Assembly: GCA_963796105.1 (NCBI GenBank)
Contig: CAWCKJ010000003.1
Location: 192,001 to 256,000, forward strand
From: a candidate division FCPU426 bacterium
Lineage (GTDB): Bacteria > Oederibacteriota > Muellerivitia > Muellerivitales > Muellerivitaceae
Reading direction: 5' to 3'
DNA: 64,000 bases
Shown: piece by piece, positions 1-64,000 of the stretch
Numbering within the stretch: the first letter of the stretch is position 1
How the letters are laid out: each line of letters opens with the position of its first letter
Position numbers and translations under genes: made by a program
The notes under the pieces: model-generated
Seen by the model: only the letters and a program-made list of their open reading frames with translations
Databases searched by the model: none
What the model was told of the DNA's origin: nothing

Positions 1-2
1 CT

Positions 3-374
3 CAAGGCGAGATAGTCGAATGTGGGGCTTACACTTATGGAAAAATATATTTATACCCGTGTTGTAATTGTACGATTAGATTTTTAACACAAGTTTTCTT
101 GCACGAACTTCATCACGCTTGGGTTCATCAATATCATCCAGACATTCACTCCAAAGAAAAAGATAGTAAACAAGCTGAATTTTTTGCTGATGCTGGATTT
201 AAAGTATTGGGTGGAAAAATTCGGCCAAAAAATGTTTGCGGAAGTTATGAATTAAACATCCAAGATGCATTAAAGCGTATCGACAAATTCTTGGAGTTTT
301 CAAAATCTCTTACTAGGCGGAATAGTAAAGACGTTTTAAAATGGAGCCATAGGAATAAGTCGGCTTTTGCTTGA
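3..374 (+). CDS. 5'-truncated ORF with HExxH zinc-metallopeptidase-like motif
   Basis: Frame is open from the window edge (QGEIVECGAYTYGKIYLYPCC...VFLHELHHAWVHQ) to TGA at 374; HELHH motif with a downstream E (KQAEFFA). Confidence 0.55.
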   Translation, partial: QGEIVECGAYTYGKIYLYPCCNCTIRFLTQVFLHELHHAWVHQYHPDIHSKEKDSKQAEFFADAGFKVLGGKIRPKNVCGSYELNIQDALKRIDKFLEFSKSLTRRNSKDVLKWSHRNKSAFA

Positions 375-733
375 GAACTCTATTTATTGTTCAGTTTAGG
401 CTATTGACGGGACTTAAAATAGAACCTTGAAAGTTCACCTTTTAATCAGTGTGGGCCGCCTTTCTTGTGTTTTTAACGATTAATTTTTCCTGCGAAGCAT
501 CAACCTCTTACTGAAAATCCTGATTATTTTCGAAAATTTACAATTTAAAACTTAAAATTACATTGTTATCGGTCTCTCCTGCCCATATATCCAGGAACCT
601 TAACCCAGGGGGTGCACACCAACCCAATATTGGGATCTCTCAACCCAGTTTCAGAGGGATAAACCGCCCACATTTTCGTCGTCCAGGGTAGGTTTCCGTC
701 GTACGTTGAAGTGGTTTCTATTGGGCGTTAGGG

Positions 734-821
734 AGTAAGTCGGGCAGTAAGCCAGTAAGTCGGGTGGTAAGCCGGTAAGTCGGGCGGTAAGCTGGTAAGT
801 CGGCCGGTAAGCCGGTAAGTC
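734..821. repeat. Tandem repeat block A, 20-bp unit RGTAAGTCGGGCGGTAAGCC, about 4.4 copies
   Basis: Units start at 734, 754, 774, 794, with a partial unit at 814. Confidence 0.9.
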
Positions 822-846
822 TCAGGAACTCTGGAATCAGGGGCAT

Positions 847-1130
847 CAACCCAGTTCCAAAGCCGGGAACCAGTTCTGCAGAGGCCCACAACCCAGTTCC
901 AAAGCCGGGAAACAGTTCTACGGAGGCCTGTAACCTAGTTCCAAAGCCGGGAAGCAGTTCTACGGAGGTCCGCAACCCAGTTCCAAAGCCGGGAACTAGT
1001 TCCACGGAGGCCCCCAACCCAGTTCCAGAGCCGGGAACCAGTTCCGCGGAGGTCCGCAACCCAGTTCCAAAGCAGGGTACCAGATCCCCGGAGACCCACA
1101 ACCCAGTTCCAAAGCCAGGAACCAGTTCCA
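847..1130. repeat. Tandem repeat block B, 42-bp unit (CAACCCAGTTCCAAAGCCGGGAACCAGTTCYRCGGAGGYCNN), 7 copies (last one partial)
   Basis: Units start at 847, 889, 931, 973, 1015, 1057, 1099 (exact 42-bp period); internal GTTCC...GGAAC inverted repeat in most units. Confidence 0.92.
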
Positions 1131-1173
1131 GAGTTCCGGGGTTTTCGGATTCTCGAGTTCCCATGCTTCCGGG

Positions 1174-1293
1174 CTAGTTCTCGGGTTCTCGGATAGTTCT
1201 TGGGTTCCCGGTTAGTTCTCGGGTTCTCGGCTAGTTCTCGGGTTCTCGGCTAGTTCTCGGGTTCTCGGCTAGTTCTCGGGTTCTCGGCTAGTT
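1174..1293. repeat. Tandem repeat block C, 19-bp unit CTAGTTCTCGGGTTCTCGG, 6 copies
   Basis: Units at 1174, 1193, 1212, 1231, 1250, 1269; the last three are identical. Confidence 0.92.
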
Positions 1294-1300
1294 GGAGGCT

Positions 1301-1545
1301 CAACCCAGTACAACCCAGTATGGGTGGGCTCTACCCAGTATGGGAGGCGGCAACCCAGTACAACCTAGTATGGGGTGGTTCAACCCAGTATTGGAGGCTA
1401 GCAACCCAGTACAACCCAGTATGAGAGGGCTCAACCCAGTATTGGAGGCTGGCAACCCAGTACAACCCAGTATTTGGAAAACCCTCAACCCAGTATTGGA
1501 GGCCCCAACCCAGTACAACCCAGTATGAGAGGGCTCAAACCAGAG
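1301..1545. repeat. Repeat block D: 10-bp core CAACCCAGTA x14 in a higher-order unit of about 51 bp
   Basis: Cores with at most 1 mismatch at 1301, 1311, 1331, 1351, 1361, 1381, 1402, 1412, 1432, 1453, 1463, 1486, 1506, 1516; degenerate copy at 1536. Confidence 0.92.
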
Positions 1546-1575
1546 AGAAACAGGGGTCAGGCCATCATTCATCAC

Positions 1576-1603
1576 TTTACAAATAGTGTGAGTTGTTTAC
1601 AAT
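1576..1603 (+). promoter_or_regulatory. Putative sigma70 promoter for the transposase (likely leaderless mRNA)
   Basis: TTTACA (1576-1581), 16-bp spacer, TACAAT (1598-1603); ATG at 1610 with no Shine-Dalgarno. Confidence 0.5.
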
Positions 1604-1609
1604 GCCCTA

Positions 1610-2548
1610 ATGCCAAGGCCTAAACGGATCCATTATGAAGGGGCGGTTTACCATGTAACCTCGCGCGGTAATGAACGGCGAAAGATTGTTATGAATGACG
1701 CCGACCGCTGGATGTTTATTCGGTTATTGGGGGAAATGGTTGAAGAGAATGGTGTGTTATGTCACGCTTGGGTATTGATGGATAATCATTACCATTTGAT
1801 GCTGGAAACCCCAAGCGCGAATTTATCAACAGCCATGAAACATTTAAACGCCCAATACACACAAAAATTCAATAAAAAGCATTATCGGAATGGGCATTTG
1901 TTCCAGGGGCGGTATAAGGCCATTATTGTGGAGAAGGACAGTTATTTAAAGGAATTAAGCCGGTATGTGGTATTGAATCCGGTAAGGGCCCGGATGGTAA
2001 AACACCCCAAAGACTGGAAGTGGAGTAGTTACCGGGCGACAGCGGGATTTGATAGGGCGGAAAAATGGCTGGAAGTGGACTGGTTATTAGGGCAGTTTGG
2101 AAAGGAAAGAAAAAAGGCGCAAAAATCATACAGGACTTTTGTGGAAGAGGGGATGGGGAAGAAAGAAAAGCCTTGGGATGATTTGTATTCGCGTATATAC
2201 CTGGGTGGTAAGGAGTTTTTGGAAAAAGTCCACGAAGTAGGGCAACGTCACAAACATTTGGATGTACCGAAATATCAGAAACACGTGGTAAAGCAAGATC
2301 CGAAAGAAGTGCTGGAGAAAGTAGGAAGAATGTATGGTGAAAAAGCGGAGGAAATATTGAGGGCAGGCAAAAGGGAGTCGGAAGCCCGGGATATGGCGAT
2401 ATATTTATTAAAGAGAAAATCAGGAATGAGTTCCAAGGCGATAGGAATGAAGATGGGGGTGGGGGAAAGCGCGGTGGGAAACCGATTGATGAAGATCAAA
2501 AAAAAGTTGGCGGAAGACAAAAAGTTTGCGCAAAAGCTGATAAAGTGA
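1610..2548 (+). CDS. REP-associated tyrosine transposase (Y1/HUH, IS200 superfamily) with C-terminal DnaA_C-like HTH
   Basis: MPRPKRI..YHVTSRGN N-terminus, HUH motif (MDNHYHL), LFQGRYKA, catalytic Y in RYVVLNPVRA, WKWSSY; C-terminal EARDMAIYLLKRKSGMSSKAIG. Confidence 0.9.
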   Translation: MPRPKRIHYEGAVYHVTSRGNERRKIVMNDADRWMFIRLLGEMVEENGVLCHAWVLMDNHYHLMLETPSANLSTAMKHLNAQYTQKFNKKHYRNGHLFQGRYKAIIVEKDSYLKELSRYVVLNPVRARMVKHPKDWKWSSYRATAGFDRAEKWLEVDWLLGQFGKERKKAQKSYRTFVEEGMGKKEKPWDDLYSRIYLGGKEFLEKVHEVGQRHKHLDVPKYQKHVVKQDPKEVLEKVGRMYGEKAEEILRAGKRESEARDMAIYLLKRKSGMSSKAIGMKMGVGESAVGNRLMKIKKKLAEDKKFAQKLIK

Positions 2549-2691
2549 TGAATGATGGCCTGACCCCTATGTTTACTCATCGACCATTAAAGCTTTGCCC
2601 TTTCCCTTTACAAATCATAACTTACTTCCATTTTCTAATTTTAGAACTTCTCTAAAAACCGTGAACTGTCAAACATCTTTGGAGGATTTGA

Positions 2692-3747
2692 ATGAAAAAA
2701 GAAAAAAGTGTTCGTTTAATAATTAATTTTGCTTTGTCGGTTTTAGTTTTGATGTACTCATTTATTATTAGTCATGCCGCTTCCGACTCGATCAGCTTTA
2801 CCAAAAAAGAAATCGCGTTTTTCAAATGGGGAGATGGTGAAAAAGAAATTAAATTGAACAAAATTACACATAAAACGATCGATAGAAGCAAGGGTGTGAC
2901 CCAAACATCCGAAGATTTCTTATGGCCAAGTGCCATTGTAGTTGATGGCAACGACAGTATTTATTTAAATGGTGGTAATGGACAAATTTTTATTATTTCA
3001 TCGGATGGTAGTTCGATTAAGACGGTTAGCGCGAAAAAAACTGGCGGTTTAGTGGAAGTCGATGGAGATGGGAATATATATGGTACGTATAGCAAAAAAG
3101 GTGAACCCTTGGGATTTATCCGCACCAAGCCTGATGGGACACAAGAAGTTTATAAGAATTTTGATCTAGGATATGTGGAAAATGAGATCGCCTATCCTAT
3201 AAGCAATAAAGCGATGAGCGGAAATCAACCCATAACCTTTTCTAATATAGGCGACAAGGCGGAAAAACTTCCACCACATTTATTATCTCGCGATGGAGAA
3301 GTTGATTTAGGAAAATTAATGGACGGTAAATCTTTCGTAATTCACACAAGAAAAATTAATAAGCACTTAAAAAAAATAAATCGAAGGATCGATGCCGATA
3401 AAATCTTGATTGAAGTCGAAGAGAAAGACGGCATGCCACCCCGACCGCAATTTCTGGGGATCGACGACAATGGGAATTCTTATTTTCTTTGTGGTTATCA
3501 TGGAGGGTGGAATAGCTTAGTGCCTTGGAAAGAAACGTACATAATGGCTTATTCACAGACGGGTCAGAAACTCGCCGAAATTCCAATTGATCCCGATTAT
3601 TTTGACAAGCACGTGGGTTTGGCTGAATGCCGGATAGATATTCATGGGAATCTGTTTCAAAGTTGGGCGTCCAAGGATGGAGTACATATTTTTAAATGGA
3701 CAAAAATCAAAAATGAAGCAAATGCTTCGGAGGGATTAATCGCATGA
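2692..3747 (+). CDS. Secreted protein, possible beta-propeller; paralog 1 of a tandem pair
   Basis: GGAGG RBS, signal peptide (...IISHAA), repeated VDGND/VDGDGNIY/IDDNGNSY/IDIHGNLF blade-like motifs. Confidence 0.75.
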   Translation: MKKEKSVRLIINFALSVLVLMYSFIISHAASDSISFTKKEIAFFKWGDGEKEIKLNKITHKTIDRSKGVTQTSEDFLWPSAIVVDGNDSIYLNGGNGQIFIISSDGSSIKTVSAKKTGGLVEVDGDGNIYGTYSKKGEPLGFIRTKPDGTQEVYKNFDLGYVENEIAYPISNKAMSGNQPITFSNIGDKAEKLPPHLLSRDGEVDLGKLMDGKSFVIHTRKINKHLKKINRRIDADKILIEVEEKDGMPPRPQFLGIDDNGNSYFLCGYHGGWNSLVPWKETYIMAYSQTGQKLAEIPIDPDYFDKHVGLAECRIDIHGNLFQSWASKDGVHIFKWTKIKNEANASEGLIA

Positions 3748-4736
3748 GAATAAAATTTTTACAATTGAATTTGACCTTGCTGGTTGTGACTTTTGTTTTT
3801 CATTCCGTCCTCGCCCAATCGAATTCACCCATTAGTTTCACCAAAAAAGAAATTGCGTTTTTAAAATGGGGTGACGGTAGAAATGAAGTGAAGTTGAACA
3901 AAACTAAACATAAGTTGATCGATAGAAGTAAAGGCGTAACAGAAACAAAAGAATTTGTTTCTTGGACGCGGGATATAAAAATTGACGGTAATGACAACAT
4001 TTATTTCCGTGGCGGAAATGACAAGATTTTTATTGTTTCCTCAGATGGAAGTTCGATTAAAACGATCAGCGCGAAAAAGACGGGTGGATTAATGGATGTT
4101 GATGATGACGGTGATATTTTTGCCCCTTACCACAAAATAGGCGAACCAGAGGGTTTTATACGCACCAAGCCTGATGGAACGCAAGAAGATTTCAAACATT
4201 TCAGTGCAAACTATATGGAAAACGGTATTGCTTATGACATAAATAAAAATAAGGCGATAACCATAGCCGACAAAGGCGACCAGCCTGAGAAACTCCCACC
4301 GCGTTTGTTCTCTCGTGTGGGTGAAGTCGATTATGGAATAAATGCCGGGGGTGAATTGTGCACGATTTACACGAAAAAAATTAATAAACATTTGAAAAAA
4401 ATAAATCAAAAGATTGATGCGGATAAAATCCATATAAAGGTCGAAGAAAAAGACGGCATGCCACCTCGATCACAATTTCTTGGGATTGACGACAATGGCA
4501 ATTCTTATTTTTTGTGCGGTTATTATGGAGGACGGAATAGCTCAGTGCCTTGGAAAGAAACATATGTCATGGTTTATTCCCAGACTGGCCAAAAACTCAC
4601 CGAAATACCGGTTGATACCGATTATTTTGACAAACAATTGGTTTGGACTGAATTCAAGATAGATATTCACGGGATGCTGTTTCAAATGTGGACATCCGAG
4701 GATGGGATACATATTTTTAAATGGACAAAAAATTAG
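3744..4736 (+). CDS. Secreted protein, possible beta-propeller; paralog 2 of a tandem pair
   Basis: ATGA overlap with the upstream gene; signal peptide (...HSVLA); long near-identical blocks with paralog 1 (ISFTKKEIAF, FIRTKPDGTQE, VEEKDGMPPR, QFLGIDDNGNSYFLCGY). Confidence 0.75.
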   Translation: MRIKFLQLNLTLLVVTFVFHSVLAQSNSPISFTKKEIAFLKWGDGRNEVKLNKTKHKLIDRSKGVTETKEFVSWTRDIKIDGNDNIYFRGGNDKIFIVSSDGSSIKTISAKKTGGLMDVDDDGDIFAPYHKIGEPEGFIRTKPDGTQEDFKHFSANYMENGIAYDINKNKAITIADKGDQPEKLPPRLFSRVGEVDYGINAGGELCTIYTKKINKHLKKINQKIDADKIHIKVEEKDGMPPRSQFLGIDDNGNSYFLCGYYGGRNSSVPWKETYVMVYSQTGQKLTEIPVDTDYFDKQLVWTEFKIDIHGMLFQMWTSEDGIHIFKWTKN

Positions 4737-5089
4737 GTTTTTATTTAATCGCGATTTTCTTTTGGCTGAAGAGTTCGATTGCTTATCCACAATCGGGCCT
4801 GCCAACGCCTGTTGCCGCTGCTTCTGTTTACGTCACACTCAGCACCAATTTTAATGTGAGTGCTAAGACTGGTTCTGTTCCGATTATTGATTTATTAACC
4901 AATGCTTATAATGATAGCCCTAATGTAACTCTTTTGGACCCTCCCCCACCTTTTGATCTGAACGCTTATCTGAAAGCCAACCCTGGCGTCCCATCATTCC
5001 CGGTGATCGTCCAAATGCCTTTAGAAACTTATGTCAAGGGGGTAGTGTCACAGGAAATAGGAGTACCTCAAACGGGGATAATCCAGTAA
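4721..5089 (+). pseudogene. Probably truncated secreted SpoIID/LytB-like protein
   Basis: Signal peptide, then MPLETYVKGVVSQEIG resembling the SpoIID LEeYlkGVvpaEm motif; the ORF stops 8 codons later. Confidence 0.45.
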
Positions 5090-5364
5090 CAGATGGGATA
5101 TTCCAATCACAAACTGAGATATTCCAGTCTCAAACGCCGATATGCCAGCCGGGTTACCTGCTGGCAGGCGCTGGCATCCTTGCTGGCAGAAGCTTGTACC
5201 CTTGCTGGCATAAGGCTGGGGCCCTGCCCGCAGGTGTTTGGGTCCTCGGTGTTTACTAAATTCCATGAATCCCCCATATTCTGCAGCCAAGTGCTATTTT
5301 AGCTAGGTGTGCTTCAAAATAAGTTTTCAGCGGTACCCTGAAGCAGGAAAAGGCAGGTGAAATC

Positions 5365-5778
5365 ATGAAATTTCTGACAGAACACCTATGGTTCAATACC
5401 AAGAAGCACCGGGAATACATCAACATCACCCCGGATGTGGAAAAGGCCGTAAGGAAAAGCGGCATAAAAGAGGGCATGGTGCTGGTATCCGCCATGCATA
5501 TTACCGCGGGGGTTTACGTGAATGACGCGGAGGACGGGCTGATCGAGGATATCGATGAGTGGCTTGAAAAGCTGGCCCCCTTCCGCCAGGATTACCGGCA
5601 CCACCGGACCGGTGAAACCAACGGGGATTCGCACTTGAAGAGCATGCTTGTCCACCACCAGGTGATCGTGCCGGTGACGGATGGAAAATTGGATTTTGGG
5701 CCCTGGCAGCAGGTTTATTACGCCGAGTTTGATGGGCAGAGGAAGAAGAGATTGATCATCAAAGTGATGGGGGAATAA
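5365..5778 (+). CDS. yjbQ: YjbQ/UPF0047 family protein
   Basis: [42 protein letters not shown] motifs. Confidence 0.9.
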
Positions 5779-5870
5779 ACGTTTAAAAAAGCTTTCACCA
5801 CAGGTCCCCTTGGGACCACAGGGGCACAAGAAGGAACAAACCAATAAAACGTCTCACGTTACAGTTTTTA

Positions 5871-6095
5871 GCCACAGATTCATGGGATTTAAAGAAATTT
5901 CAGATCGTGACAAAGGCTTTGCCTTTGCGCCCGTCGGGCGATATGGCCAAGTCCACGGGCCTCGGAAAAATAGATTTTCCCGGAGGCCGACGGCATTGGC
6001 CATCTAACGCGATCATTAGTTTTTTTTCAGTATTTATTATCCGTCTTTCATTCTGCTGATTTGTATTTATCCCCTGCATCTCCTGAATCTGTGGC
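5871..6095. repeat. Intergenic MITE/REP-like element with 12-bp terminal inverted repeats
   Basis: GCCACAGATTCA (5871-5882) is the reverse complement of TGAATCTGTGGC (6084-6095). Confidence 0.5.
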
Positions 6096-6138
6096 AAAAG
6101 ATTTGGTCTTTATTGGTCAATTTTGAATGGAGGTTTAA

Positions 6139-6435
6139 TTGGAATCATCGAAGCCGGAATTTGAGAAATACATATTCGTCTGCGTCAATGAAAGGCCCTC
6201 GGGAGAGCGGGTTTCCTGTGGGGGCTCGGGTTGCGGCAAGGAATTGGCCGCCCGGCTCAAGGACGAAGTGAAAAAGGCCGGGTGTGCCGGCAAAATCCGG
6301 GTCTCGAAATCCCAATGCCTGGATGTCTGCGAGGAGGGGCCGAACGTCCTTCTGTATCCAGATAATACCTGGTTTAAAAATGTGGATCTGGACGATATCC
6401 CCGCCATCCTTGCAAAAGCGGGAATCCAGCCCTAA
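6139..6435 (+). CDS. Thioredoxin-like [2Fe-2S] ferredoxin
   Basis: IFVCVNER...SCGG, KSQCLDVCEEGP, YPDNTWF pattern; GGAGG RBS before TTG. Confidence 0.88.
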   Translation: MESSKPEFEKYIFVCVNERPSGERVSCGGSGCGKELAARLKDEVKKAGCAGKIRVSKSQCLDVCEEGPNVLLYPDNTWFKNVDLDDIPAILAKAGIQP

Positions 6436-6468
6436 AGTAGTCCTGTTGATTGGAATTTTATGGAAAGT

Positions 6469-6811
6469 GGGGGTGACCGGTTTCGACTGGGGAACTGAAC
6501 TTTTGGATGCGTGTCGAGGCGCCATCGCTCGTCAAACATGGCAACGGTTTAACTGCCGACAATCAGTTAGCTCTCGCCGCTTAAAGCGGCTAGCGTTTTA
6601 CCCTTGATGCCTATTAGGGGGATAGAACGTAAGCAGTAGGCTGGTCCGGATCAGGGTTGCTCCACCGATGGACGGACGAGAACCAATGGGGCTGGCTCTC
6701 CGCCGGCCGCTCGGGAGCGAGCGGGGGGCGAGACTCTTTCCTGAGCTACGCACGTAGTATCCATAACGGAGGTTTTTCAGGACGTGGGTTCGATTCCCAC
6801 CACCTCCACCA
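6469..6811 (+). ncRNA. ssrA: tmRNA; tag peptide ADNQLALAA encoded at 6555-6584
   Basis: 5' GGGGGTGACCGGTTTCGAC; 3' GTGGGTTCGATTCCCACCACCTCCACCA with the acceptor stem pairing; internal GCC GAC AAT CAG TTA GCT CTC GCC GCT TAA. Confidence 0.95.
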
Positions 6812-6944
6812 TTTTAAAAATAAAGATTTGAACCCTCGGAATGCACTGCCATTCGTTGCGGTGCGAATGGCTCGGGAAAACAGGCGTTTTCCCGGCTGTT
6901 CAGAGGGGTACACAGGGGGTTTTTCCCATGTGAGCGCGGAGCGC

Positions 6945-6974
6945 GGGTTCTATTCCCACCACCTCCACCATTTT
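6945..6974 (+). repeat. Direct repeat of the tmRNA 3' end (att-like)
   Basis: GGGTTCTATTCCCACCACCTCCACCATTTT matches 6786-6815 at 29 of 30 positions. Confidence 0.85.
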
Positions 6975-7026
6975 TGCCCGCCATAATTATTATGACGCCG
7001 TTTCAAACCTTCCAGCAGGATTTTAA

Positions 7027-7875
7027 ATGGGAAATTATTTTTTTATAACTAAAAGATTTGTGTTCCTCTTTTTTCTATTGGCCGTTGGGAAGGCTTTTTC
7101 GGATGATCTCATTAGTGCAGGATATGGCCTTCCGTCTTATTCCAAAAAAGAACTTCAGGCCGCCTTGGCAAAAATACCCCCTCAGGCCAAGAAAATAATC
7201 GAAAAAGCCGTTGCACCTGGATCTCTCGAAAAGCTGGAATGGATTGAGAAGGTTCTCCACGGGAGTCAGGCGATCCTAGCCCGGGTAACGAAAATCCGCG
7301 ATCCTGATGAGGACGCGGCGGTGGGTGATGCTTACGTCTATTTCCTGATCGAAATAACCAAGGGAAAATCCTTTCTGTGGAAATGGCCCAACAAAGAGCA
7401 GTCAAGGTTTTTAAAATGGCCGACCAATTGGTATCCCAAGGAATCCTTCATGGTACCGTTTTACGGTTTTGTGGAAGACGCCGCTTTCAACGACCATCAT
7501 CTTGATTTTTACATCAATTTCGACAGGAACAACCAAACGGCAAAAAGATACTATTTCCGGTTTATTCCAGGAAAGGGGGTTTACCTTGTTCTGGCTTGTC
7601 CCGAAGTCATGGAGGAACCGATGCGGGAAAATGAAGTCATTTTGAAAAAACGGAACATTTATGAAAGTAATTCCGAAATCATTCCCGAGGAGACCGGTCG
7701 GTTAAGGGTGGTGACCCAGACCGAGGAGGGGACTCTTTCACTTGATCCTGATCCCCAAAAAGCCGCTGCCCAATCCATCAAACACGTCACTAAGCAAACT
7801 TCAGAATATCGGTGGGCTGAAACTAAGCAAATGTATGAGTTGGCGGGGACGCCTGTCACTCAAACGAGCCAATGA
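7027..7875 (+). CDS. Hypothetical secreted protein
   Basis: 282-aa ORF, AGGA RBS, signal peptide (FVFLFFLLAVGKAFS); no family recognised. Confidence 0.7.
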   Translation: MGNYFFITKRFVFLFFLLAVGKAFSDDLISAGYGLPSYSKKELQAALAKIPPQAKKIIEKAVAPGSLEKLEWIEKVLHGSQAILARVTKIRDPDEDAAVGDAYVYFLIEITKGKSFLWKWPNKEQSRFLKWPTNWYPKESFMVPFYGFVEDAAFNDHHLDFYINFDRNNQTAKRYYFRFIPGKGVYLVLACPEVMEEPMRENEVILKKRNIYESNSEIIPEETGRLRVVTQTEEGTLSLDPDPQKAAAQSIKHVTKQTSEYRWAETKQMYELAGTPVTQTSQ

Positions 7876-7993
7876 TCCATACCTATTTTTATTAACGGCC
7901 AAAATATAAAACCCGCTTCATGCCTTGCTTTCCTTGAAAACCCATCCCTAGTATTACCCCGCATGGAAGTTATAAAAGATAAGGGGGGGTGTA

Positions 7994-8665
7994 ATGAAAA
8001 TCGGAATTATTGGATCAGGTGTAGTGGGTCAAACCTTGGGGTTCAAGTTGGTGGAATTGGGGAACGACGTGGTTTTAGGAACGAGAGACCCGCGAAAGCT
8101 GGATGAAAAAAAGAATATGACAGGAAGCCTGAAGGATTGGCTGGAGAAAGTTCAAAACAAGGCAAAAGTAGCCACTTTTCAAGAGGCCGCGATCCATGGG
8201 GAAATTCTCATCAATGCCACCCACGGGCAGGCATCGGTCCAAGCCCTTCAAATGGCCAACGCGGGCCAGGTAGGCGCTAAAGTCCTGATAGATACGGCCA
8301 ATGAATTGGATTTCAGCAAGGGCATGCCTCCGGGAGTCCTTGCCGGCCAAACCCGCTCGGTGGCCGAGAACATTCAAAACACTTTTCCCAATCTCAAAGT
8401 GGTCAAGTCCCTTAATACCATCTCGGCGCCCGTGATGATCAACCCCAAATCAGTTAAGAACGGGGATCATACGATTTTTATGGCAGGTAACGACAAGGAT
8501 GCCAAGGCTAAAGTCGCTGAACTTCTCAAGTCCCTTGGTTGGACGGATATTTTGGATTTAGGGGATATTTCCGCCGCCAGGGGGCCCGAAATGTACCTGG
8601 CGCTGTGGGTTCGTTTATACGGATCCCTTCAGAATGGCATGATCAACATCAAGGTTCAGCGTTAA
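7994..8665 (+). CDS. NADP oxidoreductase, F420-dependent family
   Basis: MKIGIIGSGVVG Rossmann motif, VVKSLNTI, AGNDKDAK, DLGDISAARGPE. Confidence 0.88.
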   Translation: MKIGIIGSGVVGQTLGFKLVELGNDVVLGTRDPRKLDEKKNMTGSLKDWLEKVQNKAKVATFQEAAIHGEILINATHGQASVQALQMANAGQVGAKVLIDTANELDFSKGMPPGVLAGQTRSVAENIQNTFPNLKVVKSLNTISAPVMINPKSVKNGDHTIFMAGNDKDAKAKVAELLKSLGWTDILDLGDISAARGPEMYLALWVRLYGSLQNGMINIKVQR

Positions 8666-8723
8666 TAGAGGGGCCATTCATTCAAGAAAGCTTTTTCACG
8701 AAGTAAAGCCATTCTTATTCATG

Positions 8724-8753
8724 AAAAGGACCCCGATTTACGGGGTTCTTTTT
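8724..8753 (+). terminator. Rho-independent terminator
   Basis: AGGACCCCG-loop-CGGGGTTCT followed by a T-run. Confidence 0.7.
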
Positions 8754-8863
8754 GTTTATGCGCCGATCAATGTGGAATATTCCTTCAGGCCGTAACGGGT
8801 TATACTCAACCGGTGTCAATTTAGACCCAATTCTCCAAATCCCAGAAAGAAGCGATTAATCCC

Positions 8864-10522
8864 ATGAAAATGGATACGGACTGCGCGGTGATCGGGGCGG
8901 GTTTCGCGGGTTGTTCCGCCGCCTTAGAACTTGCCGACGCGGGCTATCAGGTGGATCTATTCGTAAAAGGGAAATTGGTCATTGATTCCGCCAGCACCCT
9001 TACGGCCGGGGGATTGGCCGCCGTATCGGATGAAGCGATCCGAAACCAGGGGGATTCCTACGAGGCGCACCTGAAGGATACCCTCGAAGCGGGAAAAGAA
9101 CTTAACGACGAAAAAATCGTGAAATTCTGCGTCGAGCGTTTCCATTCGGATGTGATCGAGTGGCTAATCGGGCAGGGAGTGCGTTTCGACCAGTCCCATC
9201 ACCAATATGACCTGTACAAGGAAGGCGGGCACTCCGCGAAAAGAATATTTCACGTGGAAGACGAGACGGGAAAACATGTCATGGCTGTCCTGAGCGAAAA
9301 GGTCAGGAAACATCCCAAAATCAAGGTTCATGAAAAGCACATCGCGATCGACGTCATCACGAAGAACAAGTTCCTCAAGTTGCCCGGCAAGGATGAGTGC
9401 GTCGGGATCTATGTCTATGATATCGAGAAAAACCAAGTGAAGGCCGTGTCGAGCAAGTCGGTCTTCCTGGCCACAGGCGGGCTTGGAAAGGTCTTCCTAT
9501 ACACCTCGAACCCCGACGCGGCGAGCGGGGACGGGTTCGCCATAGCCTATCGCGCGGGTCTTCCCCTGGCCAATATGGAATTCATCCAATTCCATCCCAC
9601 GGTCTTTTATGACGAGCAAGCGGATAGCCCCGAGCGGAGATACCTCTTCACGGAGGCTCTGAGGGGGGAAGGCGGCTTCTTGAAGCTTCACAGGGATGAC
9701 AAGGAAGATTTCGCCCTGAAATACAACCCGCAAGGCTCGAAGGCCACGAGGGATATCGTGACAAGGGCCGAAGACATGGAAATGCGGAAGAACGGCTTGA
9801 AACATGTCTGGCTTGACTGTGCGAAGATCCCGGAAGAAAGGCTCAAAAAGGATTTTAGGAACGCTTATGAATTCTGCTTGAAAAAGGGGATCGACATGGC
9901 GAAAGCCCCTATTCCCGTAGTTTACGCGGTCCACTACTCGAACGGGGGCGTCTTGGTGGATGAAAACAGCGAAACTGGATTGATGAACCTGTACGCCCTG
10001 GGGGAGGCATCTTATACGGGCCTTCACGGGGCCACGAGACTCGCTAGCAATTCTGCCCCCGAGTGCTTGTTGTTTGGAAGGCTATCCGCCAAGCACTTCA
10101 TCAAAAACAAGGGCCGGAATAAGAACCACGTTGTCCCCGATTGGGATACCGGAAGGGCCAAGGAAACAAAAGACCCCACCACTATCAGCTGTTACTGGGA
10201 AATCACCCGTAAAACCATGACCCTTCTTTGCGGGATCGCACGGACGGAAGAGAGACTATGCGCCGCGAAGGACGTGTTGTCCGCCCTCAAGAAGAACATC
10301 AACAGCGATTATTGGAATTATGTCGTAACCAAGGAGTTCCTGGAGGCGAGGAATCTTGCGGACGTTGCGAACATCGTATTGAACAGCGCCTTGGCGAGAA
10401 AAGAAAGCAGGGCTTGCCACTACCGGGAAGACTATCCGCAAAGTGACGTGAAATACCTCGGAATAACGGTCATCAAGAGGGACGAAGAGCCAAGAATTGA
10501 AAACATCAAACGTCCTTCTTAA
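8864..10522 (+). CDS. nadB: L-aspartate oxidase
   Basis: VIGAGFAG, EGGHSAKRIFH, LATGG, MEFIQFHPT, TEALRGEG, GLHGATRLASNS, RKESRACHYREDYP. Confidence 0.88.
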   Translation: MKMDTDCAVIGAGFAGCSAALELADAGYQVDLFVKGKLVIDSASTLTAGGLAAVSDEAIRNQGDSYEAHLKDTLEAGKELNDEKIVKFCVERFHSDVIEWLIGQGVRFDQSHHQYDLYKEGGHSAKRIFHVEDETGKHVMAVLSEKVRKHPKIKVHEKHIAIDVITKNKFLKLPGKDECVGIYVYDIEKNQVKAVSSKSVFLATGGLGKVFLYTSNPDAASGDGFAIAYRAGLPLANMEFIQFHPTVFYDEQADSPERRYLFTEALRGEGGFLKLHRDDKEDFALKYNPQGSKATRDIVTRAEDMEMRKNGLKHVWLDCAKIPEERLKKDFRNAYEFCLKKGIDMAKAPIPVVYAVHYSNGGVLVDENSETGLMNLYALGEASYTGLHGATRLASNSAPECLLFGRLSAKHFIKNKGRNKNHVVPDWDTGRAKETKDPTTISCYWEITRKTMTLLCGIARTEERLCAAKDVLSALKKNINSDYWNYVVTKEFLEARNLADVANIVLNSALARKESRACHYREDYPQSDVKYLGITVIKRDEEPRIENIKRPS

Positions 10523-10585
10523 ATGGAAAATGGGCAAGGTCACTTTTGTTTATGGCTGTGTTGAAGTAAAAAAAGGAGTGTTGGC

Positions 10586-10987
10586 ATGGCAAGCAGCAAG
10601 ACGAATAAAATTCTCTTTTGGGTTTTCTCGCTTTTATTTATTTTGCCCACCGCCGGGTCGGGGATTATTGAGCTTTTTGCAAGCCCATCCGAGCAGGTGG
10701 CGCAAATGTTGAAGATGTTGGGTTATCCGCTTTATCTTTCGAGAATACTGGGTTTCGCTAAATTGATGGGAGCCCTGGCGATTTTGACTGGGCGGATTCC
10801 CCGGATGAAAGAATGGGCCTACGCCGGTTATAGCTTCATGCTTTTGGGAGCGGCCGCTTCCCATTTACTGGCAGGCGACTATACCCACGCTCCAATTCCT
10901 TTGATTGTTTTCATCATACTGCTCATTTCGTATTATTTTTCTAATAGGGTGTTTCCGCACTCATCCCAGCCTTTTTCCATCAAGTGA
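10586..10987 (+). CDS. DoxX family membrane protein
   Basis: LGYPLYL..ILG.AKLMG, KEWAYAG motifs; four TM segments. Confidence 0.85.
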   Translation: MASSKTNKILFWVFSLLFILPTAGSGIIELFASPSEQVAQMLKMLGYPLYLSRILGFAKLMGALAILTGRIPRMKEWAYAGYSFMLLGAAASHLLAGDYTHAPIPLIVFIILLISYYFSNRVFPHSSQPFSIK

Positions 10988-11332
10988 TAGGGGGAGCAGC
11001 ATTGATTAGAGCTGTCTTTAATTGATTTTTCCTTTCGCAAATAAAATCTCGCTCTCTAGATAAATAATTCTTTGTCATTCAATTTTATTGAATAGACTCA
11101 AGGAATTTTTGAAACCGATTGCTTATAAAACACTTTCTCGTTAAAACCCGTTTGGTGTCCAAAGAGACTTTTCAACGCGGAATTCCAACCGGCTCAGTCC
11201 CCAAAACCGTCCATCCGGTAAAACCGGGGAATTCATTTCCCGGAATCACCAGGGAATTTAAACTTTGCAAAGGATAGGCCTTTTGTTAAACTACGACCTA
11301 ATTTATTCCATCTTTTAAAAAGAGGTTATTAA

Positions 11333-12430
11333 ATGAAATCAATAAAAATTCTGACTGCTGGCTTGATTCTTTCATTCACGGCGCAATGTGTCCTAGCGGT
11401 TGGGCCTACATACGTAAAAGACAACATCGCCGCATCCGCAAGTTGGACCAAGGACAATAGTCCTTACGTCCTCCAAAACGATATTACCGTCATAAAGGGA
11501 GCGATTCTCACGATCGACCCCGGAGTGGAAGTGCAATTCTCGACGCCTCCCACCGCGAAATCCGGCAAGGAACCCAATCTAGTCATCCAGGGTGGAATTA
11601 AAGCCGTTGGAAATTCCACTACGCCGATCTCATTCGTTCCCTCAGTCGCGGGTGGTTATTGGGGAGCCATTTATTTTTATACTAGTGACCCGGCTAATTC
11701 CGTCCTTCAGGGCTGCTTGATCAAGGGCGGGCACATTGTTTGCAACGGTTCCTCGCCAAACATTTCCCAGTGTTCCATTTATGGCGGAAAGAGCGGAGTC
11801 GAGATCGCGGTCAATTCCTCGCCGCAAATCATCAATAACCGAATCACCGCGAACCAATACGGCTTGATTCTTTTGGACGCGACCGCCAACCCGGTCATTT
11901 CCAAAAATGAGATTTACAATAACAACTATGGCATTTACTTTAAGGATTTCGGAACCCCCACCCTGTCCGATAACAAAATTTACAACAACCTGAAATACAA
12001 TCTCGTGAATTATTCCCCGAAACCCCTTTCCATGCCGAACAACGATTTCAAGTCAACGGACGCAGCGGCGGTCGCGAGGTCCATTTATGACGGGGCTAGC
12101 AATCCCGTATATGGCAAGTTGACTGTGACGCCCTTTGCCGGCGCCGTTGTTGAGGCCGCCGGTTCAACGGTGAATGCCGCGGCTAATCCGTTGGTTTCCA
12201 CAAATATTCCGCCATTGCCCACTCCGGTGGCGTCCACTGCCGTTGCGGTCGCTTCCGCTCCGCAGGCGAAACCCGTGATCCAAGAAGAGGACTTTTGGAG
12301 CTACGGAAGGCCTTTTGACGCCATGAAAGTGAGCAATTTGGAGCAGGGAAAATCACAATCTTCCGGCGTGGTCAAAATCCTTGCGGTCGGGGCTACCGCC
12401 GTGGTTACGGCTGTCCTTTTGTTCCTGTAA
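11333..12430 (+). CDS. Secreted right-handed parallel beta-helix repeat protein with a C-terminal hydrophobic segment
   Basis: WTKDNSPYVL..ITV..GAILTIDPGV start, SPQIINNRI/PVISKNEI/PTLSDNKI repeats, terminal VGATAVVTAVLLFL. Confidence 0.8.
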   Translation: MKSIKILTAGLILSFTAQCVLAVGPTYVKDNIAASASWTKDNSPYVLQNDITVIKGAILTIDPGVEVQFSTPPTAKSGKEPNLVIQGGIKAVGNSTTPISFVPSVAGGYWGAIYFYTSDPANSVLQGCLIKGGHIVCNGSSPNISQCSIYGGKSGVEIAVNSSPQIINNRITANQYGLILLDATANPVISKNEIYNNNYGIYFKDFGTPTLSDNKIYNNLKYNLVNYSPKPLSMPNNDFKSTDAAAVARSIYDGASNPVYGKLTVTPFAGAVVEAAGSTVNAAANPLVSTNIPPLPTPVASTAVAVASAPQAKPVIQEEDFWSYGRPFDAMKVSNLEQGKSQSSGVVKILAVGATAVVTAVLLFL

Positions 12431-12450
12431 TATTCCCGCGAAAAAGACAT

Positions 12451-12492
12451 TGAGTTAGCCTCCAGGTCATTGAGGTTAACTCATTTCTTTTT
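12451..12492 (+). terminator. Probable terminator
   Basis: TGAGTTAGCCTC / GAGGTTAACTCA stem followed by T-rich tail. Confidence 0.55.
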
Positions 12493-12658
12493 GATCACGT
12501 GGATATTCAATTTTGTCCTAATTAAACAAAACATTCGAACAGTTCAATTTATAAAAGAACTATTCATATAACCATTAAGTAATATCCGTTCAATATTGGA
12601 CGGAACTTATAATGTATCACAAGAGAATAATAGTTGTCGCAAAAGGCGGAATATCATA

Positions 12659-13036
12659 ATGACTCCTTCTTTCAACGAAAAGCGAATGACCCCCCGTTAT
12701 CCAGTGAGAATACCCCTGCGCTTAAGGCTGTTGAAATCACCCATGGGGGAAAAAATGGAGGCTCAGCTTCACAACGGGAATAATTTAATGTCCGACATCG
12801 GAAGAACCGGATTTTTTTTGACCACCAAAAATTATTTCGAGATCGAATCCATCCTGGAAGTTGAGTTTCCTTTGGAAGAATTAAAAGAAGTGGTGCGAGC
12901 TGAAGTGGAGATCGTCAGGGCGAATAACCAGAATTTTCCCCACCATGGACGGTATGAATACGGCCTTCAATTTAACTCCATGCATCCGCACTTCAGGGAA
13001 GTCATAGAGAAATACCTAAAATTAATCAGCGGTTGA
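12659..13036 (+). CDS. PilZ domain protein
   Basis: EKRMTPRYP (RxxxR) and SDIGRTG (DxSxxG-like) motifs, YGLQF; start placed at ATG 12659. Confidence 0.8.
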   Translation: MTPSFNEKRMTPRYPVRIPLRLRLLKSPMGEKMEAQLHNGNNLMSDIGRTGFFLTTKNYFEIESILEVEFPLEELKEVVRAEVEIVRANNQNFPHHGRYEYGLQFNSMHPHFREVIEKYLKLISG

Positions 13037-13131
13037 CGCCTCTTTGGGGTTTTTAGGCGTAATATTGCCTCGGATGTTGTTCTTGTATTCCCCCCGTGTT
13101 AAAATCACGCTTATTTTTCAAAGGAGTTTCC

Positions 13132-13644
13132 ATGCGTTTCATCATGATGGTTTGCCTGTTTATGGCTGTGTCCATTTCTCACGCCAGGGATTTCAAGGTC
13201 GCGACGGTTGATTTGAAAAAAGTTTTCAACGAATACCCCGGCAAGAAGAGCGCCGATTTGAAAATGAAGGATCTGATTCAAGAGAAACAGCAGGAATTAG
13301 CGCCCTTGAAAAAAGAATTGGAAAAGCTCCAGGGGGAATTGAGCAGTTCCAGCTCGGTTTTGTCCAAAAAGGAAAAGAAGGAAAAAACCTATATTTTCCA
13401 GAAAAAAATGGACGACTTTACCAAACAGCAAACCCAAATGCAGTCGGACCTGGCCGACAAAGACACTGAAATGACCCAGAAACTCCTGGACAAGATCAAG
13501 GTCATTATCGGGAAAATCGCGAAGGATAAAAACGTGGATCTGGTGATGGATTCGGACAAAACCGTTTTCGCCAAGGACTCCGTGGACCTGACCGACGATG
13601 TTTTAAAGTCCTACAAGGACTTGCCCTTGGATTCCGACAAATAA
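13132..13644 (+). CDS. skp: OmpH/Skp periplasmic chaperone
   Basis: AAGGAG RBS, signal peptide, KVATVDLKKVF, coiled coil, DLTDDVLK; lies upstream of lpxD. Confidence 0.9.
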   Translation: MRFIMMVCLFMAVSISHARDFKVATVDLKKVFNEYPGKKSADLKMKDLIQEKQQELAPLKKELEKLQGELSSSSSVLSKKEKKEKTYIFQKKMDDFTKQQTQMQSDLADKDTEMTQKLLDKIKVIIGKIAKDKNVDLVMDSDKTVFAKDSVDLTDDVLKSYKDLPLDSDK

Positions 13645-13666
13645 GAGTAAGAAGCGAAAAATACCT

Positions 13667-14710
13667 ATGAGCGCCTCCATCAGCTTGAGTGATTTGGCCT
13701 TGAAGATAGGCGCTTCTTTTACGGGCGACGGATCAATGCTCTTAAAAGGCGTGGCGCCGTTGGATACGGCGAAAGAGGGCGACTTAACTTTTATCACCAA
13801 TCCCCGCTACGCGAAACACGCCGGCGCCACCCAGGGCTCCTGCATCCTCTGCGACAAAGAAATACCCGGAGTCCAAAAATCCTTTCTTTTAGCTCCCAAT
13901 CCCTACGCGGCTCTCGCGCGCATTATCGGTGTTTTTTTCCCCAAGCAAATCATTGAACCGGGTGTACATAACGGCGCTTGGATTGATTCCTCCGCTTCCA
14001 TTCATCCCGAGGCATGTGTTTTTCCCGGAGTGTATATAGGGGCAAGGGCGAAAGTGGGACGCGGAACTATTTTGTATCCCGGGGTTTTCCTGGGCGAAGA
14101 CACGATCGTGGGGGAGGACTGTATTTTTTACTCGAATGTCACGGTCCGGGAAAAATGCATTGTGGGGAACAGGGTCATTTTCCAACCGGGAGTTGCCATT
14201 GGGGCTGACGGCTTCGGTTTCGCTCCTGAAAAGGAAACCTACGTCAAAATCCCGCAAGTGGGGAATGTGATTATCGAGGATGACGTGGAGTTGGGTTCCA
14301 ATACCTGCGTGGACCGGGCCGCCTTGGGTTCCACAAGAATTGGAAAAGGCACGAAAATCGACAATCTTGTCCAGATCGGGCACAACGTTGTGATCGGCAA
14401 AAACACGATCATTGTGTCCCAAACCGGCATTTCCGGCTCGACCCAGGTCGGCGATCATGTTTTGATGGGCGGGCAGGTCGGTCTAGCGGGCCACATAAAA
14501 ATAGGGGATCATGTGACTTTGGCCACGAGAACGGGAGTCATGGAGGATATCCCGGAGAAAGGCGTTTATTGGGGGTCGCCCTCCATCGACATGACCACTG
14601 AAATGAAAAATGTCGCGGCTTACCGGCAGCTTCCGGCGCTCGTCAAACGCGTCCGGCAATTGGAGAAAACCATCGAGGCTTTACGCGGCGGGAAATCCAT
14701 TGAAAAGTGA
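13667..14710 (+). CDS. lpxD: UDP-3-O-(3-hydroxyacyl)glucosamine N-acyltransferase
   Basis: Hexapeptide repeats, IGADGFGF, KIPQVGNVIIEDDVE, KIDNLVQIGHNV. Confidence 0.95.
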   Translation: MSASISLSDLALKIGASFTGDGSMLLKGVAPLDTAKEGDLTFITNPRYAKHAGATQGSCILCDKEIPGVQKSFLLAPNPYAALARIIGVFFPKQIIEPGVHNGAWIDSSASIHPEACVFPGVYIGARAKVGRGTILYPGVFLGEDTIVGEDCIFYSNVTVREKCIVGNRVIFQPGVAIGADGFGFAPEKETYVKIPQVGNVIIEDDVELGSNTCVDRAALGSTRIGKGTKIDNLVQIGHNVVIGKNTIIVSQTGISGSTQVGDHVLMGGQVGLAGHIKIGDHVTLATRTGVMEDIPEKGVYWGSPSIDMTTEMKNVAAYRQLPALVKRVRQLEKTIEALRGGKSIEK

Positions 14711-16028
14711 ACCGGGGTCTCGAAGGCAGAGGACAATCGCCCAAGAAGTAACCTTTGAGGGAACGGGTCTTCACACCGGCCATTATTGCCGGGTCCGGGT
14801 TATCCCGGCTCCCCCGGAAAGCGGTCTATATTTCTTTCGGACGGATCTCCAAGCCCGCATTCCTGTCTCGCCTGATTTTGTGACGAGCACCTCTCGGGGA
14901 ACGTCCCTCACCGGGGAAAAGGGAGCCTCCGTTCATACTATCGAGCATTTCCTCGCGTCAATCGCCGGGGCCGGCTTCAACAACCTACGTGTGGAATTGG
15001 ATTCTGATGAAATGCCCATTTTGGACGGAAGCGCTGAATCTTACACTAAAGAGTTCGCGAAAGTTGGCGCCATAGAACAAAAAGCAGTGGTTCATCCGCT
15101 GATCCTTGATGAGCCGCTGGAATTTAGTTTTGGCGAGGTGACCGTTAAAGCGGAACCGGCTGATGGACTCTATTTAGATGTTTACACTTCTTTTCCATAT
15201 CCAGGTCTGGAAAACCAGCGATTCCTTTTCACGCTTGAGGATGGTTCTTTTGCCAAGGAGCTATCCCGGGCGAGAACTTTTTGTTTTGAGGAAGAAGTGG
15301 AACAACTTCGCGAGAAGGGTTTAATCAAGGGAGGCAGCCTTGACTGTGCCCTTGTCATCGGCAAAAAAGGCGTCTTGAACGGGCCGATGCGTTTTGACGA
15401 TGAAATTGTCAGGCATAAGACCCTGGATTTGCTGGGGGATTTGATGCTGTTAAACCGCCCATTACAGGCGAAAATTACAGTTAGAAAAGCCGGGCATCGG
15501 ACGCATGTTGAGTTGGTAAAAGCGATTTATAAAAGATTTTCAAAGGAGGAAAGAGTGAATTCCAATCCAAAGGCCCCAAAAACGATGGATATTGTCGCGA
15601 TCCAAGGGATCTTGCCCCACCGGTACCCTTTTTTACTTGTGGACCGCGTCCTGGAGGTTGAACCTTATAAAAGGGTAGTGGCCATTAAAAACGTGACTGC
15701 CAACGAATCGTTTTTCCAAGGGCATTTCCCCGGGCATCCCATCATGCCTGGTGTTTTGGTCATCGAGGCGATGGCCCAGGCTGGGGGAATTTGTTTCCTT
15801 TGCGACGACCAATCCGGGAAAATGCTTTACCTAGCCGGGGTGGATAAAGCCCGCTTCCGCAAACCCGTGCTGCCGGGGGACCAAATTCGGTTTGAGATAG
15901 AAGTATTAAACATCCGCTCGAAAATAGGTAAAATCGCCGGGAAGGCCATTATCGACGGTCAAGTGGCTTGTGAGGCTGAATTAACCTGCGCCATCATTGA
16001 GCGGGGTGATAATAAAGGAGTCTCGTAA
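14700..16028 (+). CDS. lpxC/fabZ: Bifunctional LpxC-FabZ fusion
   Basis: [29 protein letters not shown] (LpxC); [31 protein letters not shown] (FabZ) in one frame; start estimated at TTG 14700. Confidence 0.93.
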
Positions 16029-16029
16029 A

Positions 16030-16815
16030 ATGCCGGATGAACCCATAAAAATTCATCCAACAGCCATCGTTCATCCCAAGGCTCGATTAGAAAATGGGGT
16101 GGTGATAGGCCCCTTTTCCATCGTGGATGAGCATGTCAGTATCGGCGAGGGCACAGTCGTAGGGGCGAATTGCTTTATCACGGGACATACACAGATCGGA
16201 AAACGCAACCGGTTTTTCACGGGAGCCATCATCGGAAGCGAGCCCCAGGATGTGAAATACCATGGCGAGGAAACTTGGCTGATGATTGGAGATGAAAATC
16301 TCATACGTGAATATGTCACCATTAACCCCGGCACAGGCGAGGGAACGAAAACGATCATTGGGAACGATAACTGGCTCATGATCCAAACCCATGTGGGCCA
16401 TAATTGCGTCATCGGGAGCCATGTGAAAATGGCTAACCTGGTCACGTTGGGAGGCCATGTTCAAATTGACGAATACGCCACCATCGGAGGGGCCACCGCC
16501 ATCCATCAATTTGTCCGGGTCGGGCGCCATGTCATGCTCGGCGGGGGTTACAGGGCAGTTCAAGATGTTACTCCCTTTATGATAGCGGGAGACGAGCCGC
16601 TTAAAATTTATGGCGTGAACCAAATCGGTTTGGAACGCAACGGATTCCAGAAGGAAACAATCGACTTATTGAAAAAAGCGCACAAAGTCGTATTCAGGAA
16701 AAATTTAACCCTCAAAGAAGCCCTTTCCGCGCTTGCCGCTGACTTTCCCCAAACGGAAGAGATCAAATGCTTAATGGAGTTTCTCTCTTCCTCCACCCGC
16801 GGAATTGTGCGGTAA
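16030..16815 (+). CDS. lpxA: Acyl-ACP--UDP-N-acetylglucosamine O-acyltransferase
   Basis: IHPTAIV, PQDVKY, IREYVTI, HVGHNC, LGGHV, IHQFVRVG. Confidence 0.95.
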   Translation: MPDEPIKIHPTAIVHPKARLENGVVIGPFSIVDEHVSIGEGTVVGANCFITGHTQIGKRNRFFTGAIIGSEPQDVKYHGEETWLMIGDENLIREYVTINPGTGEGTKTIIGNDNWLMIQTHVGHNCVIGSHVKMANLVTLGGHVQIDEYATIGGATAIHQFVRVGRHVMLGGGYRAVQDVTPFMIAGDEPLKIYGVNQIGLERNGFQKETIDLLKKAHKVVFRKNLTLKEALSALAADFPQTEEIKCLMEFLSSSTRGIVR

Positions 16816-16820
16816 AATCC

Positions 16821-17630
16821 ATGCCAGCCATAAAACCATTAGGCCTGATCGCCGGGTCCGGAGATCTTCCCCTGGAGTTTGCCCGACAAGCCAACGAACG
16901 GGGCTTTTCCCTTGCCATCGTAGCCCTCAAAAGCTGTTCCTCGCCTCTGTTGCGCCGATACAGCGAGGAAATAACCTGGATTTCGATCGGACAGCTTGGA
17001 AAGCTTATTTCTTTTTTCAAAAAAAAAGGCATTCATAAAATCGCCCTTCATGGAAAAGTGAAACACTCCAGTTTTTTTCAAAACATCAAATTCGACTTGA
17101 AAGCCTTAAACTTATGGATTCGCGCGGAGGATAGATCGGGCGAGGGTTTGATGAAGATCCTGGCAGACGAATTAGGAAAATACCGGATTGAGGTTTTGGA
17201 TGGCAGATTTTTAATGGATAATTTCCTGACTCCAAAGGGCCTATTAACTAAAACGAAAACCACTTCCGCTGAAAGAATGGATATTCAATCCGGGCTTCAA
17301 AAAGCCCGTTTGTTGGCCCGTTCGGGAATCGGTCAGTCCTTGGTTGTCAAGCAAGGGGCGGTTGCCGCCGTGGAAGGAATGGAAGGAACGGATGAAATGA
17401 TATCTCGGGCCGGAAAATGGGCTGGAAAAGGGGCGATCGTGGTGAAGGTAGCCAGCCCCAGGCAGGATTGGCGCTTCGATGTCCCGACGATCGGCCCGCG
17501 AACCATTCAATGCCTACTTAGGGCAAAAGCGCGCGGGATAGTCCTTGAGTCTGGAAGGTCTTTTTTGCTGAACCGCGACAAAACCCTGGAAATAGCGGAC
17601 CGGAATAAAATTTTCATAGAAGCGGTTTAA
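16821..17630 (+). CDS. lpxI: UDP-2,3-diacylglucosamine diphosphatase LpxI
   Basis: LGLIAGSGDLP, IGQSLVV, AVEGMEGTD, QDWRFDVPTIG. Confidence 0.9.
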   Translation: MPAIKPLGLIAGSGDLPLEFARQANERGFSLAIVALKSCSSPLLRRYSEEITWISIGQLGKLISFFKKKGIHKIALHGKVKHSSFFQNIKFDLKALNLWIRAEDRSGEGLMKILADELGKYRIEVLDGRFLMDNFLTPKGLLTKTKTTSAERMDIQSGLQKARLLARSGIGQSLVVKQGAVAAVEGMEGTDEMISRAGKWAGKGAIVVKVASPRQDWRFDVPTIGPRTIQCLLRAKARGIVLESGRSFLLNRDKTLEIADRNKIFIEAV

Positions 17631-17686
17631 TGATCATGTCTTCCGGCGGGAATTGGGATCGGTCTTGATGGTTTTTTTTATTAAAA

Positions 17687-18775
17687 TTATTGATTTTTCC
17701 GGATCAGCAAAAGCGGCCCACCGATCGCGAAAATAATATTCATGGTCCACATGGAGTAAAAAGGGGTCAAAAACCCCGAGTAGCCTAATTCCTCCCCGAT
17801 TTGCATACCGCCAAGGTAGAAAAAAGCCACCAAGATGCAAATCCCCAGGCTGAACATGACACCGCTGTATTTTCCCATGCCCCATCCCCAGGGAACCCCC
17901 AGAACCGCCAATATGACGCAACCAAATGGGAAAGCCAATTTTTTATGCAGAATCACCAATTCCTTGTGGCAATCGGACCCGTTTCGCCTGAGTTGCTGGA
18001 TGTAAGTGACCAATTCAGGGAGATTGAGTTCGCCTGCTTCTTTTTGTTCCTTTAAAAAATCCGAGGGCTTTTCCGGAAGATCAAAGGGCCTTCGGTCGAA
18101 GGACTCCGAGGTCACCTCAATATCCGCGTTATTAAAAGCGCGGTAATATCCGTCGTAAAAAACCCATCTTCCTTTCTCATATTTGGCGCTTTTGGCGTCA
18201 ATCCTGGATTTCAATTGAACACCGGATTGGAAATCCAAAACAAGGACATCCTTCATGGTTTGACCCAAACCGTCAAAAGAGCCGATGTGGTAAATTTGGT
18301 TGTTGGCGCCCCTTAATGAAATGTTTTGCCTGGAAGTGTCCAAGGATGCTTCAGGTTGTTTTTCGATTTCCACGACTTTAGCGTGGTGCATCATCCGGGT
18401 GGTTTTAGGAACAACCAGCTCATCGAAAGCGATGCTGATCAAACAGACGATTAATCCGCAGAAAAATAAAGGAACGGCCACCATGAAAATATGAACCCCG
18501 CCCGCCCGCATGGCCAAGAGCTCATTGGTTTTTGCCAGCCCCCCCAACGCGAAAAGCACGGCGAATAGGACCGCCAATGGAATAATCCGTATCAGAAGCT
18601 CTGGAATTTGAAGCGTGAAATATTTAACGGCTAAAAGAATACCCGGTTTATGATCCATAATCAGTTTCATGTCGTTGAAAACCTGGATAATGAGTATGAC
18701 CACCGAAAAAAACATCAAGGCCATGAAAAAAGGCTTTAAAAATTCCCTAAGGATGTAGCGAGTGATGATTTTCAA
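17687..18775 (-). CDS. lptG: LPS export ABC transporter permease LptG
   Basis: ITRYILREFL, NELLAMRAGG, periplasmic beta-jellyroll region, 3+3 TM segments; second gene of the pair. Confidence 0.88.
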   Translation of the reverse strand: MKIITRYILREFLKPFFMALMFFSVVILIIQVFNDMKLIMDHKPGILLAVKYFTLQIPELLIRIIPLAVLFAVLFALGGLAKTNELLAMRAGGVHIFMVAVPLFFCGLIVCLISIAFDELVVPKTTRMMHHAKVVEIEKQPEASLDTSRQNISLRGANNQIYHIGSFDGLGQTMKDVLVLDFQSGVQLKSRIDAKSAKYEKGRWVFYDGYYRAFNNADIEVTSESFDRRPFDLPEKPSDFLKEQKEAGELNLPELVTYIQQLRRNGSDCHKELVILHKKLAFPFGCVILAVLGVPWGWGMGKYSGVMFSLGICILVAFFYLGGMQIGEELGYSGFLTPFYSMWTMNIIFAIGGPLLLIRKNQ

Positions 18776-18851
18776 GAGGCGACCTTTTTAATCAAGATTT
18801 TCACGCCGGTTTTATCATTGGCGACGACAAATGCCCCTCGAAACATTGAGG

Positions 18852-20003
18852 TTAGCCAATTCCCGGAATCCGAATTCTGTTTAAATTCCAGCGAAATCTA
18901 AAAGCTGAATGTTCATTTATCACAAGGTAAAAGAGGAGAAAACCCGTCAGGACTATAAACCCATTAGCCCACCAAAGCCCAAAATAGGGGCTGACAGTTC
19001 CTCTTTGGCTTAAGGCTTCACCTAAAAAAAACATGAGATAATAAAGGAAAATCATGACAATTCCCAAAACGAAAGCGATAAAGCCCTTTGAACGAACCCA
19101 GAGCCCGAGAGGTGCGCAAAGCCAAGTGAGCGCCAGGCAGGCGAAGGGAAGCGACCATCTTTTTTGCAATTCAACTTGGACATAATTCCTCCGGGTCGCG
19201 TCGGTGGTACTGGCGATTTCCTGCACAAGCTCTTGAAAATTCATTTCCTCAAAGTCTTTTTTCACGTCAGCGATCCGGGCCAATTGATTTTCCAGCTTGA
19301 GCCGGATGACATATTCGTCGAAATAAAGGCGGTTATACGTGTTGTAATTGGTGTTATTCCACATCATAACCCCATTATGAAGCTGGAAAAAGAGCTGATA
19401 GTTTTTAGCATCGTTGACCAAGTTTCCAGTCTTAGCAATGGTAGTTTGAAGGGGATCCTTGGGGGTGAATCGGTTGAACATTTTCACGTTGGAAAAATTT
19501 CCGTCCGGGTCCTGCTGATCTATGAAAAATTGATAACCCTCGAAAAGATCGATGAAAACCCTTTCCCGGATCGCCACGTTGGCCCGGTTTTGTATGATTT
19601 TAAAGTGGATTTTCTTGAATGTGGTATTGGCCGCCGGAAGGATTTTATCATTGAAAAAGATCATCACTCCGGTCATGAGCAGGCCGAAAAGAAGAACAGG
19701 GCCGATCAAGCGGAATAAATGCACGCCGCTGCTTTTGAACGCCGTGACTTCCATGTCGGAACTCATACGGCCGAAATTCAAGAGAACGGCCATCATTAAT
19801 GACATCGGGACGGTCAAGGAAAGAACAAAGGGAATCAAACTAACGTAAAGAAGAAGAATATCGCCGAGAGGGACTTTTTTATTCACGAACAAGTCCAAAA
19901 GTAAAAAAACCTTATTCGTCATGAAAATGAAGGTCAGGATGAAAACGCTTAAGGCAAATGGGGGTAATGTTTCCTTTAAAACATAGCGGTAAACCGTTTT
20001 CAA
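18852..20003 (-). CDS. lptF: LPS export ABC transporter permease LptF
   Basis: YRYVLKETL, FGRMSSDMEVTAFKSSGV, ELQKRWSLPFAC. Confidence 0.88.
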   Translation of the reverse strand: MKTVYRYVLKETLPPFALSVFILTFIFMTNKVFLLLDLFVNKKVPLGDILLLYVSLIPFVLSLTVPMSLMMAVLLNFGRMSSDMEVTAFKSSGVHLFRLIGPVLLFGLLMTGVMIFFNDKILPAANTTFKKIHFKIIQNRANVAIRERVFIDLFEGYQFFIDQQDPDGNFSNVKMFNRFTPKDPLQTTIAKTGNLVNDAKNYQLFFQLHNGVMMWNNTNYNTYNRLYFDEYVIRLKLENQLARIADVKKDFEEMNFQELVQEIASTTDATRRNYVQVELQKRWSLPFACLALTWLCAPLGLWVRSKGFIAFVLGIVMIFLYYLMFFLGEALSQRGTVSPYFGLWWANGFIVLTGFLLFYLVINEHSAFRFRWNLNRIRIPGIG

Positions 20004-20288
20004 TTCTGAACCTTTAATTTTTTTAAAGTATAACCAGGTTTTCTGGTTTTGTAACCCGTTGGATAGGGCTCGGGAGTCAAAATAAAACTATACCTATTCT
20101 TTTTTTTACCTGTCTAGAGAAATAACCTCATCCAGGGGAAAGATTTGTACCGCAATATTCATAGTTAGAGATCATTTTTTAATCAATGTTTCTCCCATTG
20201 GGCTCTGGTAAACGACAGTTGAGTCTTTGGAAACGGCTCTTTAGACTTTGAATTAATGGCTTGAAATTGAAGAAGTTAAAATAGTTTT

Positions 20289-23200
20289 ATGGGGAATTTC
20301 CTGAATATTTTGGTAACGATTCTAAGCGAGATGGGTAAAACAATGTCCTTTTTCACTGAATCTCGCCATGTTTCCCTGACACCAGGGAATAAAATCATTG
20401 GTTTTGACCGAAAGGGAAAGCGAAAATATTTCAAAACAATAAACATTGAATATTTAGTCCCAATGTCACTTTTAATGGGTATTTCAATAATGCTTTTCAA
20501 CCCCAAGCCGGGTTGGAGCCAAGCGGCCACCAACCCGGTCCCGACCGTTTCAACGACTTCAAATGGAACTCCGGCGTCTTCGGCTTTAGCCCCGCTGACC
20601 CCTGATCAGGAAATTCAAATATTAGAAGCGATCGACGCGCAGTCAAACAGCACATCAGCTATTTCGGCCAGTTCCGAAAATCCATTACCCGCCGTTTCGT
20701 CCACTAAACCGCAACAGGCGCAACCCATCGGGGCTAAAACCCCTGAAATGAACGGGAATACCACCACACCCACCGCCGTGGTGACTGGGCCTCCCCCCAT
20801 TCCCACGGGATTAAATGACCTCATCCTGAAAGAAGGGGTCTATCTTTCCTGGAACTCGGCTCCGCCCGGGTCTCCCATCGTAGGTTACAACGTTTATAGG
20901 TCGAACCAGCCTGGGACCGGCTACCAGATGGTCAACTTGAAACCCCTCAACGTGGCATTTTTCCTTGATGGCCCTCCCAATAGCCTGAACCCTCCTAAAA
21001 ATGGCGAAACCTATTTTTACGTGGTCGCATCCATTGATGCCCAGGGAAACGTGAGCCCCTATTCGGAGGAAATATCGGCACAGCCCCAGGGAATGCAATA
21101 CGCGGCCGCCACGGAGGAAGCCACCCCGGTTCCAACACATCAAAAAGAAGAAGAAAAAACATTAAACATCCCTGAAAGCAAGCTTATCAACCTTCAATTG
21201 CCGGCGGACACACAGCTCTCCATCCAGGGCTATAAGAAAATAGAGGTCCAGCTTGGTTTTCAAACCTTTAACCGTCCCCAGACTATCAATGGACTTAGCA
21301 ACTCCCAAAACACACAGCTAGTCAACCAGGAGTTGGTGGTCAATCTTGATGGCAAGGTCGGGAAAAATGTGGATATACACGTGGACTACAGCGACGTCAA
21401 CCGCGCGGGAGGCGTGGATCAGAGCAAACAGGAAATCTCCATCGCCTACCATGGTGACGAAAATAGCCCGGTGCAAGAAGTTGATTTCGGTGATCTTCAG
21501 CTTCTGCTTCCCAACACTGAATTCGCTGGATTCAGCAAACAGCTTTTCGGCCTTCAGGCCAAGCTGAAGTTTGATAATTTCAAAATGACGACTTTTTTCG
21601 CCCAAACGAAGGGAATTTCCGAGACGAAGGTGTTTACCGGAAATTCTTCACAAGTCGATAAAACATATAACGATATCGATTACATAAGACAAAAATATTA
21701 TCTTCTGACTAAAAAACCTTATCCCAACGGCTCTACCACCATCAACGTTGCCGATTTACCAAAGCCAAATTCCGAACAAATTTGGGTTAATCCTAGCAAT
21801 GGTTCCACTGCATTTCCATCCGGCCCCAATTACATCGGCTATTTTCAACATTGGCTCCCGGGAAGGGACTATACGGTGGACTATACAACCGGAGTTATTA
21901 CATTTATCACGGGGCTGTCTAGTACAGCGCAGATTGCAATAGGTTATAACGATCAAACCGGTCAAAAATATGGATTAAACGATATCAACAATATCGCTAA
22001 TATCTTATCTCAACCGTCTTCCTTATTGATGAACCCCAATGGTCTCATTGACGATACCCATGTTCTAATAAAAAACAATGACAATACCAGCAGTCCCTTT
22101 TACATGGTGGATTATTATGATTTGGGCCACGACAAGATTATTCCGCCAAACCAAGACCCAAATTTCTTGTTGGAGATCATTGACCAAGGGACCAACAACG
22201 TCCTTCAAGAAATGTCAAATGGGCCTATCAGTTATTATGTCAATCAGGATTTAAATCTCTTATCTGTCTATAACGCTAACAACGATTCAGTCTCCTATAC
22301 AACAACATCGAATGGCACGGCAGTTACAGTCCAGGGAAATTTCGAGGAAAGGGCTTTTGTTGATTCATCCGATCCGGCCCTGGGAACCAGTATCAATGGG
22401 ATTTATAATGAAAACACGGTTCCTACCAGCTTAAAGCGTATTCATATTCGTTATAAAACCCAATTAAACTTTTATTCATTGAACCGGTTTAACATTATCA
22501 AGGGAAGCGAGGCGGTATATCTGGATGGCAGGCGATTGCGCCGGGATGTGGATTACACCATTGATTACACCTCGGGTTTTTTGGACTTTGTCGATAAAAG
22601 CATTTTACGGACTGACAGCCAGGTGGTGGTGACCTATGAGTACTCACCTTTTGGATCTTTCGCGCAGGAAAACATCTTGGGGGCAAGGGCTGAATACGAT
22701 CTCACGGACCATTTTTTTGTGGGATCAACATTTCTTTACAGCTCCACGCAAACTCCAATCGACCAGCCCCAGATTGGTTCAACTCCCAACTCTCTCACGC
22801 TCCTAGACGCTGACGCAAAATATGATTTAGGGTCGGAGGACGTTCAATCTCTAACTGGTCTAATTCCGGGTTTGGCTGATTGGAAACCCCCTGTCGCCGT
22901 GAAACTTTCCGGGGAAGTGGCTGAAAGCTTTTTCGACCCCAATAGCTACAATGCCGAAGGAGAAACGGGTGTGGCCATGCTTGACAGCATGGAGGGAATC
23001 GACAACGTGATCGGCCCGAACTTGAACGCCACCAATTGGATCGCTTCTTCTCCCCCTCTAGCAGTTCCGGCCTATTTGCCCATTACCGTTTGCGATGGAA
23101 GTTGTACTGTTTCTACTAATAACCGGATTCGTTTTATGAACCAAGACGATACCCAGTACTTACAAACTCTTCCCGCAACCGTTACAGGCATTAATGGGGC

Positions 23201-26200
23201 TGGTGGACATCTTTATCAACAGACGGGAAACGCGACCGATGAGGTATCGGTTTTAATGATTCCTTACGCGAACCTTAATAACCAAAAATGGGGTGGGATT
23301 CGGCAAATTCTCTCGACCTCAGGTGAAGACCTTTCTACTACCACCTTCCTTCAAGCCTGGATCTACAACGATAATCCCGCCAATGACAAATGGGTTATGG
23401 TTGATTTTGGGATAATGGATGAAGCTGTGGCTGGCCTGAGTTCGGGAGCTACAATTGAAAATGAATGGGTCTCCAACGGTGGAACGCCGGTTTGGGACGA
23501 TTATGGGATTCCAGCTTATTATTCAAATATTGTGGGAGCCCTAGGAGTCACATTACCGGCTATAGGAGGCCCGAATAGCTCTTCGAATTATATATCCAAT
23601 GAGAACAACACCTCCACTCAAGAGGGCGCTAGAAATCTGATAAATGATACTGAAGACGTCAATGCAAACGGCAATTTGGATGGAAATGACCAATATTTTG
23701 AGTATGGTATCCGCGCCAATTGGAGCGGCTGGAAATTGGTTAAAATTCCAGTGAATTTTTCCGCGGTGCCTGGCCAGAATACAACCGACGAGGGTGTCGA
23801 TTATTTTTACAACGTTGTTGGGGCAGCCAGTTCCGCTTTGATCCGGGAAATCAGGCTATGGGTGACGGGGGCAAGTCCCGCACCCATTTCGGGCTATTTC
23901 CTTGTGGATAGTATCGGTTTTACCCACAACTTATGGCAGGATCAGGTGGATCCCAATGCCAACTTGACCCAAGGCGTGACCGTCAACACTTCCAAATTTG
24001 ACGCAACTTCCATCAGCCAAATCCAGGATTCAGCTTACCAACCGACTCAGAGGTTTATAGTCCTACAGGAAGGCCAAAACCAGAATACGGTGCTGGAGAA
24101 CGAAAAATCCCTCCGGATCACCTATAACCTCTCAACGGCGGATATGTACGTCACCAACATTCCTGGACCTGTATCAGAAGTTTCAGAACCCGATTATTAT
24201 TGCACTCGTTCCTTTGGACAAGGTCTTGATCTGACCGACTACCAGAACCTGGCCTTTGACCTGAATGTGAGGACGGCGGTTGATCCGGGGGAAATTCTTT
24301 TTATCCGTTTGGCCAATGATCAACTTGATTATTACCAATACAACGTGCCCCTTGTTTCGGGAGGGGGATGGCAAACCATTTCCCTACTGATTGACGGTTC
24401 ACAAGGCAACCGCCAGACAGTGGGGACTCCATTTATTAACCGAACAGCCCAGATCTCAATCGGCATTATCTCGCCCAACCCTGTCCCGGGGGGTACCAAG
24501 GAACTTTGGATCGATAATTTACGGACGAACAATCCTAACCAAAGATCTGGCCTGGCCAGGAGAGCCAACGCCGCTGTGATCCTTGGCAATAATTTCGCGA
24601 CTTTGAACGGGCGTTATCGGGAAGTGGATTCCGGCTTTACCGAGATGGATCAAACCTCCACTCATTTCCAACATTCAAAGCAATTGGGGGCGGATTATTC
24701 CTCCAGCGGGATCAAGCTTTTCGGACAGCCCCTGGCAACCCAGGCTTCCTACACCGTCCAAGATCTTACAACCGAGCAGGATTTGCTTCAAAACCCCTAT
24801 TACAGTCCCTTGCCCAATACCCACACGGAAAATGCGACTGGGAGCATTAGCTACACCAAGGATCTTGGCACTTCCTACGGAAAAATAACAAACTTAAGAC
24901 TTTCAGGCAGTTCCAACTACGAAGATGACGAGTATCAACCAGCTTACTTGACCCAACCCGGAATACAGGGCGACACGACCAAAACCGATCAAACATATAC
25001 ATTGGCTTCCACCTATGACGCGCCGCTTAAGTTATTCAATCTTCCAATTGGTACCAATCAATTGAACGGCACTTATACGCTTACCCATGACACCCAGGAT
25101 TTCGGATTTAACACTTTCGCGCCTTATGACCGCACTACAAAAACCCAAACTTACGGATGGATCAACACAACTGAAATCCTCAAGAATCTCGTGTTTACTC
25201 CCGGTTATACATTTTCCGAAACTGACGCGAAAGGTAACACTAATTCACCAGGTATCGCGGGTGGAGTGGGTGATTACACGACATTCCAGGATAGGTACCA
25301 ACCGAAGGGTGGGCTTGTTTTCCGTGGGATTCCAGGCATGATTCCCTCGATCGATTATTCCGGGAGCAACCAATACGACTATGAATCCTTTCCTGATGGC
25401 CCACGTTTCAACAACGCGAACAATTTCAATAGTTCCCTGAACCTGACTCCTGGTTCCTGGCTGACGTTGTTTCAAAAAGCGAATCTCACGGTCTTTGCCG
25501 GATTGACGGAAAGCGCCACTTCCTCAGTGCCGGATTTCACCCTCATTCCACCGCTCACCTTCAGCCAAAAATGGCTCATTAATCCGCCTTTTGGAGTCGC
25601 CCTGAACGCCACAGAGTCAACCTCCAAACAGTTGAACATGAGCTTTAAAATTTTCGATTTTTGGGACGTTAAACCAACCGGTTCCTGGACGAATCAACTG
25701 AGCCTTTTATCCAAGGGATCCAATGCAGTTTCGCAGGAGGGAAGAACGATGGGGGGAACCACCGTTTATAATCATCCGATCCTTTCGTTACCCCTGATCA
25801 AATTCAACCTTACTTCCGCGCAATTCCAGTTCACTCACACCGACAATACTCAATACGACAGCAGTGGTTCCGGGATACCCGCCAACCAAACTTATAGCGA
25901 TCTCTATTCTGTTACGCTGCCTTACGAAATTAACAAAAAAGCCCAAGGCAACTTTCATTACCAACTCACAAAGGGTTTTCAAAATGTCAGCGATTTAATA
26001 ACCAATCAGTACGACTCCCTGTTTTCGCTGGAATATGACCAGAAATTTCTGGAGAATCAATATCTCCACATACCCTTTACCAATTGGAAGATCAAATTTA
26101 CCCAGGCCTTGGAATTTCGAGCAACTTTCACCCGCGAATGGGTCGATAACGAGTCTTTATATGTCACGAATGTACTCAAAACCGAGCGCTATCGGGGACA

Positions 26201-26342
26201 GATCGATCTTAATTACAATGCTTTGAAGAATTTGCGTGTCGGTCTTACCTTGGCTTATGAAAATTTTAACAATATCGAGCCAAACCCCAATCTGGGCTAC
26301 AATTTAATCCAAGTAAATCTTTCAGCCGAGGCGAGATTTTGA
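20289..26342 (+). CDS. sprA: SprA/Sov-like type IX secretion outer-membrane translocon with an N-terminal Fn3 domain (true start may be ATG 20343 or 20463)
   Basis: NQELVVNLDGKVGKNVDIHVDY, ISIAYHG..VQEVDFGDLQL, LFGLQAKLKF, SEAVYLDGRRLRRDVDYTIDYTSG, TEDVNANGNLD; amphipathic beta-strand C-terminal half ending in F. Confidence 0.78.
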   Translation: MGNFLNILVTILSEMGKTMSFFTESRHVSLTPGNKIIGFDRKGKRKYFKTINIEYLVPMSLLMGISIMLFNPKPGWSQAATNPVPTVSTTSNGTPASSALAPLTPDQEIQILEAIDAQSNSTSAISASSENPLPAVSSTKPQQAQPIGAKTPEMNGNTTTPTAVVTGPPPIPTGLNDLILKEGVYLSWNSAPPGSPIVGYNVYRSNQPGTGYQMVNLKPLNVAFFLDGPPNSLNPPKNGETYFYVVASIDAQGNVSPYSEEISAQPQGMQYAAATEEATPVPTHQKEEEKTLNIPESKLINLQLPADTQLSIQGYKKIEVQLGFQTFNRPQTINGLSNSQNTQLVNQELVVNLDGKVGKNVDIHVDYSDVNRAGGVDQSKQEISIAYHGDENSPVQEVDFGDLQLLLPNTEFAGFSKQLFGLQAKLKFDNFKMTTFFAQTKGISETKVFTGNSSQVDKTYNDIDYIRQKYYLLTKKPYPNGSTTINVADLPKPNSEQIWVNPSNGSTAFPSGPNYIGYFQHWLPGRDYTVDYTTGVITFITGLSSTAQIAIGYNDQTGQKYGLNDINNIANILSQPSSLLMNPNGLIDDTHVLIKNNDNTSSPFYMVDYYDLGHDKIIPPNQDPNFLLEIIDQGTNNVLQEMSNGPISYYVNQDLNLLSVYNANNDSVSYTTTSNGTAVTVQGNFEERAFVDSSDPALGTSINGIYNENTVPTSLKRIHIRYKTQLNFYSLNRFNIIKGSEAVYLDGRRLRRDVDYTIDYTSGFLDFVDKSILRTDSQVVVTYEYSPFGSFAQENILGARAEYDLTDHFFVGSTFLYSSTQTPIDQPQIGSTPNSLTLLDADAKYDLGSEDVQSLTGLIPGLADWKPPVAVKLSGEVAESFFDPNSYNAEGETGVAMLDSMEGIDNVIGPNLNATNWIASSPPLAVPAYLPITVCDGSCTVSTNNRIRFMNQDDTQYLQTLPATVTGINGAGGHLYQQTGNATDEVSVLMIPYANLNNQKWGGIRQILSTSGEDLSTTTFLQAWIYNDNPANDKWVMVDFGIMDEAVAGLSSGATIENEWVSNGGTPVWDDYGIPAYYSNIVGALGVTLPAIGGPNSSSNYISNENNTSTQEGARNLINDTEDVNANGNLDGNDQYFEYGIRANWSGWKLVKIPVNFSAVPGQNTTDEGVDYFYNVVGAASSALIREIRLWVTGASPAPISGYFLVDSIGFTHNLWQDQVDPNANLTQGVTVNTSKFDATSISQIQDSAYQPTQRFIVLQEGQNQNTVLENEKSLRITYNLSTADMYVTNIPGPVSEVSEPDYYCTRSFGQGLDLTDYQNLAFDLNVRTAVDPGEILFIRLANDQLDYYQYNVPLVSGGGWQTISLLIDGSQGNRQTVGTPFINRTAQISIGIISPNPVPGGTKELWIDNLRTNNPNQRSGLARRANAAVILGNNFATLNGRYREVDSGFTEMDQTSTHFQHSKQLGADYSSSGIKLFGQPLATQASYTVQDLTTEQDLLQNPYYSPLPNTHTENATGSISYTKDLGTSYGKITNLRLSGSSNYEDDEYQPAYLTQPGIQGDTTKTDQTYTLASTYDAPLKLFNLPIGTNQLNGTYTLTHDTQDFGFNTFAPYDRTTKTQTYGWINTTEILKNLVFTPGYTFSETDAKGNTNSPGIAGGVGDYTTFQDRYQPKGGLVFRGIPGMIPSIDYSGSNQYDYESFPDGPRFNNANNFNSSLNLTPGSWLTLFQKANLTVFAGLTESATSSVPDFTLIPPLTFSQKWLINPPFGVALNATESTSKQLNMSFKIFDFWDVKPTGSWTNQLSLLSKGSNAVSQEGRTMGGTTVYNHPILSLPLIKFNLTSAQFQFTHTDNTQYDSSGSGIPANQTYSDLYSVTLPYEINKKAQGNFHYQLTKGFQNVSDLITNQYDSLFSLEYDQKFLENQYLHIPFTNWKIKFTQALEFRATFTREWVDNESLYVTNVLKTERYRGQIDLNYNALKNLRVGLTLAYENFNNIEPNPNLGYNLIQVNLSAEARF

Positions 26343-26355
26343 AAATGGATATTTT

Positions 26356-29300
26356 ATGAAAACGCTGATAAATCCAAAACTCGGAATTTTCTTTTGCGCA
26401 ATGAACTTTTATTATTATTTGTGTGCCGCCTTTTTTATTTTGGGTTCCTTACGCGGAAGTTTATACGCGCAACTTCCACCTCCTGGGGGTTTAACAGGTA
26501 ATGTGGCTAATGGGGCCGTTACATTGCAATGGTTACCCATTCCGAGTGCATCACCTACTGCCTATTTTATTTACCGGTCATTGGTTGAAAATACAGCTAC
26601 TATGACTGACACTCCGCCTTCTACCCCAAGTTCCCCGGAGTCGCCCATTGATACCTTTACCATCACCCCGACCCCGTCACCAATTACTTCTGTATTGGCG
26701 GGAACGTCAAGTTACATCGATTATCAAGTTACAAATGGACGCACTTATCTTTATCAAGTAAATGCGATAGATATCTCCGGGTTAGGTTTTCCCGCTTCGG
26801 TTTTAGTAATACCTTACGGTCCTGCGGAAGCAATCACGCAATTAACCATTCAAAATAACCAACATTCCGGCGCGTTGGATTTGTACTGGGGTATTCCTTC
26901 GTCGACATATCCTGTTTCCATTTACCAAATATTTAGATATGACGTAACGACTACACCGATATTCACTCCCACTCTCACGAACACACCGTCAAATACCCCC
27001 ATGGCCATTATGCCGCCCCCTCAGCTCACCCCATGGAATACCCCCACAAATTCTTACACCCCAACGAAAACGTCTACATTTACAGTCACTGACACCCCAA
27101 CATATACTCCGACTGGGACTAGGTCGCCGACCAGCACCCCCACCAATCTTTTTCCCGCTTCCGCCGTTTTGACTTTAAATCCCAATCCGATCGCAATTAC
27201 TTCCGACAATACTTATTCCGATATACCGGTTCCATCTTCGGAAAATTATTTTTATGTGGTTCAGGCGGTGGACTCCCAGGGAAATCCCGGCCTTTTGCCA
27301 ACCTATGCGGCTGGCCCTGCAGGCGTCAAATACAACCTACCACCAGACCCTCCCGTTTTAATGGGATTTGTTCCGGTTACCCCGACTCCAACTTATGGGG
27401 TACAACTTTATTGGAACGGGCCATTGGCTTCCGAAGGAGTGACTGTTTATACTTTAATTTCAAACGAAACACCAATCGCCACATTTACAACACCCTCGCC
27501 AACCATGGGCTATCTTGATTTTAAGATTACCGAATCAAACAATTCAGGCAATCCTACGACCTATCAAGTTGTGGCATCCAGCGCAGTTACTTCAAGCAAT
27601 TCTAATCCCATACAATTAAGTATTAGTAAATCTTCTTTATCCGGCCAACCAACGGTTATTCCAGTCGTCACAGCAAATGCCGTCAGTTTATCCTGGTCTG
27701 ACGGCGTAACAGGCACCTATGGTTTAGCTGGTTATTGGATATTCAAGGCTTTAAATGGATATCCGGGTACGACTGGGTTATCGCCCACTCCGACACCCAT
27801 CGCAACTGTTCTTGAAACTGCTACTCCGAACCTGGTTTATTCTTGGGTGGACGCACCGACACCCGTTAATCATATGGGTTATTGGGTACAACCTTTTGAT
27901 AATGCTCTCACGGGCGGAATTATTGGTACCCCGACTATCCTCAATTTGGCACCCACCCCTGTTTCAACTGTAAGCGCTGTAAACGTCGTGGGAGGGAATA
28001 ATCAAGTGAATGTGAGTTGGTCCGGAAATGCCGGTCCTGGTTTTTTTGGAACGCCTGCAAATTACGTAATATACAGATTCTATTCAACTCCTACTCAAAC
28101 CCCAACTCTCACGAGTATCGCTACGGTGGGATATACACAAAATAACTTTAACGACTTCATTCTTGTTGTTACCGCTAATCCACAAGTGGAATACCAAGTG
28201 GGTGTAGTAGATGCCTTTGGAAACACTTCGGATTTGACGGCAATCTCGAACCCTGTGACTACTTCCAATCTTGGCCTGCCATTACAACCAACCGTTTTGC
28301 CCTTGGCCGGGGCCACCAATTCTTTACTTTACTCCTGGATTCAAAACCCTCAGTCGGACCAGGTTGATAGTTATTATTTGTTTGGGCAGGATTGGCCCAC
28401 TCTGACTGCTACTACTACCCCTACCCCAGTGGTAAATTTAGTCCCATCCCCAACTATGTCCTATTCAAACCCCGGGAGTTCCTGGAGTTCATCGATTTTT
28501 TATCTTTTAGCTCATAATTCCGTGGGTTACAGCAAACCAGCGACCTTGTCCGGCATTCCAGTGCCTCCTTACCAAGTAACTGCGATACCCACTTCTAGCC
28601 AGCAAGTACTGGTTACATGGAACTTAATACCTACACCAAACGCCAAAACAGCTGTGGATGGATTTAATATTTACCGTTCCAACATTTCAGGCGCTGAATT
28701 TGTTTCGATAGGGAATGCCTCTCCTGCTCAAACCAATTTCATTGACCCAAATGCCCAACCTGGAAAAAATTATTTTTACCGGGTCACCGCAAAGGGCCAT
28801 GATGTGATTGGGGATGAATTATCCGAAAGCCCGCTTTATCCCACACCAGTCGCGGAAGCGGGTTTTTACAGCTGGCCCAGCACGCCGATGGGTTTGAGCG
28901 CCCAAGGGGGGATCAACCAGACAACCCTTTACTGGTCATACAATCCCACGGACGAATTCGTGACGGATTATTTAATATATAAGAACGGTAACCTGACGCC
29001 TGTTTTAACGGTCATGGCAACTTTATCACCCACCAACACCCTTGCGCCAGCCTCTCCGTCCCCCACTGCCACGATTACCCCGACACCTAATTTAACCCCG
29101 CTCCAGACGCAAACCGCGACCATTACTCCAAGCCCGACTCCAACCGGATATTACGTCACCCTACCAGACAATGCGGCCCAGGAATCTTCTTATCAAATAG
29201 TCGCTCAAAATATTCAGGGATTCAGCACTCCGTCAAACACAGTCTCTATTTTATGCGATCCAATCATCAATCCAACCGCGGGGTTAACCCCTCCGCAAGG

Positions 29301-31212
29301 ATTTACGCCAACCCCAAAAGCCACACCTGCTTATCCACCTGTAGTTTGGATTTCCGGAATTACATATCCAGGGGTCGTCACTGGTTATGTAATTTATAGG
29401 TCTAGCGATCCCAGTTTCCCTTCCAACAATACTCCAATTACAAATGTCACGGGTCCGGTGTCATTTATTCCTGATAATGGGGCAGTCTCGGGTTATACAA
29501 ATTACTATGAACTTTTAGCTAATGACACCAATCATATAAGCGTCAATCCGTTGCCAGGAACGGCCCCTGTGGTTTCCGTTGATGTTTGGCCAAACGTCCC
29601 CTCAAGCATGGCCTGCCAGCCAGCCAGCACATCAATAAACCTATCCTGGGCTGCCCCTATAGGAAACCTCGTTATTACGGGATATGAAATCCACCGCAGT
29701 ACCTGTCCAACCTGCCCCCAGACATTGTTGGCCACTGGCGTTTCCAAACCTACTTATCAGGACAACTTGGCGACGCCCCGCGTTCCATATTTTTATGAAG
29801 TCGATTCAGTGGCCTCAAACGGTCTTACGAGCGCTCAAAGCTCCGCTTCGGGTCTCGCTGTGTCTCCCGTATCATTGCAAAACACCCCATATGCCGCATC
29901 CAACAACCTGAATTGGTCGCCGGTTTCCGTTGCCACGCCTAGCAATATCACCGGATATGTTGTCTATCGAATGACTTTGCAAAATCCCGCCACCCAAATA
30001 CCCGTTTCTTTCACTTCTATATCGCCACTTTTGGAAGGAATCAATAATACGGTTTATGCTGATATTAATGTTACAGAAGCCACAACTTATGCTTATGAGG
30101 TGGCGCCGGCCGCATTGAATCCTGCCGGAGGCTATATTTTGGGTCCCTTCTCAAATGCCGTGACTCAATCGGTCTTTCCACAACCAGTGGCGGATTTGGA
30201 AGCCGCTTCAGGGGATGGAATTGTTCAATTGCGGTGGGATTACCAGGGAACAGCGGATAACGCCTTTACTTACACCATCATGCGGAAGCTTGGGGCCGCG
30301 CCGGATATCGACTATCAGGTTCTCAAATCTGGTTTTTCTGGGATCAATTACACTGACTCCCCTGTTCAAAACAAAACATTTTACGATTACGAAGTTATAG
30401 CCGCGGACGCGAATGGGCAGGCCTCAACAGCGCAATACGTAACCGCGTTACCGGCCAAACCGCCAATCGTCACTGATACCGCCGTTAGTTTGAGCCAAAG
30501 CCAAGGAGGAACAATCCAGGGAAACACCTTGATATGGTCTGCGGCTAATATGATGGTGACTGTCATAAATAATGGGGTGACTAGCGTCACTAGCAATGTC
30601 GAAAATTTTGACCCGGCTAACATGTATCCATTAGGGGGTTATTTGCTGTCTCGTTCCACCGACGGGGGTGGAATTTATACTTATACCCATATTATTTCCG
30701 CGCCGACACCCTCCAGCGGGGCAACAATAGGGCCGGCGGCAGTCACTTATTTTGACCCGGTCCAATTGGTTCAGGGAAACACGAATACTTATTTAATCCA
30801 AGCGTTCGACGCACCTCCTGATTTACCGCTTCCACTGGCGCAGGCTGTCACCCAAAGTTGGGTGCACCTTTCAAATTATAATTTGGTTACAGCGTATCCA
30901 CTGAACGCCGGAGCGGCTTTGGACCTAAACGCCATTCGTCCATTCGGCACCGCTACCAAAGTACACATTCGGTTTGTGGTCACGACACCCGGAAATGTGA
31001 ATATCAAGGTGTATGCCCTGAACGGTACTTTCATCAAGGAGTTGGTCAACCGATGGTTTACCAGCGGTGTTTATGGAACGCCTGATAGTCCTTATCCCTT
31101 GATTTGGGACGCTCGTAATATGAACGGGACTTTAGTGGCTTCCGGGGTTTATCTGATTACGGTTGAGGTTAACGGCCACCAGGAAATAGACAAGATCGCC
31201 GTCATCAAATAA
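26356..31212 (+). CDS. Large secreted Fn3-repeat, Thr/Pro-rich protein with FlgD-Ig/T9SS-type C-terminal domain
   Basis: About a dozen W...Y.IYRS...Y.V.A Fn3-like units; C-terminus VNIKVYALNGTFIKEL...WDARNMNGTLVASGVYLITV...KIAVIK. Confidence 0.82.
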   Translation: MKTLINPKLGIFFCAMNFYYYLCAAFFILGSLRGSLYAQLPPPGGLTGNVANGAVTLQWLPIPSASPTAYFIYRSLVENTATMTDTPPSTPSSPESPIDTFTITPTPSPITSVLAGTSSYIDYQVTNGRTYLYQVNAIDISGLGFPASVLVIPYGPAEAITQLTIQNNQHSGALDLYWGIPSSTYPVSIYQIFRYDVTTTPIFTPTLTNTPSNTPMAIMPPPQLTPWNTPTNSYTPTKTSTFTVTDTPTYTPTGTRSPTSTPTNLFPASAVLTLNPNPIAITSDNTYSDIPVPSSENYFYVVQAVDSQGNPGLLPTYAAGPAGVKYNLPPDPPVLMGFVPVTPTPTYGVQLYWNGPLASEGVTVYTLISNETPIATFTTPSPTMGYLDFKITESNNSGNPTTYQVVASSAVTSSNSNPIQLSISKSSLSGQPTVIPVVTANAVSLSWSDGVTGTYGLAGYWIFKALNGYPGTTGLSPTPTPIATVLETATPNLVYSWVDAPTPVNHMGYWVQPFDNALTGGIIGTPTILNLAPTPVSTVSAVNVVGGNNQVNVSWSGNAGPGFFGTPANYVIYRFYSTPTQTPTLTSIATVGYTQNNFNDFILVVTANPQVEYQVGVVDAFGNTSDLTAISNPVTTSNLGLPLQPTVLPLAGATNSLLYSWIQNPQSDQVDSYYLFGQDWPTLTATTTPTPVVNLVPSPTMSYSNPGSSWSSSIFYLLAHNSVGYSKPATLSGIPVPPYQVTAIPTSSQQVLVTWNLIPTPNAKTAVDGFNIYRSNISGAEFVSIGNASPAQTNFIDPNAQPGKNYFYRVTAKGHDVIGDELSESPLYPTPVAEAGFYSWPSTPMGLSAQGGINQTTLYWSYNPTDEFVTDYLIYKNGNLTPVLTVMATLSPTNTLAPASPSPTATITPTPNLTPLQTQTATITPSPTPTGYYVTLPDNAAQESSYQIVAQNIQGFSTPSNTVSILCDPIINPTAGLTPPQGFTPTPKATPAYPPVVWISGITYPGVVTGYVIYRSSDPSFPSNNTPITNVTGPVSFIPDNGAVSGYTNYYELLANDTNHISVNPLPGTAPVVSVDVWPNVPSSMACQPASTSINLSWAAPIGNLVITGYEIHRSTCPTCPQTLLATGVSKPTYQDNLATPRVPYFYEVDSVASNGLTSAQSSASGLAVSPVSLQNTPYAASNNLNWSPVSVATPSNITGYVVYRMTLQNPATQIPVSFTSISPLLEGINNTVYADINVTEATTYAYEVAPAALNPAGGYILGPFSNAVTQSVFPQPVADLEAASGDGIVQLRWDYQGTADNAFTYTIMRKLGAAPDIDYQVLKSGFSGINYTDSPVQNKTFYDYEVIAADANGQASTAQYVTALPAKPPIVTDTAVSLSQSQGGTIQGNTLIWSAANMMVTVINNGVTSVTSNVENFDPANMYPLGGYLLSRSTDGGGIYTYTHIISAPTPSSGATIGPAAVTYFDPVQLVQGNTNTYLIQAFDAPPDLPLPLAQAVTQSWVHLSNYNLVTAYPLNAGAALDLNAIRPFGTATKVHIRFVVTTPGNVNIKVYALNGTFIKELVNRWFTSGVYGTPDSPYPLIWDARNMNGTLVASGVYLITVEVNGHQEIDKIAVIK

Positions 31213-31224
31213 TAAAATATCCAT

Positions 31225-31992
31225 TTGGTTAAGTTTGATGGGCTCATCATGATTTTCAACCCAAGAAATCTTATCCGTGATTATTTGACCGACTTCATCT
31301 TTCCGAAAGTCTGTCAAAATTGCGGAAATTATTTCAAGGAAGGATTGTCCAATATTCTTTGCCGATCTTGTTTCGATTCCATTCTCCCCTACGAAGATCC
31401 CGTTTGCAATCATTGCGGTGTTTCTCTGCCCATAAGAGGATTTGAGTCCGCCGTCAATATCAGATGCCGTGATTGCGGCGAAGGGAATTATCATTTGGAT
31501 TTTGTCCGTTCCTTGGGTGCTTATGAGGGCCCCATTCGAATCATCCACCACGCCTTCAAGTTTGAGGGGATGGAAAGACTTAAAACGCCGGTCGCTGATA
31601 AAATAGTTAAACATGTGCCTCATTTTTTTTGGAATAACGTGGAGGCCTTAGTGCCAGTTCCTCTTAGCTCCGAAAAGGAAAGGGAAAGAGGATATAATCC
31701 CTCTGATTTGCTGTCAGAAGAAATTTCGCGTAGAATCGGCATACCCGTAATAAAGATCTTGCGAAAAGTTAAACCCACGCCTCCCCAAATGTCGTTAGAA
31801 AGAACTGAACGTTTGAAAAACCCCCGGAACGCTTTCGCTATTGATAATTCAATGATGATGCCAAAGAAAATTATAATGATTGACGATGTTTATACGACAG
31901 GATCGACTTTGGAGGAATGCGCTCGAATTTTAAAAATGTCCGCTGATATTTGGGTTGGCGCTCTTGTTTTCGGGCGCACTCCCCGTCGTTGA
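31225..31992 (+). CDS. comF: ComF family protein (double zinc ribbon plus PRTase-like domain)
   Basis: Four CxxC pairs, VPVPLS..RERGYNPS, IDDVYTTGSTLEEC. Confidence 0.9.
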   Translation: MVKFDGLIMIFNPRNLIRDYLTDFIFPKVCQNCGNYFKEGLSNILCRSCFDSILPYEDPVCNHCGVSLPIRGFESAVNIRCRDCGEGNYHLDFVRSLGAYEGPIRIIHHAFKFEGMERLKTPVADKIVKHVPHFFWNNVEALVPVPLSSEKERERGYNPSDLLSEEISRRIGIPVIKILRKVKPTPPQMSLERTERLKNPRNAFAIDNSMMMPKKIIMIDDVYTTGSTLEECARILKMSADIWVGALVFGRTPRR

Positions 31993-32045
31993 TTGCGGCA
32001 CTAAACGCGCATTTTTTGTCAAAATTCCATTTATGATCCATGCTA

Positions 32046-32074
32046 TTGACCGTCTAAAAACCCTGTGTTAGTTT
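32046..32074 (+). promoter_or_regulatory. Putative sigma70 promoter of the gap operon
   Basis: TTGACC, 17-bp spacer ending in TGn, TAGTTT. Confidence 0.5.
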
Positions 32075-32170
32075 ATCGCTTCATTAACGGTCGCTTTAAT
32101 ATGTTTTTCGTGATTTTTGGCCTTTTGGTTAAGTTGAAATGGGTCTTAAATACCGGGCACCGTTGGGTAG

Positions 32171-33247
<1,077 letters not shown>

Positions 33248-33265
33248 AATCAGTAAAAATGTTTG

Positions 33266-33303
33266 AAGCCGCGGAGACGCTAAAGGGTGTTTTCGCGGCT
33301 TTT
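33266..33303 (+). terminator. Hairpin after gap (terminator or mRNA stabiliser)
   Basis: AAGCCGCGGAGAC / GTTTTCGCGGCTT stem with short T tail. Confidence 0.5.
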
Positions 33304-33308
33304 CCTTA

Positions 33309-33752
33309 ATGGGTGAAAATATGTGGTATCCAGTTGTTTGGTGGGTTGTAACCGCGGTAGTTTTTTTCATTTTGGAGTTGGTGACCACATCGTTTTTTTT
33401 CATGTGGATTGGAGCCGGAGCCGTTGTTACCGCTTTACTTAGTATGGTGGTGGACAAATCCTGGATCCAGTACACCACTTTTGCTTTTTCATCCATTCTT
33501 TTAATAGCATTCACCCGCCGTTGGGCCTCTCTTTTATCCGGTAAAGCAACCCGTCCCTCCAACGTGGACTCTCTTGTGGGCCAAATTGCTTTAATTACAA
33601 AAGTTTCCTCCGCCTCTTCCTGGCAGGGTTATCTCAAAGTGGGAGGAGAATCCTGGAAGGCCGAATCGGAAAACAGGGAACCATTGGTTGAAAATAGTCA
33701 AGCTACTGTAGTCGCGGTGAGATCGAATGTGTTGGTTGTTAAAGTTTTATAG
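33309..33752 (+). CDS. NfeD family membrane protein
   Basis: Three TM segments then an OB-fold (LVGQIA..GYLKVGGESWKA..VVAVRSNVLVV); directly upstream of an SPFH gene. Confidence 0.88.
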   Translation: MGENMWYPVVWWVVTAVVFFILELVTTSFFFMWIGAGAVVTALLSMVVDKSWIQYTTFAFSSILLIAFTRRWASLLSGKATRPSNVDSLVGQIALITKVSSASSWQGYLKVGGESWKAESENREPLVENSQATVVAVRSNVLVVKVL

Positions 33753-33773
33753 TTATTAAAAAGGAGAACACTT

Positions 33774-34691
33774 ATGGAAGGTCCTTCACTTGTAGTTCTT
33801 GTTATTTTTGCTTTTATCTACGCTTCATTGGCAATCCGAATCGTTCGCCCCTATGAGAAGGGACTTGTGGAAAGAATGGGGAAATATATTAGGACCAGCG
33901 AGTCAGGGTTAACCGTTCTTGTCCCGTTTTTCGAGAAAATGATCAAGGTGGATATGAGAGAACAGGTCATTTCTGTCCCCCCTCAGGAAGTCATTACAAA
34001 AGACAACGTCGTCGTGACGGTTGACGCCATCATTTATTTTCATGTAACTGATCCATTCCGGGTTGTTTATAACATCCGCTCATTTGAGATGGCGGCGGTT
34101 AAGTTGGCTCAAACGAACTTGAGGAATACGATTGGAGAATTGGACCTTGACCAAACCCTGAACAGCCGCGAACGAATCAACTCCCAGCTCCGCGAAACGA
34201 TGGATGAAGCCACGGACAAGTGGGGTGTCAAAGTTACTCGGGTAGAAATTCAAAAAATCGATCCCCCGGCTGACATTGTCAACGCCATGAGCGCTCAGAT
34301 GAAAGCGGAGCGGACCAAGAGAGCCGCTATCATCGAGGCGGAGGGGATAAAACAGGCCGCCATTACCAAGGCGGAAGGCGAAAAGCAATCGGCGATTCTT
34401 AAGGCGGAGGGCGAGGCGGGCGCCATTGAGCGTGTGGCCACAGCTAATAAATTCCAAAAAATCGCCCTCGCCGAGGGTGAGGGGCAAGCCATTCTAACGG
34501 TGTTCAAGTCTATTCATGACGGCAATCCTACCCAGGATTTATTGGCCCTCAAGTACATGGAGATGCTTGGGCGTGTCGCGGATGGCCAAGCCACCAAAAT
34601 CTTTTTGCCGTTGGAAGCTTCGGGGACATTGGGGGCCTTGAGCACGATCGCAGAGGCATTTAAAACAGATATTAAACAAAAACAAAAATAA
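33774..34691 (+). CDS. SPFH/stomatin-like (QmcA-type) protein
   Basis: GLVERMGKY, VITKDNV, QTNLRNTIG, WGVKVTRVEI, AEG repeats. Confidence 0.92.
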   Translation: MEGPSLVVLVIFAFIYASLAIRIVRPYEKGLVERMGKYIRTSESGLTVLVPFFEKMIKVDMREQVISVPPQEVITKDNVVVTVDAIIYFHVTDPFRVVYNIRSFEMAAVKLAQTNLRNTIGELDLDQTLNSRERINSQLRETMDEATDKWGVKVTRVEIQKIDPPADIVNAMSAQMKAERTKRAAIIEAEGIKQAAITKAEGEKQSAILKAEGEAGAIERVATANKFQKIALAEGEGQAILTVFKSIHDGNPTQDLLALKYMEMLGRVADGQATKIFLPLEASGTLGALSTIAEAFKTDIKQKQK

Positions 34692-34774
34692 GCAACGTGT
34701 AACAGTTTTTCCGGGATTGTTCATTCTGGTTGAATTTATTTCGGCCGTTTAATCTAAAAAGAAAGGGAAGGGCG

Positions 34775-35980
34775 ATGGCAACTTACAACAAAATGAGCGT
34801 AGAGGATATTCAGCCGGCAGGGAAAAAAGTTTTTGTTCGCGTGGATTTTAACGTGCCCCAGGATGAGTCGCTCAAAATCACTGACGATACAAGAATCAGG
34901 GAATCCCTTAAAACCATTCAGTATCTTTCCGGGAAAGGCGCAAAGGTAATCCTTTGTTCCCATCTGGGCAGACCTAAGGGCAAAAAAAATGAGAAATACA
35001 GCCTCAAGCCTGTTGCCGTTCGGCTTTCGGAATTGTTAAAGAAACCCGTTGTTATGATGCCGGATTGCGTGGGGGACTCGGTGAAGGCCGAGGTCGCCAA
35101 AATGAAGGACGGTGATGTGGCTTTGCTCGAAAACGTCCGCTTTTATGACCAGGAGGAAAAAAACGACCTGGTTTTCGCGAAACAACTTTCTGAATTGGCT
35201 GATATGTACGTCAATGATGCTTTTGGCACCGCCCATAGGGCTCATGCATCAACGGAAGGCGTTACTAAATATCTGAAACCCTGCGCGGCTGGGTTTTTAA
35301 TGATGAAAGAAATCAAGTATCTTGGCGGGGCGGTCTCCAACCCGGCCCGACCGTTTGTTGCTATTATTGGGGGCGCGAAAATCTCCGGAAAAATCGATGT
35401 TATCCAAAACCTTATGGTATTGGCTGATACCGTCATCGTCGGCGGGGGAATGGCCTATACCTTTTTCAAATCCCAAGGTATGGAGGTAGGCAAATCATTA
35501 TTGGAAATGGATAAAGTTGATTTGGCCAGGACCACCCTGGAAAAATCTAAGTCCCTGGGAAAGCCATTGCTGCTTCCCGTGGACAATGTCATCGCGCCGG
35601 ATTTGAAAGAGGGAGTCCCAACTAAAGTTGTCCCCTCCAACCAGATTCCCGCAGACTGGGAGGGTCTGGATGTGGGTCCGGAGACGCTTCAAAAATATGA
35701 GGAAGTATTGGCCAAGGCTAAAACCATTTTTTGGAACGGGCCTGTCGGGGCGTTTGAAGTTAAGCCGTTTGACAAGGGAACGCTCGCAATCGCCAATATG
35801 ATGGCCGCGGCCACTGCGCGGGGGGCATCCACCATCGTTGGGGGCGGGGATTCTGTTGCGGCTGTCACGCAAATGGGTCTGGAATTTAAGATGTCGCATG
35901 TTTCAACGGGGGGGGGCGCTTCCCTGGAATTTATGGAAGGCAAACAATTGCCTGGCATTGTCGCTTTGACTGATAAGTAA
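34775..35980 (+). CDS. pgk: Phosphoglycerate kinase
   Basis: RVDFNVP, SHLGRPKG, NDAFGTAHRAHAS, STGGGASLEF. Confidence 0.97.
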   Translation: MATYNKMSVEDIQPAGKKVFVRVDFNVPQDESLKITDDTRIRESLKTIQYLSGKGAKVILCSHLGRPKGKKNEKYSLKPVAVRLSELLKKPVVMMPDCVGDSVKAEVAKMKDGDVALLENVRFYDQEEKNDLVFAKQLSELADMYVNDAFGTAHRAHASTEGVTKYLKPCAAGFLMMKEIKYLGGAVSNPARPFVAIIGGAKISGKIDVIQNLMVLADTVIVGGGMAYTFFKSQGMEVGKSLLEMDKVDLARTTLEKSKSLGKPLLLPVDNVIAPDLKEGVPTKVVPSNQIPADWEGLDVGPETLQKYEEVLAKAKTIFWNGPVGAFEVKPFDKGTLAIANMMAAATARGASTIVGGGDSVAAVTQMGLEFKMSHVSTGGGASLEFMEGKQLPGIVALTDK

Positions 35981-36094
35981 ATTCAGATCAAAATTTACGC
36001 CCTGGGGTTTTTCGAGGTTTACACCTGTTGATCCTGGGGCGTGAATTTAATTCATCCGCCTGAGAATAATTAAAACATTCCATTTGGAGGATTT

Positions 36095-36844
36095 ATGAGA
36101 AAGTCCATCATTGCCGGAAATTGGAAGATGTACAAGACTGTTAAGGAATCGGTGGATTTCGTTAAACAGCTTGATGAAAAGTTCAAGGGTATTCAAGACC
36201 GTGAAATTGTTGTTTGCCCCTCATACCTATCAATACCGGCTGTTTCGGAAGCACTCCGCTTCTCAAACATTTCTGTTGGAGCCCAAGATGCGCATTGGGA
36301 AAACGAAGGAGCTTTTACAGGCAATGTCAGCCCCTCTGTGCTGAAAGAAATAGGCGTGAAATTTATTATCCTTGGCCATTCGGAAAAAAGGCAATATGAC
36401 GCTGAGACTGACGGGAAGATCAATCGGAAACTGAAAAACGTCTTGAAAAACGGCTTGAAAGCCATTGTTTGTGTGGGTGAAACCCTTCAAGAACGGGAAA
36501 CATCCCGGACCGAAAAAGTTATTGAAACCCAGGTTCAAGGTTGTTTTGAGGGAATAAGTTTGGGTGATTTAAGTCAAATTGTGATAGCTTATGAACCGGT
36601 TTGGGCGATTGGTACGGGTAAAACAGCTTCACCTGAACAAGCCAATGAAGTCCATTCCTATATCCGGTCCTTGATTAAGAATAAATTTAATTCGGAAGCA
36701 GCGGACTATTTAAGAATCCAATATGGCGGGAGTGTTAAACCAGATAATGTCAAACAACTCATGGCGCAAAAAGATATTGATGGCGCTTTGGTGGGCGGAG
36801 CAAGCCTGAAAGCAGATTCCTTTTCGGCGATTGTTCAATATTGA
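36095..36844 (+). CDS. tpiA: Triosephosphate isomerase
   Basis: IAGNWKM, GHSEKR, AYEPVWAIGTG, YGGSVKP, LVGGASL. Confidence 0.97.
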   Translation: MRKSIIAGNWKMYKTVKESVDFVKQLDEKFKGIQDREIVVCPSYLSIPAVSEALRFSNISVGAQDAHWENEGAFTGNVSPSVLKEIGVKFIILGHSEKRQYDAETDGKINRKLKNVLKNGLKAIVCVGETLQERETSRTEKVIETQVQGCFEGISLGDLSQIVIAYEPVWAIGTGKTASPEQANEVHSYIRSLIKNKFNSEAADYLRIQYGGSVKPDNVKQLMAQKDIDGALVGGASLKADSFSAIVQY

Positions 36845-37036
36845 ACCAAGTCTGTTTTAACCTTATTTGAGGCCGGTTTCCTGATTGATCCGTGAAAACA
36901 AGTTCGTTTTCCGATGGGAAGCTTTTTCTTCAGCTTGGTTTAGCGTAAAATGCAATGGTTTCACTTTAGTATCGAATAAAATTCTTTGTTTCAAAAAAAA
37001 TGATTTAAACATCCTTTATTAAACTGGGAGCATAAG

Positions 37037-37426
37037 ATGATTGCTTTGATAAACAGTCTTTTTGTGATAGTAGCGATTCTTTTAATTGGGGTGGTATTGA
37101 TTCAACAACCCAAAACATCCGGAGGGTTGTTTTCGGGAACCAGTCAAAGCCTATTGGGTACTGGGGGAAAGACCTTTTGGGTTAAGTTCACGGTCACTGT
37201 CGCGGCTTTATTTATGCTTCTATGTCTCATTTTGAATGTTTTACCACGCTATCAGCAACAGGAAAGTGCGGTAATGGGAGTTATTGAGAAACAACAGAAA
37301 GCGGCTGCCGCGCCACAGGCCAATGCTCCCGTTCCTTCTTCCGTGAACTCGCAAAACAAATTACCCGCAGGAAGTGTTCCAGCTCCTTCACAAAACTTGC
37401 CGGGATCCAATCTGCCTAAGAAATAA
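37037..37426 (+). CDS. secG: Preprotein translocase subunit SecG
   Basis: LIGVVLIQQPK..GGLFSG, two TM segments, conserved position after tpiA. Confidence 0.88.
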   Translation: MIALINSLFVIVAILLIGVVLIQQPKTSGGLFSGTSQSLLGTGGKTFWVKFTVTVAALFMLLCLILNVLPRYQQQESAVMGVIEKQQKAAAAPQANAPVPSSVNSQNKLPAGSVPAPSQNLPGSNLPKK

Positions 37427-37471
37427 GCTGCTGTTTTTGTTTGTGCGTATTAAGAATATAAACCAAGGAAA

Positions 37472-38548
37472 TTGGCGCATATGATTAACGAAAACAAAGC
37501 CCGTTCAACCTTGAAGCAAATCGCGAAATTTTGCGGTGTGTCCCATACGACTGTTTCTATGGTCATCAACCAGAATCCCAGGATTTCCCCTGAAACCCGG
37601 GAAAAAGTTATGGCGGCCATCAAAAAGTTCAACTATTACCCGAATGTGGCCGCCCGAAGCCTCGTCATGTCAAGAACCAATACTATTGGTATTTTCGGGA
37701 CTATGTTTGACTCGCCTTATTACAATGAGATCATCCGCGGGATAGAAATGGAATGCCGTCACGCGAATGTGGATTTGAAAATTTATAATTGCAATGGAAG
37801 TCTTGAGGATTTCAACGATATTTATGACCGTATCCTGGGGGAGCGTCGCATTGACGCAATCATTGCTCTATCCGTTCCGATGGAGGATGCGGTTCTGGAA
37901 CGTTTCCAGAAGGAAGAACTCCCTCTAATCATCCTTCAACCTGTAGCTATTGAAGGACCTAATCACCTTTTGGAAAACATACCCACCCTTCAAGCCGAGG
38001 ACCAAAAAGGCATTTATAAAGCTATTTCTTACCTCATCTCTCTGGGGCATAAAAAAATAGGTTTTATCAACGGCCCTGAGCACCTGAAAATTTGCCAGGA
38101 CCGATTGACAGGTTATCGTGACGCCCTGAGGGATAATAACATCCCTTTTCAAGACTACTTAGTGGCCTATTCCCATGTCAGACCTGACGCTTTTACCATG
38201 GACGCTGGATACCAGTTATCCAAGGATCTCTTGGACCAATTCCCGGATATGACCGCAATTTGCTGCGTGTCTGACACCATGGCTATCGGAGTCATCAAGG
38301 CGGCTCGGCAAAAAGGACGTTCTGTCCCAGCGGATTTATCCATCATCGGTTTTGACGATACCTATGTCGCGCGTTTGGCGGACCCCTCGTTGACCACTCT
38401 CCATCAACCACTTCTAGAAATGGGCAAATCTTCCGTTATTATCGCCCACTCGATTCTTAATAAGAAAAATGTTGAATACCTCCATAGAGGCTTTGATGTG
38501 GAGCTGATCATCCGGGAATCAACCGCGAAACCCCGTAAAAAATCCTAA
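37472..38548 (+). CDS. LacI family transcriptional regulator
   Basis: TLKQIAKFCGVSHTTVSMVIN HTH, YYPNVAARSL, SIIGFDD, LIIREST. Confidence 0.92.
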   Translation: MAHMINENKARSTLKQIAKFCGVSHTTVSMVINQNPRISPETREKVMAAIKKFNYYPNVAARSLVMSRTNTIGIFGTMFDSPYYNEIIRGIEMECRHANVDLKIYNCNGSLEDFNDIYDRILGERRIDAIIALSVPMEDAVLERFQKEELPLIILQPVAIEGPNHLLENIPTLQAEDQKGIYKAISYLISLGHKKIGFINGPEHLKICQDRLTGYRDALRDNNIPFQDYLVAYSHVRPDAFTMDAGYQLSKDLLDQFPDMTAICCVSDTMAIGVIKAARQKGRSVPADLSIIGFDDTYVARLADPSLTTLHQPLLEMGKSSVIIAHSILNKKNVEYLHRGFDVELIIRESTAKPRKKS

Positions 38549-38584
38549 CGTTTCTATCGGGGAATTTTTTATTCCTCTCGTATA

Positions 38585-40225
38585 ATGTCGGCCATGTCAA
38601 TAAACCTCTCGTTCCCTAAGCGCCTTATTCTTTCCGCGGCAAGCGCCGGTTTGGTTTGGCTAAGTTTCCCGAACGTTCTGGAGAAAACCCTCCATCCCAT
38701 TGGAGCTCCATTGGCTTGGATCGCCCTGATACCCTTGTTTTTTGCTTTAAAAAATCAAACGCCTAAGCGAGCAGCCATATTGGGATGGTTATTTGGTTTT
38801 GTGCAATTCGCGGCAATACTCTATTGGATCTCAATACTAGAGGAAGCCAAGGAATTAGGCCCCTTGGCCTGGGCCGCCCTGGTTTCATATTTGAGCCTTT
38901 TTTTTATGGTTTTTGGTTTTGGCTTTTCTCATTTGGAAAGAAGATTTAAAAATTCCGTTGTTTGGATCGCCCCATTTCTATGGACCGCGTTGGAATTTCT
39001 TCGCGGAACTCAACCCTGGGGAGGCTTTAATTGGGGGGAAATCGGCTACAGCCAGGCGCCTTATCCTGCTGTCCTATATGTGACGTCCTTTACGGGTGAG
39101 TATGGATTGACCTTTTTGATCGTTTGGACAAATTTTGCCCTCGCGAATATGTTGATGGATTTCATTGAGCTGAGAATTAATCCAAAACCATTAATTGGGT
39201 TAAATAAATCAACCAAGTTGAAATACCTTATTCCGATGACGGTTGTTTTCATTAATACATCTCTCGGTCACCTCAACCTTGAAAAAACAGCACTGGAAAA
39301 AAGAGGAATCGTTGTCCTTCTGCAGCCATGTATCGATCAAGCCGTCAAGTGGAGCCGTTCCTACGAAGAGGAGACTTATAAACGCTTTGAAGCGCTTATT
39401 CAGGATTGCGCCTCGACTAATCCTGATTTAATCGTTTGGCCTGAAACAGGCGCTCCAAGTCTTTTGCGCTGGAATCCTAAATCATTGAGCCTGGTCAAGA
39501 ATATTGTTTCGCGATCAAAAACACCCCAGTTGGTGGGTTGTTTGGATTTATCACGCGGTAAACCTGGAACTATTTTTTATTTCAACGCCGCAATCCATTT
39601 TGACCCAAGCGGTGCAATTCTGGGAGTTTACTGCAAACGTCATTTGGTTCCATTCGGCGAATTCATGCCGTTTCAAAAATACCTTTCTTTCCTGGGCCCC
39701 ATCGTCCAAAGCCTCGGAAGCTTTGAGCCTGGTCCTGCTTACGTAAAATTTCCGGCCAAATCATTCACCTATTCCCCTACTATCTGTTATGAGGCGACTT
39801 TTCCAGGAGATGTCCAAAAAGCTCTTAAAAATAACGCGGATGCCCTTGTCAGTATCAGTAATGACGCTTGGTATGGGAATACCGCCGCTGCATTTCAGCA
39901 CGCATTAATGGAAGTGGTCCGAGCAGCGGAAGAAAGAAGACCCCTATTAAGAGCCGCGAATACTGGTATATCTCTTATCACGGATCCTTTTGGACGAATA
40001 TTGATTTCGACGAAATTATTCGAGAATAGATTCCTCGCGGGAGATGTTTGGCTCGCGAAAGACAATAAAACAATCTATTCAATGTTCGGAAATTGGTTCA
40101 CGTGGTTTTGTTGTTTAGCGACAATCTTCTTTTTTCTTCTATTGATCGTTAATAAAAAGGGTTTGTCTGAGGGTAAGACAGGAATACCCGCTACTCCACC
40201 ACCACGGGAATTGTTGCCGCTTTAA
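38585..40225 (+). CDS. lnt: Apolipoprotein N-acyltransferase
   Basis: IVWPET, KRHLVPFGEFMP, ICYE, SNDAWYG, RAANTGIS. Confidence 0.93.
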   Translation: MSAMSINLSFPKRLILSAASAGLVWLSFPNVLEKTLHPIGAPLAWIALIPLFFALKNQTPKRAAILGWLFGFVQFAAILYWISILEEAKELGPLAWAALVSYLSLFFMVFGFGFSHLERRFKNSVVWIAPFLWTALEFLRGTQPWGGFNWGEIGYSQAPYPAVLYVTSFTGEYGLTFLIVWTNFALANMLMDFIELRINPKPLIGLNKSTKLKYLIPMTVVFINTSLGHLNLEKTALEKRGIVVLLQPCIDQAVKWSRSYEEETYKRFEALIQDCASTNPDLIVWPETGAPSLLRWNPKSLSLVKNIVSRSKTPQLVGCLDLSRGKPGTIFYFNAAIHFDPSGAILGVYCKRHLVPFGEFMPFQKYLSFLGPIVQSLGSFEPGPAYVKFPAKSFTYSPTICYEATFPGDVQKALKNNADALVSISNDAWYGNTAAAFQHALMEVVRAAEERRPLLRAANTGISLITDPFGRILISTKLFENRFLAGDVWLAKDNKTIYSMFGNWFTWFCCLATIFFFLLLIVNKKGLSEGKTGIPATPPPRELLPL

Positions 40226-40259
40226 AGTTTTTTTGGGGATAAATCCAATTGAGCTTGGA

Positions 40260-41315
40260 TTAAATCGGATGAAGCCCGCGTTTTGTGAGCCCCGTGGTCT
40301 CATCTAAACCGAACATTAAATTCATGTTTTGGATCCCAACTTGAGCTCCGCCTTTTCCGATGCTATCCAGGACGCTGAAAACAACTATGCGATTGCGGGT
40401 TTCATCATAATCCAATCCAATAAAGCTAAAGTTCGTTCCTGAGACGCTATTTACCCAGGGATATGGCTTGTATTGCCATGACGCGCTTTCCTCTTTCGGA
40501 AGATCCCAAATTTTAACGAAATACTCTCCTTTATAAAAATCCTTATAAAGTTTCAACAATTTATCTCGGGAGATTTTTCGAGTTGGAAATGCGTGGCAAA
40601 TATCCAGGATTCCTCGAACAATGGGAACGTAAATGGGAGTGAAATTGATTTTCACCTTTTTCATTGCCAGCAAACCCAACTCCTGTTCCATTTCAAAAGT
40701 ATGCCGATGCCCGACGACATTATATGGGATGAGATTATTGCCGATTTCTGCGTGATGGGCCGGGCGGGACAGATCAGCGCCGATTCCTGCGGTTCCCGAT
40801 AAGCCATCCACAACTAGGGTGGAAGTATCTACCAAGCCCTCCTTAACAAGCGGGGCTAAACCCAGGATGGCGGCGGACGCGAAACATCCTGGATTCGCGA
40901 TCACTCTGGCTTTTTTAATTTCCTCGCGGTGTAATTCTGATATCCCATAAACGGCCTCTTGCGCCAATTTCCAGGATTTGTGTTTTTTCTTGTAAACTTT
41001 TTCCCAAAGTTTGCGGTCGGAGAGGCGGAAATCAGCCCCGAGATCAATGACTTTAGATCCTTCTTTTATGAATTTAGGGGCTAATTCCATCGGGACGCCG
41101 GTAGGTAGAGCCATAAAGACAACATCACAAGGGGTGACCTGGTCGGGCCTGATGAATTTAAAACCGGAATCATAAAGGTTTGGATGATAATCCGCTACAT
41201 TTGCGTCACTTCGGCTGGTGGCCCAGCTTATTTCAACTTCCGGATGGTCCATCAGGGTGCGCAGTACTTCTCCGCCCATATAGCCACTCGCGCCATAAAT
41301 ACCAACTTTGATCAT
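40260..41315 (-). CDS. argC: N-acetyl-gamma-glutamyl-phosphate reductase
   Basis: GASGYMG, IDLGADFRL, IANPGC, HRHTFEM, KGGAQVGIQNMN. Confidence 0.9.
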   Translation of the reverse strand: MIKVGIYGASGYMGGEVLRTLMDHPEVEISWATSRSDANVADYHPNLYDSGFKFIRPDQVTPCDVVFMALPTGVPMELAPKFIKEGSKVIDLGADFRLSDRKLWEKVYKKKHKSWKLAQEAVYGISELHREEIKKARVIANPGCFASAAILGLAPLVKEGLVDTSTLVVDGLSGTAGIGADLSRPAHHAEIGNNLIPYNVVGHRHTFEMEQELGLLAMKKVKINFTPIYVPIVRGILDICHAFPTRKISRDKLLKLYKDFYKGEYFVKIWDLPKEESASWQYKPYPWVNSVSGTNFSFIGLDYDETRNRIVVFSVLDSIGKGGAQVGIQNMNLMFGLDETTGLTKRGLHPI

Positions 41316-41378
41316 TGGAAACCTCTTTGATTTTCACATGGTTCAAAAGCAAAAAATTCATTTAATAACTTCTCAAAA

Positions 41379-41454
41379 TGGTGACCCCAACGGGAGTCGA
41401 ACCCGTGTTGCCGGGATGAAAACCCGGCGTCCTAGGCCTCTAGACGATGGGGTC
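41379..41454 (-). tRNA. tRNA-Glu (anticodon TTC)
   Basis: Reverse complement GACCCCATCGTCTAGAGGCCTAGGACGCCGGGTTTTCATCCCGGCAACACGGGTTCGACTCCCGTTGGGGTCACCA folds as a cloverleaf with encoded CCA. Confidence 0.96.
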
Positions 41455-41492
41455 GTCCAAAAATTCCTTGAAAAAAGCCTAAAAGAAAGCAA

Positions 41493-41521
41493 ATTTTAGG
41501 TGAGCGGGGAATGGAAGTCAA
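41493..41521 (-). promoter_or_regulatory. Putative sigma70 promoter of tRNA-Glu/argC
   Basis: Minus strand TTGACT, 17-bp spacer, TAAAAT. Confidence 0.6.
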
Positions 41522-41891
41522 GGAAGGATGAAAAGCTTGTCAAAGGACGGCCTTCCGGGTCGCCAATTTGGGTGGGCAAGGTAACCCGGCACCCATTATC
41601 CGGTGGGCCAAGGGCAGGTAAACTCACGAATACACGGCAAAGGTTTAGGGTTTGCTGAAAGCCATTGCACCGATACGTACCGACATCAACATGTGAAGAA
41701 TGAAGGAACTTAAAGTGTTCTAATTTCTTATGTTGATTGACTAGCCCCCCTACAAAAGCGAGGCAATTATCCGTAAAAATCCAACTCTCGGGCTTTGTCG
41801 CGATTTCTTTCTGCTGAAAACCGGATGACGATTCTCTTTTCTCCCGCTATGATACATCTTTATTTATCGATTCAATTCCTGGGGTTAATGG

Positions 41892-42428
41892 ATGTACGGA
41901 AAATCGTTTTTGATTATTCTTTGTGTTGTTTTAATAATAGCCTTAATCACGGGGGAAGCCATGGCTAAGAAAAAAAAGAAAACGAAAGCGAATCCCAAGG
42001 TTATTTTCGAGACTACACAGGGTCCTTTTATTGCCGAACTTTTTTCGGATGTTCCGACAACGACAAAAAATTTCGCCGAATTAGTTTCTGCGGGGTTTTA
42101 TGATGGCTTGACATTTCACCGTTACGTCCAGGGATTCGTTATTCAAGGGGGAGATCCCACTGGAACAGGGGGCGGCGGCTCAAGTAAGACGATTCCTCTT
42201 GAGATTACCGCTCACCAGCATGTCATGGGTGCCTTAGGCATGGCGCGTTCCGCTGACCCCAATTCCGCTTCCAGCCAATTTTATGTGTGTTTGGCGGATG
42301 CGCCTAATTTGAACGGCGGTTATACTGTATTTGGCCGTGTCTTAGAGGGTATGGATAATGTTTTAAAATTAAGGCAAGGGGACAAAATGACTAAAGTTAC
42401 CCTTCGGATAAAAGACATGGGAAAGTAG
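41892..42428 (+). CDS. Cyclophilin-type peptidyl-prolyl isomerase
   Basis: FYDGLTFHR, IQGGDP, ALGMARS, SASSQFY, YTVFGRV; N-terminal hydrophobic segment if this start is real. Confidence 0.92.
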   Translation: MYGKSFLIILCVVLIIALITGEAMAKKKKKTKANPKVIFETTQGPFIAELFSDVPTTTKNFAELVSAGFYDGLTFHRYVQGFVIQGGDPTGTGGGGSSKTIPLEITAHQHVMGALGMARSADPNSASSQFYVCLADAPNLNGGYTVFGRVLEGMDNVLKLRQGDKMTKVTLRIKDMGK

Positions 42429-42488
42429 CTGATTATAAGTTTTCTCTGCAATGAATCCTTTTGTGAAATGAAAGTGGGTTAACTTAAT

Positions 42489-43526
42489 ATGGCTATTACG
42501 ATAAAAGATGTAGCTCAAAAGGCTGGCGTGTCTGTTGCGACAGTCTCTAGGGTTGTAAATCAAAAGGACATTCATAAGGTTGGTCAAAAAACCCAGCAAC
42601 GTATCGAAAAAATCCTTAAGGAAATGGGCTATTACCCCAACACCATGGCTCGGGGTTTGAAAACCCGAAAATCCTACAACATTGGCGTTGTCTTTTTTTG
42701 GTACGACAAACCCTCCTTGAGTGATTTTTATTTGACCCGTGTTCTAGACGGAATCATCAGTTTTATCAGTGAAAAAAAATACAACATTCTCATGAATACC
42801 TTTAGTCGGAATATTCAAAACGAGGGTGTTTACGCTAATTTCGTCAATTCCGGGTTGGTGGACGGCGTGCTTGCCATAGCACCGCCGGTTGAGTCTTGTT
42901 TTTACAGGGATTTAAAACAAGGCGCGCTTCCATACGTGCTGGTTAATTACCAGGTGAATGATCCGGATGTTTGTTTCGTCGATTGTTTGAATACCCAGGG
43001 AATCATTGATGTTGTGGATCACCTGATCGCCTTGGATCATAAGCGAATTGGCTTCATCGCGGGGGATATCCAGTATTCCAAAAATTCATTGGATCGTTTC
43101 AACGCGTTTAAATACATCATGAAGAAACGCGGGCTTCATTACCATGATGAGCATGTTTATTATGGGAATTGGAATGAAACCAGCGGAACGAAGGCGGTTG
43201 AGACTTTTTGGAAAACTAAAAATCCGCCAACCGCCGTTATCGCCTCAAGCGATACGATGGCCCTTGGCGCCATCAAACAGCTTCGAAAACAGGGGTTGAG
43301 AGTTCCACAGGATGTGGCTGTGGTGGGTTTCGATGATTTAGCGACTGAGTCAGGTTTGACGACAGTCCATCAGCCGGCTTATGACATGGGTTACGAGGCC
43401 GCGAAGATGTTGTGGAATCAGATTGAGAAAAGGCCGTTAGAATATACCCATCGATTTTTCCCGACCAAGCTTGTGGTGCGGGAAAGCTGCGGTTATTACT
43501 TGAGAAATCCGCAGGAGAAGCAATGA
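42489..43526 (+). CDS. LacI family transcriptional regulator
   Basis: TIKDVAQKAGVSVATVSRVVN, YYPNTMARGL, VVGFDD, LVVRESC. Confidence 0.93.
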   Translation: MAITIKDVAQKAGVSVATVSRVVNQKDIHKVGQKTQQRIEKILKEMGYYPNTMARGLKTRKSYNIGVVFFWYDKPSLSDFYLTRVLDGIISFISEKKYNILMNTFSRNIQNEGVYANFVNSGLVDGVLAIAPPVESCFYRDLKQGALPYVLVNYQVNDPDVCFVDCLNTQGIIDVVDHLIALDHKRIGFIAGDIQYSKNSLDRFNAFKYIMKKRGLHYHDEHVYYGNWNETSGTKAVETFWKTKNPPTAVIASSDTMALGAIKQLRKQGLRVPQDVAVVGFDDLATESGLTTVHQPAYDMGYEAAKMLWNQIEKRPLEYTHRFFPTKLVVRESCGYYLRNPQEKQ

Positions 43527-43538
43527 AAAGCGCTTTTG
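43524..43538. promoter_or_regulatory. Candidate LacI-family operator
   Basis: TGAAAAGCGCTTTTG contains the 12-bp palindrome AAAAGCGCTTTT with a central GCGC; lies between the lacI gene and the hydrolase gene. Confidence 0.5.
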
Positions 43539-43604
43539 TTTTAGACGTGTTTGTGTTGCTTAAAAAAACTTTGACATTGAACCAACTTTTGAAAAGGAGT
43601 ATAT

Positions 43605-46499
43605 ATGCGTTCCGTGAAATCAATTAAATCTCTTCTGATTTTTGCGTTGCTTTTTGTTTTATCAGTTCCTGTCTGGGCGGACTTTACCGCCGATCTAACT
43701 GACACGGCTACTCCCATCCGAATTGACGGTGACCTTTCCGACTGGACTCTTCCTCCGGTCATTAATTTTGATAAAAAAGAGCAAGTTGTCCTTGGCCAAA
43801 ACGATTGGAACTCTATTTCCGACTTGCGGGCCAGTATTTTCATGACTTATGACAAGGATAACCTATACATCGGCGCGGACATCACCAGCAAGACACCCCA
43901 GTTTAATACCCAAGAAGGGAATAACTTATACAATGGCGATAATTTGGAACTTTATGTTGGCACGGATCTATCCAACCCAAAACGAACTACCTACGCACCC
44001 ACCGATGTTCAAATATTCATTTCTCCGGGTAAGAATGGGGAAAACCCTTCAGTTTTCAGCGCTACGGATAAAGCGCCAATACCGGGAGCCAAAGTTGCTA
44101 CTAAGCTGACTAAATCGGGTTACACACTGGAAGCATCCATCCCTCTCAAGTTTTTCTATAAGATCAACGTTGGCCCCGGCAAAACCATCGGATTCGATTG
44201 CGCCTTGGATGATGTAGGCGCCTCTTCTAAGGCCCGAGACATGCAGATGTGTTGGACCCAGCAACCCAATAGCTGGCAAGACGCCTCCCAATTCGGAATC
44301 TTAACTTTCAAGGGAAGCACTGTTTACGTCAATACCGAGCCTAAAGTGGCCATGCCGAACGCCGCCGCCAATCAGGAATTGGATCCAAAGGCCGGGGCGA
44401 AAAACTCCTCCACTGACGGGGTATTGCTTTGGGGATTCAATGGTGATTTGGGCGGTTTTTCCGGTTCGGTAAGCCTTTCAACTGATATTACCAGCGAGGG
44501 CACAGGAGCCCTCTTGATAAACGCTGATGGTTCTCAAGGTTGGAACCAAAATCTCGCGCTTACTGCTGATATTCCCAATGCGGACAAATGGACCGATTTG
44601 AAGTTGATAACCTTGGATGTTTATTTCCCTGTGGGAAGTCTCGCTAAATCCAATTACACCGAAATTTACCTGGTTTCCCAGAGCCAAGCCAATAATTGGA
44701 ATGAAATCAAAATGAAAGCCCAGGAAGGGTGGAATCATTTTAAGAATGAAGTGGACGCCAGCCAATTCAAGGGAATTTACAAAATGTACATTGTCCTTAA
44801 TTCGGGCGGGCCCATCCAAGGATCGGTTATCGTCGATAACATCAGGGGAGTCTATAAGGGCGCTACCGCAGTTTTAAAGGGCTCCGTGACGACACAAGAT
44901 GGAAAACCTGTCGTAGGCGCGATCCTTGCGGTCGCGAAGAAACTTGTCAATTCAGCGGCTGATGGAACTTTCGAGATGAATATTCCCGCTGATGAATACA
45001 CAGCAGAGGCCTTTTGCCCGGGTTTTGATCCCTACAAGGAAAATATCAAGGTTAACTCGAACGGGGTAAATACTTGGAACCCAATTTTGAAACCCAGCGA
45101 AGCCCTCTTGAAACCTGTAGTTGCGGATGTCTATTTTGATAGAAAAGTCCGGACCATTAATCCTCATTATATTTTCGGCAATAATCTCGCGGCCTGGGAC
45201 ACTCCTAAATGGTATACCGACCCGATTGCCGTGGAAAGAGTGAAGGCCATCACTTCTTATATCCGGATTCCAGGAGGAGCCTACGGGAATATTTGGGATT
45301 GGAAAACCGGTCAAGTCATGCAAAAGGATGGGGTGTCAGTTTCTTGGACGCCTGATTTCCGCTGGCCGGATATGGTTAATTTCGTCAAAAATAATAATTT
45401 TGAGCCTATTTTAATCGCGAACATCATGACTCGTGACGTGCAGAACTGTCTTGATTGGATCGCGGACGCGAAAGCCAGGGGATTGAATGTCAGGTACGTC
45501 GAAATGGGGAACGAGCCCGACTACGAGCCCGATATGGCTTACCAAGGCCAAAATCAATATTGGACGGTCATCGATAATTATTGCAAGCATTATTTGGAAT
45601 TCGCAAAAGCCATTCGCGCGAAATATCCGGATATCAAGCTCATGGGCCCGGCTTGCGCCCAGGTTTCGAACCGGGAAAGAAAAGAGGGTTCCCCTTGGCT
45701 TGCCACGGATGCCTCTCCTTGGTGGGTGGAGAAATTCCTGGAAGAGTGCGGGGCCTACGTGGACGTTGTTTCCGTCCATACATACCCCTATTGGAACAAT
45801 GACAGCGATCCGGCGTTATTGTCAAAGACGAATCTTTGGCAGGAATATGTTCCTAAAATACGCGAGGCGATCAAAAAGAACATTCCCGATAGGTATGATC
45901 AAATTGAAATCTCGGTCAGCGAGTGGAACTCCGGCGACGAGAATTCCGCAACCGCCCGTTTGGTCAATGGCGTTTTTTGCGCGGACTTCCTGGCCCAGAT
46001 GATGTTATGGGGGGTCAACCAAACGAATATTTGGGATCTTTACACCCAAAAACCGGCTCAAGGGGGCGGTCATGGGGTCTTGGATCCCATGAACGATCCG
46101 GATCAGCCTTACGCCCAACGTTCCGATTATTGGGCGCTATACATGCTGGAGCATTATTTCGGGACTACACTCTACCAGGCTGTTTCATCCAACCCGGACT
46201 ATCTCTCGGTTTACGCCAGCACGAATGGAAAGAAAAAATACCTGCTTTTCGTGAACAAGGACCCGAAAAACACATTTAAGACTTCAGTGAATCTCGGGAA
46301 AAGCGTCAAGGGAAAGATGAAACTTGATTTTTACCGTTTAGGCTCACAGGAATACCAATGGAGCGAAAATTTATATCGAGCCGTTATTAACAAAGGCCCC
46401 TCCCATCTGAAAGGGAATCTTGCCGTGGGAAGCCACTTTGAGGCCTCTTTCCCGCCGTACTCCATAACCTGCATTGAAATGACTCCGCTGAAGAAATAA
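43605..46499 (+). CDS. Secreted multidomain glycoside hydrolase: CBM9-like domain, second CBM-like domain, carboxypeptidase-regulatory-like linker, clan GH-A catalytic domain (GH44/51/79-like)
   Basis: IRIDGDLSDW..DNLYIGA..YTLEASIP (CBM9-like); IRIPGG, EMGNEPD acid/base, VSVHTY, SEWN nucleophile. Confidence 0.8.
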   Translation: MRSVKSIKSLLIFALLFVLSVPVWADFTADLTDTATPIRIDGDLSDWTLPPVINFDKKEQVVLGQNDWNSISDLRASIFMTYDKDNLYIGADITSKTPQFNTQEGNNLYNGDNLELYVGTDLSNPKRTTYAPTDVQIFISPGKNGENPSVFSATDKAPIPGAKVATKLTKSGYTLEASIPLKFFYKINVGPGKTIGFDCALDDVGASSKARDMQMCWTQQPNSWQDASQFGILTFKGSTVYVNTEPKVAMPNAAANQELDPKAGAKNSSTDGVLLWGFNGDLGGFSGSVSLSTDITSEGTGALLINADGSQGWNQNLALTADIPNADKWTDLKLITLDVYFPVGSLAKSNYTEIYLVSQSQANNWNEIKMKAQEGWNHFKNEVDASQFKGIYKMYIVLNSGGPIQGSVIVDNIRGVYKGATAVLKGSVTTQDGKPVVGAILAVAKKLVNSAADGTFEMNIPADEYTAEAFCPGFDPYKENIKVNSNGVNTWNPILKPSEALLKPVVADVYFDRKVRTINPHYIFGNNLAAWDTPKWYTDPIAVERVKAITSYIRIPGGAYGNIWDWKTGQVMQKDGVSVSWTPDFRWPDMVNFVKNNNFEPILIANIMTRDVQNCLDWIADAKARGLNVRYVEMGNEPDYEPDMAYQGQNQYWTVIDNYCKHYLEFAKAIRAKYPDIKLMGPACAQVSNRERKEGSPWLATDASPWWVEKFLEECGAYVDVVSVHTYPYWNNDSDPALLSKTNLWQEYVPKIREAIKKNIPDRYDQIEISVSEWNSGDENSATARLVNGVFCADFLAQMMLWGVNQTNIWDLYTQKPAQGGGHGVLDPMNDPDQPYAQRSDYWALYMLEHYFGTTLYQAVSSNPDYLSVYASTNGKKKYLLFVNKDPKNTFKTSVNLGKSVKGKMKLDFYRLGSQEYQWSENLYRAVINKGPSHLKGNLAVGSHFEASFPPYSITCIEMTPLKK

Positions 46500-46500
46500 C

Positions 46501-46532
46501 AACTTTTCGGCGTGTAAAAGCGCCGAAAAGTT
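46501..46532. terminator. Hairpin after the hydrolase gene
   Basis: AACTTTTCGGCG / CGCCGAAAAGTT perfect 12-bp stem. Confidence 0.6.
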
Positions 46533-46606
46533 GACAAATTTCTTGGCCTTGTAAAACCCGTGTGTTAAATTGTTTTTCACGAGTTTTCCTGAAGGAGTTT
46601 TACTCC

Positions 46607-48694
46607 GTGTCCGAAGACAAAGCCGTCCTCATTAAAACCGCTTATTCCTATTATCAAAAAGGGGATTGGGACAGGGCAATCGAGGAATATCACAAACTGG
46701 CGGATTTGGACGCCAAAGATTTGAACGTTCACAACATGCTGGCCGATATTTACGCGAAAAAAGGCGATGTTTCCGAGGCCCTCCAGCAATACGATCTTGT
46801 CGCCCAGGGATTTGACCAGAAAAATCTCGTCGACAAGGTTCTCCAAGTTTATAAACGCATGTTGAAGCTTACCCCCAACGACCCTGATCTTCTTGCTGCC
46901 GTTAAAAACCTCATGGATAAATACTTGACTCGAGCCACCCAAGCCGAGGAAAAGGAACCGGAAAAAGCGGCCGAAATATACCGTTCTATTCTCAAGGCGG
47001 AGCCCACTCGGATTGATGCCAATTTTCAATATTCAAAACTCTTGATGAAATCCGGCAAAAAGTTTGAGGCCATTGAAGGTTTAATGTCCCTTACCGCCAC
47101 ATTGGATCCAACCACTCAAACGGGGAAGTTAATCGAAATTCTTAAACTCGTGGCGGATTTGGATCCGGTGAATATCGATGCCCGGGAGCAATTAGTCGCT
47201 CTTCTTGAAAACGGCAAAATGATTGATGCGGCCGTAAAAAGTCTCCAGGACTTGATTGAGATATTTATCAGCCGAAATGATTTTGGCAAAGCCGAGGAGG
47301 CGGCCAAGAAAGCTATTCAACTTGGCGATCAAAACACTTATTACCATTTGGGAGTCGTTTATTTCAATCAACAAAAATACGATGAAAGCTGGGTTGCGTT
47401 CGAGAAGTTTTTAGAGCTTCAAGGCGCGCATGTCGGCGCGTTAAAGTATCTTGCCCTGGCTTTTCTACGGTTAAACCGCAATGGCGACGCGGTCAAGGTT
47501 TACTTAAAAATCCTGGATGTTTATTACAACGAGAATCTTCTGGATGAGGCCCGGGAGGTACGCCAGACCATCCTGGAACTAGAGCCGGAAAACCCCGATT
47601 TGAAGAAATACGCCCTTGAAAAGGATTTGCCACCACCGATTCCATTGACCCCTGATCCCTCGGCTTTAGAGGCTGCCCGGCAGGAGGAAGAACTTCAGAT
47701 TCGAAACCACTTTACTCAAGCCGAGACCTTTTCCGAGAAAGGGCTCTTCGAGCAGGCTATCGATGTTTACCTCGACATGCTGAAGAAATGGCCTCAATTA
47801 TCCGAGGTGCGGGTGAAGTTACAGCAGGTTTACGCCCTGATGGCGAGGGCCATGGAGCCGCCTGAAAAACAACTGTCCCCTGATGAGATCAAAACTGAAC
47901 TGGAAAAGGAATTGAGGGAGCAAATCCGGAGGGAATTGGAGGAACAGGCAAGGCAGACGCGGGAAGTCCAGGACGAGATGGAGCGCAAAAGGGAATTGGA
48001 CCAGGTGAAAATGAAGCAGGAACTTGAGTCGAAAATCTTGGAACAAGTTCAACGCACACAGGAAGAGGAGTTGCGTCAGCGTTTGAACAAGGAATTTGAG
48101 GAAAAACAACGGCTTTTGGATCAGGAGCGTGAACAGCTGGAGAAGGAAAAAGCTCAATCCTACGAACGGCTGAAATCGGAATTGGAAGAAACTAAAACTT
48201 CCCTGGAGAAAAAAATCCGGGAAGAGATTGAGAATGAGTTTAACGAAAAGAAGAAAATAACAGAATCGTTGGAAAAGGAGAAGGCGAGGGAAGCTCAAAT
48301 GAGGGAGCTTTTAATTAAGGAAGAAGAAGAACGAAAGCAATATGACTTAAAGAAAAGGGAGCAGGAAGAGGATAGGGCGCGCATCAACCAGGAGATACTT
48401 CAAGGAATGGAAAGGTTGAGGATTGAGAAGGAAAAAGAAATTAAAACCTCCGGAACATCCGTCCTTAATCTGGACCCTGATATTGACAATGCCAACGAGG
48501 CGGTCAAATCTTCCAGATATTCCCAAGAAAGTCTCGAGGATCCTTTTATCCGCCAAACTCTCGCGGATATTTACGCCAAACAGGGGCTTTTCGTGGAAGC
48601 ATTGAAAATATATGAAAAAATCCTGGTAGATGAGCCGGAAAACCAGGATGTGAAGGAGAAATTGAGGAATATCCTGCGGATGAAAGGCATCTGA
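46607..48694 (+). CDS. TPR-repeat protein with a long coiled coil and a C-terminal TPR
   Basis: AAGGAG RBS then GTG; multiple TPRs, E/K/R-rich helical region, C-terminal TLADIYAKQG..EALKIYEKIL. Confidence 0.85.
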   Translation: MSEDKAVLIKTAYSYYQKGDWDRAIEEYHKLADLDAKDLNVHNMLADIYAKKGDVSEALQQYDLVAQGFDQKNLVDKVLQVYKRMLKLTPNDPDLLAAVKNLMDKYLTRATQAEEKEPEKAAEIYRSILKAEPTRIDANFQYSKLLMKSGKKFEAIEGLMSLTATLDPTTQTGKLIEILKLVADLDPVNIDAREQLVALLENGKMIDAAVKSLQDLIEIFISRNDFGKAEEAAKKAIQLGDQNTYYHLGVVYFNQQKYDESWVAFEKFLELQGAHVGALKYLALAFLRLNRNGDAVKVYLKILDVYYNENLLDEAREVRQTILELEPENPDLKKYALEKDLPPPIPLTPDPSALEAARQEEELQIRNHFTQAETFSEKGLFEQAIDVYLDMLKKWPQLSEVRVKLQQVYALMARAMEPPEKQLSPDEIKTELEKELREQIRRELEEQARQTREVQDEMERKRELDQVKMKQELESKILEQVQRTQEEELRQRLNKEFEEKQRLLDQEREQLEKEKAQSYERLKSELEETKTSLEKKIREEIENEFNEKKKITESLEKEKAREAQMRELLIKEEEERKQYDLKKREQEEDRARINQEILQGMERLRIEKEKEIKTSGTSVLNLDPDIDNANEAVKSSRYSQESLEDPFIRQTLADIYAKQGLFVEALKIYEKILVDEPENQDVKEKLRNILRMKGI

Positions 48695-48778
48695 TTCGTT
48701 TTCCACCCATCTAATTTCTGTTCGTTTCCCCACCCCGATAAACCGCTTCAATTTCGGCCGATTCTCAACCGGCTAAAT

Positions 48779-50707
48779 TTAATGTGCCAGTATTTTCGAG
48801 ACTATATTTCTTGCGGAAACATTACCCGGCTGATCTCTTAATAATCGTTCCAAACAAGTTAAAGCAAAATCATTCTTATTCATCTTGAAATAAAGGAAAC
48901 CAAGGTTGTAGTACAGGTCAGAATATCGACCTTGAGTCATTTGAATGGCCTCTAGGAATAGCGATTCCGCAATTTCCGCATGGCCGGTTCGGGCGCAGAA
49001 AATGCCCAAGTTTGAAAGACCAATCGGATAACTTGTTCGCCTGTAAAAATCGGAAATGCAATTATCGAATTTGGATGGGGAAGATATTTGAATTAACTTC
49101 GCGGCTTCAAGGGGAAGGGATTTGGAAATGCCTCGGTCCGCGAGGAGTTGGGAATAATCCACTGCTTGGATATTATCCGTATAACCTTTTCTCAAATAAA
49201 CAGCGTCCGATTCATCCAAATAGACCAACCGCCATTCGGGCATCCCATTGAGTTGCAATATCCATTGCGGGGGATCATTCAGGCTTAAAAATATGATATC
49301 CGCTTGGTATTTGGCGGCTAATGAACTTAAACCCCCGTTTTGGAATGACGCCATATACTCAGTGAAAAGATCCTTACCCATCACATGAAGACGTCCGTCG
49401 ATAAACGTTTTTTGGCGTCCTTGCCACTCCAACCAATCTCCGGGATCAAGGGAATTGAGAATTCGACCATTCAATTTATTTTTGGTGAGGAATTGGGCGG
49501 CTCGGATAGGTTGAAGTTCGGTATTGATTCCTATGCCGAATCGTTCAGCGCGTTTGGAGGTGACGTAATAAGCGCTTGTAATGACCCGCAAACAAAGTCC
49601 AAGAATAATCAAAGTGAAACCAAATGGGATTATGCGTTTGTTCTTTAGGATTTCAGGAAATTTCCATTTCCAAACACCTTTCAGGTCATTCCAACAGGTT
49701 GCCGCGATAGGGGCGCAGGACAGCGTGAAAAGGGGGATATTGCGAATAGCAACCGCGGAAATGGAAAACATCGCTAAAGGCATTAAAATTTCATGTAGTT
49801 TTCTTTTTTTAAACGTAAATACAATTAATAACAATAATACGATGCTGAATAACATGTAGGTAATCACATTATTGAATTGTGCGGATAACGCAAGTCCATT
49901 CAAGCCCCATGGGGATTTCAATTCCTGGACTGAATTTTTAAATACATCACTAGAGTTCAATTCTAGAAGATGTTTTATCGGGAAATACAGGCCTTTCATA
50001 AAGTAAGGATTAAGCCATGTGGCTGCTAGGGAAAGGAATCCCCAAAAGAATAATTTCCGATCGACTTTGCGATTGCGGAAGTATGAGGAGACGCAATAGA
50101 TCCCGATCAGTCCCCACCCGATAAAAAAAAGGCCTTCGGTATTCGCCCAGAACCATTGGATCATTGGAAGAAGGAATAATCGATCCCTCGACTGATCTAA
50201 CCATGACTCTAAAACCCAAAGAGTCAACCCCATGAGTATCCAGCTAAGGACTTCCGGCCGTGATCGAAAACGGAATTCGGACGCGAAGAGAACAACCGCA
50301 AATAGCAATAAGGAGAACCCATGTGACTCACCGGTTTTATATAAGCGAAGAAAAACTAACCCGAAAGCCAAGAGGATTAACCCGATATGAAAAACAGATA
50401 TAAGTGGATAACCGCCAAATTTGTAAACCAGGTATAAGGGAATTTGATAAAGCCATTGCATATCGGTATAGGAATGGTTAGGAACTGTATAAGTAAATGG
50501 ATCGGTAGAAGGGAATTGATGGTTTTCAAGGATCCATTGGCCCGATCTTAAGTGAAACCCCAGATCTGAATCATCGATGAGCCTCCCCGAAAGAAGCGCG
50601 AGAAGAAGAAAAGAGGCTAAAAGTGGATAAATCCATTGGCCGGACGAACGATATGGATAGGATTCCGAATCTGGCAAAGGATGATCCTGATTTTGTTGAA
50701 TGTCCAT
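48779..50707 (-). CDS. Polytopic membrane protein, GT-C-fold-like, with C-terminal TPR
   Basis: DDSDLGFHLRSG after the first TM, RSRPE, LNPY, FIDGR motifs, many TM segments, C-terminal TPR. Confidence 0.7.
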   Translation of the reverse strand: MDIQQNQDHPLPDSESYPYRSSGQWIYPLLASFLLLALLSGRLIDDSDLGFHLRSGQWILENHQFPSTDPFTYTVPNHSYTDMQWLYQIPLYLVYKFGGYPLISVFHIGLILLAFGLVFLRLYKTGESHGFSLLLFAVVLFASEFRFRSRPEVLSWILMGLTLWVLESWLDQSRDRLFLLPMIQWFWANTEGLFFIGWGLIGIYCVSSYFRNRKVDRKLFFWGFLSLAATWLNPYFMKGLYFPIKHLLELNSSDVFKNSVQELKSPWGLNGLALSAQFNNVITYMLFSIVLLLLIVFTFKKRKLHEILMPLAMFSISAVAIRNIPLFTLSCAPIAATCWNDLKGVWKWKFPEILKNKRIIPFGFTLIILGLCLRVITSAYYVTSKRAERFGIGINTELQPIRAAQFLTKNKLNGRILNSLDPGDWLEWQGRQKTFIDGRLHVMGKDLFTEYMASFQNGGLSSLAAKYQADIIFLSLNDPPQWILQLNGMPEWRLVYLDESDAVYLRKGYTDNIQAVDYSQLLADRGISKSLPLEAAKLIQISSPSKFDNCISDFYRRTSYPIGLSNLGIFCARTGHAEIAESLFLEAIQMTQGRYSDLYYNLGFLYFKMNKNDFALTCLERLLRDQPGNVSARNIVSKILAH

Positions 50708-51169
50708 ATCCTATTCCTTTAAAAATCGTTAAATCCCAAAATTCGATAACAAGTAATCGGCAAACCGGAAATGCCTTCTAGCCGACCATAAAAAGGTTTT
50801 AATGGCAATAGAGAATTGAGGTAATTGCGACCACTTAAAAGGCAATGTATTCATTAAAATATTTTTCCACGAGGGAATAAACATCTTCCAACTCCATCTA
50901 TAAGGTTAGTAGGGAACAAGGGAATGGGAAGAGCATGGCTAAAGTCGTGATTTGCCGTATTTTTTCAATTAAGTTGTTATGTCCCTGGAACCGCTTTCGA
51001 TGTTTTTAGACTAAAAACTGATGATTTGATATGATTTTACAAGGAAAAATCTTGAGTTTTATGGTATTTTAAGCAAGTTTTACGGGGAAATATTCCCGGG
51101 ATTAAAAGACCCTTTATCGGTATATTACTTAAATGGCCTTTTAAAAAATTCTTTTTGGGGGACGGACCC

Positions 51170-52894
51170 ATGAATTCATTGCGCAATTTTGTGTTGGGAA
51201 TCGCATTAATTGTTGTTGGAGGAACCATTTTCTTTTTCGGGTGTTCCCGAAATATCACTCAGCCTCCCCTCACATCACCCAGTATTACGAATACACCTAC
51301 AAATAGCCCAACACCGACTTACACCAAGACCTACACAAATACAATTACACCAACTATTACATATACACCTAATGGCCCCACGAACACACCAACCATTTCT
51401 CCAACACAAACATACACTTTAACTCCAACCGATACCATTGCTCCAACAAATACTCTGTCCCCAACACCTACCCCGCCTCCCGATCCATTGCTAATCGATG
51501 ATATGGCTGATGGCGATAATCAAGTGGTTCAAGTATCAGGAAGAAGCGGCTATTGGTCTACAACTGCTGATCCGTATGGCTCTACAGTTTCGCCTTCTAC
51601 TTCTGGCGCAAATACGTTTGTTATGTCCGCATCCACTGATAATCTTTACGCTAATTCTAACTATTGCGCTCGAATGACTGGTACAACGGCTCCCTTCAGT
51701 ACCGCGAATTATCCTTATGTGGCAATGGAAGCTAATTTCGTACCTTCTGGCTCCTATAACATCAGCGCAAATGCACCGGCGGGACCAGCTATTACTGGTG
51801 TTCAGTTTGATATGAAAGCCATTATTACTGGTGATCCCAATCATGACGTTATTACGGGAATTAATAATGTGTGCTTTTCACCCGCTGTTCGCTTCATGAT
51901 TGCCGATGGAACAACAACCACGTCATCGGACGCTAATGGAGTAAACCTAACTCCTGCGAACGCTAATTGGAACACTTATACTGTCTATTTCAATCAGATG
52001 ATGACCACTGATATTGCCGTGACCGATGTCCTCCAAACCCATGTATTGGATCAGACAACCGCAATGCAAGTTCAATGGGAAGTGACATTCCCCGCAGCGA
52101 ATTATGATATCTCCGTCGGAAATATCAGATTCATTACGTCAAATCCTCCACCGGCGGCTGTTCCACCTTCTTGGCCCGCGGCCTTGATTGATAACTGCGA
52201 GCAAAATACGAATTTTGCTTTGATCAACAGCGGCCGTGGTGGAGTCTGGTTCAATATGGCTGATAATTCGGGGAATTGTCCTACCAACTCATCCGCTTAT
52301 CAAGATACAATTTGCCCAATTAATGGTGGATTGCCCATGATTATGAGCCCTGGTGGTTCTCCGGCCAGCCCTGGTTATTGCGCGCGTATTACTGGGACCG
52401 GAATGCATAATGCGAGTCCCTATCCTTTCCCAGGAATGGGCGTCCATTTTATGCCAGCAATACCAGATACCTCTGCTGGTTGCCCGCCTGGAGTAGGTTT
52501 TGACCAGCCATACAATATTCAAACGTCACCTGGCGGTTCCTATACTGGTTTCCAGTTTTACGCTAAGGTTGGAGCCGGTAGCCAAACATCTGTGCAGGTG
52601 ATGGGAGCCGATGCCACGACTGATCCTAACTTACAAACCCCTCAGTGCGGTACTAACACTCCTGGATTATGTGACGCTACAGATTGGTGCAATGCCAATC
52701 ACGTCAAAACAATAACGGTAACGACCAGTTGGGTAATCTACCAAGTTCCATTCGCTCAATTAGTTAATCCGAGTTGGTGCACGCATAATTCCCACAATGG
52801 AGGAGCATTTGATCCTACCGAGTCAATAGGTATCCAATGGCAATTGGCGACAGGGAACTACGACTTCTCTGTGGATGATGTCAGCTTCTATTGA
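51170..52894 (+). CDS. Lipoprotein with Thr/Pro linker and two CBM11/CIA30-like jelly-roll domains (paralog 1)
   Basis: Lipobox FFGC, TPT linker, internally duplicated LID..G.W..YCAR.TG..YNI..TG.QF..K..YD.SV..F units; Cys-rich. Confidence 0.75.
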
Positions 52895-52917
52895 TATTTA
52901 ATTTAACTTTTGTTTTT

Positions 52918-52950
52918 AAAAAAAGCTCGGCTGAATAGTCGGGCTTTTTT
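52918..52950 (+). terminator. Rho-independent terminator
   Basis: AAAAGCTCGGCT / AGTCGGGCTTTT stem with T tail. Confidence 0.75.
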
Positions 52951-53166
52951 ATTTTCAGGCTTAAATCCATTTAACGTTAACCCAATAGGTTCATAAATTT
53001 ATTTAATTGCCGTCAATGACGAATATTTGAATGTAACGATGCGTGTTTTTATTATTTATTTCAAAAGATACGCTTAAAATCTTTTTATTTTGATGTATAA
53101 TTTTTTTATCTTTAAAACACCTTTTATTGAACTGAAAGGTGAAAATTTAACCTCTCGGGGGATGTC

Positions 53167-54780
53167 ATGGGTTCATTGCGAAGCTGGCTAGTCGGAATCG
53201 TATTTGCTTTTTCGGCCATTTCAATAGTCATGTTCGGTTGTTCCCGACAGCTAGCGACCCCGGTGGGAGCTCCCAAACCCACACCTCTCCCCACTCGAAC
53301 CGGAACGCCAACTAATACGGGAACCCCGACTAAAACCCCAACCATCACCAACACTCCAACTCCAACCATAACACCCACTCCACCACCAACCCTTGTGGCG
53401 ACACCTGCAAATACTCTTGTCATTTCCGATATGGAGTGTGATTGCCCCTCCCTCTACACGCAAAACGGGATCAATGGTTTCTTTTTCACGACTACAGACC
53501 TAATTGGGACTTCGATTTCTCCAGTGGTGGGATCTTATTTTCTGCCCTCGAACCCAGGATACAATTCAAATTATTGCGCCAGGATAACTGGAACCGTTTC
53601 AATGCCCACGACCGCCATCACCCCGGGAGCTACTGCTTGTACCATCATTTCTTATCCATTCGCGAGCCTTGAGGCCAATTTTGTGACAAACGGGACTTAC
53701 AATATCTCATCAAGTATTTCCGGGGCAACTGGGATACGGTTTGACCTGAAGGCGGCCATTACCGGGTCATGCATTCCTCCGCCAATTCGTTTCATGATTA
53801 CCGACTCCGTCACCAGCGTTACTCAAGACGCCAATGGTTATATGATCATCCCTTCCACAGGTTGGACAGGGTCTTGGAACCCAGTCACCGTATATTTTGA
53901 CCAAATGATGACGGAGGGCCGGGTCACTCCCATGAGCCACGCGCTGGACCTGACGACCGCCACCCAGATGCAATGGCAAATAACTTATCCCGGCGCAGGT
54001 TATGACATATCCGTGGACAACGTCAGTTTCGTAACATCCGCAGATCCAAATCCAGCGTCAGTTCCCCCAAGTTTTCCAGCTTCATTGATTGATAATTGCC
54101 AATTAGGCATCAATTTCTGCCCCAATATAATGGGGCCCAATGATTCCAGAAGCAGGGGAGGGCCTTGGTTCGTTTACGCCAATAATCCCGCCAATAGCTC
54201 GAACGGAAGCGATATTATCTGCCCCGCTAATGGTGGATTTCCGTTCCTTATGAGTCCTGTAAACGATCTTCCTGGAGCGACTTATGCGGCACGGATGACG
54301 GGTATTATGGGGGCGAACGGATACCCTGGTATGGGTGTCCATTTCCTTCCGGCGGATTCATGTGGTTATGACCAACCCTACAATATTCAGGCCTCCCAGA
54401 CCAGCGGCCCTTATACAGGAATCCAGTTTTACGCCAAGGTTGGTTCAGACGGCCAAGACAGTACGGTGCAAGTTGTGATACCAGACTCGACAACAGATCC
54501 AAACATTCGAAACCCCATTTGCAATAGTTCATATTGTAATGGAAACAAATCAGACCTCGTTGATTTGGCAGCTTCTTTCAATCCCTGGGGTGAATTCTAT
54601 GACACTTGGATGTTGATACAATGCCCATTTACGAGTTTTACTCCGCCTAGTTGGGCCAATTCAAATCCAGTGAAGACACTTCAGACTAATGAGGCTATCG
54701 GAGTACAATTTCAGGTTAACTCCAACAGCACTGCTAATGGCTATTTTGATATTTGGATCGATACACTTAGTTTCTATTAA
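53167..54780 (+). CDS. Lipoprotein with Thr/Pro linker and two CBM11/CIA30-like domains (paralog 2)
   Basis: Lipobox MFGC; shared blocks with paralog 1 (SNYCAR.TG, EANFV, PGMGVHF.PA, DQPYNIQ, QFYAKVG, DSTTDPN). Confidence 0.75.
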   Translation: MGSLRSWLVGIVFAFSAISIVMFGCSRQLATPVGAPKPTPLPTRTGTPTNTGTPTKTPTITNTPTPTITPTPPPTLVATPANTLVISDMECDCPSLYTQNGINGFFFTTTDLIGTSISPVVGSYFLPSNPGYNSNYCARITGTVSMPTTAITPGATACTIISYPFASLEANFVTNGTYNISSSISGATGIRFDLKAAITGSCIPPPIRFMITDSVTSVTQDANGYMIIPSTGWTGSWNPVTVYFDQMMTEGRVTPMSHALDLTTATQMQWQITYPGAGYDISVDNVSFVTSADPNPASVPPSFPASLIDNCQLGINFCPNIMGPNDSRSRGGPWFVYANNPANSSNGSDIICPANGGFPFLMSPVNDLPGATYAARMTGIMGANGYPGMGVHFLPADSCGYDQPYNIQASQTSGPYTGIQFYAKVGSDGQDSTVQVVIPDSTTDPNIRNPICNSSYCNGNKSDLVDLAASFNPWGEFYDTWMLIQCPFTSFTPPSWANSNPVKTLQTNEAIGVQFQVNSNSTANGYFDIWIDTLSFY

Positions 54781-54805
54781 AAGCTGTTTGTTGTTTAATT
54801 TTCGC

Positions 54806-54835
54806 AAAGCCCGGCCGAGGCCGGGCTTTTTTTTT
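54806..54835 (+). terminator. Rho-independent terminator
   Basis: AAAGCCCGGCC / GGCCGGGCTTT stem followed by a T-run. Confidence 0.85.
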
Positions 54836-54874
54836 ACGCCTTGAAAACACTTCAGGAAACACAAACAATACACC

Positions 54875-56863
54875 ATGCCCTTTGAACTCACCTCTACCTT
54901 TAAACCAACAGGGGATCAGCCCCAAGCCATAGAAAAACTTTCCAGTAATCTTAAGGATGGTATAAAGCATCAGACATTGTTGGGGGTGACGGGTTCCGGC
55001 AAAACCTTCACAATGGCCCAGGTCATCCAGGAAGTCCAACGGCCCGCTCTTATTATCTCCCACAATAAAACTCTTGCCGCACAGCTCTATGGGGAATTCA
55101 AGGAGTTCTTCCCTAAAAACTCCGTGGCCTATTTCGTCAGTTATTACGATTATTACCAGCCGGAAGCCTACATACCGCACACGGACACATTCATTGAGAA
55201 GGACGCGGCGATCAACGTCGAATTGGACCGTCTCCGCCTCGAAGCGACGGCCATGCTCCAGGAACGGCGGGATGTCATCATCGTGGCCTCGGTTTCCTGC
55301 ATTTATGGCTTGGGTTCCCCGGAACATTACAAGGAAATGAGGGTGGTGGTCCGGCCAGGGCTTGTCACCCCCCGCGACAAATTCCTCAAGGAACTTGTGG
55401 AAATCCAGTACACCCGGAATGACATCGATTTCAGCCGTGGGAAATTCCGGGTAAAGGGGGACGTTGTTGAGATTTATCCCGCCTATGACGAAAACCCCTT
55501 TCGAATCGAGTTTTTCGGGGATGAAATCGAGAGAATTTCCGAGTTGGACCCTGTCACCGGAAAGGTTTTGAACCGCAGAACGGTTCTTCCCATTTACCCG
55601 GCGAAACATTATGTCATGCCTGAAAAAGTCCTTCATGGGGCAATCGACGCCATCCGCGAAGAACTTCGCGGGCGTTTGACCGAGTTAAAAAACCAAAACA
55701 AGCTTGTTGAGGCGCAAAGGCTGGAACAACGAACGATGTTCGACCTTGAGATGATCGAGGAAGTGGGCTATTGCCAGGGAATCGAGAATTACAGCAGGCA
55801 TTTTGAGGGGAGGAAACCGGGCGAATCCCCTTACACCCTTTTGGATTATTTCCCGGATGATTTTATTACTTTTATAGATGAATCCCATGTCACTCTTCCT
55901 CAACTTCATGGCATGTTCAATGGCGACCACTCACGTAAGAAAAACCTTGTAGATTTTGGTTTCCGGCTGGGTTGCGCCTTTGACAACAGGCCCCTTCGCT
56001 TTGAGGAATTCAAGGAAAAGATCGGCCAAGTCATTTACGTTTCGGCGACACCCGCGAAGGAGGAATTGGGCTTCAGTAATGGAAAAGTGGTGGAACAGAT
56101 TATCCGGCCCACAGGCCTCATGGACCCTGAAATCGAGGTGAGGCCCGCATCAACCCAAGTGGATGACCTGGTGGGAGAAATCCGCGGCAAGGTAAAAGCC
56201 AAACAAAGGGTTTTGGTCACGACCTTGACCAAGAAAATGGCGGAGGACTTATCGAATTATCTCAAACAATTGAATATTCAAGTGGCCTACCTGCACTCCG
56301 ACATAGACACACTCGACCGGATCAGGATCATCCGGGACCTGAGGATGGGGGTGTACGACGTTTTGGTGGGGGTAAACCTGCTCCGCGAGGGATTGGACCT
56401 TCCGGAAGTGGGTTTAGTCGCCATTTTGGATGCTGATAAGGAGGGGTTTTTAAGGTCCGAAGTGTCCCTTCTCCAAACTTCCGGCCGAGCCGCGCGCAAC
56501 GTGGATGGGAGGGTTCTTTTTTACGCTGATAAAGAAACGGGCTCTATTCGTCGAACGTTGGATGAAACTAAAAGGCGGCGTGCCCTCCAAGGCGATTACA
56601 ACAAGGAACACGGAATCACGCCGACAACCATCAAAAAACAAATCCGGGAGATTTTGGCGACTGTTTACGAGGCGGATTATTACACCATCCCCGTGGCCGC
56701 TGAAAGCGGGGAAGATTACGTGGTGCCGGAGACCCTGCCGGCAAAAATAGTCGCCCTGGAAAAGGAAATGCTGGAGCAAGCTAAAAAATACGAGTATGAG
56801 AAAGCCGCGGAACTTCGGGACCAAATCCGCCATTTGCGCGAAAGAATCAGAAAACCAGGTTAA
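54875..56863 (+). CDS. uvrB: Excinuclease ABC subunit B
   Basis: [46 protein letters not shown]-terminal UVR domain. Confidence 0.97.
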
Positions 56864-56886
56864 AATATCCAGAATAATTTATAAAC

Positions 56887-57150
56887 TACTCAACTTTGGC
56901 AAATCGAAGGTTGCATCCCGTTTTCCCTCTAAAAAAGGGGTATTTCAGTTTGTGGGTACCATAGGGGTTTTCCCTATGAGCGCCTTTAGAATAAGGGGGA
57001 GCCCTTCGAGAACCTCAGGGCCCTGAGCGACGTCGAAGGGTTAGGTTTTCCGTATCGTTCTGAAAAAGACTAATACCCCCCTAACCCCCTTTTTCAAAGG
57101 GGGGGATTCTTATTAGCGCCATTCTTTTCGATATTTGTCAAAGTTGAGTA
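56887..57150. repeat. MITE-like element with 18-bp inverted ends enclosing REP-like palindromes
   Basis: TACTCAACTTTGGCAAAT vs ATTTGTCAAAGTTGAGTA (17/18); internal CCCTTCGA..CTCAGGGCCCTGAG..TCGAAGGG (57002-57040) and CCCCCTTT..AAAGGGGG. Confidence 0.65.
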
Positions 57151-57213
57151 AACTAAACTTTATTCCCAGACTGATATTCGCAAATTATTCAACCTCGAGA
57201 ACCGGGAGCTATT

Positions 57214-59136
57214 TTGAGATTAACCGCGGCGCTTTTCCTTTTTTCTTTCGCTTTTTTCCTTGTTCACGTAGTGCCAACGGTTTACTACGGTGATTGCGGG
57301 GTTTTACTGACCGCGATCGAAACAGGGGGAGTGCCTCATCCTAATGGTTTTCCGGCCTATATGCTTGCGGGAACCTTGATCTCGATTTTTGAAAAGAACG
57401 CCTTCTGGATCAACTGCTTATCCGCGCTGGCATCAGCCCTGGCCGTGGTTCTGATCTTCCACTTTACCGCGAAGATCCAAAAATCGAATGAAAGCGTAAT
57501 AACAGGCGGAGGGGTTCCATTAGCCGCGGTATTTGTCTTTTTGTCTTCCTCGACCCTCATGCTTCATAGTTTGGTCGCCAGGGTTTACACATTGAATTTG
57601 GCCCTCGTATTGGCATTTTTCGTTTGGGGAATCCGGAAGCCATTAAACCGGAATTGGGCGGTTGGATTGGGTTTTTTTCTGGGTTTAGCCGCGTCAACGC
57701 ATTCCCTTTTTTTAGGGGGAATAGCCTTTATTAGTTATTTGCATTGGGATAAACGAAGAGAAATCCTTTCATTAAGTCCATGGGTAATATCCGGGCTGTT
57801 ATTTTCCATGAGTCTTTACCTTTGGATTCCCTTGCGAGCCAAGCAACAACCACCAGTCAATTGGCTTCCAGTAAATGATTTTAAGGATTTTTGGGATTAC
57901 ATAACCCTGGCTCATTACCGGTTCAAATTTATTGACCGGGATTGGCTTGGAACTGGGTTGTTTATCAAGACATTAGCCATGAATTTTTGGAGGGAATGGC
58001 CATTTCCCATTTGGATTCTAGCCATATTGGGAGCGGGTAATTTAAGGAAAAATCAATCCCGGGTTTTTGGGGCGTTGGTCTGTTGGATTTTGTTCGTATT
58101 GTTGATGATGTTCAACTATGGGTATGAAGTGGATTTGCATATTTCCTACCGGTATCTGCTTCCGGTTTACGCCGCATCCGCCATTTTCTCGGCATTTGGC
58201 TTGGAAAAACTATTCAGATTTTTTTCACCCAATCAAACTGAAATAAAACGTCCTTTACCTATCTGGTTATCAGTTCTTTTGGTAATAGGACTTCTTTTTC
58301 CTGTACAGCGTTGGAATGCCATGGCTCTAGCCATTTCCTGCTATGACTACGCGCTTAATTTCCTGAAGCCGCTCCCAAAAGACGCGACGGTGGAAGTAAT
58401 TGGGGATGATCAAATATTCCCCCTTGCCTATGCGGTCATTGACCGCAATTTGCGGAAGGATTTGAACATCGTGGATTGGTCCGGACGGGATTTATTCCCC
58501 TACGGGTTGGATAATCTGGCAAAAGTCCCAGGATTGGATAGAAACAAGCTCGAACAGGATTGGCTAATCAAATCGGGCCAATTGTTCCTGCCCACCGAGA
58601 GGAACGTGCCGGATTCTTTCCTTCTACAACCGTATGGAATGGTTTACAGGATCTCGAGTAAGGAAAATGATATTTCTAAATTATTGTCCCCTGATCCGAT
58701 TGCCATGTTCCGTTCAAGACATTATGGGGTTGAAAACTCGGACATTGAATCCGAGGAAATTCTCGCTGAATTACCTCTACAGGAAGCAAATTACTATTGG
58801 AATCAAGGCGAAAGATCCAAAGCGTTGTATTCAGCGGAAGAAGCCTATGGGTATGGGAAGGAGTCAATACATACTCTCCTGGGCCTTTCAACCCTATATG
58901 GGAAAATGGATGAAAATGATAAATCAATGGGTGTCCTTCAAAAGGCCCTTGCGTTACAACCTCATTTGGATACGGCATTGGAGAATGTGGGAATTCTGTA
59001 CGGTAAAATGGGAAATTACCCTAAAGCTTTGGACTTTTTAACCAGGGCATTAAAATGCAATCCCAACAACCCAAGTACGCAATTCTATTACCGGCGTGTC
59101 CAGTCGCTTCTATCTGGCAATAAAACAAGTCAGTGA
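57214..59136 (+). CDS. DUF2723 (TMEM260-like) membrane protein with C-terminal TPR
   Basis: PTVYYGDCG, GVPHPNGFPAY, ARVYTLN, LYLWIPLRA..PPVNW, GDDQIFPL, C-terminal TPRs. Confidence 0.82.
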   Translation: MRLTAALFLFSFAFFLVHVVPTVYYGDCGVLLTAIETGGVPHPNGFPAYMLAGTLISIFEKNAFWINCLSALASALAVVLIFHFTAKIQKSNESVITGGGVPLAAVFVFLSSSTLMLHSLVARVYTLNLALVLAFFVWGIRKPLNRNWAVGLGFFLGLAASTHSLFLGGIAFISYLHWDKRREILSLSPWVISGLLFSMSLYLWIPLRAKQQPPVNWLPVNDFKDFWDYITLAHYRFKFIDRDWLGTGLFIKTLAMNFWREWPFPIWILAILGAGNLRKNQSRVFGALVCWILFVLLMMFNYGYEVDLHISYRYLLPVYAASAIFSAFGLEKLFRFFSPNQTEIKRPLPIWLSVLLVIGLLFPVQRWNAMALAISCYDYALNFLKPLPKDATVEVIGDDQIFPLAYAVIDRNLRKDLNIVDWSGRDLFPYGLDNLAKVPGLDRNKLEQDWLIKSGQLFLPTERNVPDSFLLQPYGMVYRISSKENDISKLLSPDPIAMFRSRHYGVENSDIESEEILAELPLQEANYYWNQGERSKALYSAEEAYGYGKESIHTLLGLSTLYGKMDENDKSMGVLQKALALQPHLDTALENVGILYGKMGNYPKALDFLTRALKCNPNNPSTQFYYRRVQSLLSGNKTSQ

Positions 59137-59152
59137 ACATTAATAATCATTT

Positions 59153-59293
59153 AGGGCACCTCTGAAAATTGCTGTTCTTCTTCTCCCTGGAGGGGAGAAG
59201 GATGGGATGAGGGTGAAATGTCTTGAGTAAATACCCCTCACCCTACCCTCTCCCGCAAGGGGCGAGGGTTTAAATGAATATTTAGAGATCCCT
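59153..59293. repeat. REP doublet (inverted CCCCTCACCCTACCCTCTCCC-type repeats) within imperfect outer inverted repeats
   Basis: 59183-59215 and 59234-59268 are inverted REP-like copies; outer AGGGCACCTCTGAAAATT / AATATTTAGAGATCCCT. Confidence 0.65.
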
Positions 59294-59366
59294 TTTATTT
59301 TGGTTTTCAAACGTTATTTGACGTGAAATTCTAATGACTCGTGTGATTTAGAAAGGTTGATAAGAA

Positions 59367-61178
59367 TTGACTTCAGAGAATAACGAAAATAATTCCATGG
59401 AAATGTTGAAAAAAAAAGCAGGATTATTTCCTGAAAAACCAGGTGTTTACCTTTTCAAAAACACCTTTGGAATAGTTCTATATGTGGGAAAGGCTATTTC
59501 CTTAAAGAAAAGGGTCGCCTCTTACTTCAACGCCAAAGGCCAACAAAGCCCCAAGGTCCGCGCCATGATGGCCCAAGTCATGGATGTGGAATACGTCTTG
59601 ACAGCGGATGAGAACCAGGCCTTGCTCCTGGAAAGCAATTTAATCAAGAAACATAAGCCCCGATACAACGTTTTGCTTCGCGATGACAAAAGTTACCCTT
59701 ACCTAAAATTGACGGTTCAAGAGGACTTTCCGAGAATATTCATGACCCGAAAACCCACTGATGACGGCTCCAAGTATTACGGACCCTACCCTAACTTGAA
59801 GATTCGCGAGACCCTCAAAGTCATATACCGCTTTTTCAATCTCCGGGATTGCGACATTGAAATCACAGGTAAAGCTGACCGCGCCTGCATGAGCTATCAA
59901 ATCAAACAATGCCCAGGTCCCTGCATTGGGGCTGTTGATAAGGTGCAATACCATAAATTAGTCGAGAAAGCGGCGTGGTTCCTGGAGGGTCGAAACGAGG
60001 ACCTTTTAAGTTTCGTTCAATCGGAAATGAATGCCGCTTCCGATCGGAGGGAATACGAGGAGGCGGCCAAATACAGGGATCTTTTGACAACCCTAAGGCA
60101 GATGGAAAGCGGTTATACCGTCATTACCAATGAAAAGCGGGATCTGGACGTATTCGCTCTTGCCCAAGGGATGGGGAAAGTTTTCGCGTCATTGTTGCGA
60201 GTCCGCCAGGGGAAAACCATCGATCACGTGAGACTGGTGCTGGAAAATGAGCTGGAACAGCCTTTGGAGGATGTTTTTTCTATACTCCTGCGTCAATTTT
60301 ACACTTCGGGTATTTTCGTACCGGACGAAATACTTTGTCCGATTAAATTGACTGATTCCCCCCAGGCGGAAAGCTGGCTTACTAATAAAAAAAATAGCGC
60401 TGTCATTATTTCTTCCCCGATGGAAAATTGGCACAAAGACTTGATGGATATTTCGGAAAAAAACGTTCTGGAAGCCTTGAAGGAGGATTTGAACCGTATC
60501 GAAGTGTTGAAAGATTTGAAAATACTTCTCGGCTTGAATTCGGTTCCCAGGAACATTGCTTGTTTTGACATTTCCAATCTTCAGGGCTCTTTCACTGTCG
60601 GTTCCGCTGTTTATTTCCGGGATGGAGTACCGGAAAAATCCCGCTATAGGAAATTCAAGATCAAGGAATTGAAAGGGCAGGATGACTATTTGGCTCACCA
60701 AGAAATGATGAGCCGTTATATCAGACTCATTGAAAAAGAGGGAAATCCCATTCCTGATCTTTTCCTGATAGATGGGGGGAAGGGCCAACTCGGGGCGGTG
60801 GAATCGATCCTTCGGGAAAAACTATCCATTGATTATGGCTTGGCTTCGCTAGCGAAGAGGGAAGAAGAGGTTTTTGTCCCAGGCTTCGATAAACCCGTCG
60901 ATTTCCGCGGGCATCTCAAGGCCAGGTATTTATTACAAAGGATAAGGGACGAATCGCACCGATTCGCGGTGGGTTATCACAGGATATTGAGAGACCGCCA
61001 AATGATCCACTCAGCCCTTAAAAATATAAAAGGAATGGGGCCCAGGCGAACCAAAGCTCTTTTCATGCGTTTTGATAATATTCAGGAAATGGAAAAAGCG
61101 ACCTTGGAAGAATTGGAGGCTGTCCAAGGAATTTCTTCAGACCTCGCAGATAAGCTTTTTAAGGCTTTTCATTCTTGA
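59367..61178 (+). CDS. uvrC: Excinuclease ABC subunit C
   Basis: PEKPGVY..YVGKA (GIY-YIG), RDDKSYPY, CFDISN, IDGGKGQL, RDESHRFA, C-terminal HhH. Confidence 0.96.
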   Translation: MTSENNENNSMEMLKKKAGLFPEKPGVYLFKNTFGIVLYVGKAISLKKRVASYFNAKGQQSPKVRAMMAQVMDVEYVLTADENQALLLESNLIKKHKPRYNVLLRDDKSYPYLKLTVQEDFPRIFMTRKPTDDGSKYYGPYPNLKIRETLKVIYRFFNLRDCDIEITGKADRACMSYQIKQCPGPCIGAVDKVQYHKLVEKAAWFLEGRNEDLLSFVQSEMNAASDRREYEEAAKYRDLLTTLRQMESGYTVITNEKRDLDVFALAQGMGKVFASLLRVRQGKTIDHVRLVLENELEQPLEDVFSILLRQFYTSGIFVPDEILCPIKLTDSPQAESWLTNKKNSAVIISSPMENWHKDLMDISEKNVLEALKEDLNRIEVLKDLKILLGLNSVPRNIACFDISNLQGSFTVGSAVYFRDGVPEKSRYRKFKIKELKGQDDYLAHQEMMSRYIRLIEKEGNPIPDLFLIDGGKGQLGAVESILREKLSIDYGLASLAKREEEVFVPGFDKPVDFRGHLKARYLLQRIRDESHRFAVGYHRILRDRQMIHSALKNIKGMGPRRTKALFMRFDNIQEMEKATLEELEAVQGISSDLADKLFKAFHS

Positions 61179-61363
61179 GCTTTTTATAGTCCGAATATAC
61201 CAAAACACCTTTAAAAGCTCTTAAACACCCTCAAATATTCAGAAAATATAACAATTAGAAAACATATATTTTTAAAAGTTCTTATTTAACCACTGCGTCA
61301 GTAAAATGACATCCAAAGCGAATCACTCATGTTTTCACCTATACCAGGAGCCAAGATAACTGA

Positions 61364-63244
61364 ATGAAAAAGAAAGTCCCTTTTCTAAAGGAAAATATTT
61401 TAGCCGAATTGATCAGCCGGTCTCTTTTTGTCGGCGTCATCATATTATTTGTGTATGGGGGTTTCGCTTATTACGTTTCGAAGAAAACCTTCGACTCCGC
61501 CATGGGGGACCGGCTCTTAGCCATCGCTCGATTAACCGCCGGCCAGACACAACCCGATTGGCTGCCTTACCTCGAGGGTAAAGGGGAGCTTTATGAGAAA
61601 TACCGTTCTTTCTTGCGGCAAAAAAAACTCGAAAGCCAGGCCAAAAACATATTTTTAATGGATTTTGACGGACGGGTTCTTGTTGACGCTAACGGTCTCT
61701 ACAACTTCAAGGAAATCAATTGGCTGAGGGACCTGGACACGGTTCCGTTTCAAGCGGCCTTGAAGGGCGTTCCCGGCACATCCATCCTGTTTCGGGAAAC
61801 AGACGGCGGGATTTACAAAATCGGCTACGCTCCCATCTATGACAAGAATAATAAAATAACGGCGTTGCTCGGGGTGGAGGCCAGCGCCAACTTCATTGAG
61901 GGGTTGAATCAGTTCGCCGAGATATTATTTTATTTCGGCATGCTTTGTCTCCTGTTAATGGGCGGCTTGGTTTACGCGTTCGGCAGGAAATTCATCTCAC
62001 CGATCAAGGAAATGGCCGCCGCGTCCCTTAAAATCGCGGAAGGGGATTTCAGCCCGCGGGTAAAGGTGACGTCCTCCAATGAACTCGGAGCCCTCGCCAA
62101 CGCCTTCAACGAGATGGCCAAGGGCCTTGAAAGCCACAATGAGTACATTTTGGAAAGCATGTCCAACGGACTTTTAGTCCTGGATTTAAAAGGCCACGTC
62201 ACCACTTTTAACCGGGCTGCCTGCAATATTCTGGGCAAGGAGCAGAAAAATGTTTTGGGTTTATCTTACGAAGGGGTCTTTAGAGACCAACCGGTTTTTC
62301 TGAACGCGCTCAAGGCCGCTCACCAAGAACACCGCCATCACGTGGATCACGAAATCACCCTTTCGGATGAATCGCCCAAAATCCTCAGGCTCCGAAGCGC
62401 CCCCTTGTTGGGTCCCGACGGACAGGAGTTGGGCACGGAGGTGTTGTTTAACGATGAAACCCAGCTTTGGAAATTAAGAGCTGAGATTAAGAACTCCGAA
62501 AAAATGGCGACCATCGGGGAACTGGCAGCCGGCATCGCCCATGAAATTAGGAATCCCTTGGGCGCGATGAAGGGGTTCGCTGAAATCCTTCAAAAGAAGC
62601 TCGATTCGCATCCCGAAGCCCGTGAAATGGTAACGGATATCGCCTCTGAAATTGAGATTTTGAATAAAATCGTGACTAATTTCCTTACGTTCGCGAAACC
62701 CATGAACCTGGAAATGCAGGAAGCCGACCTGACTGAGGTCATAAAGGGGTTGCTTCCCATTGTCCGAAAAGAGGCCCAGCAGAAAAAAATAACTATCAAG
62801 TTCATTCCCCACGGTGATATCCAGGCCAGAATGGACATTGAGCAGTTTCGAAGAGTGGTATTGAATCTCGCCTTGAACGCCGTCCAAGCCTCTTTCAAGG
62901 GCGGGGAAGTGTCCATTTCAACCAGGAAATTCTCATTGCTAGAGCTTAGGAGTTACTTGGAGGACCAGGGACTACGGGATATAGTCCCAAAAACCACGGA
63001 AGTTTCCTGGTGCTGCGTTTGTGTCGAGGATGACGGGCCCGGCATAGCTCCGGAGCATCTTCAAAGGCTATTCACCCCTTTTTTTACGACCAAGTCCGAG
63101 GGCTTCGGATTGGGACTCTCCATCACCCGAAAAATCATGGAACCCATGGGGGGCAGTGTCGCGGGAAATAACAAACCGGAAGGCGGAGCGGTGTTTCTGG
63201 CACTTTTACCGGCAATTGAAATTATGAAGGAGGCTGAATCGTGA
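61364..63244 (+). CDS. Sensor histidine kinase (periplasmic sensor, HAMP, PAS, HisKA, HATPase)
   Basis: ELGALANAFNEM, AGIAHEIRNPL, NLALNA, DDGPGI, PFFTTK, GFGLGL. Confidence 0.93.
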   Translation: MKKKVPFLKENILAELISRSLFVGVIILFVYGGFAYYVSKKTFDSAMGDRLLAIARLTAGQTQPDWLPYLEGKGELYEKYRSFLRQKKLESQAKNIFLMDFDGRVLVDANGLYNFKEINWLRDLDTVPFQAALKGVPGTSILFRETDGGIYKIGYAPIYDKNNKITALLGVEASANFIEGLNQFAEILFYFGMLCLLLMGGLVYAFGRKFISPIKEMAAASLKIAEGDFSPRVKVTSSNELGALANAFNEMAKGLESHNEYILESMSNGLLVLDLKGHVTTFNRAACNILGKEQKNVLGLSYEGVFRDQPVFLNALKAAHQEHRHHVDHEITLSDESPKILRLRSAPLLGPDGQELGTEVLFNDETQLWKLRAEIKNSEKMATIGELAAGIAHEIRNPLGAMKGFAEILQKKLDSHPEAREMVTDIASEIEILNKIVTNFLTFAKPMNLEMQEADLTEVIKGLLPIVRKEAQQKKITIKFIPHGDIQARMDIEQFRRVVLNLALNAVQASFKGGEVSISTRKFSLLELRSYLEDQGLRDIVPKTTEVSWCCVCVEDDGPGIAPEHLQRLFTPFFTTKSEGFGLGLSITRKIMEPMGGSVAGNNKPEGGAVFLALLPAIEIMKEAES

Positions 63245-64000
63245 GCACTTTATTATTGGTGGATGATAAATCAAGCATGCGGAAGGTCCTGCGCCAAACA
63301 TTGGAATCGGAGCAAGTCATGATCCTTGAGGCCGAGGACGGGGAAAAAGCCGTTGAGATCATTAAAACTAAACACGTGGATCTGGTCATCACGGACATAA
63401 AAATGCCCCGCATGGATGGAATGGCCCTGCTCAAAATGATCAAGGAAACGGACGCGGAAATAGTCGTGATTATCATGACCGCCTACGGAACCATCGAAAC
63501 GGCAGTCGAGGCCATGAAATTGGGGGCCTATGACTACATCACGAAACCTTTTTCGACGGAACAAGTCAAGCTGACAGTCGATAAGGCAATTGAGCGCCAA
63601 AAGTTGCTTTATGAGAACAAATACCTTCGTGAAAAGCTGAATGACCAATACAACTATAAGCGCATCATCGGCAACAGCTCCAATATGCAGCCCGTATATG
63701 AGTTAATCGACAAAGTCGCGCCGACGGACACCGCCGTTCTTATCCGGGGGGATTCCGGCACGGGAAAAGAGCTGGTGGCGCACGCGATTCATTTCAACAG
63801 CAGGAGGAAGGACGGCCCCTTCATCAAAGTGAACTGCGCCGTTTTAGCCGAGGGGGTCTTGGAAAGCGAGCTGTTCGGCCATGAGAAAGGGTCCTTTACC
63901 GGCGCGGCGGGGAAAAGGATCGGCAGGTTTGAGCTGGCCAACGGAGGCTCGATCTTTCTTGATGAAATCGGGGATATCAGCCCCTCCACCCAAGTCAAGC
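63241..64000 (+). CDS. Sigma54-dependent NtrC-family response regulator (runs off the window end)
   Basis: GTGA overlap with the kinase stop; translates MSTLLLVDDKSSMR..ITDIKMPRMDG..GDSGTGKE..ESELFGHEKGSFTGA..FLDEIG; absent from the ORF track because there is no stop in the window. Confidence 0.93.
   Translation, partial: MSTLLLVDDKSSMRKVLRQTLESEQVMILEAEDGEKAVEIIKTKHVDLVITDIKMPRMDGMALLKMIKETDAEIVVIIMTAYGTIETAVEAMKLGAYDYITKPFSTEQVKLTVDKAIERQKLLYENKYLREKLNDQYNYKRIIGNSSNMQPVYELIDKVAPTDTAVLIRGDSGTGKELVAHAIHFNSRRKDGPFIKVNCAVLAEGVLESELFGHEKGSFTGAAGKRIGRFELANGGSIFLDEIGDISPSTQVK

Follow-up and report, generated by a model that had tools for sequence, protein, structure and literature searches.

What is a chain of four different tandem repeats doing at the very edge of a transposable element, and does it belong to that element? 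The question is raised near the start of the window (the whole 64,000-nucleotide stretch of DNA that was analyzed), where a repeat tract at positions 620-1543 stops just short of a HUH transposase gene and its inverted repeats. An earlier note proposed that the tract could be a protein-binding array for the DnaA_C-like HTH of the neighboring enzyme, or else the outcome of successive rounds of HUH nicking in which short hairpins were amplified. The reading favored here, which we hold to be probable, is a different one: the tract would be a gene-less mosaic of a phased-array family, likely sites for CTPase-less ParB-HTH proteins that are predicted to be membrane-anchored, and a TIRtron end came to adjoin it.

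Architecture of the repeat tract

Tandem Repeats Finder (TRF) confirmed the four tandem blocks reported earlier, namely block A (20 bp x 4.3, 735-821), block B (42 bp, or 2 x 21, x 6.8, 847-1130) and block D (51 bp x 5.0, 1292-1543) on the plus strand, and block C (19 bp x 6.4, 1172-1293) in a minus-strand reading. The core CAACCCAGT occurs in 19 exact plus-strand copies between 641 and 1524 and only once elsewhere in the 64 kb when both strands are counted; with one mismatch, block D holds 14 copies and another lies at 620. The sharing of an 8-bp core by blocks D and B, the isolated copies at 620 (one mismatch) and 641, and the palindrome at 623-634 are as first described. The array, said to end about 10 bp from the left inverted repeat of the transposase, proved to be separated by 9 bp from a perfect 28-bp inverted repeat (TIR, 1552-1579 / 2541-2568). 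Helical phasing, proposed for the tract as a whole, holds for block B, where cores are 42 bp apart, and for block D, where they are spaced by 10, 20, 21 or 23 bp, but fails for block C, whose 19-bp period is not a multiple of the helical turn and runs off-phase.

At the start of the tract (620-700, plus strand), the two isolated cores precede one unit each from two further array families, and the unit at 657-674 is the one repeated 14-16 times upstream of the ParB-like paralog at C4:1196536. This order of modules recurs at C11:130172 and C4:1266369 (83-86% over 63-69 nt). The module of block A is present as a single copy at the corresponding position in the C11 tract, and block A is a local expansion of that module; no cognate gene was found for it. 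The inter-block gaps at 822-846 and 1126-1171 are degenerate units of other genome-wide families. The first is a plus-strand linker with a fragment of a 52-bp family (88% to C11:130088); the second consists of degenerate 52-bp-family units which, together with block C, form a minus-strand segment (1126-1293) matching C4:151734, C4:264106 and other places at 75-86%. Block C itself resembles the family upstream of paralog C2:369072. Block B belongs to a family that forms a 21-bp x 22 array directly upstream of a ParB-HTH/TM paralog (C12:9469-11142, minus strand) as well as three orphan tracts; it is 71% identical to C12:11601 and 75% to C4:63823, and conservation is flat along its unit. Block D, for which no cognate gene was found either, reaches 84-91% in its top four matches, among about 10 other segments of the genome. 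For each of blocks B, C and D, 3-10 further loci give a match, and at C11 and C4 the junctions at 620-688 and 800-859 are seen again with the same module order. We infer from this that the tract is probably a mosaic of pieces copied out of a common pool, and that different modules were expanded from place to place.

The earlier statement that the array is neither a CRISPR nor a single VNTR stands, as its units run head-to-tail without the unique spacers that accompany constant repeats in a CRISPR and the tract is a mosaic of several families. A known RNA was likewise rejected: an Rfam search of window positions 1-6468 gave no match over the array. That the array is an artefact of assembly is most improbable. 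No public record covers it in its entirety, yet a 212-bp contig of the public run X2, which is possibly related to the source sample, is identical to window 608-819 with zero differences, and a second X2 contig matches 1041-1097. Furthermore, the units differ among themselves and the same families are present in a second genome, so that a collapsed or invented repeat is unlikely as the source of the array.

The neighboring TIRtron

Judged by its sequence, the element at 1552-2568 can be assigned to the known TIRtrons, whose transposase (TIRYT) falls in TnpA-Y1 subclass 2.1.2. Its 312-aa ORF (1610-2548, plus strand) encodes a Y1 HUH transposase that matches PF01797 (E 2e-13, 50.8 bits against a cut-off of 23) and ends in a DnaA_C-like HTH, matched by PF08299 (Bac_DnaA_C) at E 8e-5, below the curated cut-off. 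The left TIR (1552-1579, plus strand) begins with (A)GGGGTCAG and fits GGGG[AT][CG]A[CG], leaving the array outside the element; the right TIR (2541-2568, minus strand) is its perfect 28-bp complement, and its outer flank is not array DNA. The Y1 HUH core, the DnaA_C-like C-terminus, the GGGG[AT][CG]A[CG] TIRs and the lack of REPs are all shared with TIRtrons. The treatments of TIRtrons in PMC3733652 and PMC6006769 describe no tandem arrays, and the elements here differ in being multi-copy and near-identical at unrelated sites; for subclass 2.1.2, PMC6006769 reports that REP-like flanks were not found.

Seven full TIRtron copies, 97-100% identical and in unrelated contexts, are present in this genome (G000): the window copy and those at C3:664918, C4:1337783, C4:1409079, C6:76874, C11:134319 and C12:333360. 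REP-associated RAYTs, by comparison, are typically single-copy. The seven elements are apparently recently mobile, and such copies at unrelated sites provide evidence that TIRtrons transpose. About 30 further TIR ends exist in the genome besides these. In four of the seven copies the right end is a variant one that carries an inserted strong hairpin (z -5.9/-8.8). Outside each TIR, 5-7 bases are conserved and mirrored between the two ends, in the relatives L010, L013, L020 and L031 as well; in some cases (L004, L009, C6:194879) these bases are tandemly duplicated together with the beginning of the TIR. They may be a clue to target choice or mechanism.

Is the array then the TIRYT's own binding or nicking substrate, or a product of HUH nicking and hairpin amplification? 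The closeness of block D to the TIR and the extra HTH of the enzyme would fit, and the window copy is not alone: when all ends are read, three of the seven copies abut an array, the second (C11:133279) abutting the same D family and the third (C3:665958) the 52-bp family. Nonetheless, we consider it very unlikely that the array serves or stems from the transposase. The abutting end varies (left in the window, right in the other two), array DNA lies on the other flank of none of the three, and four of the seven copies have no array at either end. Among 28 homolog loci from relatives, inspected for a 9-mer repeated four times within 1.5 kb, none has an array. On the other side, the genome-wide count of CAACCCAGT gave 240 matches, mostly clustered, with dozens of array loci lacking a TIRYT. 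Folding argues the same way. Scored with DNA parameters against 60 shuffles, the plus and minus strands gave z values of -2.8/-1.5 for block A, -1.1/-0.9 for B, -1.3/+0.5 for C and +1.8/+2.9 for D; the small palindromes thus give no folded ssDNA in blocks B-D, only A, on one strand, folds better than its shuffles, and D folds worse. An array made by HUH nicking of hairpins is therefore rejected on folding and distribution.

Transposase loci without arrays, and the same repeats elsewhere without the transposase, are what the earlier note had named as speaking against its proposal, and both are found here. The array is not part of the neighboring transposase's element, and the TIRYT is not the arrays' cognate protein. 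What survives of the proposal is that the tract is most likely an array of phased protein-binding sites; the DnaA_C-like HTH does not survive as its partner, as the arrays track another protein family.

Nor does the tract behave as a REP, REPIN or BIME: its units do not fold as ssDNA hairpins (z between -1.3 and +2.9 in B-D, with only A on the plus strand at -2.8), and it does not consistently flank the Y1 gene (3/7 own copies, 0/28 homolog loci). REP/BIME mosaics and REPtrons, as introduced in PMC3733652 and PMC6006769, are likewise dispersed intergenic mosaics of few modules. The arrays here differ in being direct repeats with no stable hairpins and no GTAG/CGTC tags, and in their link to a putative DNA-binding protein of predicted membrane location, whereas REP/BIME are linked to RAYT. 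IS elements are found within BIMEs, which resembles the IS in the arrays described below.

ParB-like proteins downstream of phased arrays

Clustering of the genes beside arrays yielded one family of six genes, always directly downstream and each with a different repeat. The short proteins have no Pfam match and no PDB match by sequence. Their N-terminal 145 residues were modelled at pLDDT 82; the top 17 Foldseek rows for this model are all ParB/Noc/Spo0J, at E 0.06-0.9 (above 0.001), and VIA ranked first the ParB DNA-binding domain 6s6h (rmsd 3.5, 102 aligned) with Z 7.3, a value near background for helical models. By HMM, the short proteins are homologous to proteins with ParB_N. Model and homology together indicate that they carry a ParB-type HTH DNA-binding domain. 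All five long homologs scanned match Pfam ParB_N, four of them above cut-off; the short clade begins at the HTH domain, and ParB_N is present in none of the eight short proteins scanned, so the N-terminal CTPase domain is missing. In a quick tree that omits the truncated L115 and by which L082 and L085 are classed as long though their frames start late, the short genes group as a single clade (SH-aLRT 99). Behind the HTH domain, a TM helix is predicted for most genes, and in many there is a C-terminal region of PH-like fold (Foldseek E 0.002-0.06), the end of which we take, by eye, to be PDZ-like. A multi-paralog family of full-length ParB-CTPase proteins, without arrays, is also found (C3:513333-515696, C3:264615-265247, L081-L089, L099-L101 and others); many of its members share that C-terminal domain and are predicted to contain TM helices.

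An array stops 5-162 bp ahead of the gene at 39 of 41 short genes but at 0 of the 31 other family members, a comparison whose p-value is overstated, the short clade having a single origin and not representing 72 independent tests. As for the two misses, TRF detects an array at one (L110/L098), and at the other (L122) the array lies on the far side of an IS110; arrays are also present at both of the metagenome loci fetched later (L182, L183). An exception outside the 31 is a longer ParB-like gene, C4:1322953, which follows a mosaic array at a distance of 229 bp. Of 400 core spacings, 303 measure 20-23, 41-44 or 63-65 bp, and array periods in the genome are 21/22, 42/43 and 51-53 bp. The module has no common neighbor across 25 loci, the genes beside it differing at every locus; none of the roughly 25 neighbors scanned with Pfam is a ParA. 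ORF6N-domain genes, AAA-DUF4143 ATPases and small toxin-antitoxin genes (L053:3742-4278, C12:176529, C4:428751, L163, L172) are frequent near arrays or modules. A single palindromic site upstream of the long paralogs was rejected, no common motif being found there in 27 loci.

The family is narrow. At E<=1e-10, 76 proteins match among 1.8 billion representatives, and matches among 61 genomes are confined to one family plus one other genome. Scans of genome and viral contigs with narrow peptide patterns gave no confirmed match, which is not evidence of absence. No description of the array-gene module was found in the open-access literature, and the ParB-like family, membrane-anchored by prediction, is apparently undescribed.

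Does each protein fit its own repeat? Sister proteins have common cores (L102/L054, L107/L072, L139/L142), and per-column mutual information between residues and bases gave nothing significant after family-wise correction (best p 0.10). A windowed partial correlation of protein against motif, without L115 and with L057 (a duplicate of L090) left out of the motif alignment, peaks in the HTH at residues 27-34 (r 0.30, family-wise p 0.002), falling to about 0.2 at residues 40-50 and near 0 at 84-130. With sister rows dropped, residues 10-20 score too, and the signal could have its source not in recognition but in a joint transfer of the array and the gene's 5' end. In post hoc comparisons, the recognition-helix quartet [DNS]S[QH][IL] goes with GGCA-ending cores in 8/8 proteins and KSQV with GGAA in 3/3 and later in L183, and the sister pairs L109/L119 and L147/L150 differ in both quartet and core. 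For ParB/Noc, four residues of the recognition region are reported to switch specificity (PMC7383237). The roughly 40 natural pairs of a ParB-type HTH domain and a candidate site would represent far more specificity variety than the parS/NBS pair, with which changes of specificity in this family have been studied.

The likeness to ParB-parS and Noc-NBS, as portrayed in PMC7383237 and PMC8429893, lies in the DNA-binding fold (by structure search) and in paralog-specific sites; Noc is said there to bring dispersed chromosomal sites to the membrane, and to need CTP in order to spread and reach it (PMC8429893). The array-linked proteins differ from these in having no CTPase domain, and so presumably no clamp or spreading, and a predicted true TM helix with a PH-like/PDZ-like outer domain in place of the amphipathic helix of Noc. 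Their candidate sites are direct repeats every 21-22 bp, as opposed to single 16-bp palindromes, and each genome holds 5-10 paralogs, every one with another core and, in the neighbor subset scanned, without ParA nearby. Lacking a CTP clamp, such a protein could not spread from one site, so that many dimers would be loaded on sites two helical turns apart, on one DNA face toward the membrane. The loaded protein would then control its own gene and tether that DNA. Compared with Noc, a clamp-less TM protein with many one-face sites would make a coherent alternative design, and a clade that lost the clamp and carries multiplied, one-face sites may allow the purpose of CTP-driven spreading to be tested directly.

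Other known systems share single aspects of this arrangement. The F-plasmid sopC centromere consists of 43-bp tandem units bound by SopB, and both sopC and plasmid iterons are tandem, helically phased sites beside the gene of their binding protein. A 43-bp period is common in the arrays as well, which are, however, chromosomal, multi-family, mosaic and mostly gene-less, with no Rep or partition ATPase beside them in the subset of neighbors scanned. CadC and ToxR are membrane-integrated one-component regulators with a cytoplasmic HTH, a single TM and an outer domain that reach DNA from the membrane. The array-linked proteins differ in their ParB-type DNA-binding domain, which is not of the winged-helix OmpR type, and in the 4-30 phased sites before their own gene.

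Orphan mosaics and mobile elements

A strict detector run on the IS-stripped genome, which misses some tracts such as the D tract of C11, returned 53 loci, or 48 after 5 of other repeat types were set aside. Against these roughly 48 tracts stand five intact short genes. The window tract, with no linked ParB-like gene, is one of the resulting orphan mosaics, beside a known TIRtron. The phased ACCCAGT pattern occurs in 2/61 genomes, this one and the same-genus genome G001, both of which hold the L072/L107/L122 clade. In G001, CAACCCAGT arrays are found at 12 loci, 10 of them without a short ParB-like gene in the fetched stretch. Between the species the ACCCAGT arrays keep core and 21-bp spacing and differ in their tails; a single G001 array contains a mixture of T, A and G variants after the core, which places blocks B and D in the same family. 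At least two G001 orphans (L203, L205) occupy slots that hold an array of another family in G000, and one orthologous slot contains different array+HTH pairs in the two genomes, and the pair in G001, with its array, is 84% similar to a paralog that G000 has at another location. At another G001 locus, L204 (C50:77000-85500), an array sits at a synteny break: the genes on its two sides correspond to G000 locations far from one another, both of them beside array DNA, which suggests rearrangement between arrays. Orphan mosaics probably arise through swap or loss of array-gene modules and recombination of array pieces between loci, while slippage enlarges one module here and another there, and they would act as distant tether or decoy sites and as insertion hot spots.

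A tract of the same origin might have no role at all, being a neutral minisatellite left by lost modules that tolerates insertions. The window locus has no cognate gene, and a gene remnant was sought there without success; the flanking genes, which are strain-level accessory genes, could not be anchored in relatives, and for that reason no empty site was found. Block C has lost its phasing, conservation along block B is flat, and the likeness of the D copies indicates recent spread. Functionless debris is on these grounds a serious possibility, albeit one we do not prefer: orphan tracts in two species keep core and 21-bp spacing amid unrelated tails, the slots L203 and L205 keep an array in both species despite the change of family, and the cognate paralog of block B is intact in this genome.

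Several kinds of mobile element have landed in or beside array tracts. With the strict detector, arrays, which make up 3.4% of non-coding DNA, were found at 9/20 IS21 copies (IS21a 3/5, IS21b 6/12, IS21c 0/3), 2/10 IS3 and 2/7 TIRYT copies, compared with 0/53 for IS1595 (0/24), IS4 (0/9) and IS1380 (0/20). The three array-avoiding families prefer AT-rich sites, so that base composition may explain part of the contrast. In G001, IS3 and IS256 also split or abut arrays. Orphan mosaics would represent a novel type of dispersed chromosomal element, one in which insertion sequences and rearrangements are concentrated.

A weak connection between the TIRYT and the arrays persists. Of 21 TIR ends with no transposase behind them, 11 show an array within 1.5 kb on the inner side and none on the outer side, against a background of about 7%. 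A TIR with a leader of about 370 bp recurs before arrays at 6 loci, the homology beginning at the TIR. Among 20 relative loci, 4-5 have a TIR-like end directed toward the module, and at C12:331463 a TIRtron end truncates a duplicated piece made up of array and gene. Given the three TIRtrons that abut an array and the one-sidedness of the solo ends, the TIRYT may at times move array-bearing DNA. A stronger version, in which the arrays belong to the ParB-like family but owe their spread and the building of mosaics mainly to the TIRYT, working in trans through solo TIR ends, seems doubtful to us. Seven of the 11 array-facing ends are copies of one TIR + leader unit, so the events are few, and no array-gene module bracketed by two inward TIRs was found. 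The window array lies outside its element, none of the 10 gene-less G001 loci has a TIRYT gene or TIR, and IS21 and IS3 ends mark junctions equally often. The TIR end and leader make up a non-coding unit of about 420 bp before arrays (L211:210-650 on the minus strand, C3:745441, C3:734911, C4:1265455, C12:177633, C2:367130, C3:496875) that folds at z -3.85 and has no Rfam match. It holds a twin hairpin of about 75 nt with apparent compensatory changes, present in 10/24 family genomes and also inside ParB-like genes.

The orphan mosaic as we read it could be part of a wider scheme, which we offer as rather unlikely in its entirety. A ParB offshoot would have exchanged the CTP sliding clamp for private phased arrays and a membrane anchor, creating a swappable protein-address code. 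Dozens of gene-less mosaics would then serve as docking stations with several addresses each, fixing many chromosomal loci at the membrane, directing IS21, IS3 and TIRYT insertion and functioning as rearrangement hubs, and the TIRYT would move array cargo in trans.

Other features of the window lie around the tract. Positions 1-374 (L001:11836-12375) are the 3' part of a gene for 179 aa, which has an HExxH motif and was found only in this genome among 41 searched. Two tandem paralogs of 351 and 330 aa (2692-3747 and 3744-4736) have an N-terminal hydrophobic stretch and no Pfam match; a third copy lies near another array (C6:81581), and G001 has a 29% match. Short 21-22-bp tandem repeats occur at 5069-5219, at the end of a 122-aa ORF, and a tmRNA gene (Rfam RF00023, 174 bits) follows at 6469-6811, with the array and the TIRtron 4-6 kb upstream.

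Follow-up and report, generated by a model that had tools for sequence, protein, structure and literature searches.

The gene at the center of this analysis occupies positions 20289 to 26342 on the forward strand of the window, by which we mean the whole 64,000-nucleotide stretch of DNA that was analyzed, and it encodes a protein of 2,017 residues when read from the first ATG (the true start is probably a later Met) that ends, as originally predicted, in Phe. The SprA-type identity proposed for this open reading frame was borne out: the whole protein scored 207.6 bits (E = 2e-61) with the TIGR04189 model, whose cut-off is 200, no piece of it reaching that value alone, and a profile built from 37 sequences retrieved Flavobacterium johnsoniae SprA (6h3i; E = 4.5e-50), with which the protein is collinear in profile and in fold, as well as Fn3 domains from the PDB. 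As a lone query, the protein matched nothing in Pfam, SprA_N included, nothing in a single-sequence search of the PDB, and no relative in a scan of the genome contigs. The gene is present in a single copy, was found in 58 of 61 relatives (59 gave a match of any kind, one of them to Fn3 only), and occurs in 40/40 good-quality genomes among these relatives. The host genome groups with FCPU426, Goldiibacteriota, and Firestonebacteria, and the SprA tree places records of the Elusimicrobiota type as their sister group (support, 0.93). The open reading frame is a true, divergent relative of SprA from a lineage outside Bacteroidota, as had been surmised. Its description as compact, at about 2,000 versus about 2,400 residues, holds against Bacteroidota but not beyond them, where this length is ordinary and common to several phyla: the relatives in Elusimicrobiota-titled records have approximately 1,700 to 1,920 residues, and the named SprA proteins of Zixibacteria and Gemmatimonadota have 2,008 to 2,129.

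The protein begins with a probable Sec signal peptide (positions 20421 to 20519, forward strand; residues ~45 to 77), basic and hydrophobic with cleavage near GWSQ, which was assigned by eye and from the N termini of relatives; its removal would leave a mature protein of about 1,940 residues. An unconserved linker rich in Thr, Ala, Ser, and Pro follows (20520 to 20789; residues 78 to 167), and then a presumably periplasmic Fn3 domain (20790 to 21092; residues ~168 to 268). The predicted barrel comprises strands 1 to 7 (21198 to 21638; residues 304 to 450), which form the most conserved part of the protein (75%), a region of predicted cap domains (21639 to 24548) with strands 8 to 11 (residues 791 to 885) between the caps, and strands 12 to 36 (24549 to 26339; residues 1421 to 2017, with the Phe at the end), all on the forward strand. 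The strand count called for by the original prediction was made by hand in two half-models, a division imposed by a 1,200-residue limit (pTM, 0.57 and 0.50), and gave 11 + 25 = 36 long strands. With each half as the query, Foldseek placed SprA at ranks 1 to 4 (E = 6e-29 and 2e-24), and the VIA-align alignments spanned residues 132 to 848 and 986 to 2401 of F. johnsoniae SprA, at an identity of 12 to 19% in the structural alignments; for the C-terminal half, unrelated barrels scored as high or higher (the MtrB-containing 6r2q at Z 16.7 versus SprA at Z 14.5, with an rmsd of ~15 Å). No part of F. johnsoniae SprA before residues 132 to 143 was aligned, by profile or by fold, and the slot of the SkpA-binding SprA N terminus is occupied here by Fn3 and linkers.

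The linker and the Fn3 domain named in the original prediction are both present, with all five quoted motifs in the translation (residues ~172 to 260), but they are placed at the N terminus, the order being signal peptide, Ser/Thr/Pro linker, Fn3 (169 to 268), and barrel. The domain was modeled with a pLDDT of 92 to 98, superposed on solved Fn3 domains with Z scores of 13.3 to 13.5 and an rmsd of 2.1 to 2.4 Å over 89 to 95 residues, and scored 0.96 against fn3 clusters in the Atlas; the Pfam fn3 model misses this copy and matches those of three relatives. Among the SprA proteins compared, the fusion is confined to the FCPU426/Goldiibacteriota side, being present in one to three copies in 37 of the 43 full-length proteins of the host lineage and in none of 32 of the Elusimicrobiota type, so that 38 of 75 full-length relatives are without it. 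No paper on an Fn3-fused SprA was found in a literature search whose range left most subscription journals outside. One explanation of the domain, which we consider somewhat unlikely, is that it is a cell wall tether or passive spacer shuffled from the adjacent Fn3-repeat gene and has no specific partner. Within the genome, this domain is most closely related to the Fn3 repeats found in cargo proteins and in carrier tails, copy number varies (0, 1, or 3), and other SprA proteins (2 of 22 scanned) have LysM, a peptidoglycan-binding module, at this position, all of which speak for such an origin; against it, the Fn3 domain is 57% identical within the order, the same value as the C-terminal barrel, whereas residues 1 to 167 are only 14% identical, a family-specific inserted loop is kept across the phylum, and no peptidoglycan-binding motif was detected in the domain.

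The gene that begins 13 nucleotides past sprA (26356 to 31212, forward strand) encodes a Thr/Pro-rich protein of 1,618 residues with Fn3 repeats and a C-terminal domain (CTD) similar to type A, including a Lys six residues from the C terminus; this CTD lies outside the TIGR04183 matches and was picked up by a local profile only, and no carrier gene adjoins the gene. An Fn3-repeat gene follows sprA in 32/36 loci with an Fn3-bearing SprA (4/36 are without it) versus 0/37 others, a co-inheritance that was counted in related genomes and may go back to a single event or two. A comF-family gene (31225 to 31992, forward strand) comes after the inserted Fn3-repeat gene here and directly after sprA in 24 of the 37 loci with an Fn3-less SprA. 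On the other side, lptF-lptG (17687 to 20003, reverse strand) is divergent from sprA and recurs near it in several relatives. In five relatives, sprA is preceded by a gene for a 220-residue single-transmembrane protein, which was considered as a motor candidate and set aside, having no match in the host genome. A scan of 44 window proteins bore out the claim that porK/L/M/N and porV are missing from the window, although 18 PorV-family genes lie in other parts of the genome.

Sixteen of these 18 genes are above the cut-off, and one also exceeds the Pfam PorV cut-off (E = 3e-9). Such genes occur in 99/99 genomes of the phylum and are expanded in Elusimicrobiota-type genomes (5 to 44 matches in five genomes); the same models also match the control genome of Bacteroides thetaiotaomicron, which we take to be T9SS-less. 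Long C-terminal tails (Fn3, TPR, or FlgD-Ig/OmpA) are carried by 13 of the 18 carriers. On the cargo side, TIGR04183 gave 48 matches in the genome, 47 of them over the cut-off, and an iterated local profile raised the number of CTD proteins to 122, with Lys at position −6 in 84 and a hydrophobic N-terminal stretch in 93; these ~120 proteins account for approximately 9% of the genome. The search for PorV and for proteins sharing a CTD was therefore productive, and the pathway cannot be called minimal, as had been proposed, since its carrier and cargo side is not reduced. A CTD gene lies directly upstream of 10/18 carriers, compared with 16/4,087 other genes, and the remaining 8 carriers have no cargo gene in that position; in relatives, the pairing was seen at 26 of 30 carrier loci. 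When one such pair was modeled as a complex, it scored 0.92, against 0.00 for the best of three controls, with at least 98% of contacts agreeing between runs and a partner pLDDT of at least 89; the mark applied is reached by 116/157 solved pairs and 2/215 mismatched pairs, and this complex may owe its pass to likeness to 8gl8. In the model, the CTD docks on the PorV-family barrel with no Fn3 present, and its conserved near-terminal Lys touches a carrier loop. We regard as extremely improbable a repurposing of the SprA barrel away from protein export, for example, to DNA uptake, for which the linkage of sprA and comF could be cited: gapA, pgk, and lptFG are also linked to sprA, and the synteny therefore looks like housekeeping order, while the abundance of CTD proteins, most with a hydrophobic N terminus, the pairing of their genes with carrier genes, and the confident CTD-carrier model all argue for export.

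Most of the remaining T9SS parts that the original prediction had singled out for a genome-wide search did not appear. GldL and GldM were not found over the cut-off in the host genome or in 99 phylum genomes, nor was GldN in either set, in searches run without a T9SS-bearing genome as a positive control, so that a very divergent motor could escape these models. With the same qualification, GldK gave four weak matches, all to genes of the FGE-sulfatase fold (63 versus 350 bits), which we rejected as ring genes because they are scattered, lie far under the cut-off, and have no gldLMN-like neighbors. The PorU model matched only CTDs in the host genome; the sortase domain (peptidase C25) was absent from this genome and 30 family genomes and was matched in 8 of 99 phylum genomes; the PorZ propeller and Plug gave no match in the host genome; and PorP/SprF exceeded the cut-off in none of 99 genomes. 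A record titled Ignavibacteria (L094) was discarded as a control for the motor search, since it clusters with Elusimicrobiota in the SprA tree and GldN stands at 0/121 in its phylum. Flagellar MotAB and four ExbBD-TonB sets are linked neither to sprA nor to carrier genes. Judged on gene content, the system is likely a motor-less type IX variant. The alternative of a canonical T9SS in which a GldKLMN-type motor is present but has diverged past the reach of the profiles appears quite improbable: SprA itself is barely over its cut-off and misses the Pfam model, and the want of a positive control and the weak GldK matches also leave room for such a motor, but three motor and ring models found nothing over the cut-off in 99 genomes, GldN is at 0/121 in the phylum of genome G099, the GldK-like genes lack the setting of a ring locus, and the searches for PorU, PorP, PorZ, and Plug were likewise negative.

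We favor, at a probability of roughly 60%, a reading in which the SprA-family barrel hands CTD-tagged folded proteins to PorV-family carriers with no GldKLMN and with Fn3 as a periplasmic docking handle, a pore predicted to work in a way so far undescribed. Full-length homology to SprA, a single gene copy, and the presence of carriers and cargos form its basis. The modeled complex suggests that the CTD of a cargo binds loops of the carrier encoded directly behind it; by extension from F. johnsoniae, the cargo would enter the barrel from the periplasm and exit sideways on its carrier. With no sortase, it would keep its CTD and remain on the carrier, in the manner of type B cargo on SprF/PorP, and an Fn3, TPR, or OmpA tail fused to the carrier would often tether it. 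Release may, more tentatively, need no rotary motor and consist in passing the cargo irreversibly to a carrier that is dedicated to it and not recycled, an element that we consider slightly doubtful. By analogy, findings in F. johnsoniae argue against passive release: cargo is trapped on the translocon when GldL is absent, and its release depends on SprE and SkpA (PMC10994853). In the current model, the GldLM motor is required to pull cargo off SprA (PMC10994853).

The N terminus of F. johnsoniae SprA before residues 132 to 143 is periplasmic and binds SkpA (PMC10994853), and the Fn3 domain, which replaces this segment, likely hangs into the periplasm and serves there as a docking handle. The idea that it recruits cargo or partners is plausible for partners but weak for cargo, because half of the full-length relatives do without the domain, because the CTD docks in the Fn3-free model, and because substrate loading in F. 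johnsoniae needs neither SprE nor SkpA (PMC10994853). Binding to a lineage-specific partner has about even odds, with the adjacent Fn3-repeat CTD protein as the first candidate and a conserved TPR protein of ~640 residues as the second. The latter also figures in an explanation that retains the same pore, carriers, and cargo but has a borrowed ExbB-ExbD-TonB motor power release through a TPR scaffold docked on Fn3. Export by F. johnsoniae needs energy, and four ExbB-ExbD-TonB sets are at hand; the TPR protein occurs in 75/99 phylum genomes, its gene lies 3 to 21 kb from sprA in nine genomes of five families, and it was not found in families with an Fn3-less SprA (f12, 0/5; f4, 0/6; f14, 0/1). 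We nevertheless hold this explanation to be unlikely, in that three of the four sets adjoin TonB-dependent receptors and the fourth adjoins an unannotated barrel-like protein of 611 residues, none has sprA or a carrier gene as its neighbor, the TPR protein gave only generic TPR matches, none to SprE, and three genomes with an Fn3-bearing SprA yielded no such protein (G031, G038, and G060, the last two 89 to 90% complete).

Partial T9SS gene sets were reportedly noted in some lineages by McBride and Zhu in 2013. Our literature search, with the range given above, found nothing on T9SS in FCPU426, Goldiibacteriota, Firestonebacteria, or Elusimicrobiota, and T9SS is held to be specific to the FCB superphylum (PMC8754138, PMC11205867). 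A phylum with SprA, many carriers, approximately 9% of a genome devoted to CTD-tagged proteins, and no detectable motor makes both this restriction and the requirement for a motor testable: either the SprA pore can release cargo on its own or energy is supplied in some other way. The favored reading would also give these uncultured bacteria a means of exporting their large Thr-stalked surface proteins and their glycan-active proteins, and the Fn3 arm supplies a definite starting point in the search for the missing partner in the periplasm. A bolder proposal, which we put forward as speculative and rather unlikely, is that a whole non-FCB phylum uses a motor- and sortase-free pore from which each type A-like cargo departs on a PorV-family carrier of its own and remains there, that the Fn3 arm and the co-inherited neighboring Fn3-repeat CTD protein form a dedicated gate in place of SkpA, SprE, and Plug, and that this simpler arrangement may be ancestral, the motor having been added later in Bacteroidota.

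Set beside SprA/Sov (TIGR04189; 6h3i, 6h3j, 8gl6, and 8gl8; PMC10994853), the protein is collinear from SprA residue ~132 to 2401 and shares the 36 strands counted in the half-models, the cap domains, the C-terminal Phe, and the single gene copy, but its core is ~550 residues shorter (1,714 versus ~2,260) and the SkpA-binding N terminus is replaced by linker and Fn3. The SprA proteins of Zixibacteria, Gemmatimonadota, and Elusimicrobiota are similarly short (1,650 to 2,130 residues), although none of the 32 of the Elusimicrobiota type has Fn3, unlike the host lineage. The system differs from the canonical T9SS in that GldKLMN, PorU, PorZ, PorP, and Plug were not found. The carrier family and the CTD fold family are those of PorV and type A CTDs (TIGR04183, NF033709), and the modeled contact of the near-terminal Lys with a carrier loop resembles that of RemZ Lys1110 with PorV; in F. 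johnsoniae, however, all type A cargo depends on one PorV (PMC12618676), compared with 18 PorV-family genes here. The arrangement of a cargo gene followed by its own shuttle gene recalls instead type B cargo with its PorP/SprF shuttle and PorE anchoring (PMC12618676), as do a probably permanent display on the surface and tethering to the wall, except that here the barrels are of the PorV family, the CTDs are similar to type A, and the carrier itself bears the fused tethering domains.

Judged by sequence profiles and structure models, the 2,017-aa product of window positions 20289 to 26342 (plus strand, from translation; C-terminal Phe) is SprA, in keeping with the original prediction. Over its full length, it reaches 207.6 bits with TIGR04189 (cutoff, 200), and a profile of 37 relatives matches residues 143 to 1578 of Flavobacterium johnsoniae SprA (E value of 4.5e-50); no match was found in Pfam or, by phmmer, in the PDB, and the named close relatives are labeled "hypothetical" in NCBI. 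A probable signal peptide (residues ~45 to 77, judged by eye) and a linker rich in Thr, Ala, Ser, and Pro (residues 78 to 167) precede an Fn3 domain (residues ~168 to 268), a short linker, and the SprA-like body. The gene is single copy in the genome (4.98 Mb, 96.8% complete), with lptF-lptG as divergent upstream neighbors; an ORF for a 1,618-aa, CTD-bearing Fn3-repeat protein (26356 to 31212, plus strand) begins 13 nt 3' of it, and a comF-family gene then follows. Two AlphaFold2 half-models (residues 168 to 1000 and 1000 to 2017; mean pLDDT, 76.6 and 86.2) each had SprA structures as their top four Foldseek matches. VIA-align placed them on SprA 132 to 848 and 986 to 2401 at an rmsd of 15 to 25 Å, and unrelated barrels equaled the SprA score for the C-terminal half, both as expected for a half barrel. 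Hand counting in the two half-models, rather than in one closed barrel, gave 11 + 25 = 36 long strands, the number given for SprA in PMC10994853.

The protein had also been called compact, and its body from residue 304 is even shorter than was then thought (1,714 aa versus ~2,260 in the matching part of Flavobacterium SprA), but short size is common in other phyla: SprA spans ~1,700 to 1,920 aa in Elusimicrobiota-titled records and 2,008 to 2,129 aa where named in Zixibacteria and Gemmatimonadota. In a FastTree phylogeny of 93 sequences (517 columns; root placed on SprA of the Bacteroidota type; weakly supported inner nodes), SprA proteins of the host phylum cluster with Ca. Goldiibacteriota, Ca. 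Firestonebacteria, and candidate division FCPU426 records and adjoin a clade of Elusimicrobiota type; the two share a joint support of 0.93 and lie far from the Bacteroidota type. Matches were obtained in 59 of 61 sampled relatives, one through Fn3 only, and the three relatives lacking a real SprA match are genomes 63 to 66% complete. In one record titled Ignavibacteria (L094), a title that is probably wrong, SprA is of the Elusimicrobiota type and the PorV family gave 29 matches.

The Fn3 motifs quoted originally are present (residues ~172 to 260), and the domain matches solved Fn3 domains at Z 13.3 to 13.5 with a pLDDT of >90. Identity within the order is 57% for Fn3 and the C-terminal barrel, 46 to 50% for the caps, and 14% for residues 1 to 167. 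Among 75 full-length SprA relatives, one Fn3 copy occurs in 18/18 from the host order. A further 25 belong to the phylum or cluster with it, and of these 18 carry three copies, 1 carries one, and 6 lack the domain; the 32 of Elusimicrobiota type have none. Fn3 sits ahead of barrel strand 1, where F. johnsoniae SprA has a periplasmic segment enclosed by SkpA and touching SprE (PMC10994853); that enclosed segment has no match here. LysM fills the same slot in 2 of 22 other SprA proteins scanned (P0050 and P0206), and the relative P0202 has a 650-aa N-terminal extension with a weak OMP barrel match within it, so the slot is modular. From its position and the LysM in the same slot, we infer that Fn3 is periplasmic.

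Where SprA bears Fn3, an Fn3-repeat gene lies directly 3' of sprA in 32 of the 36 informative loci, versus 0 of 37 Fn3-less loci (two loci with early ends excluded), and comF adjoins sprA in 24 of the 37. Because the loci are kin, this co-occurrence may reflect a single gain and subsequent losses. A ~640-aa TPR protein, with no SprE match, is a second lead toward a partner of Fn3; it occurs in 75 of 99 phylum genomes (3 to 21 kb from sprA in nine) and was not found in families with Fn3-less SprA, a pattern that has exceptions. We consider it most likely, with a probability of about 0.5, that Fn3 docks a lineage-specific periplasmic partner; service as a tether or spacer seems rather unlikely.

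The genome-wide search for proteins that share a C-terminal domain, proposed with the original prediction, was productive: TIGR04183 gave 48 matches, and an iterated local profile seeded with the C terminus of the neighbor found 122 CTD proteins (9% of the genome), a few of them probably false. Sixty-nine are at least 1,000 aa long, 66 have long Thr-X repeats, and 84 have Lys at -6. One 128-aa protein (G000:C12:90566-90952) consists of a signal peptide and CTD alone and is coupled to a PorV-TPR gene. Anti-sigma-like, single-TM proteins with a terminal FlgD-Ig/CTD-like domain precede cargo-carrier pairs (G000:C12:82702-83751, C12:92905-93555, and C4:1230132-1230788), one behind an ECF sigma-like gene; they could sense CTD traffic. 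Seven TMEM260-like O-mannosyltransferase genes (window 57214 to 59136 and six other loci) are candidates for glycosylation of the Thr-X stalks. Window 51155 to 54780 encodes two paralogs that resemble lipoproteins and have Thr-Pro stalks; they show repeated carbohydrate-binding-like domains by eye, with no confident Pfam match.

Of the divergent, possibly minimal pathway originally envisaged, the divergence is supported, but the pathway is not minimal in its carriers and cargo. Models for GldL, GldM, and GldN gave zero matches in the genome and none over the cutoff across the phylum (99 genomes, of which 60 are of good quality), read as not found rather than as proven absent, since no genome of the control set gave a match to them; GldK matches were weak and scattered, and PorU matches were confined to CTDs. 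Peptidase C25 was not found in the genome or its 30 family members (the model rang in 8/99), nor were Plug and PorZ in the genome; PorP exceeded the cutoff in 0/99 genomes, although 31 gave weak matches. Five relatives (L053, L054, L059, L060, and L061) share a conserved gene for a ~220-aa single-TM protein, placed either immediately 5' of sprA or one gene farther out; it has neither a Pfam match nor an equivalent in the genome studied here.

By analogy with the F. johnsoniae T9SS (PMC10994853), cargo would most likely cross the inner membrane by Sec, enter the SprA barrel CTD first, pass onto carrier loops, and exit sideways. With no sortase, cargo likely remains on its carrier, which its tail often tethers. 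Release would be a one-way hand-off to nonrecycled carriers, a reading that we tentatively favor, against which Flavobacterium trapping data count (same source). A borrowed TonB motor is an unlikely source of power: the five MotA/ExbB genes belong to the flagellum and to four ExbBD-TonB sets, none of which shows linkage with sprA or the carriers. An unrecognized motor is likewise less favored than hand-off. One ExbB-ExbD-TonB set (G000:C3:122629-127047; L262) adjoins a 611-aa barrel-like protein without a Pfam match.

The proposed PorV search returned 18 PorV/PorQ-family genes, and such barrels occur in 99/99 phylum genomes. Thirteen of the 18 extend into a long C-terminal tail, where Pfam matches fn3 in four genes, OmpA in three, and TPR in four. 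A five-gene unit (G000:C3:563359-571105; L139) encodes a PorV-FlgD-Ig-OmpA fusion, a TPR and beta-propeller lipoprotein (found in 27/30 family genomes), the ~640-aa TPR protein, a 511-aa barrel-like protein without annotation, and a PorV-family barrel; the first two products together resemble the PorE architecture, split between lipoprotein and carrier. Two PorV-family gene pairs, one with a CTD gene, lie within the flagellar cluster and at its end (G000:C3:401381-404943 and 423845-427589; L141 and L142).

SprA naming in some non-Bacteroidota phyla is already known (NCBI). In the openly accessible main texts searched, no description of a T9SS of this kind was found for these phyla; the passage of PMC7031533 on cellulolytic Goldbacteria names no T9SS, and PMC7323717, PMC4804311, and PMC5445135 gave no matches to the terms searched. 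A CTD gene lies directly 5' of 10 of the 18 carriers versus 16 of 4,087 other genes, and elsewhere in the phylum 26 of the 30 carrier loci show the same pairing (one 470 nt apart). The barrel at G000:C4:570439 with the CTD of C4:572469 gave a complex score of 0.92 (best of three controls, 0.00), past a mark reached by 116/157 solved and 2/215 mismatched pairs, although its resemblance to PorV-CTD complexes of known structure may contribute to this; runs shared at least 98% of contacts, with a partner pLDDT of at least 89. The conserved CTD Lys contacts a carrier loop in the model, as in F. johnsoniae (PMC10994853). In that organism, according to PMC12618676, a single PorV serves all type A cargo and downstream cognate shuttles serve only type B cargo; the cargo-carrier gene pairing seen here is thus a different arrangement.
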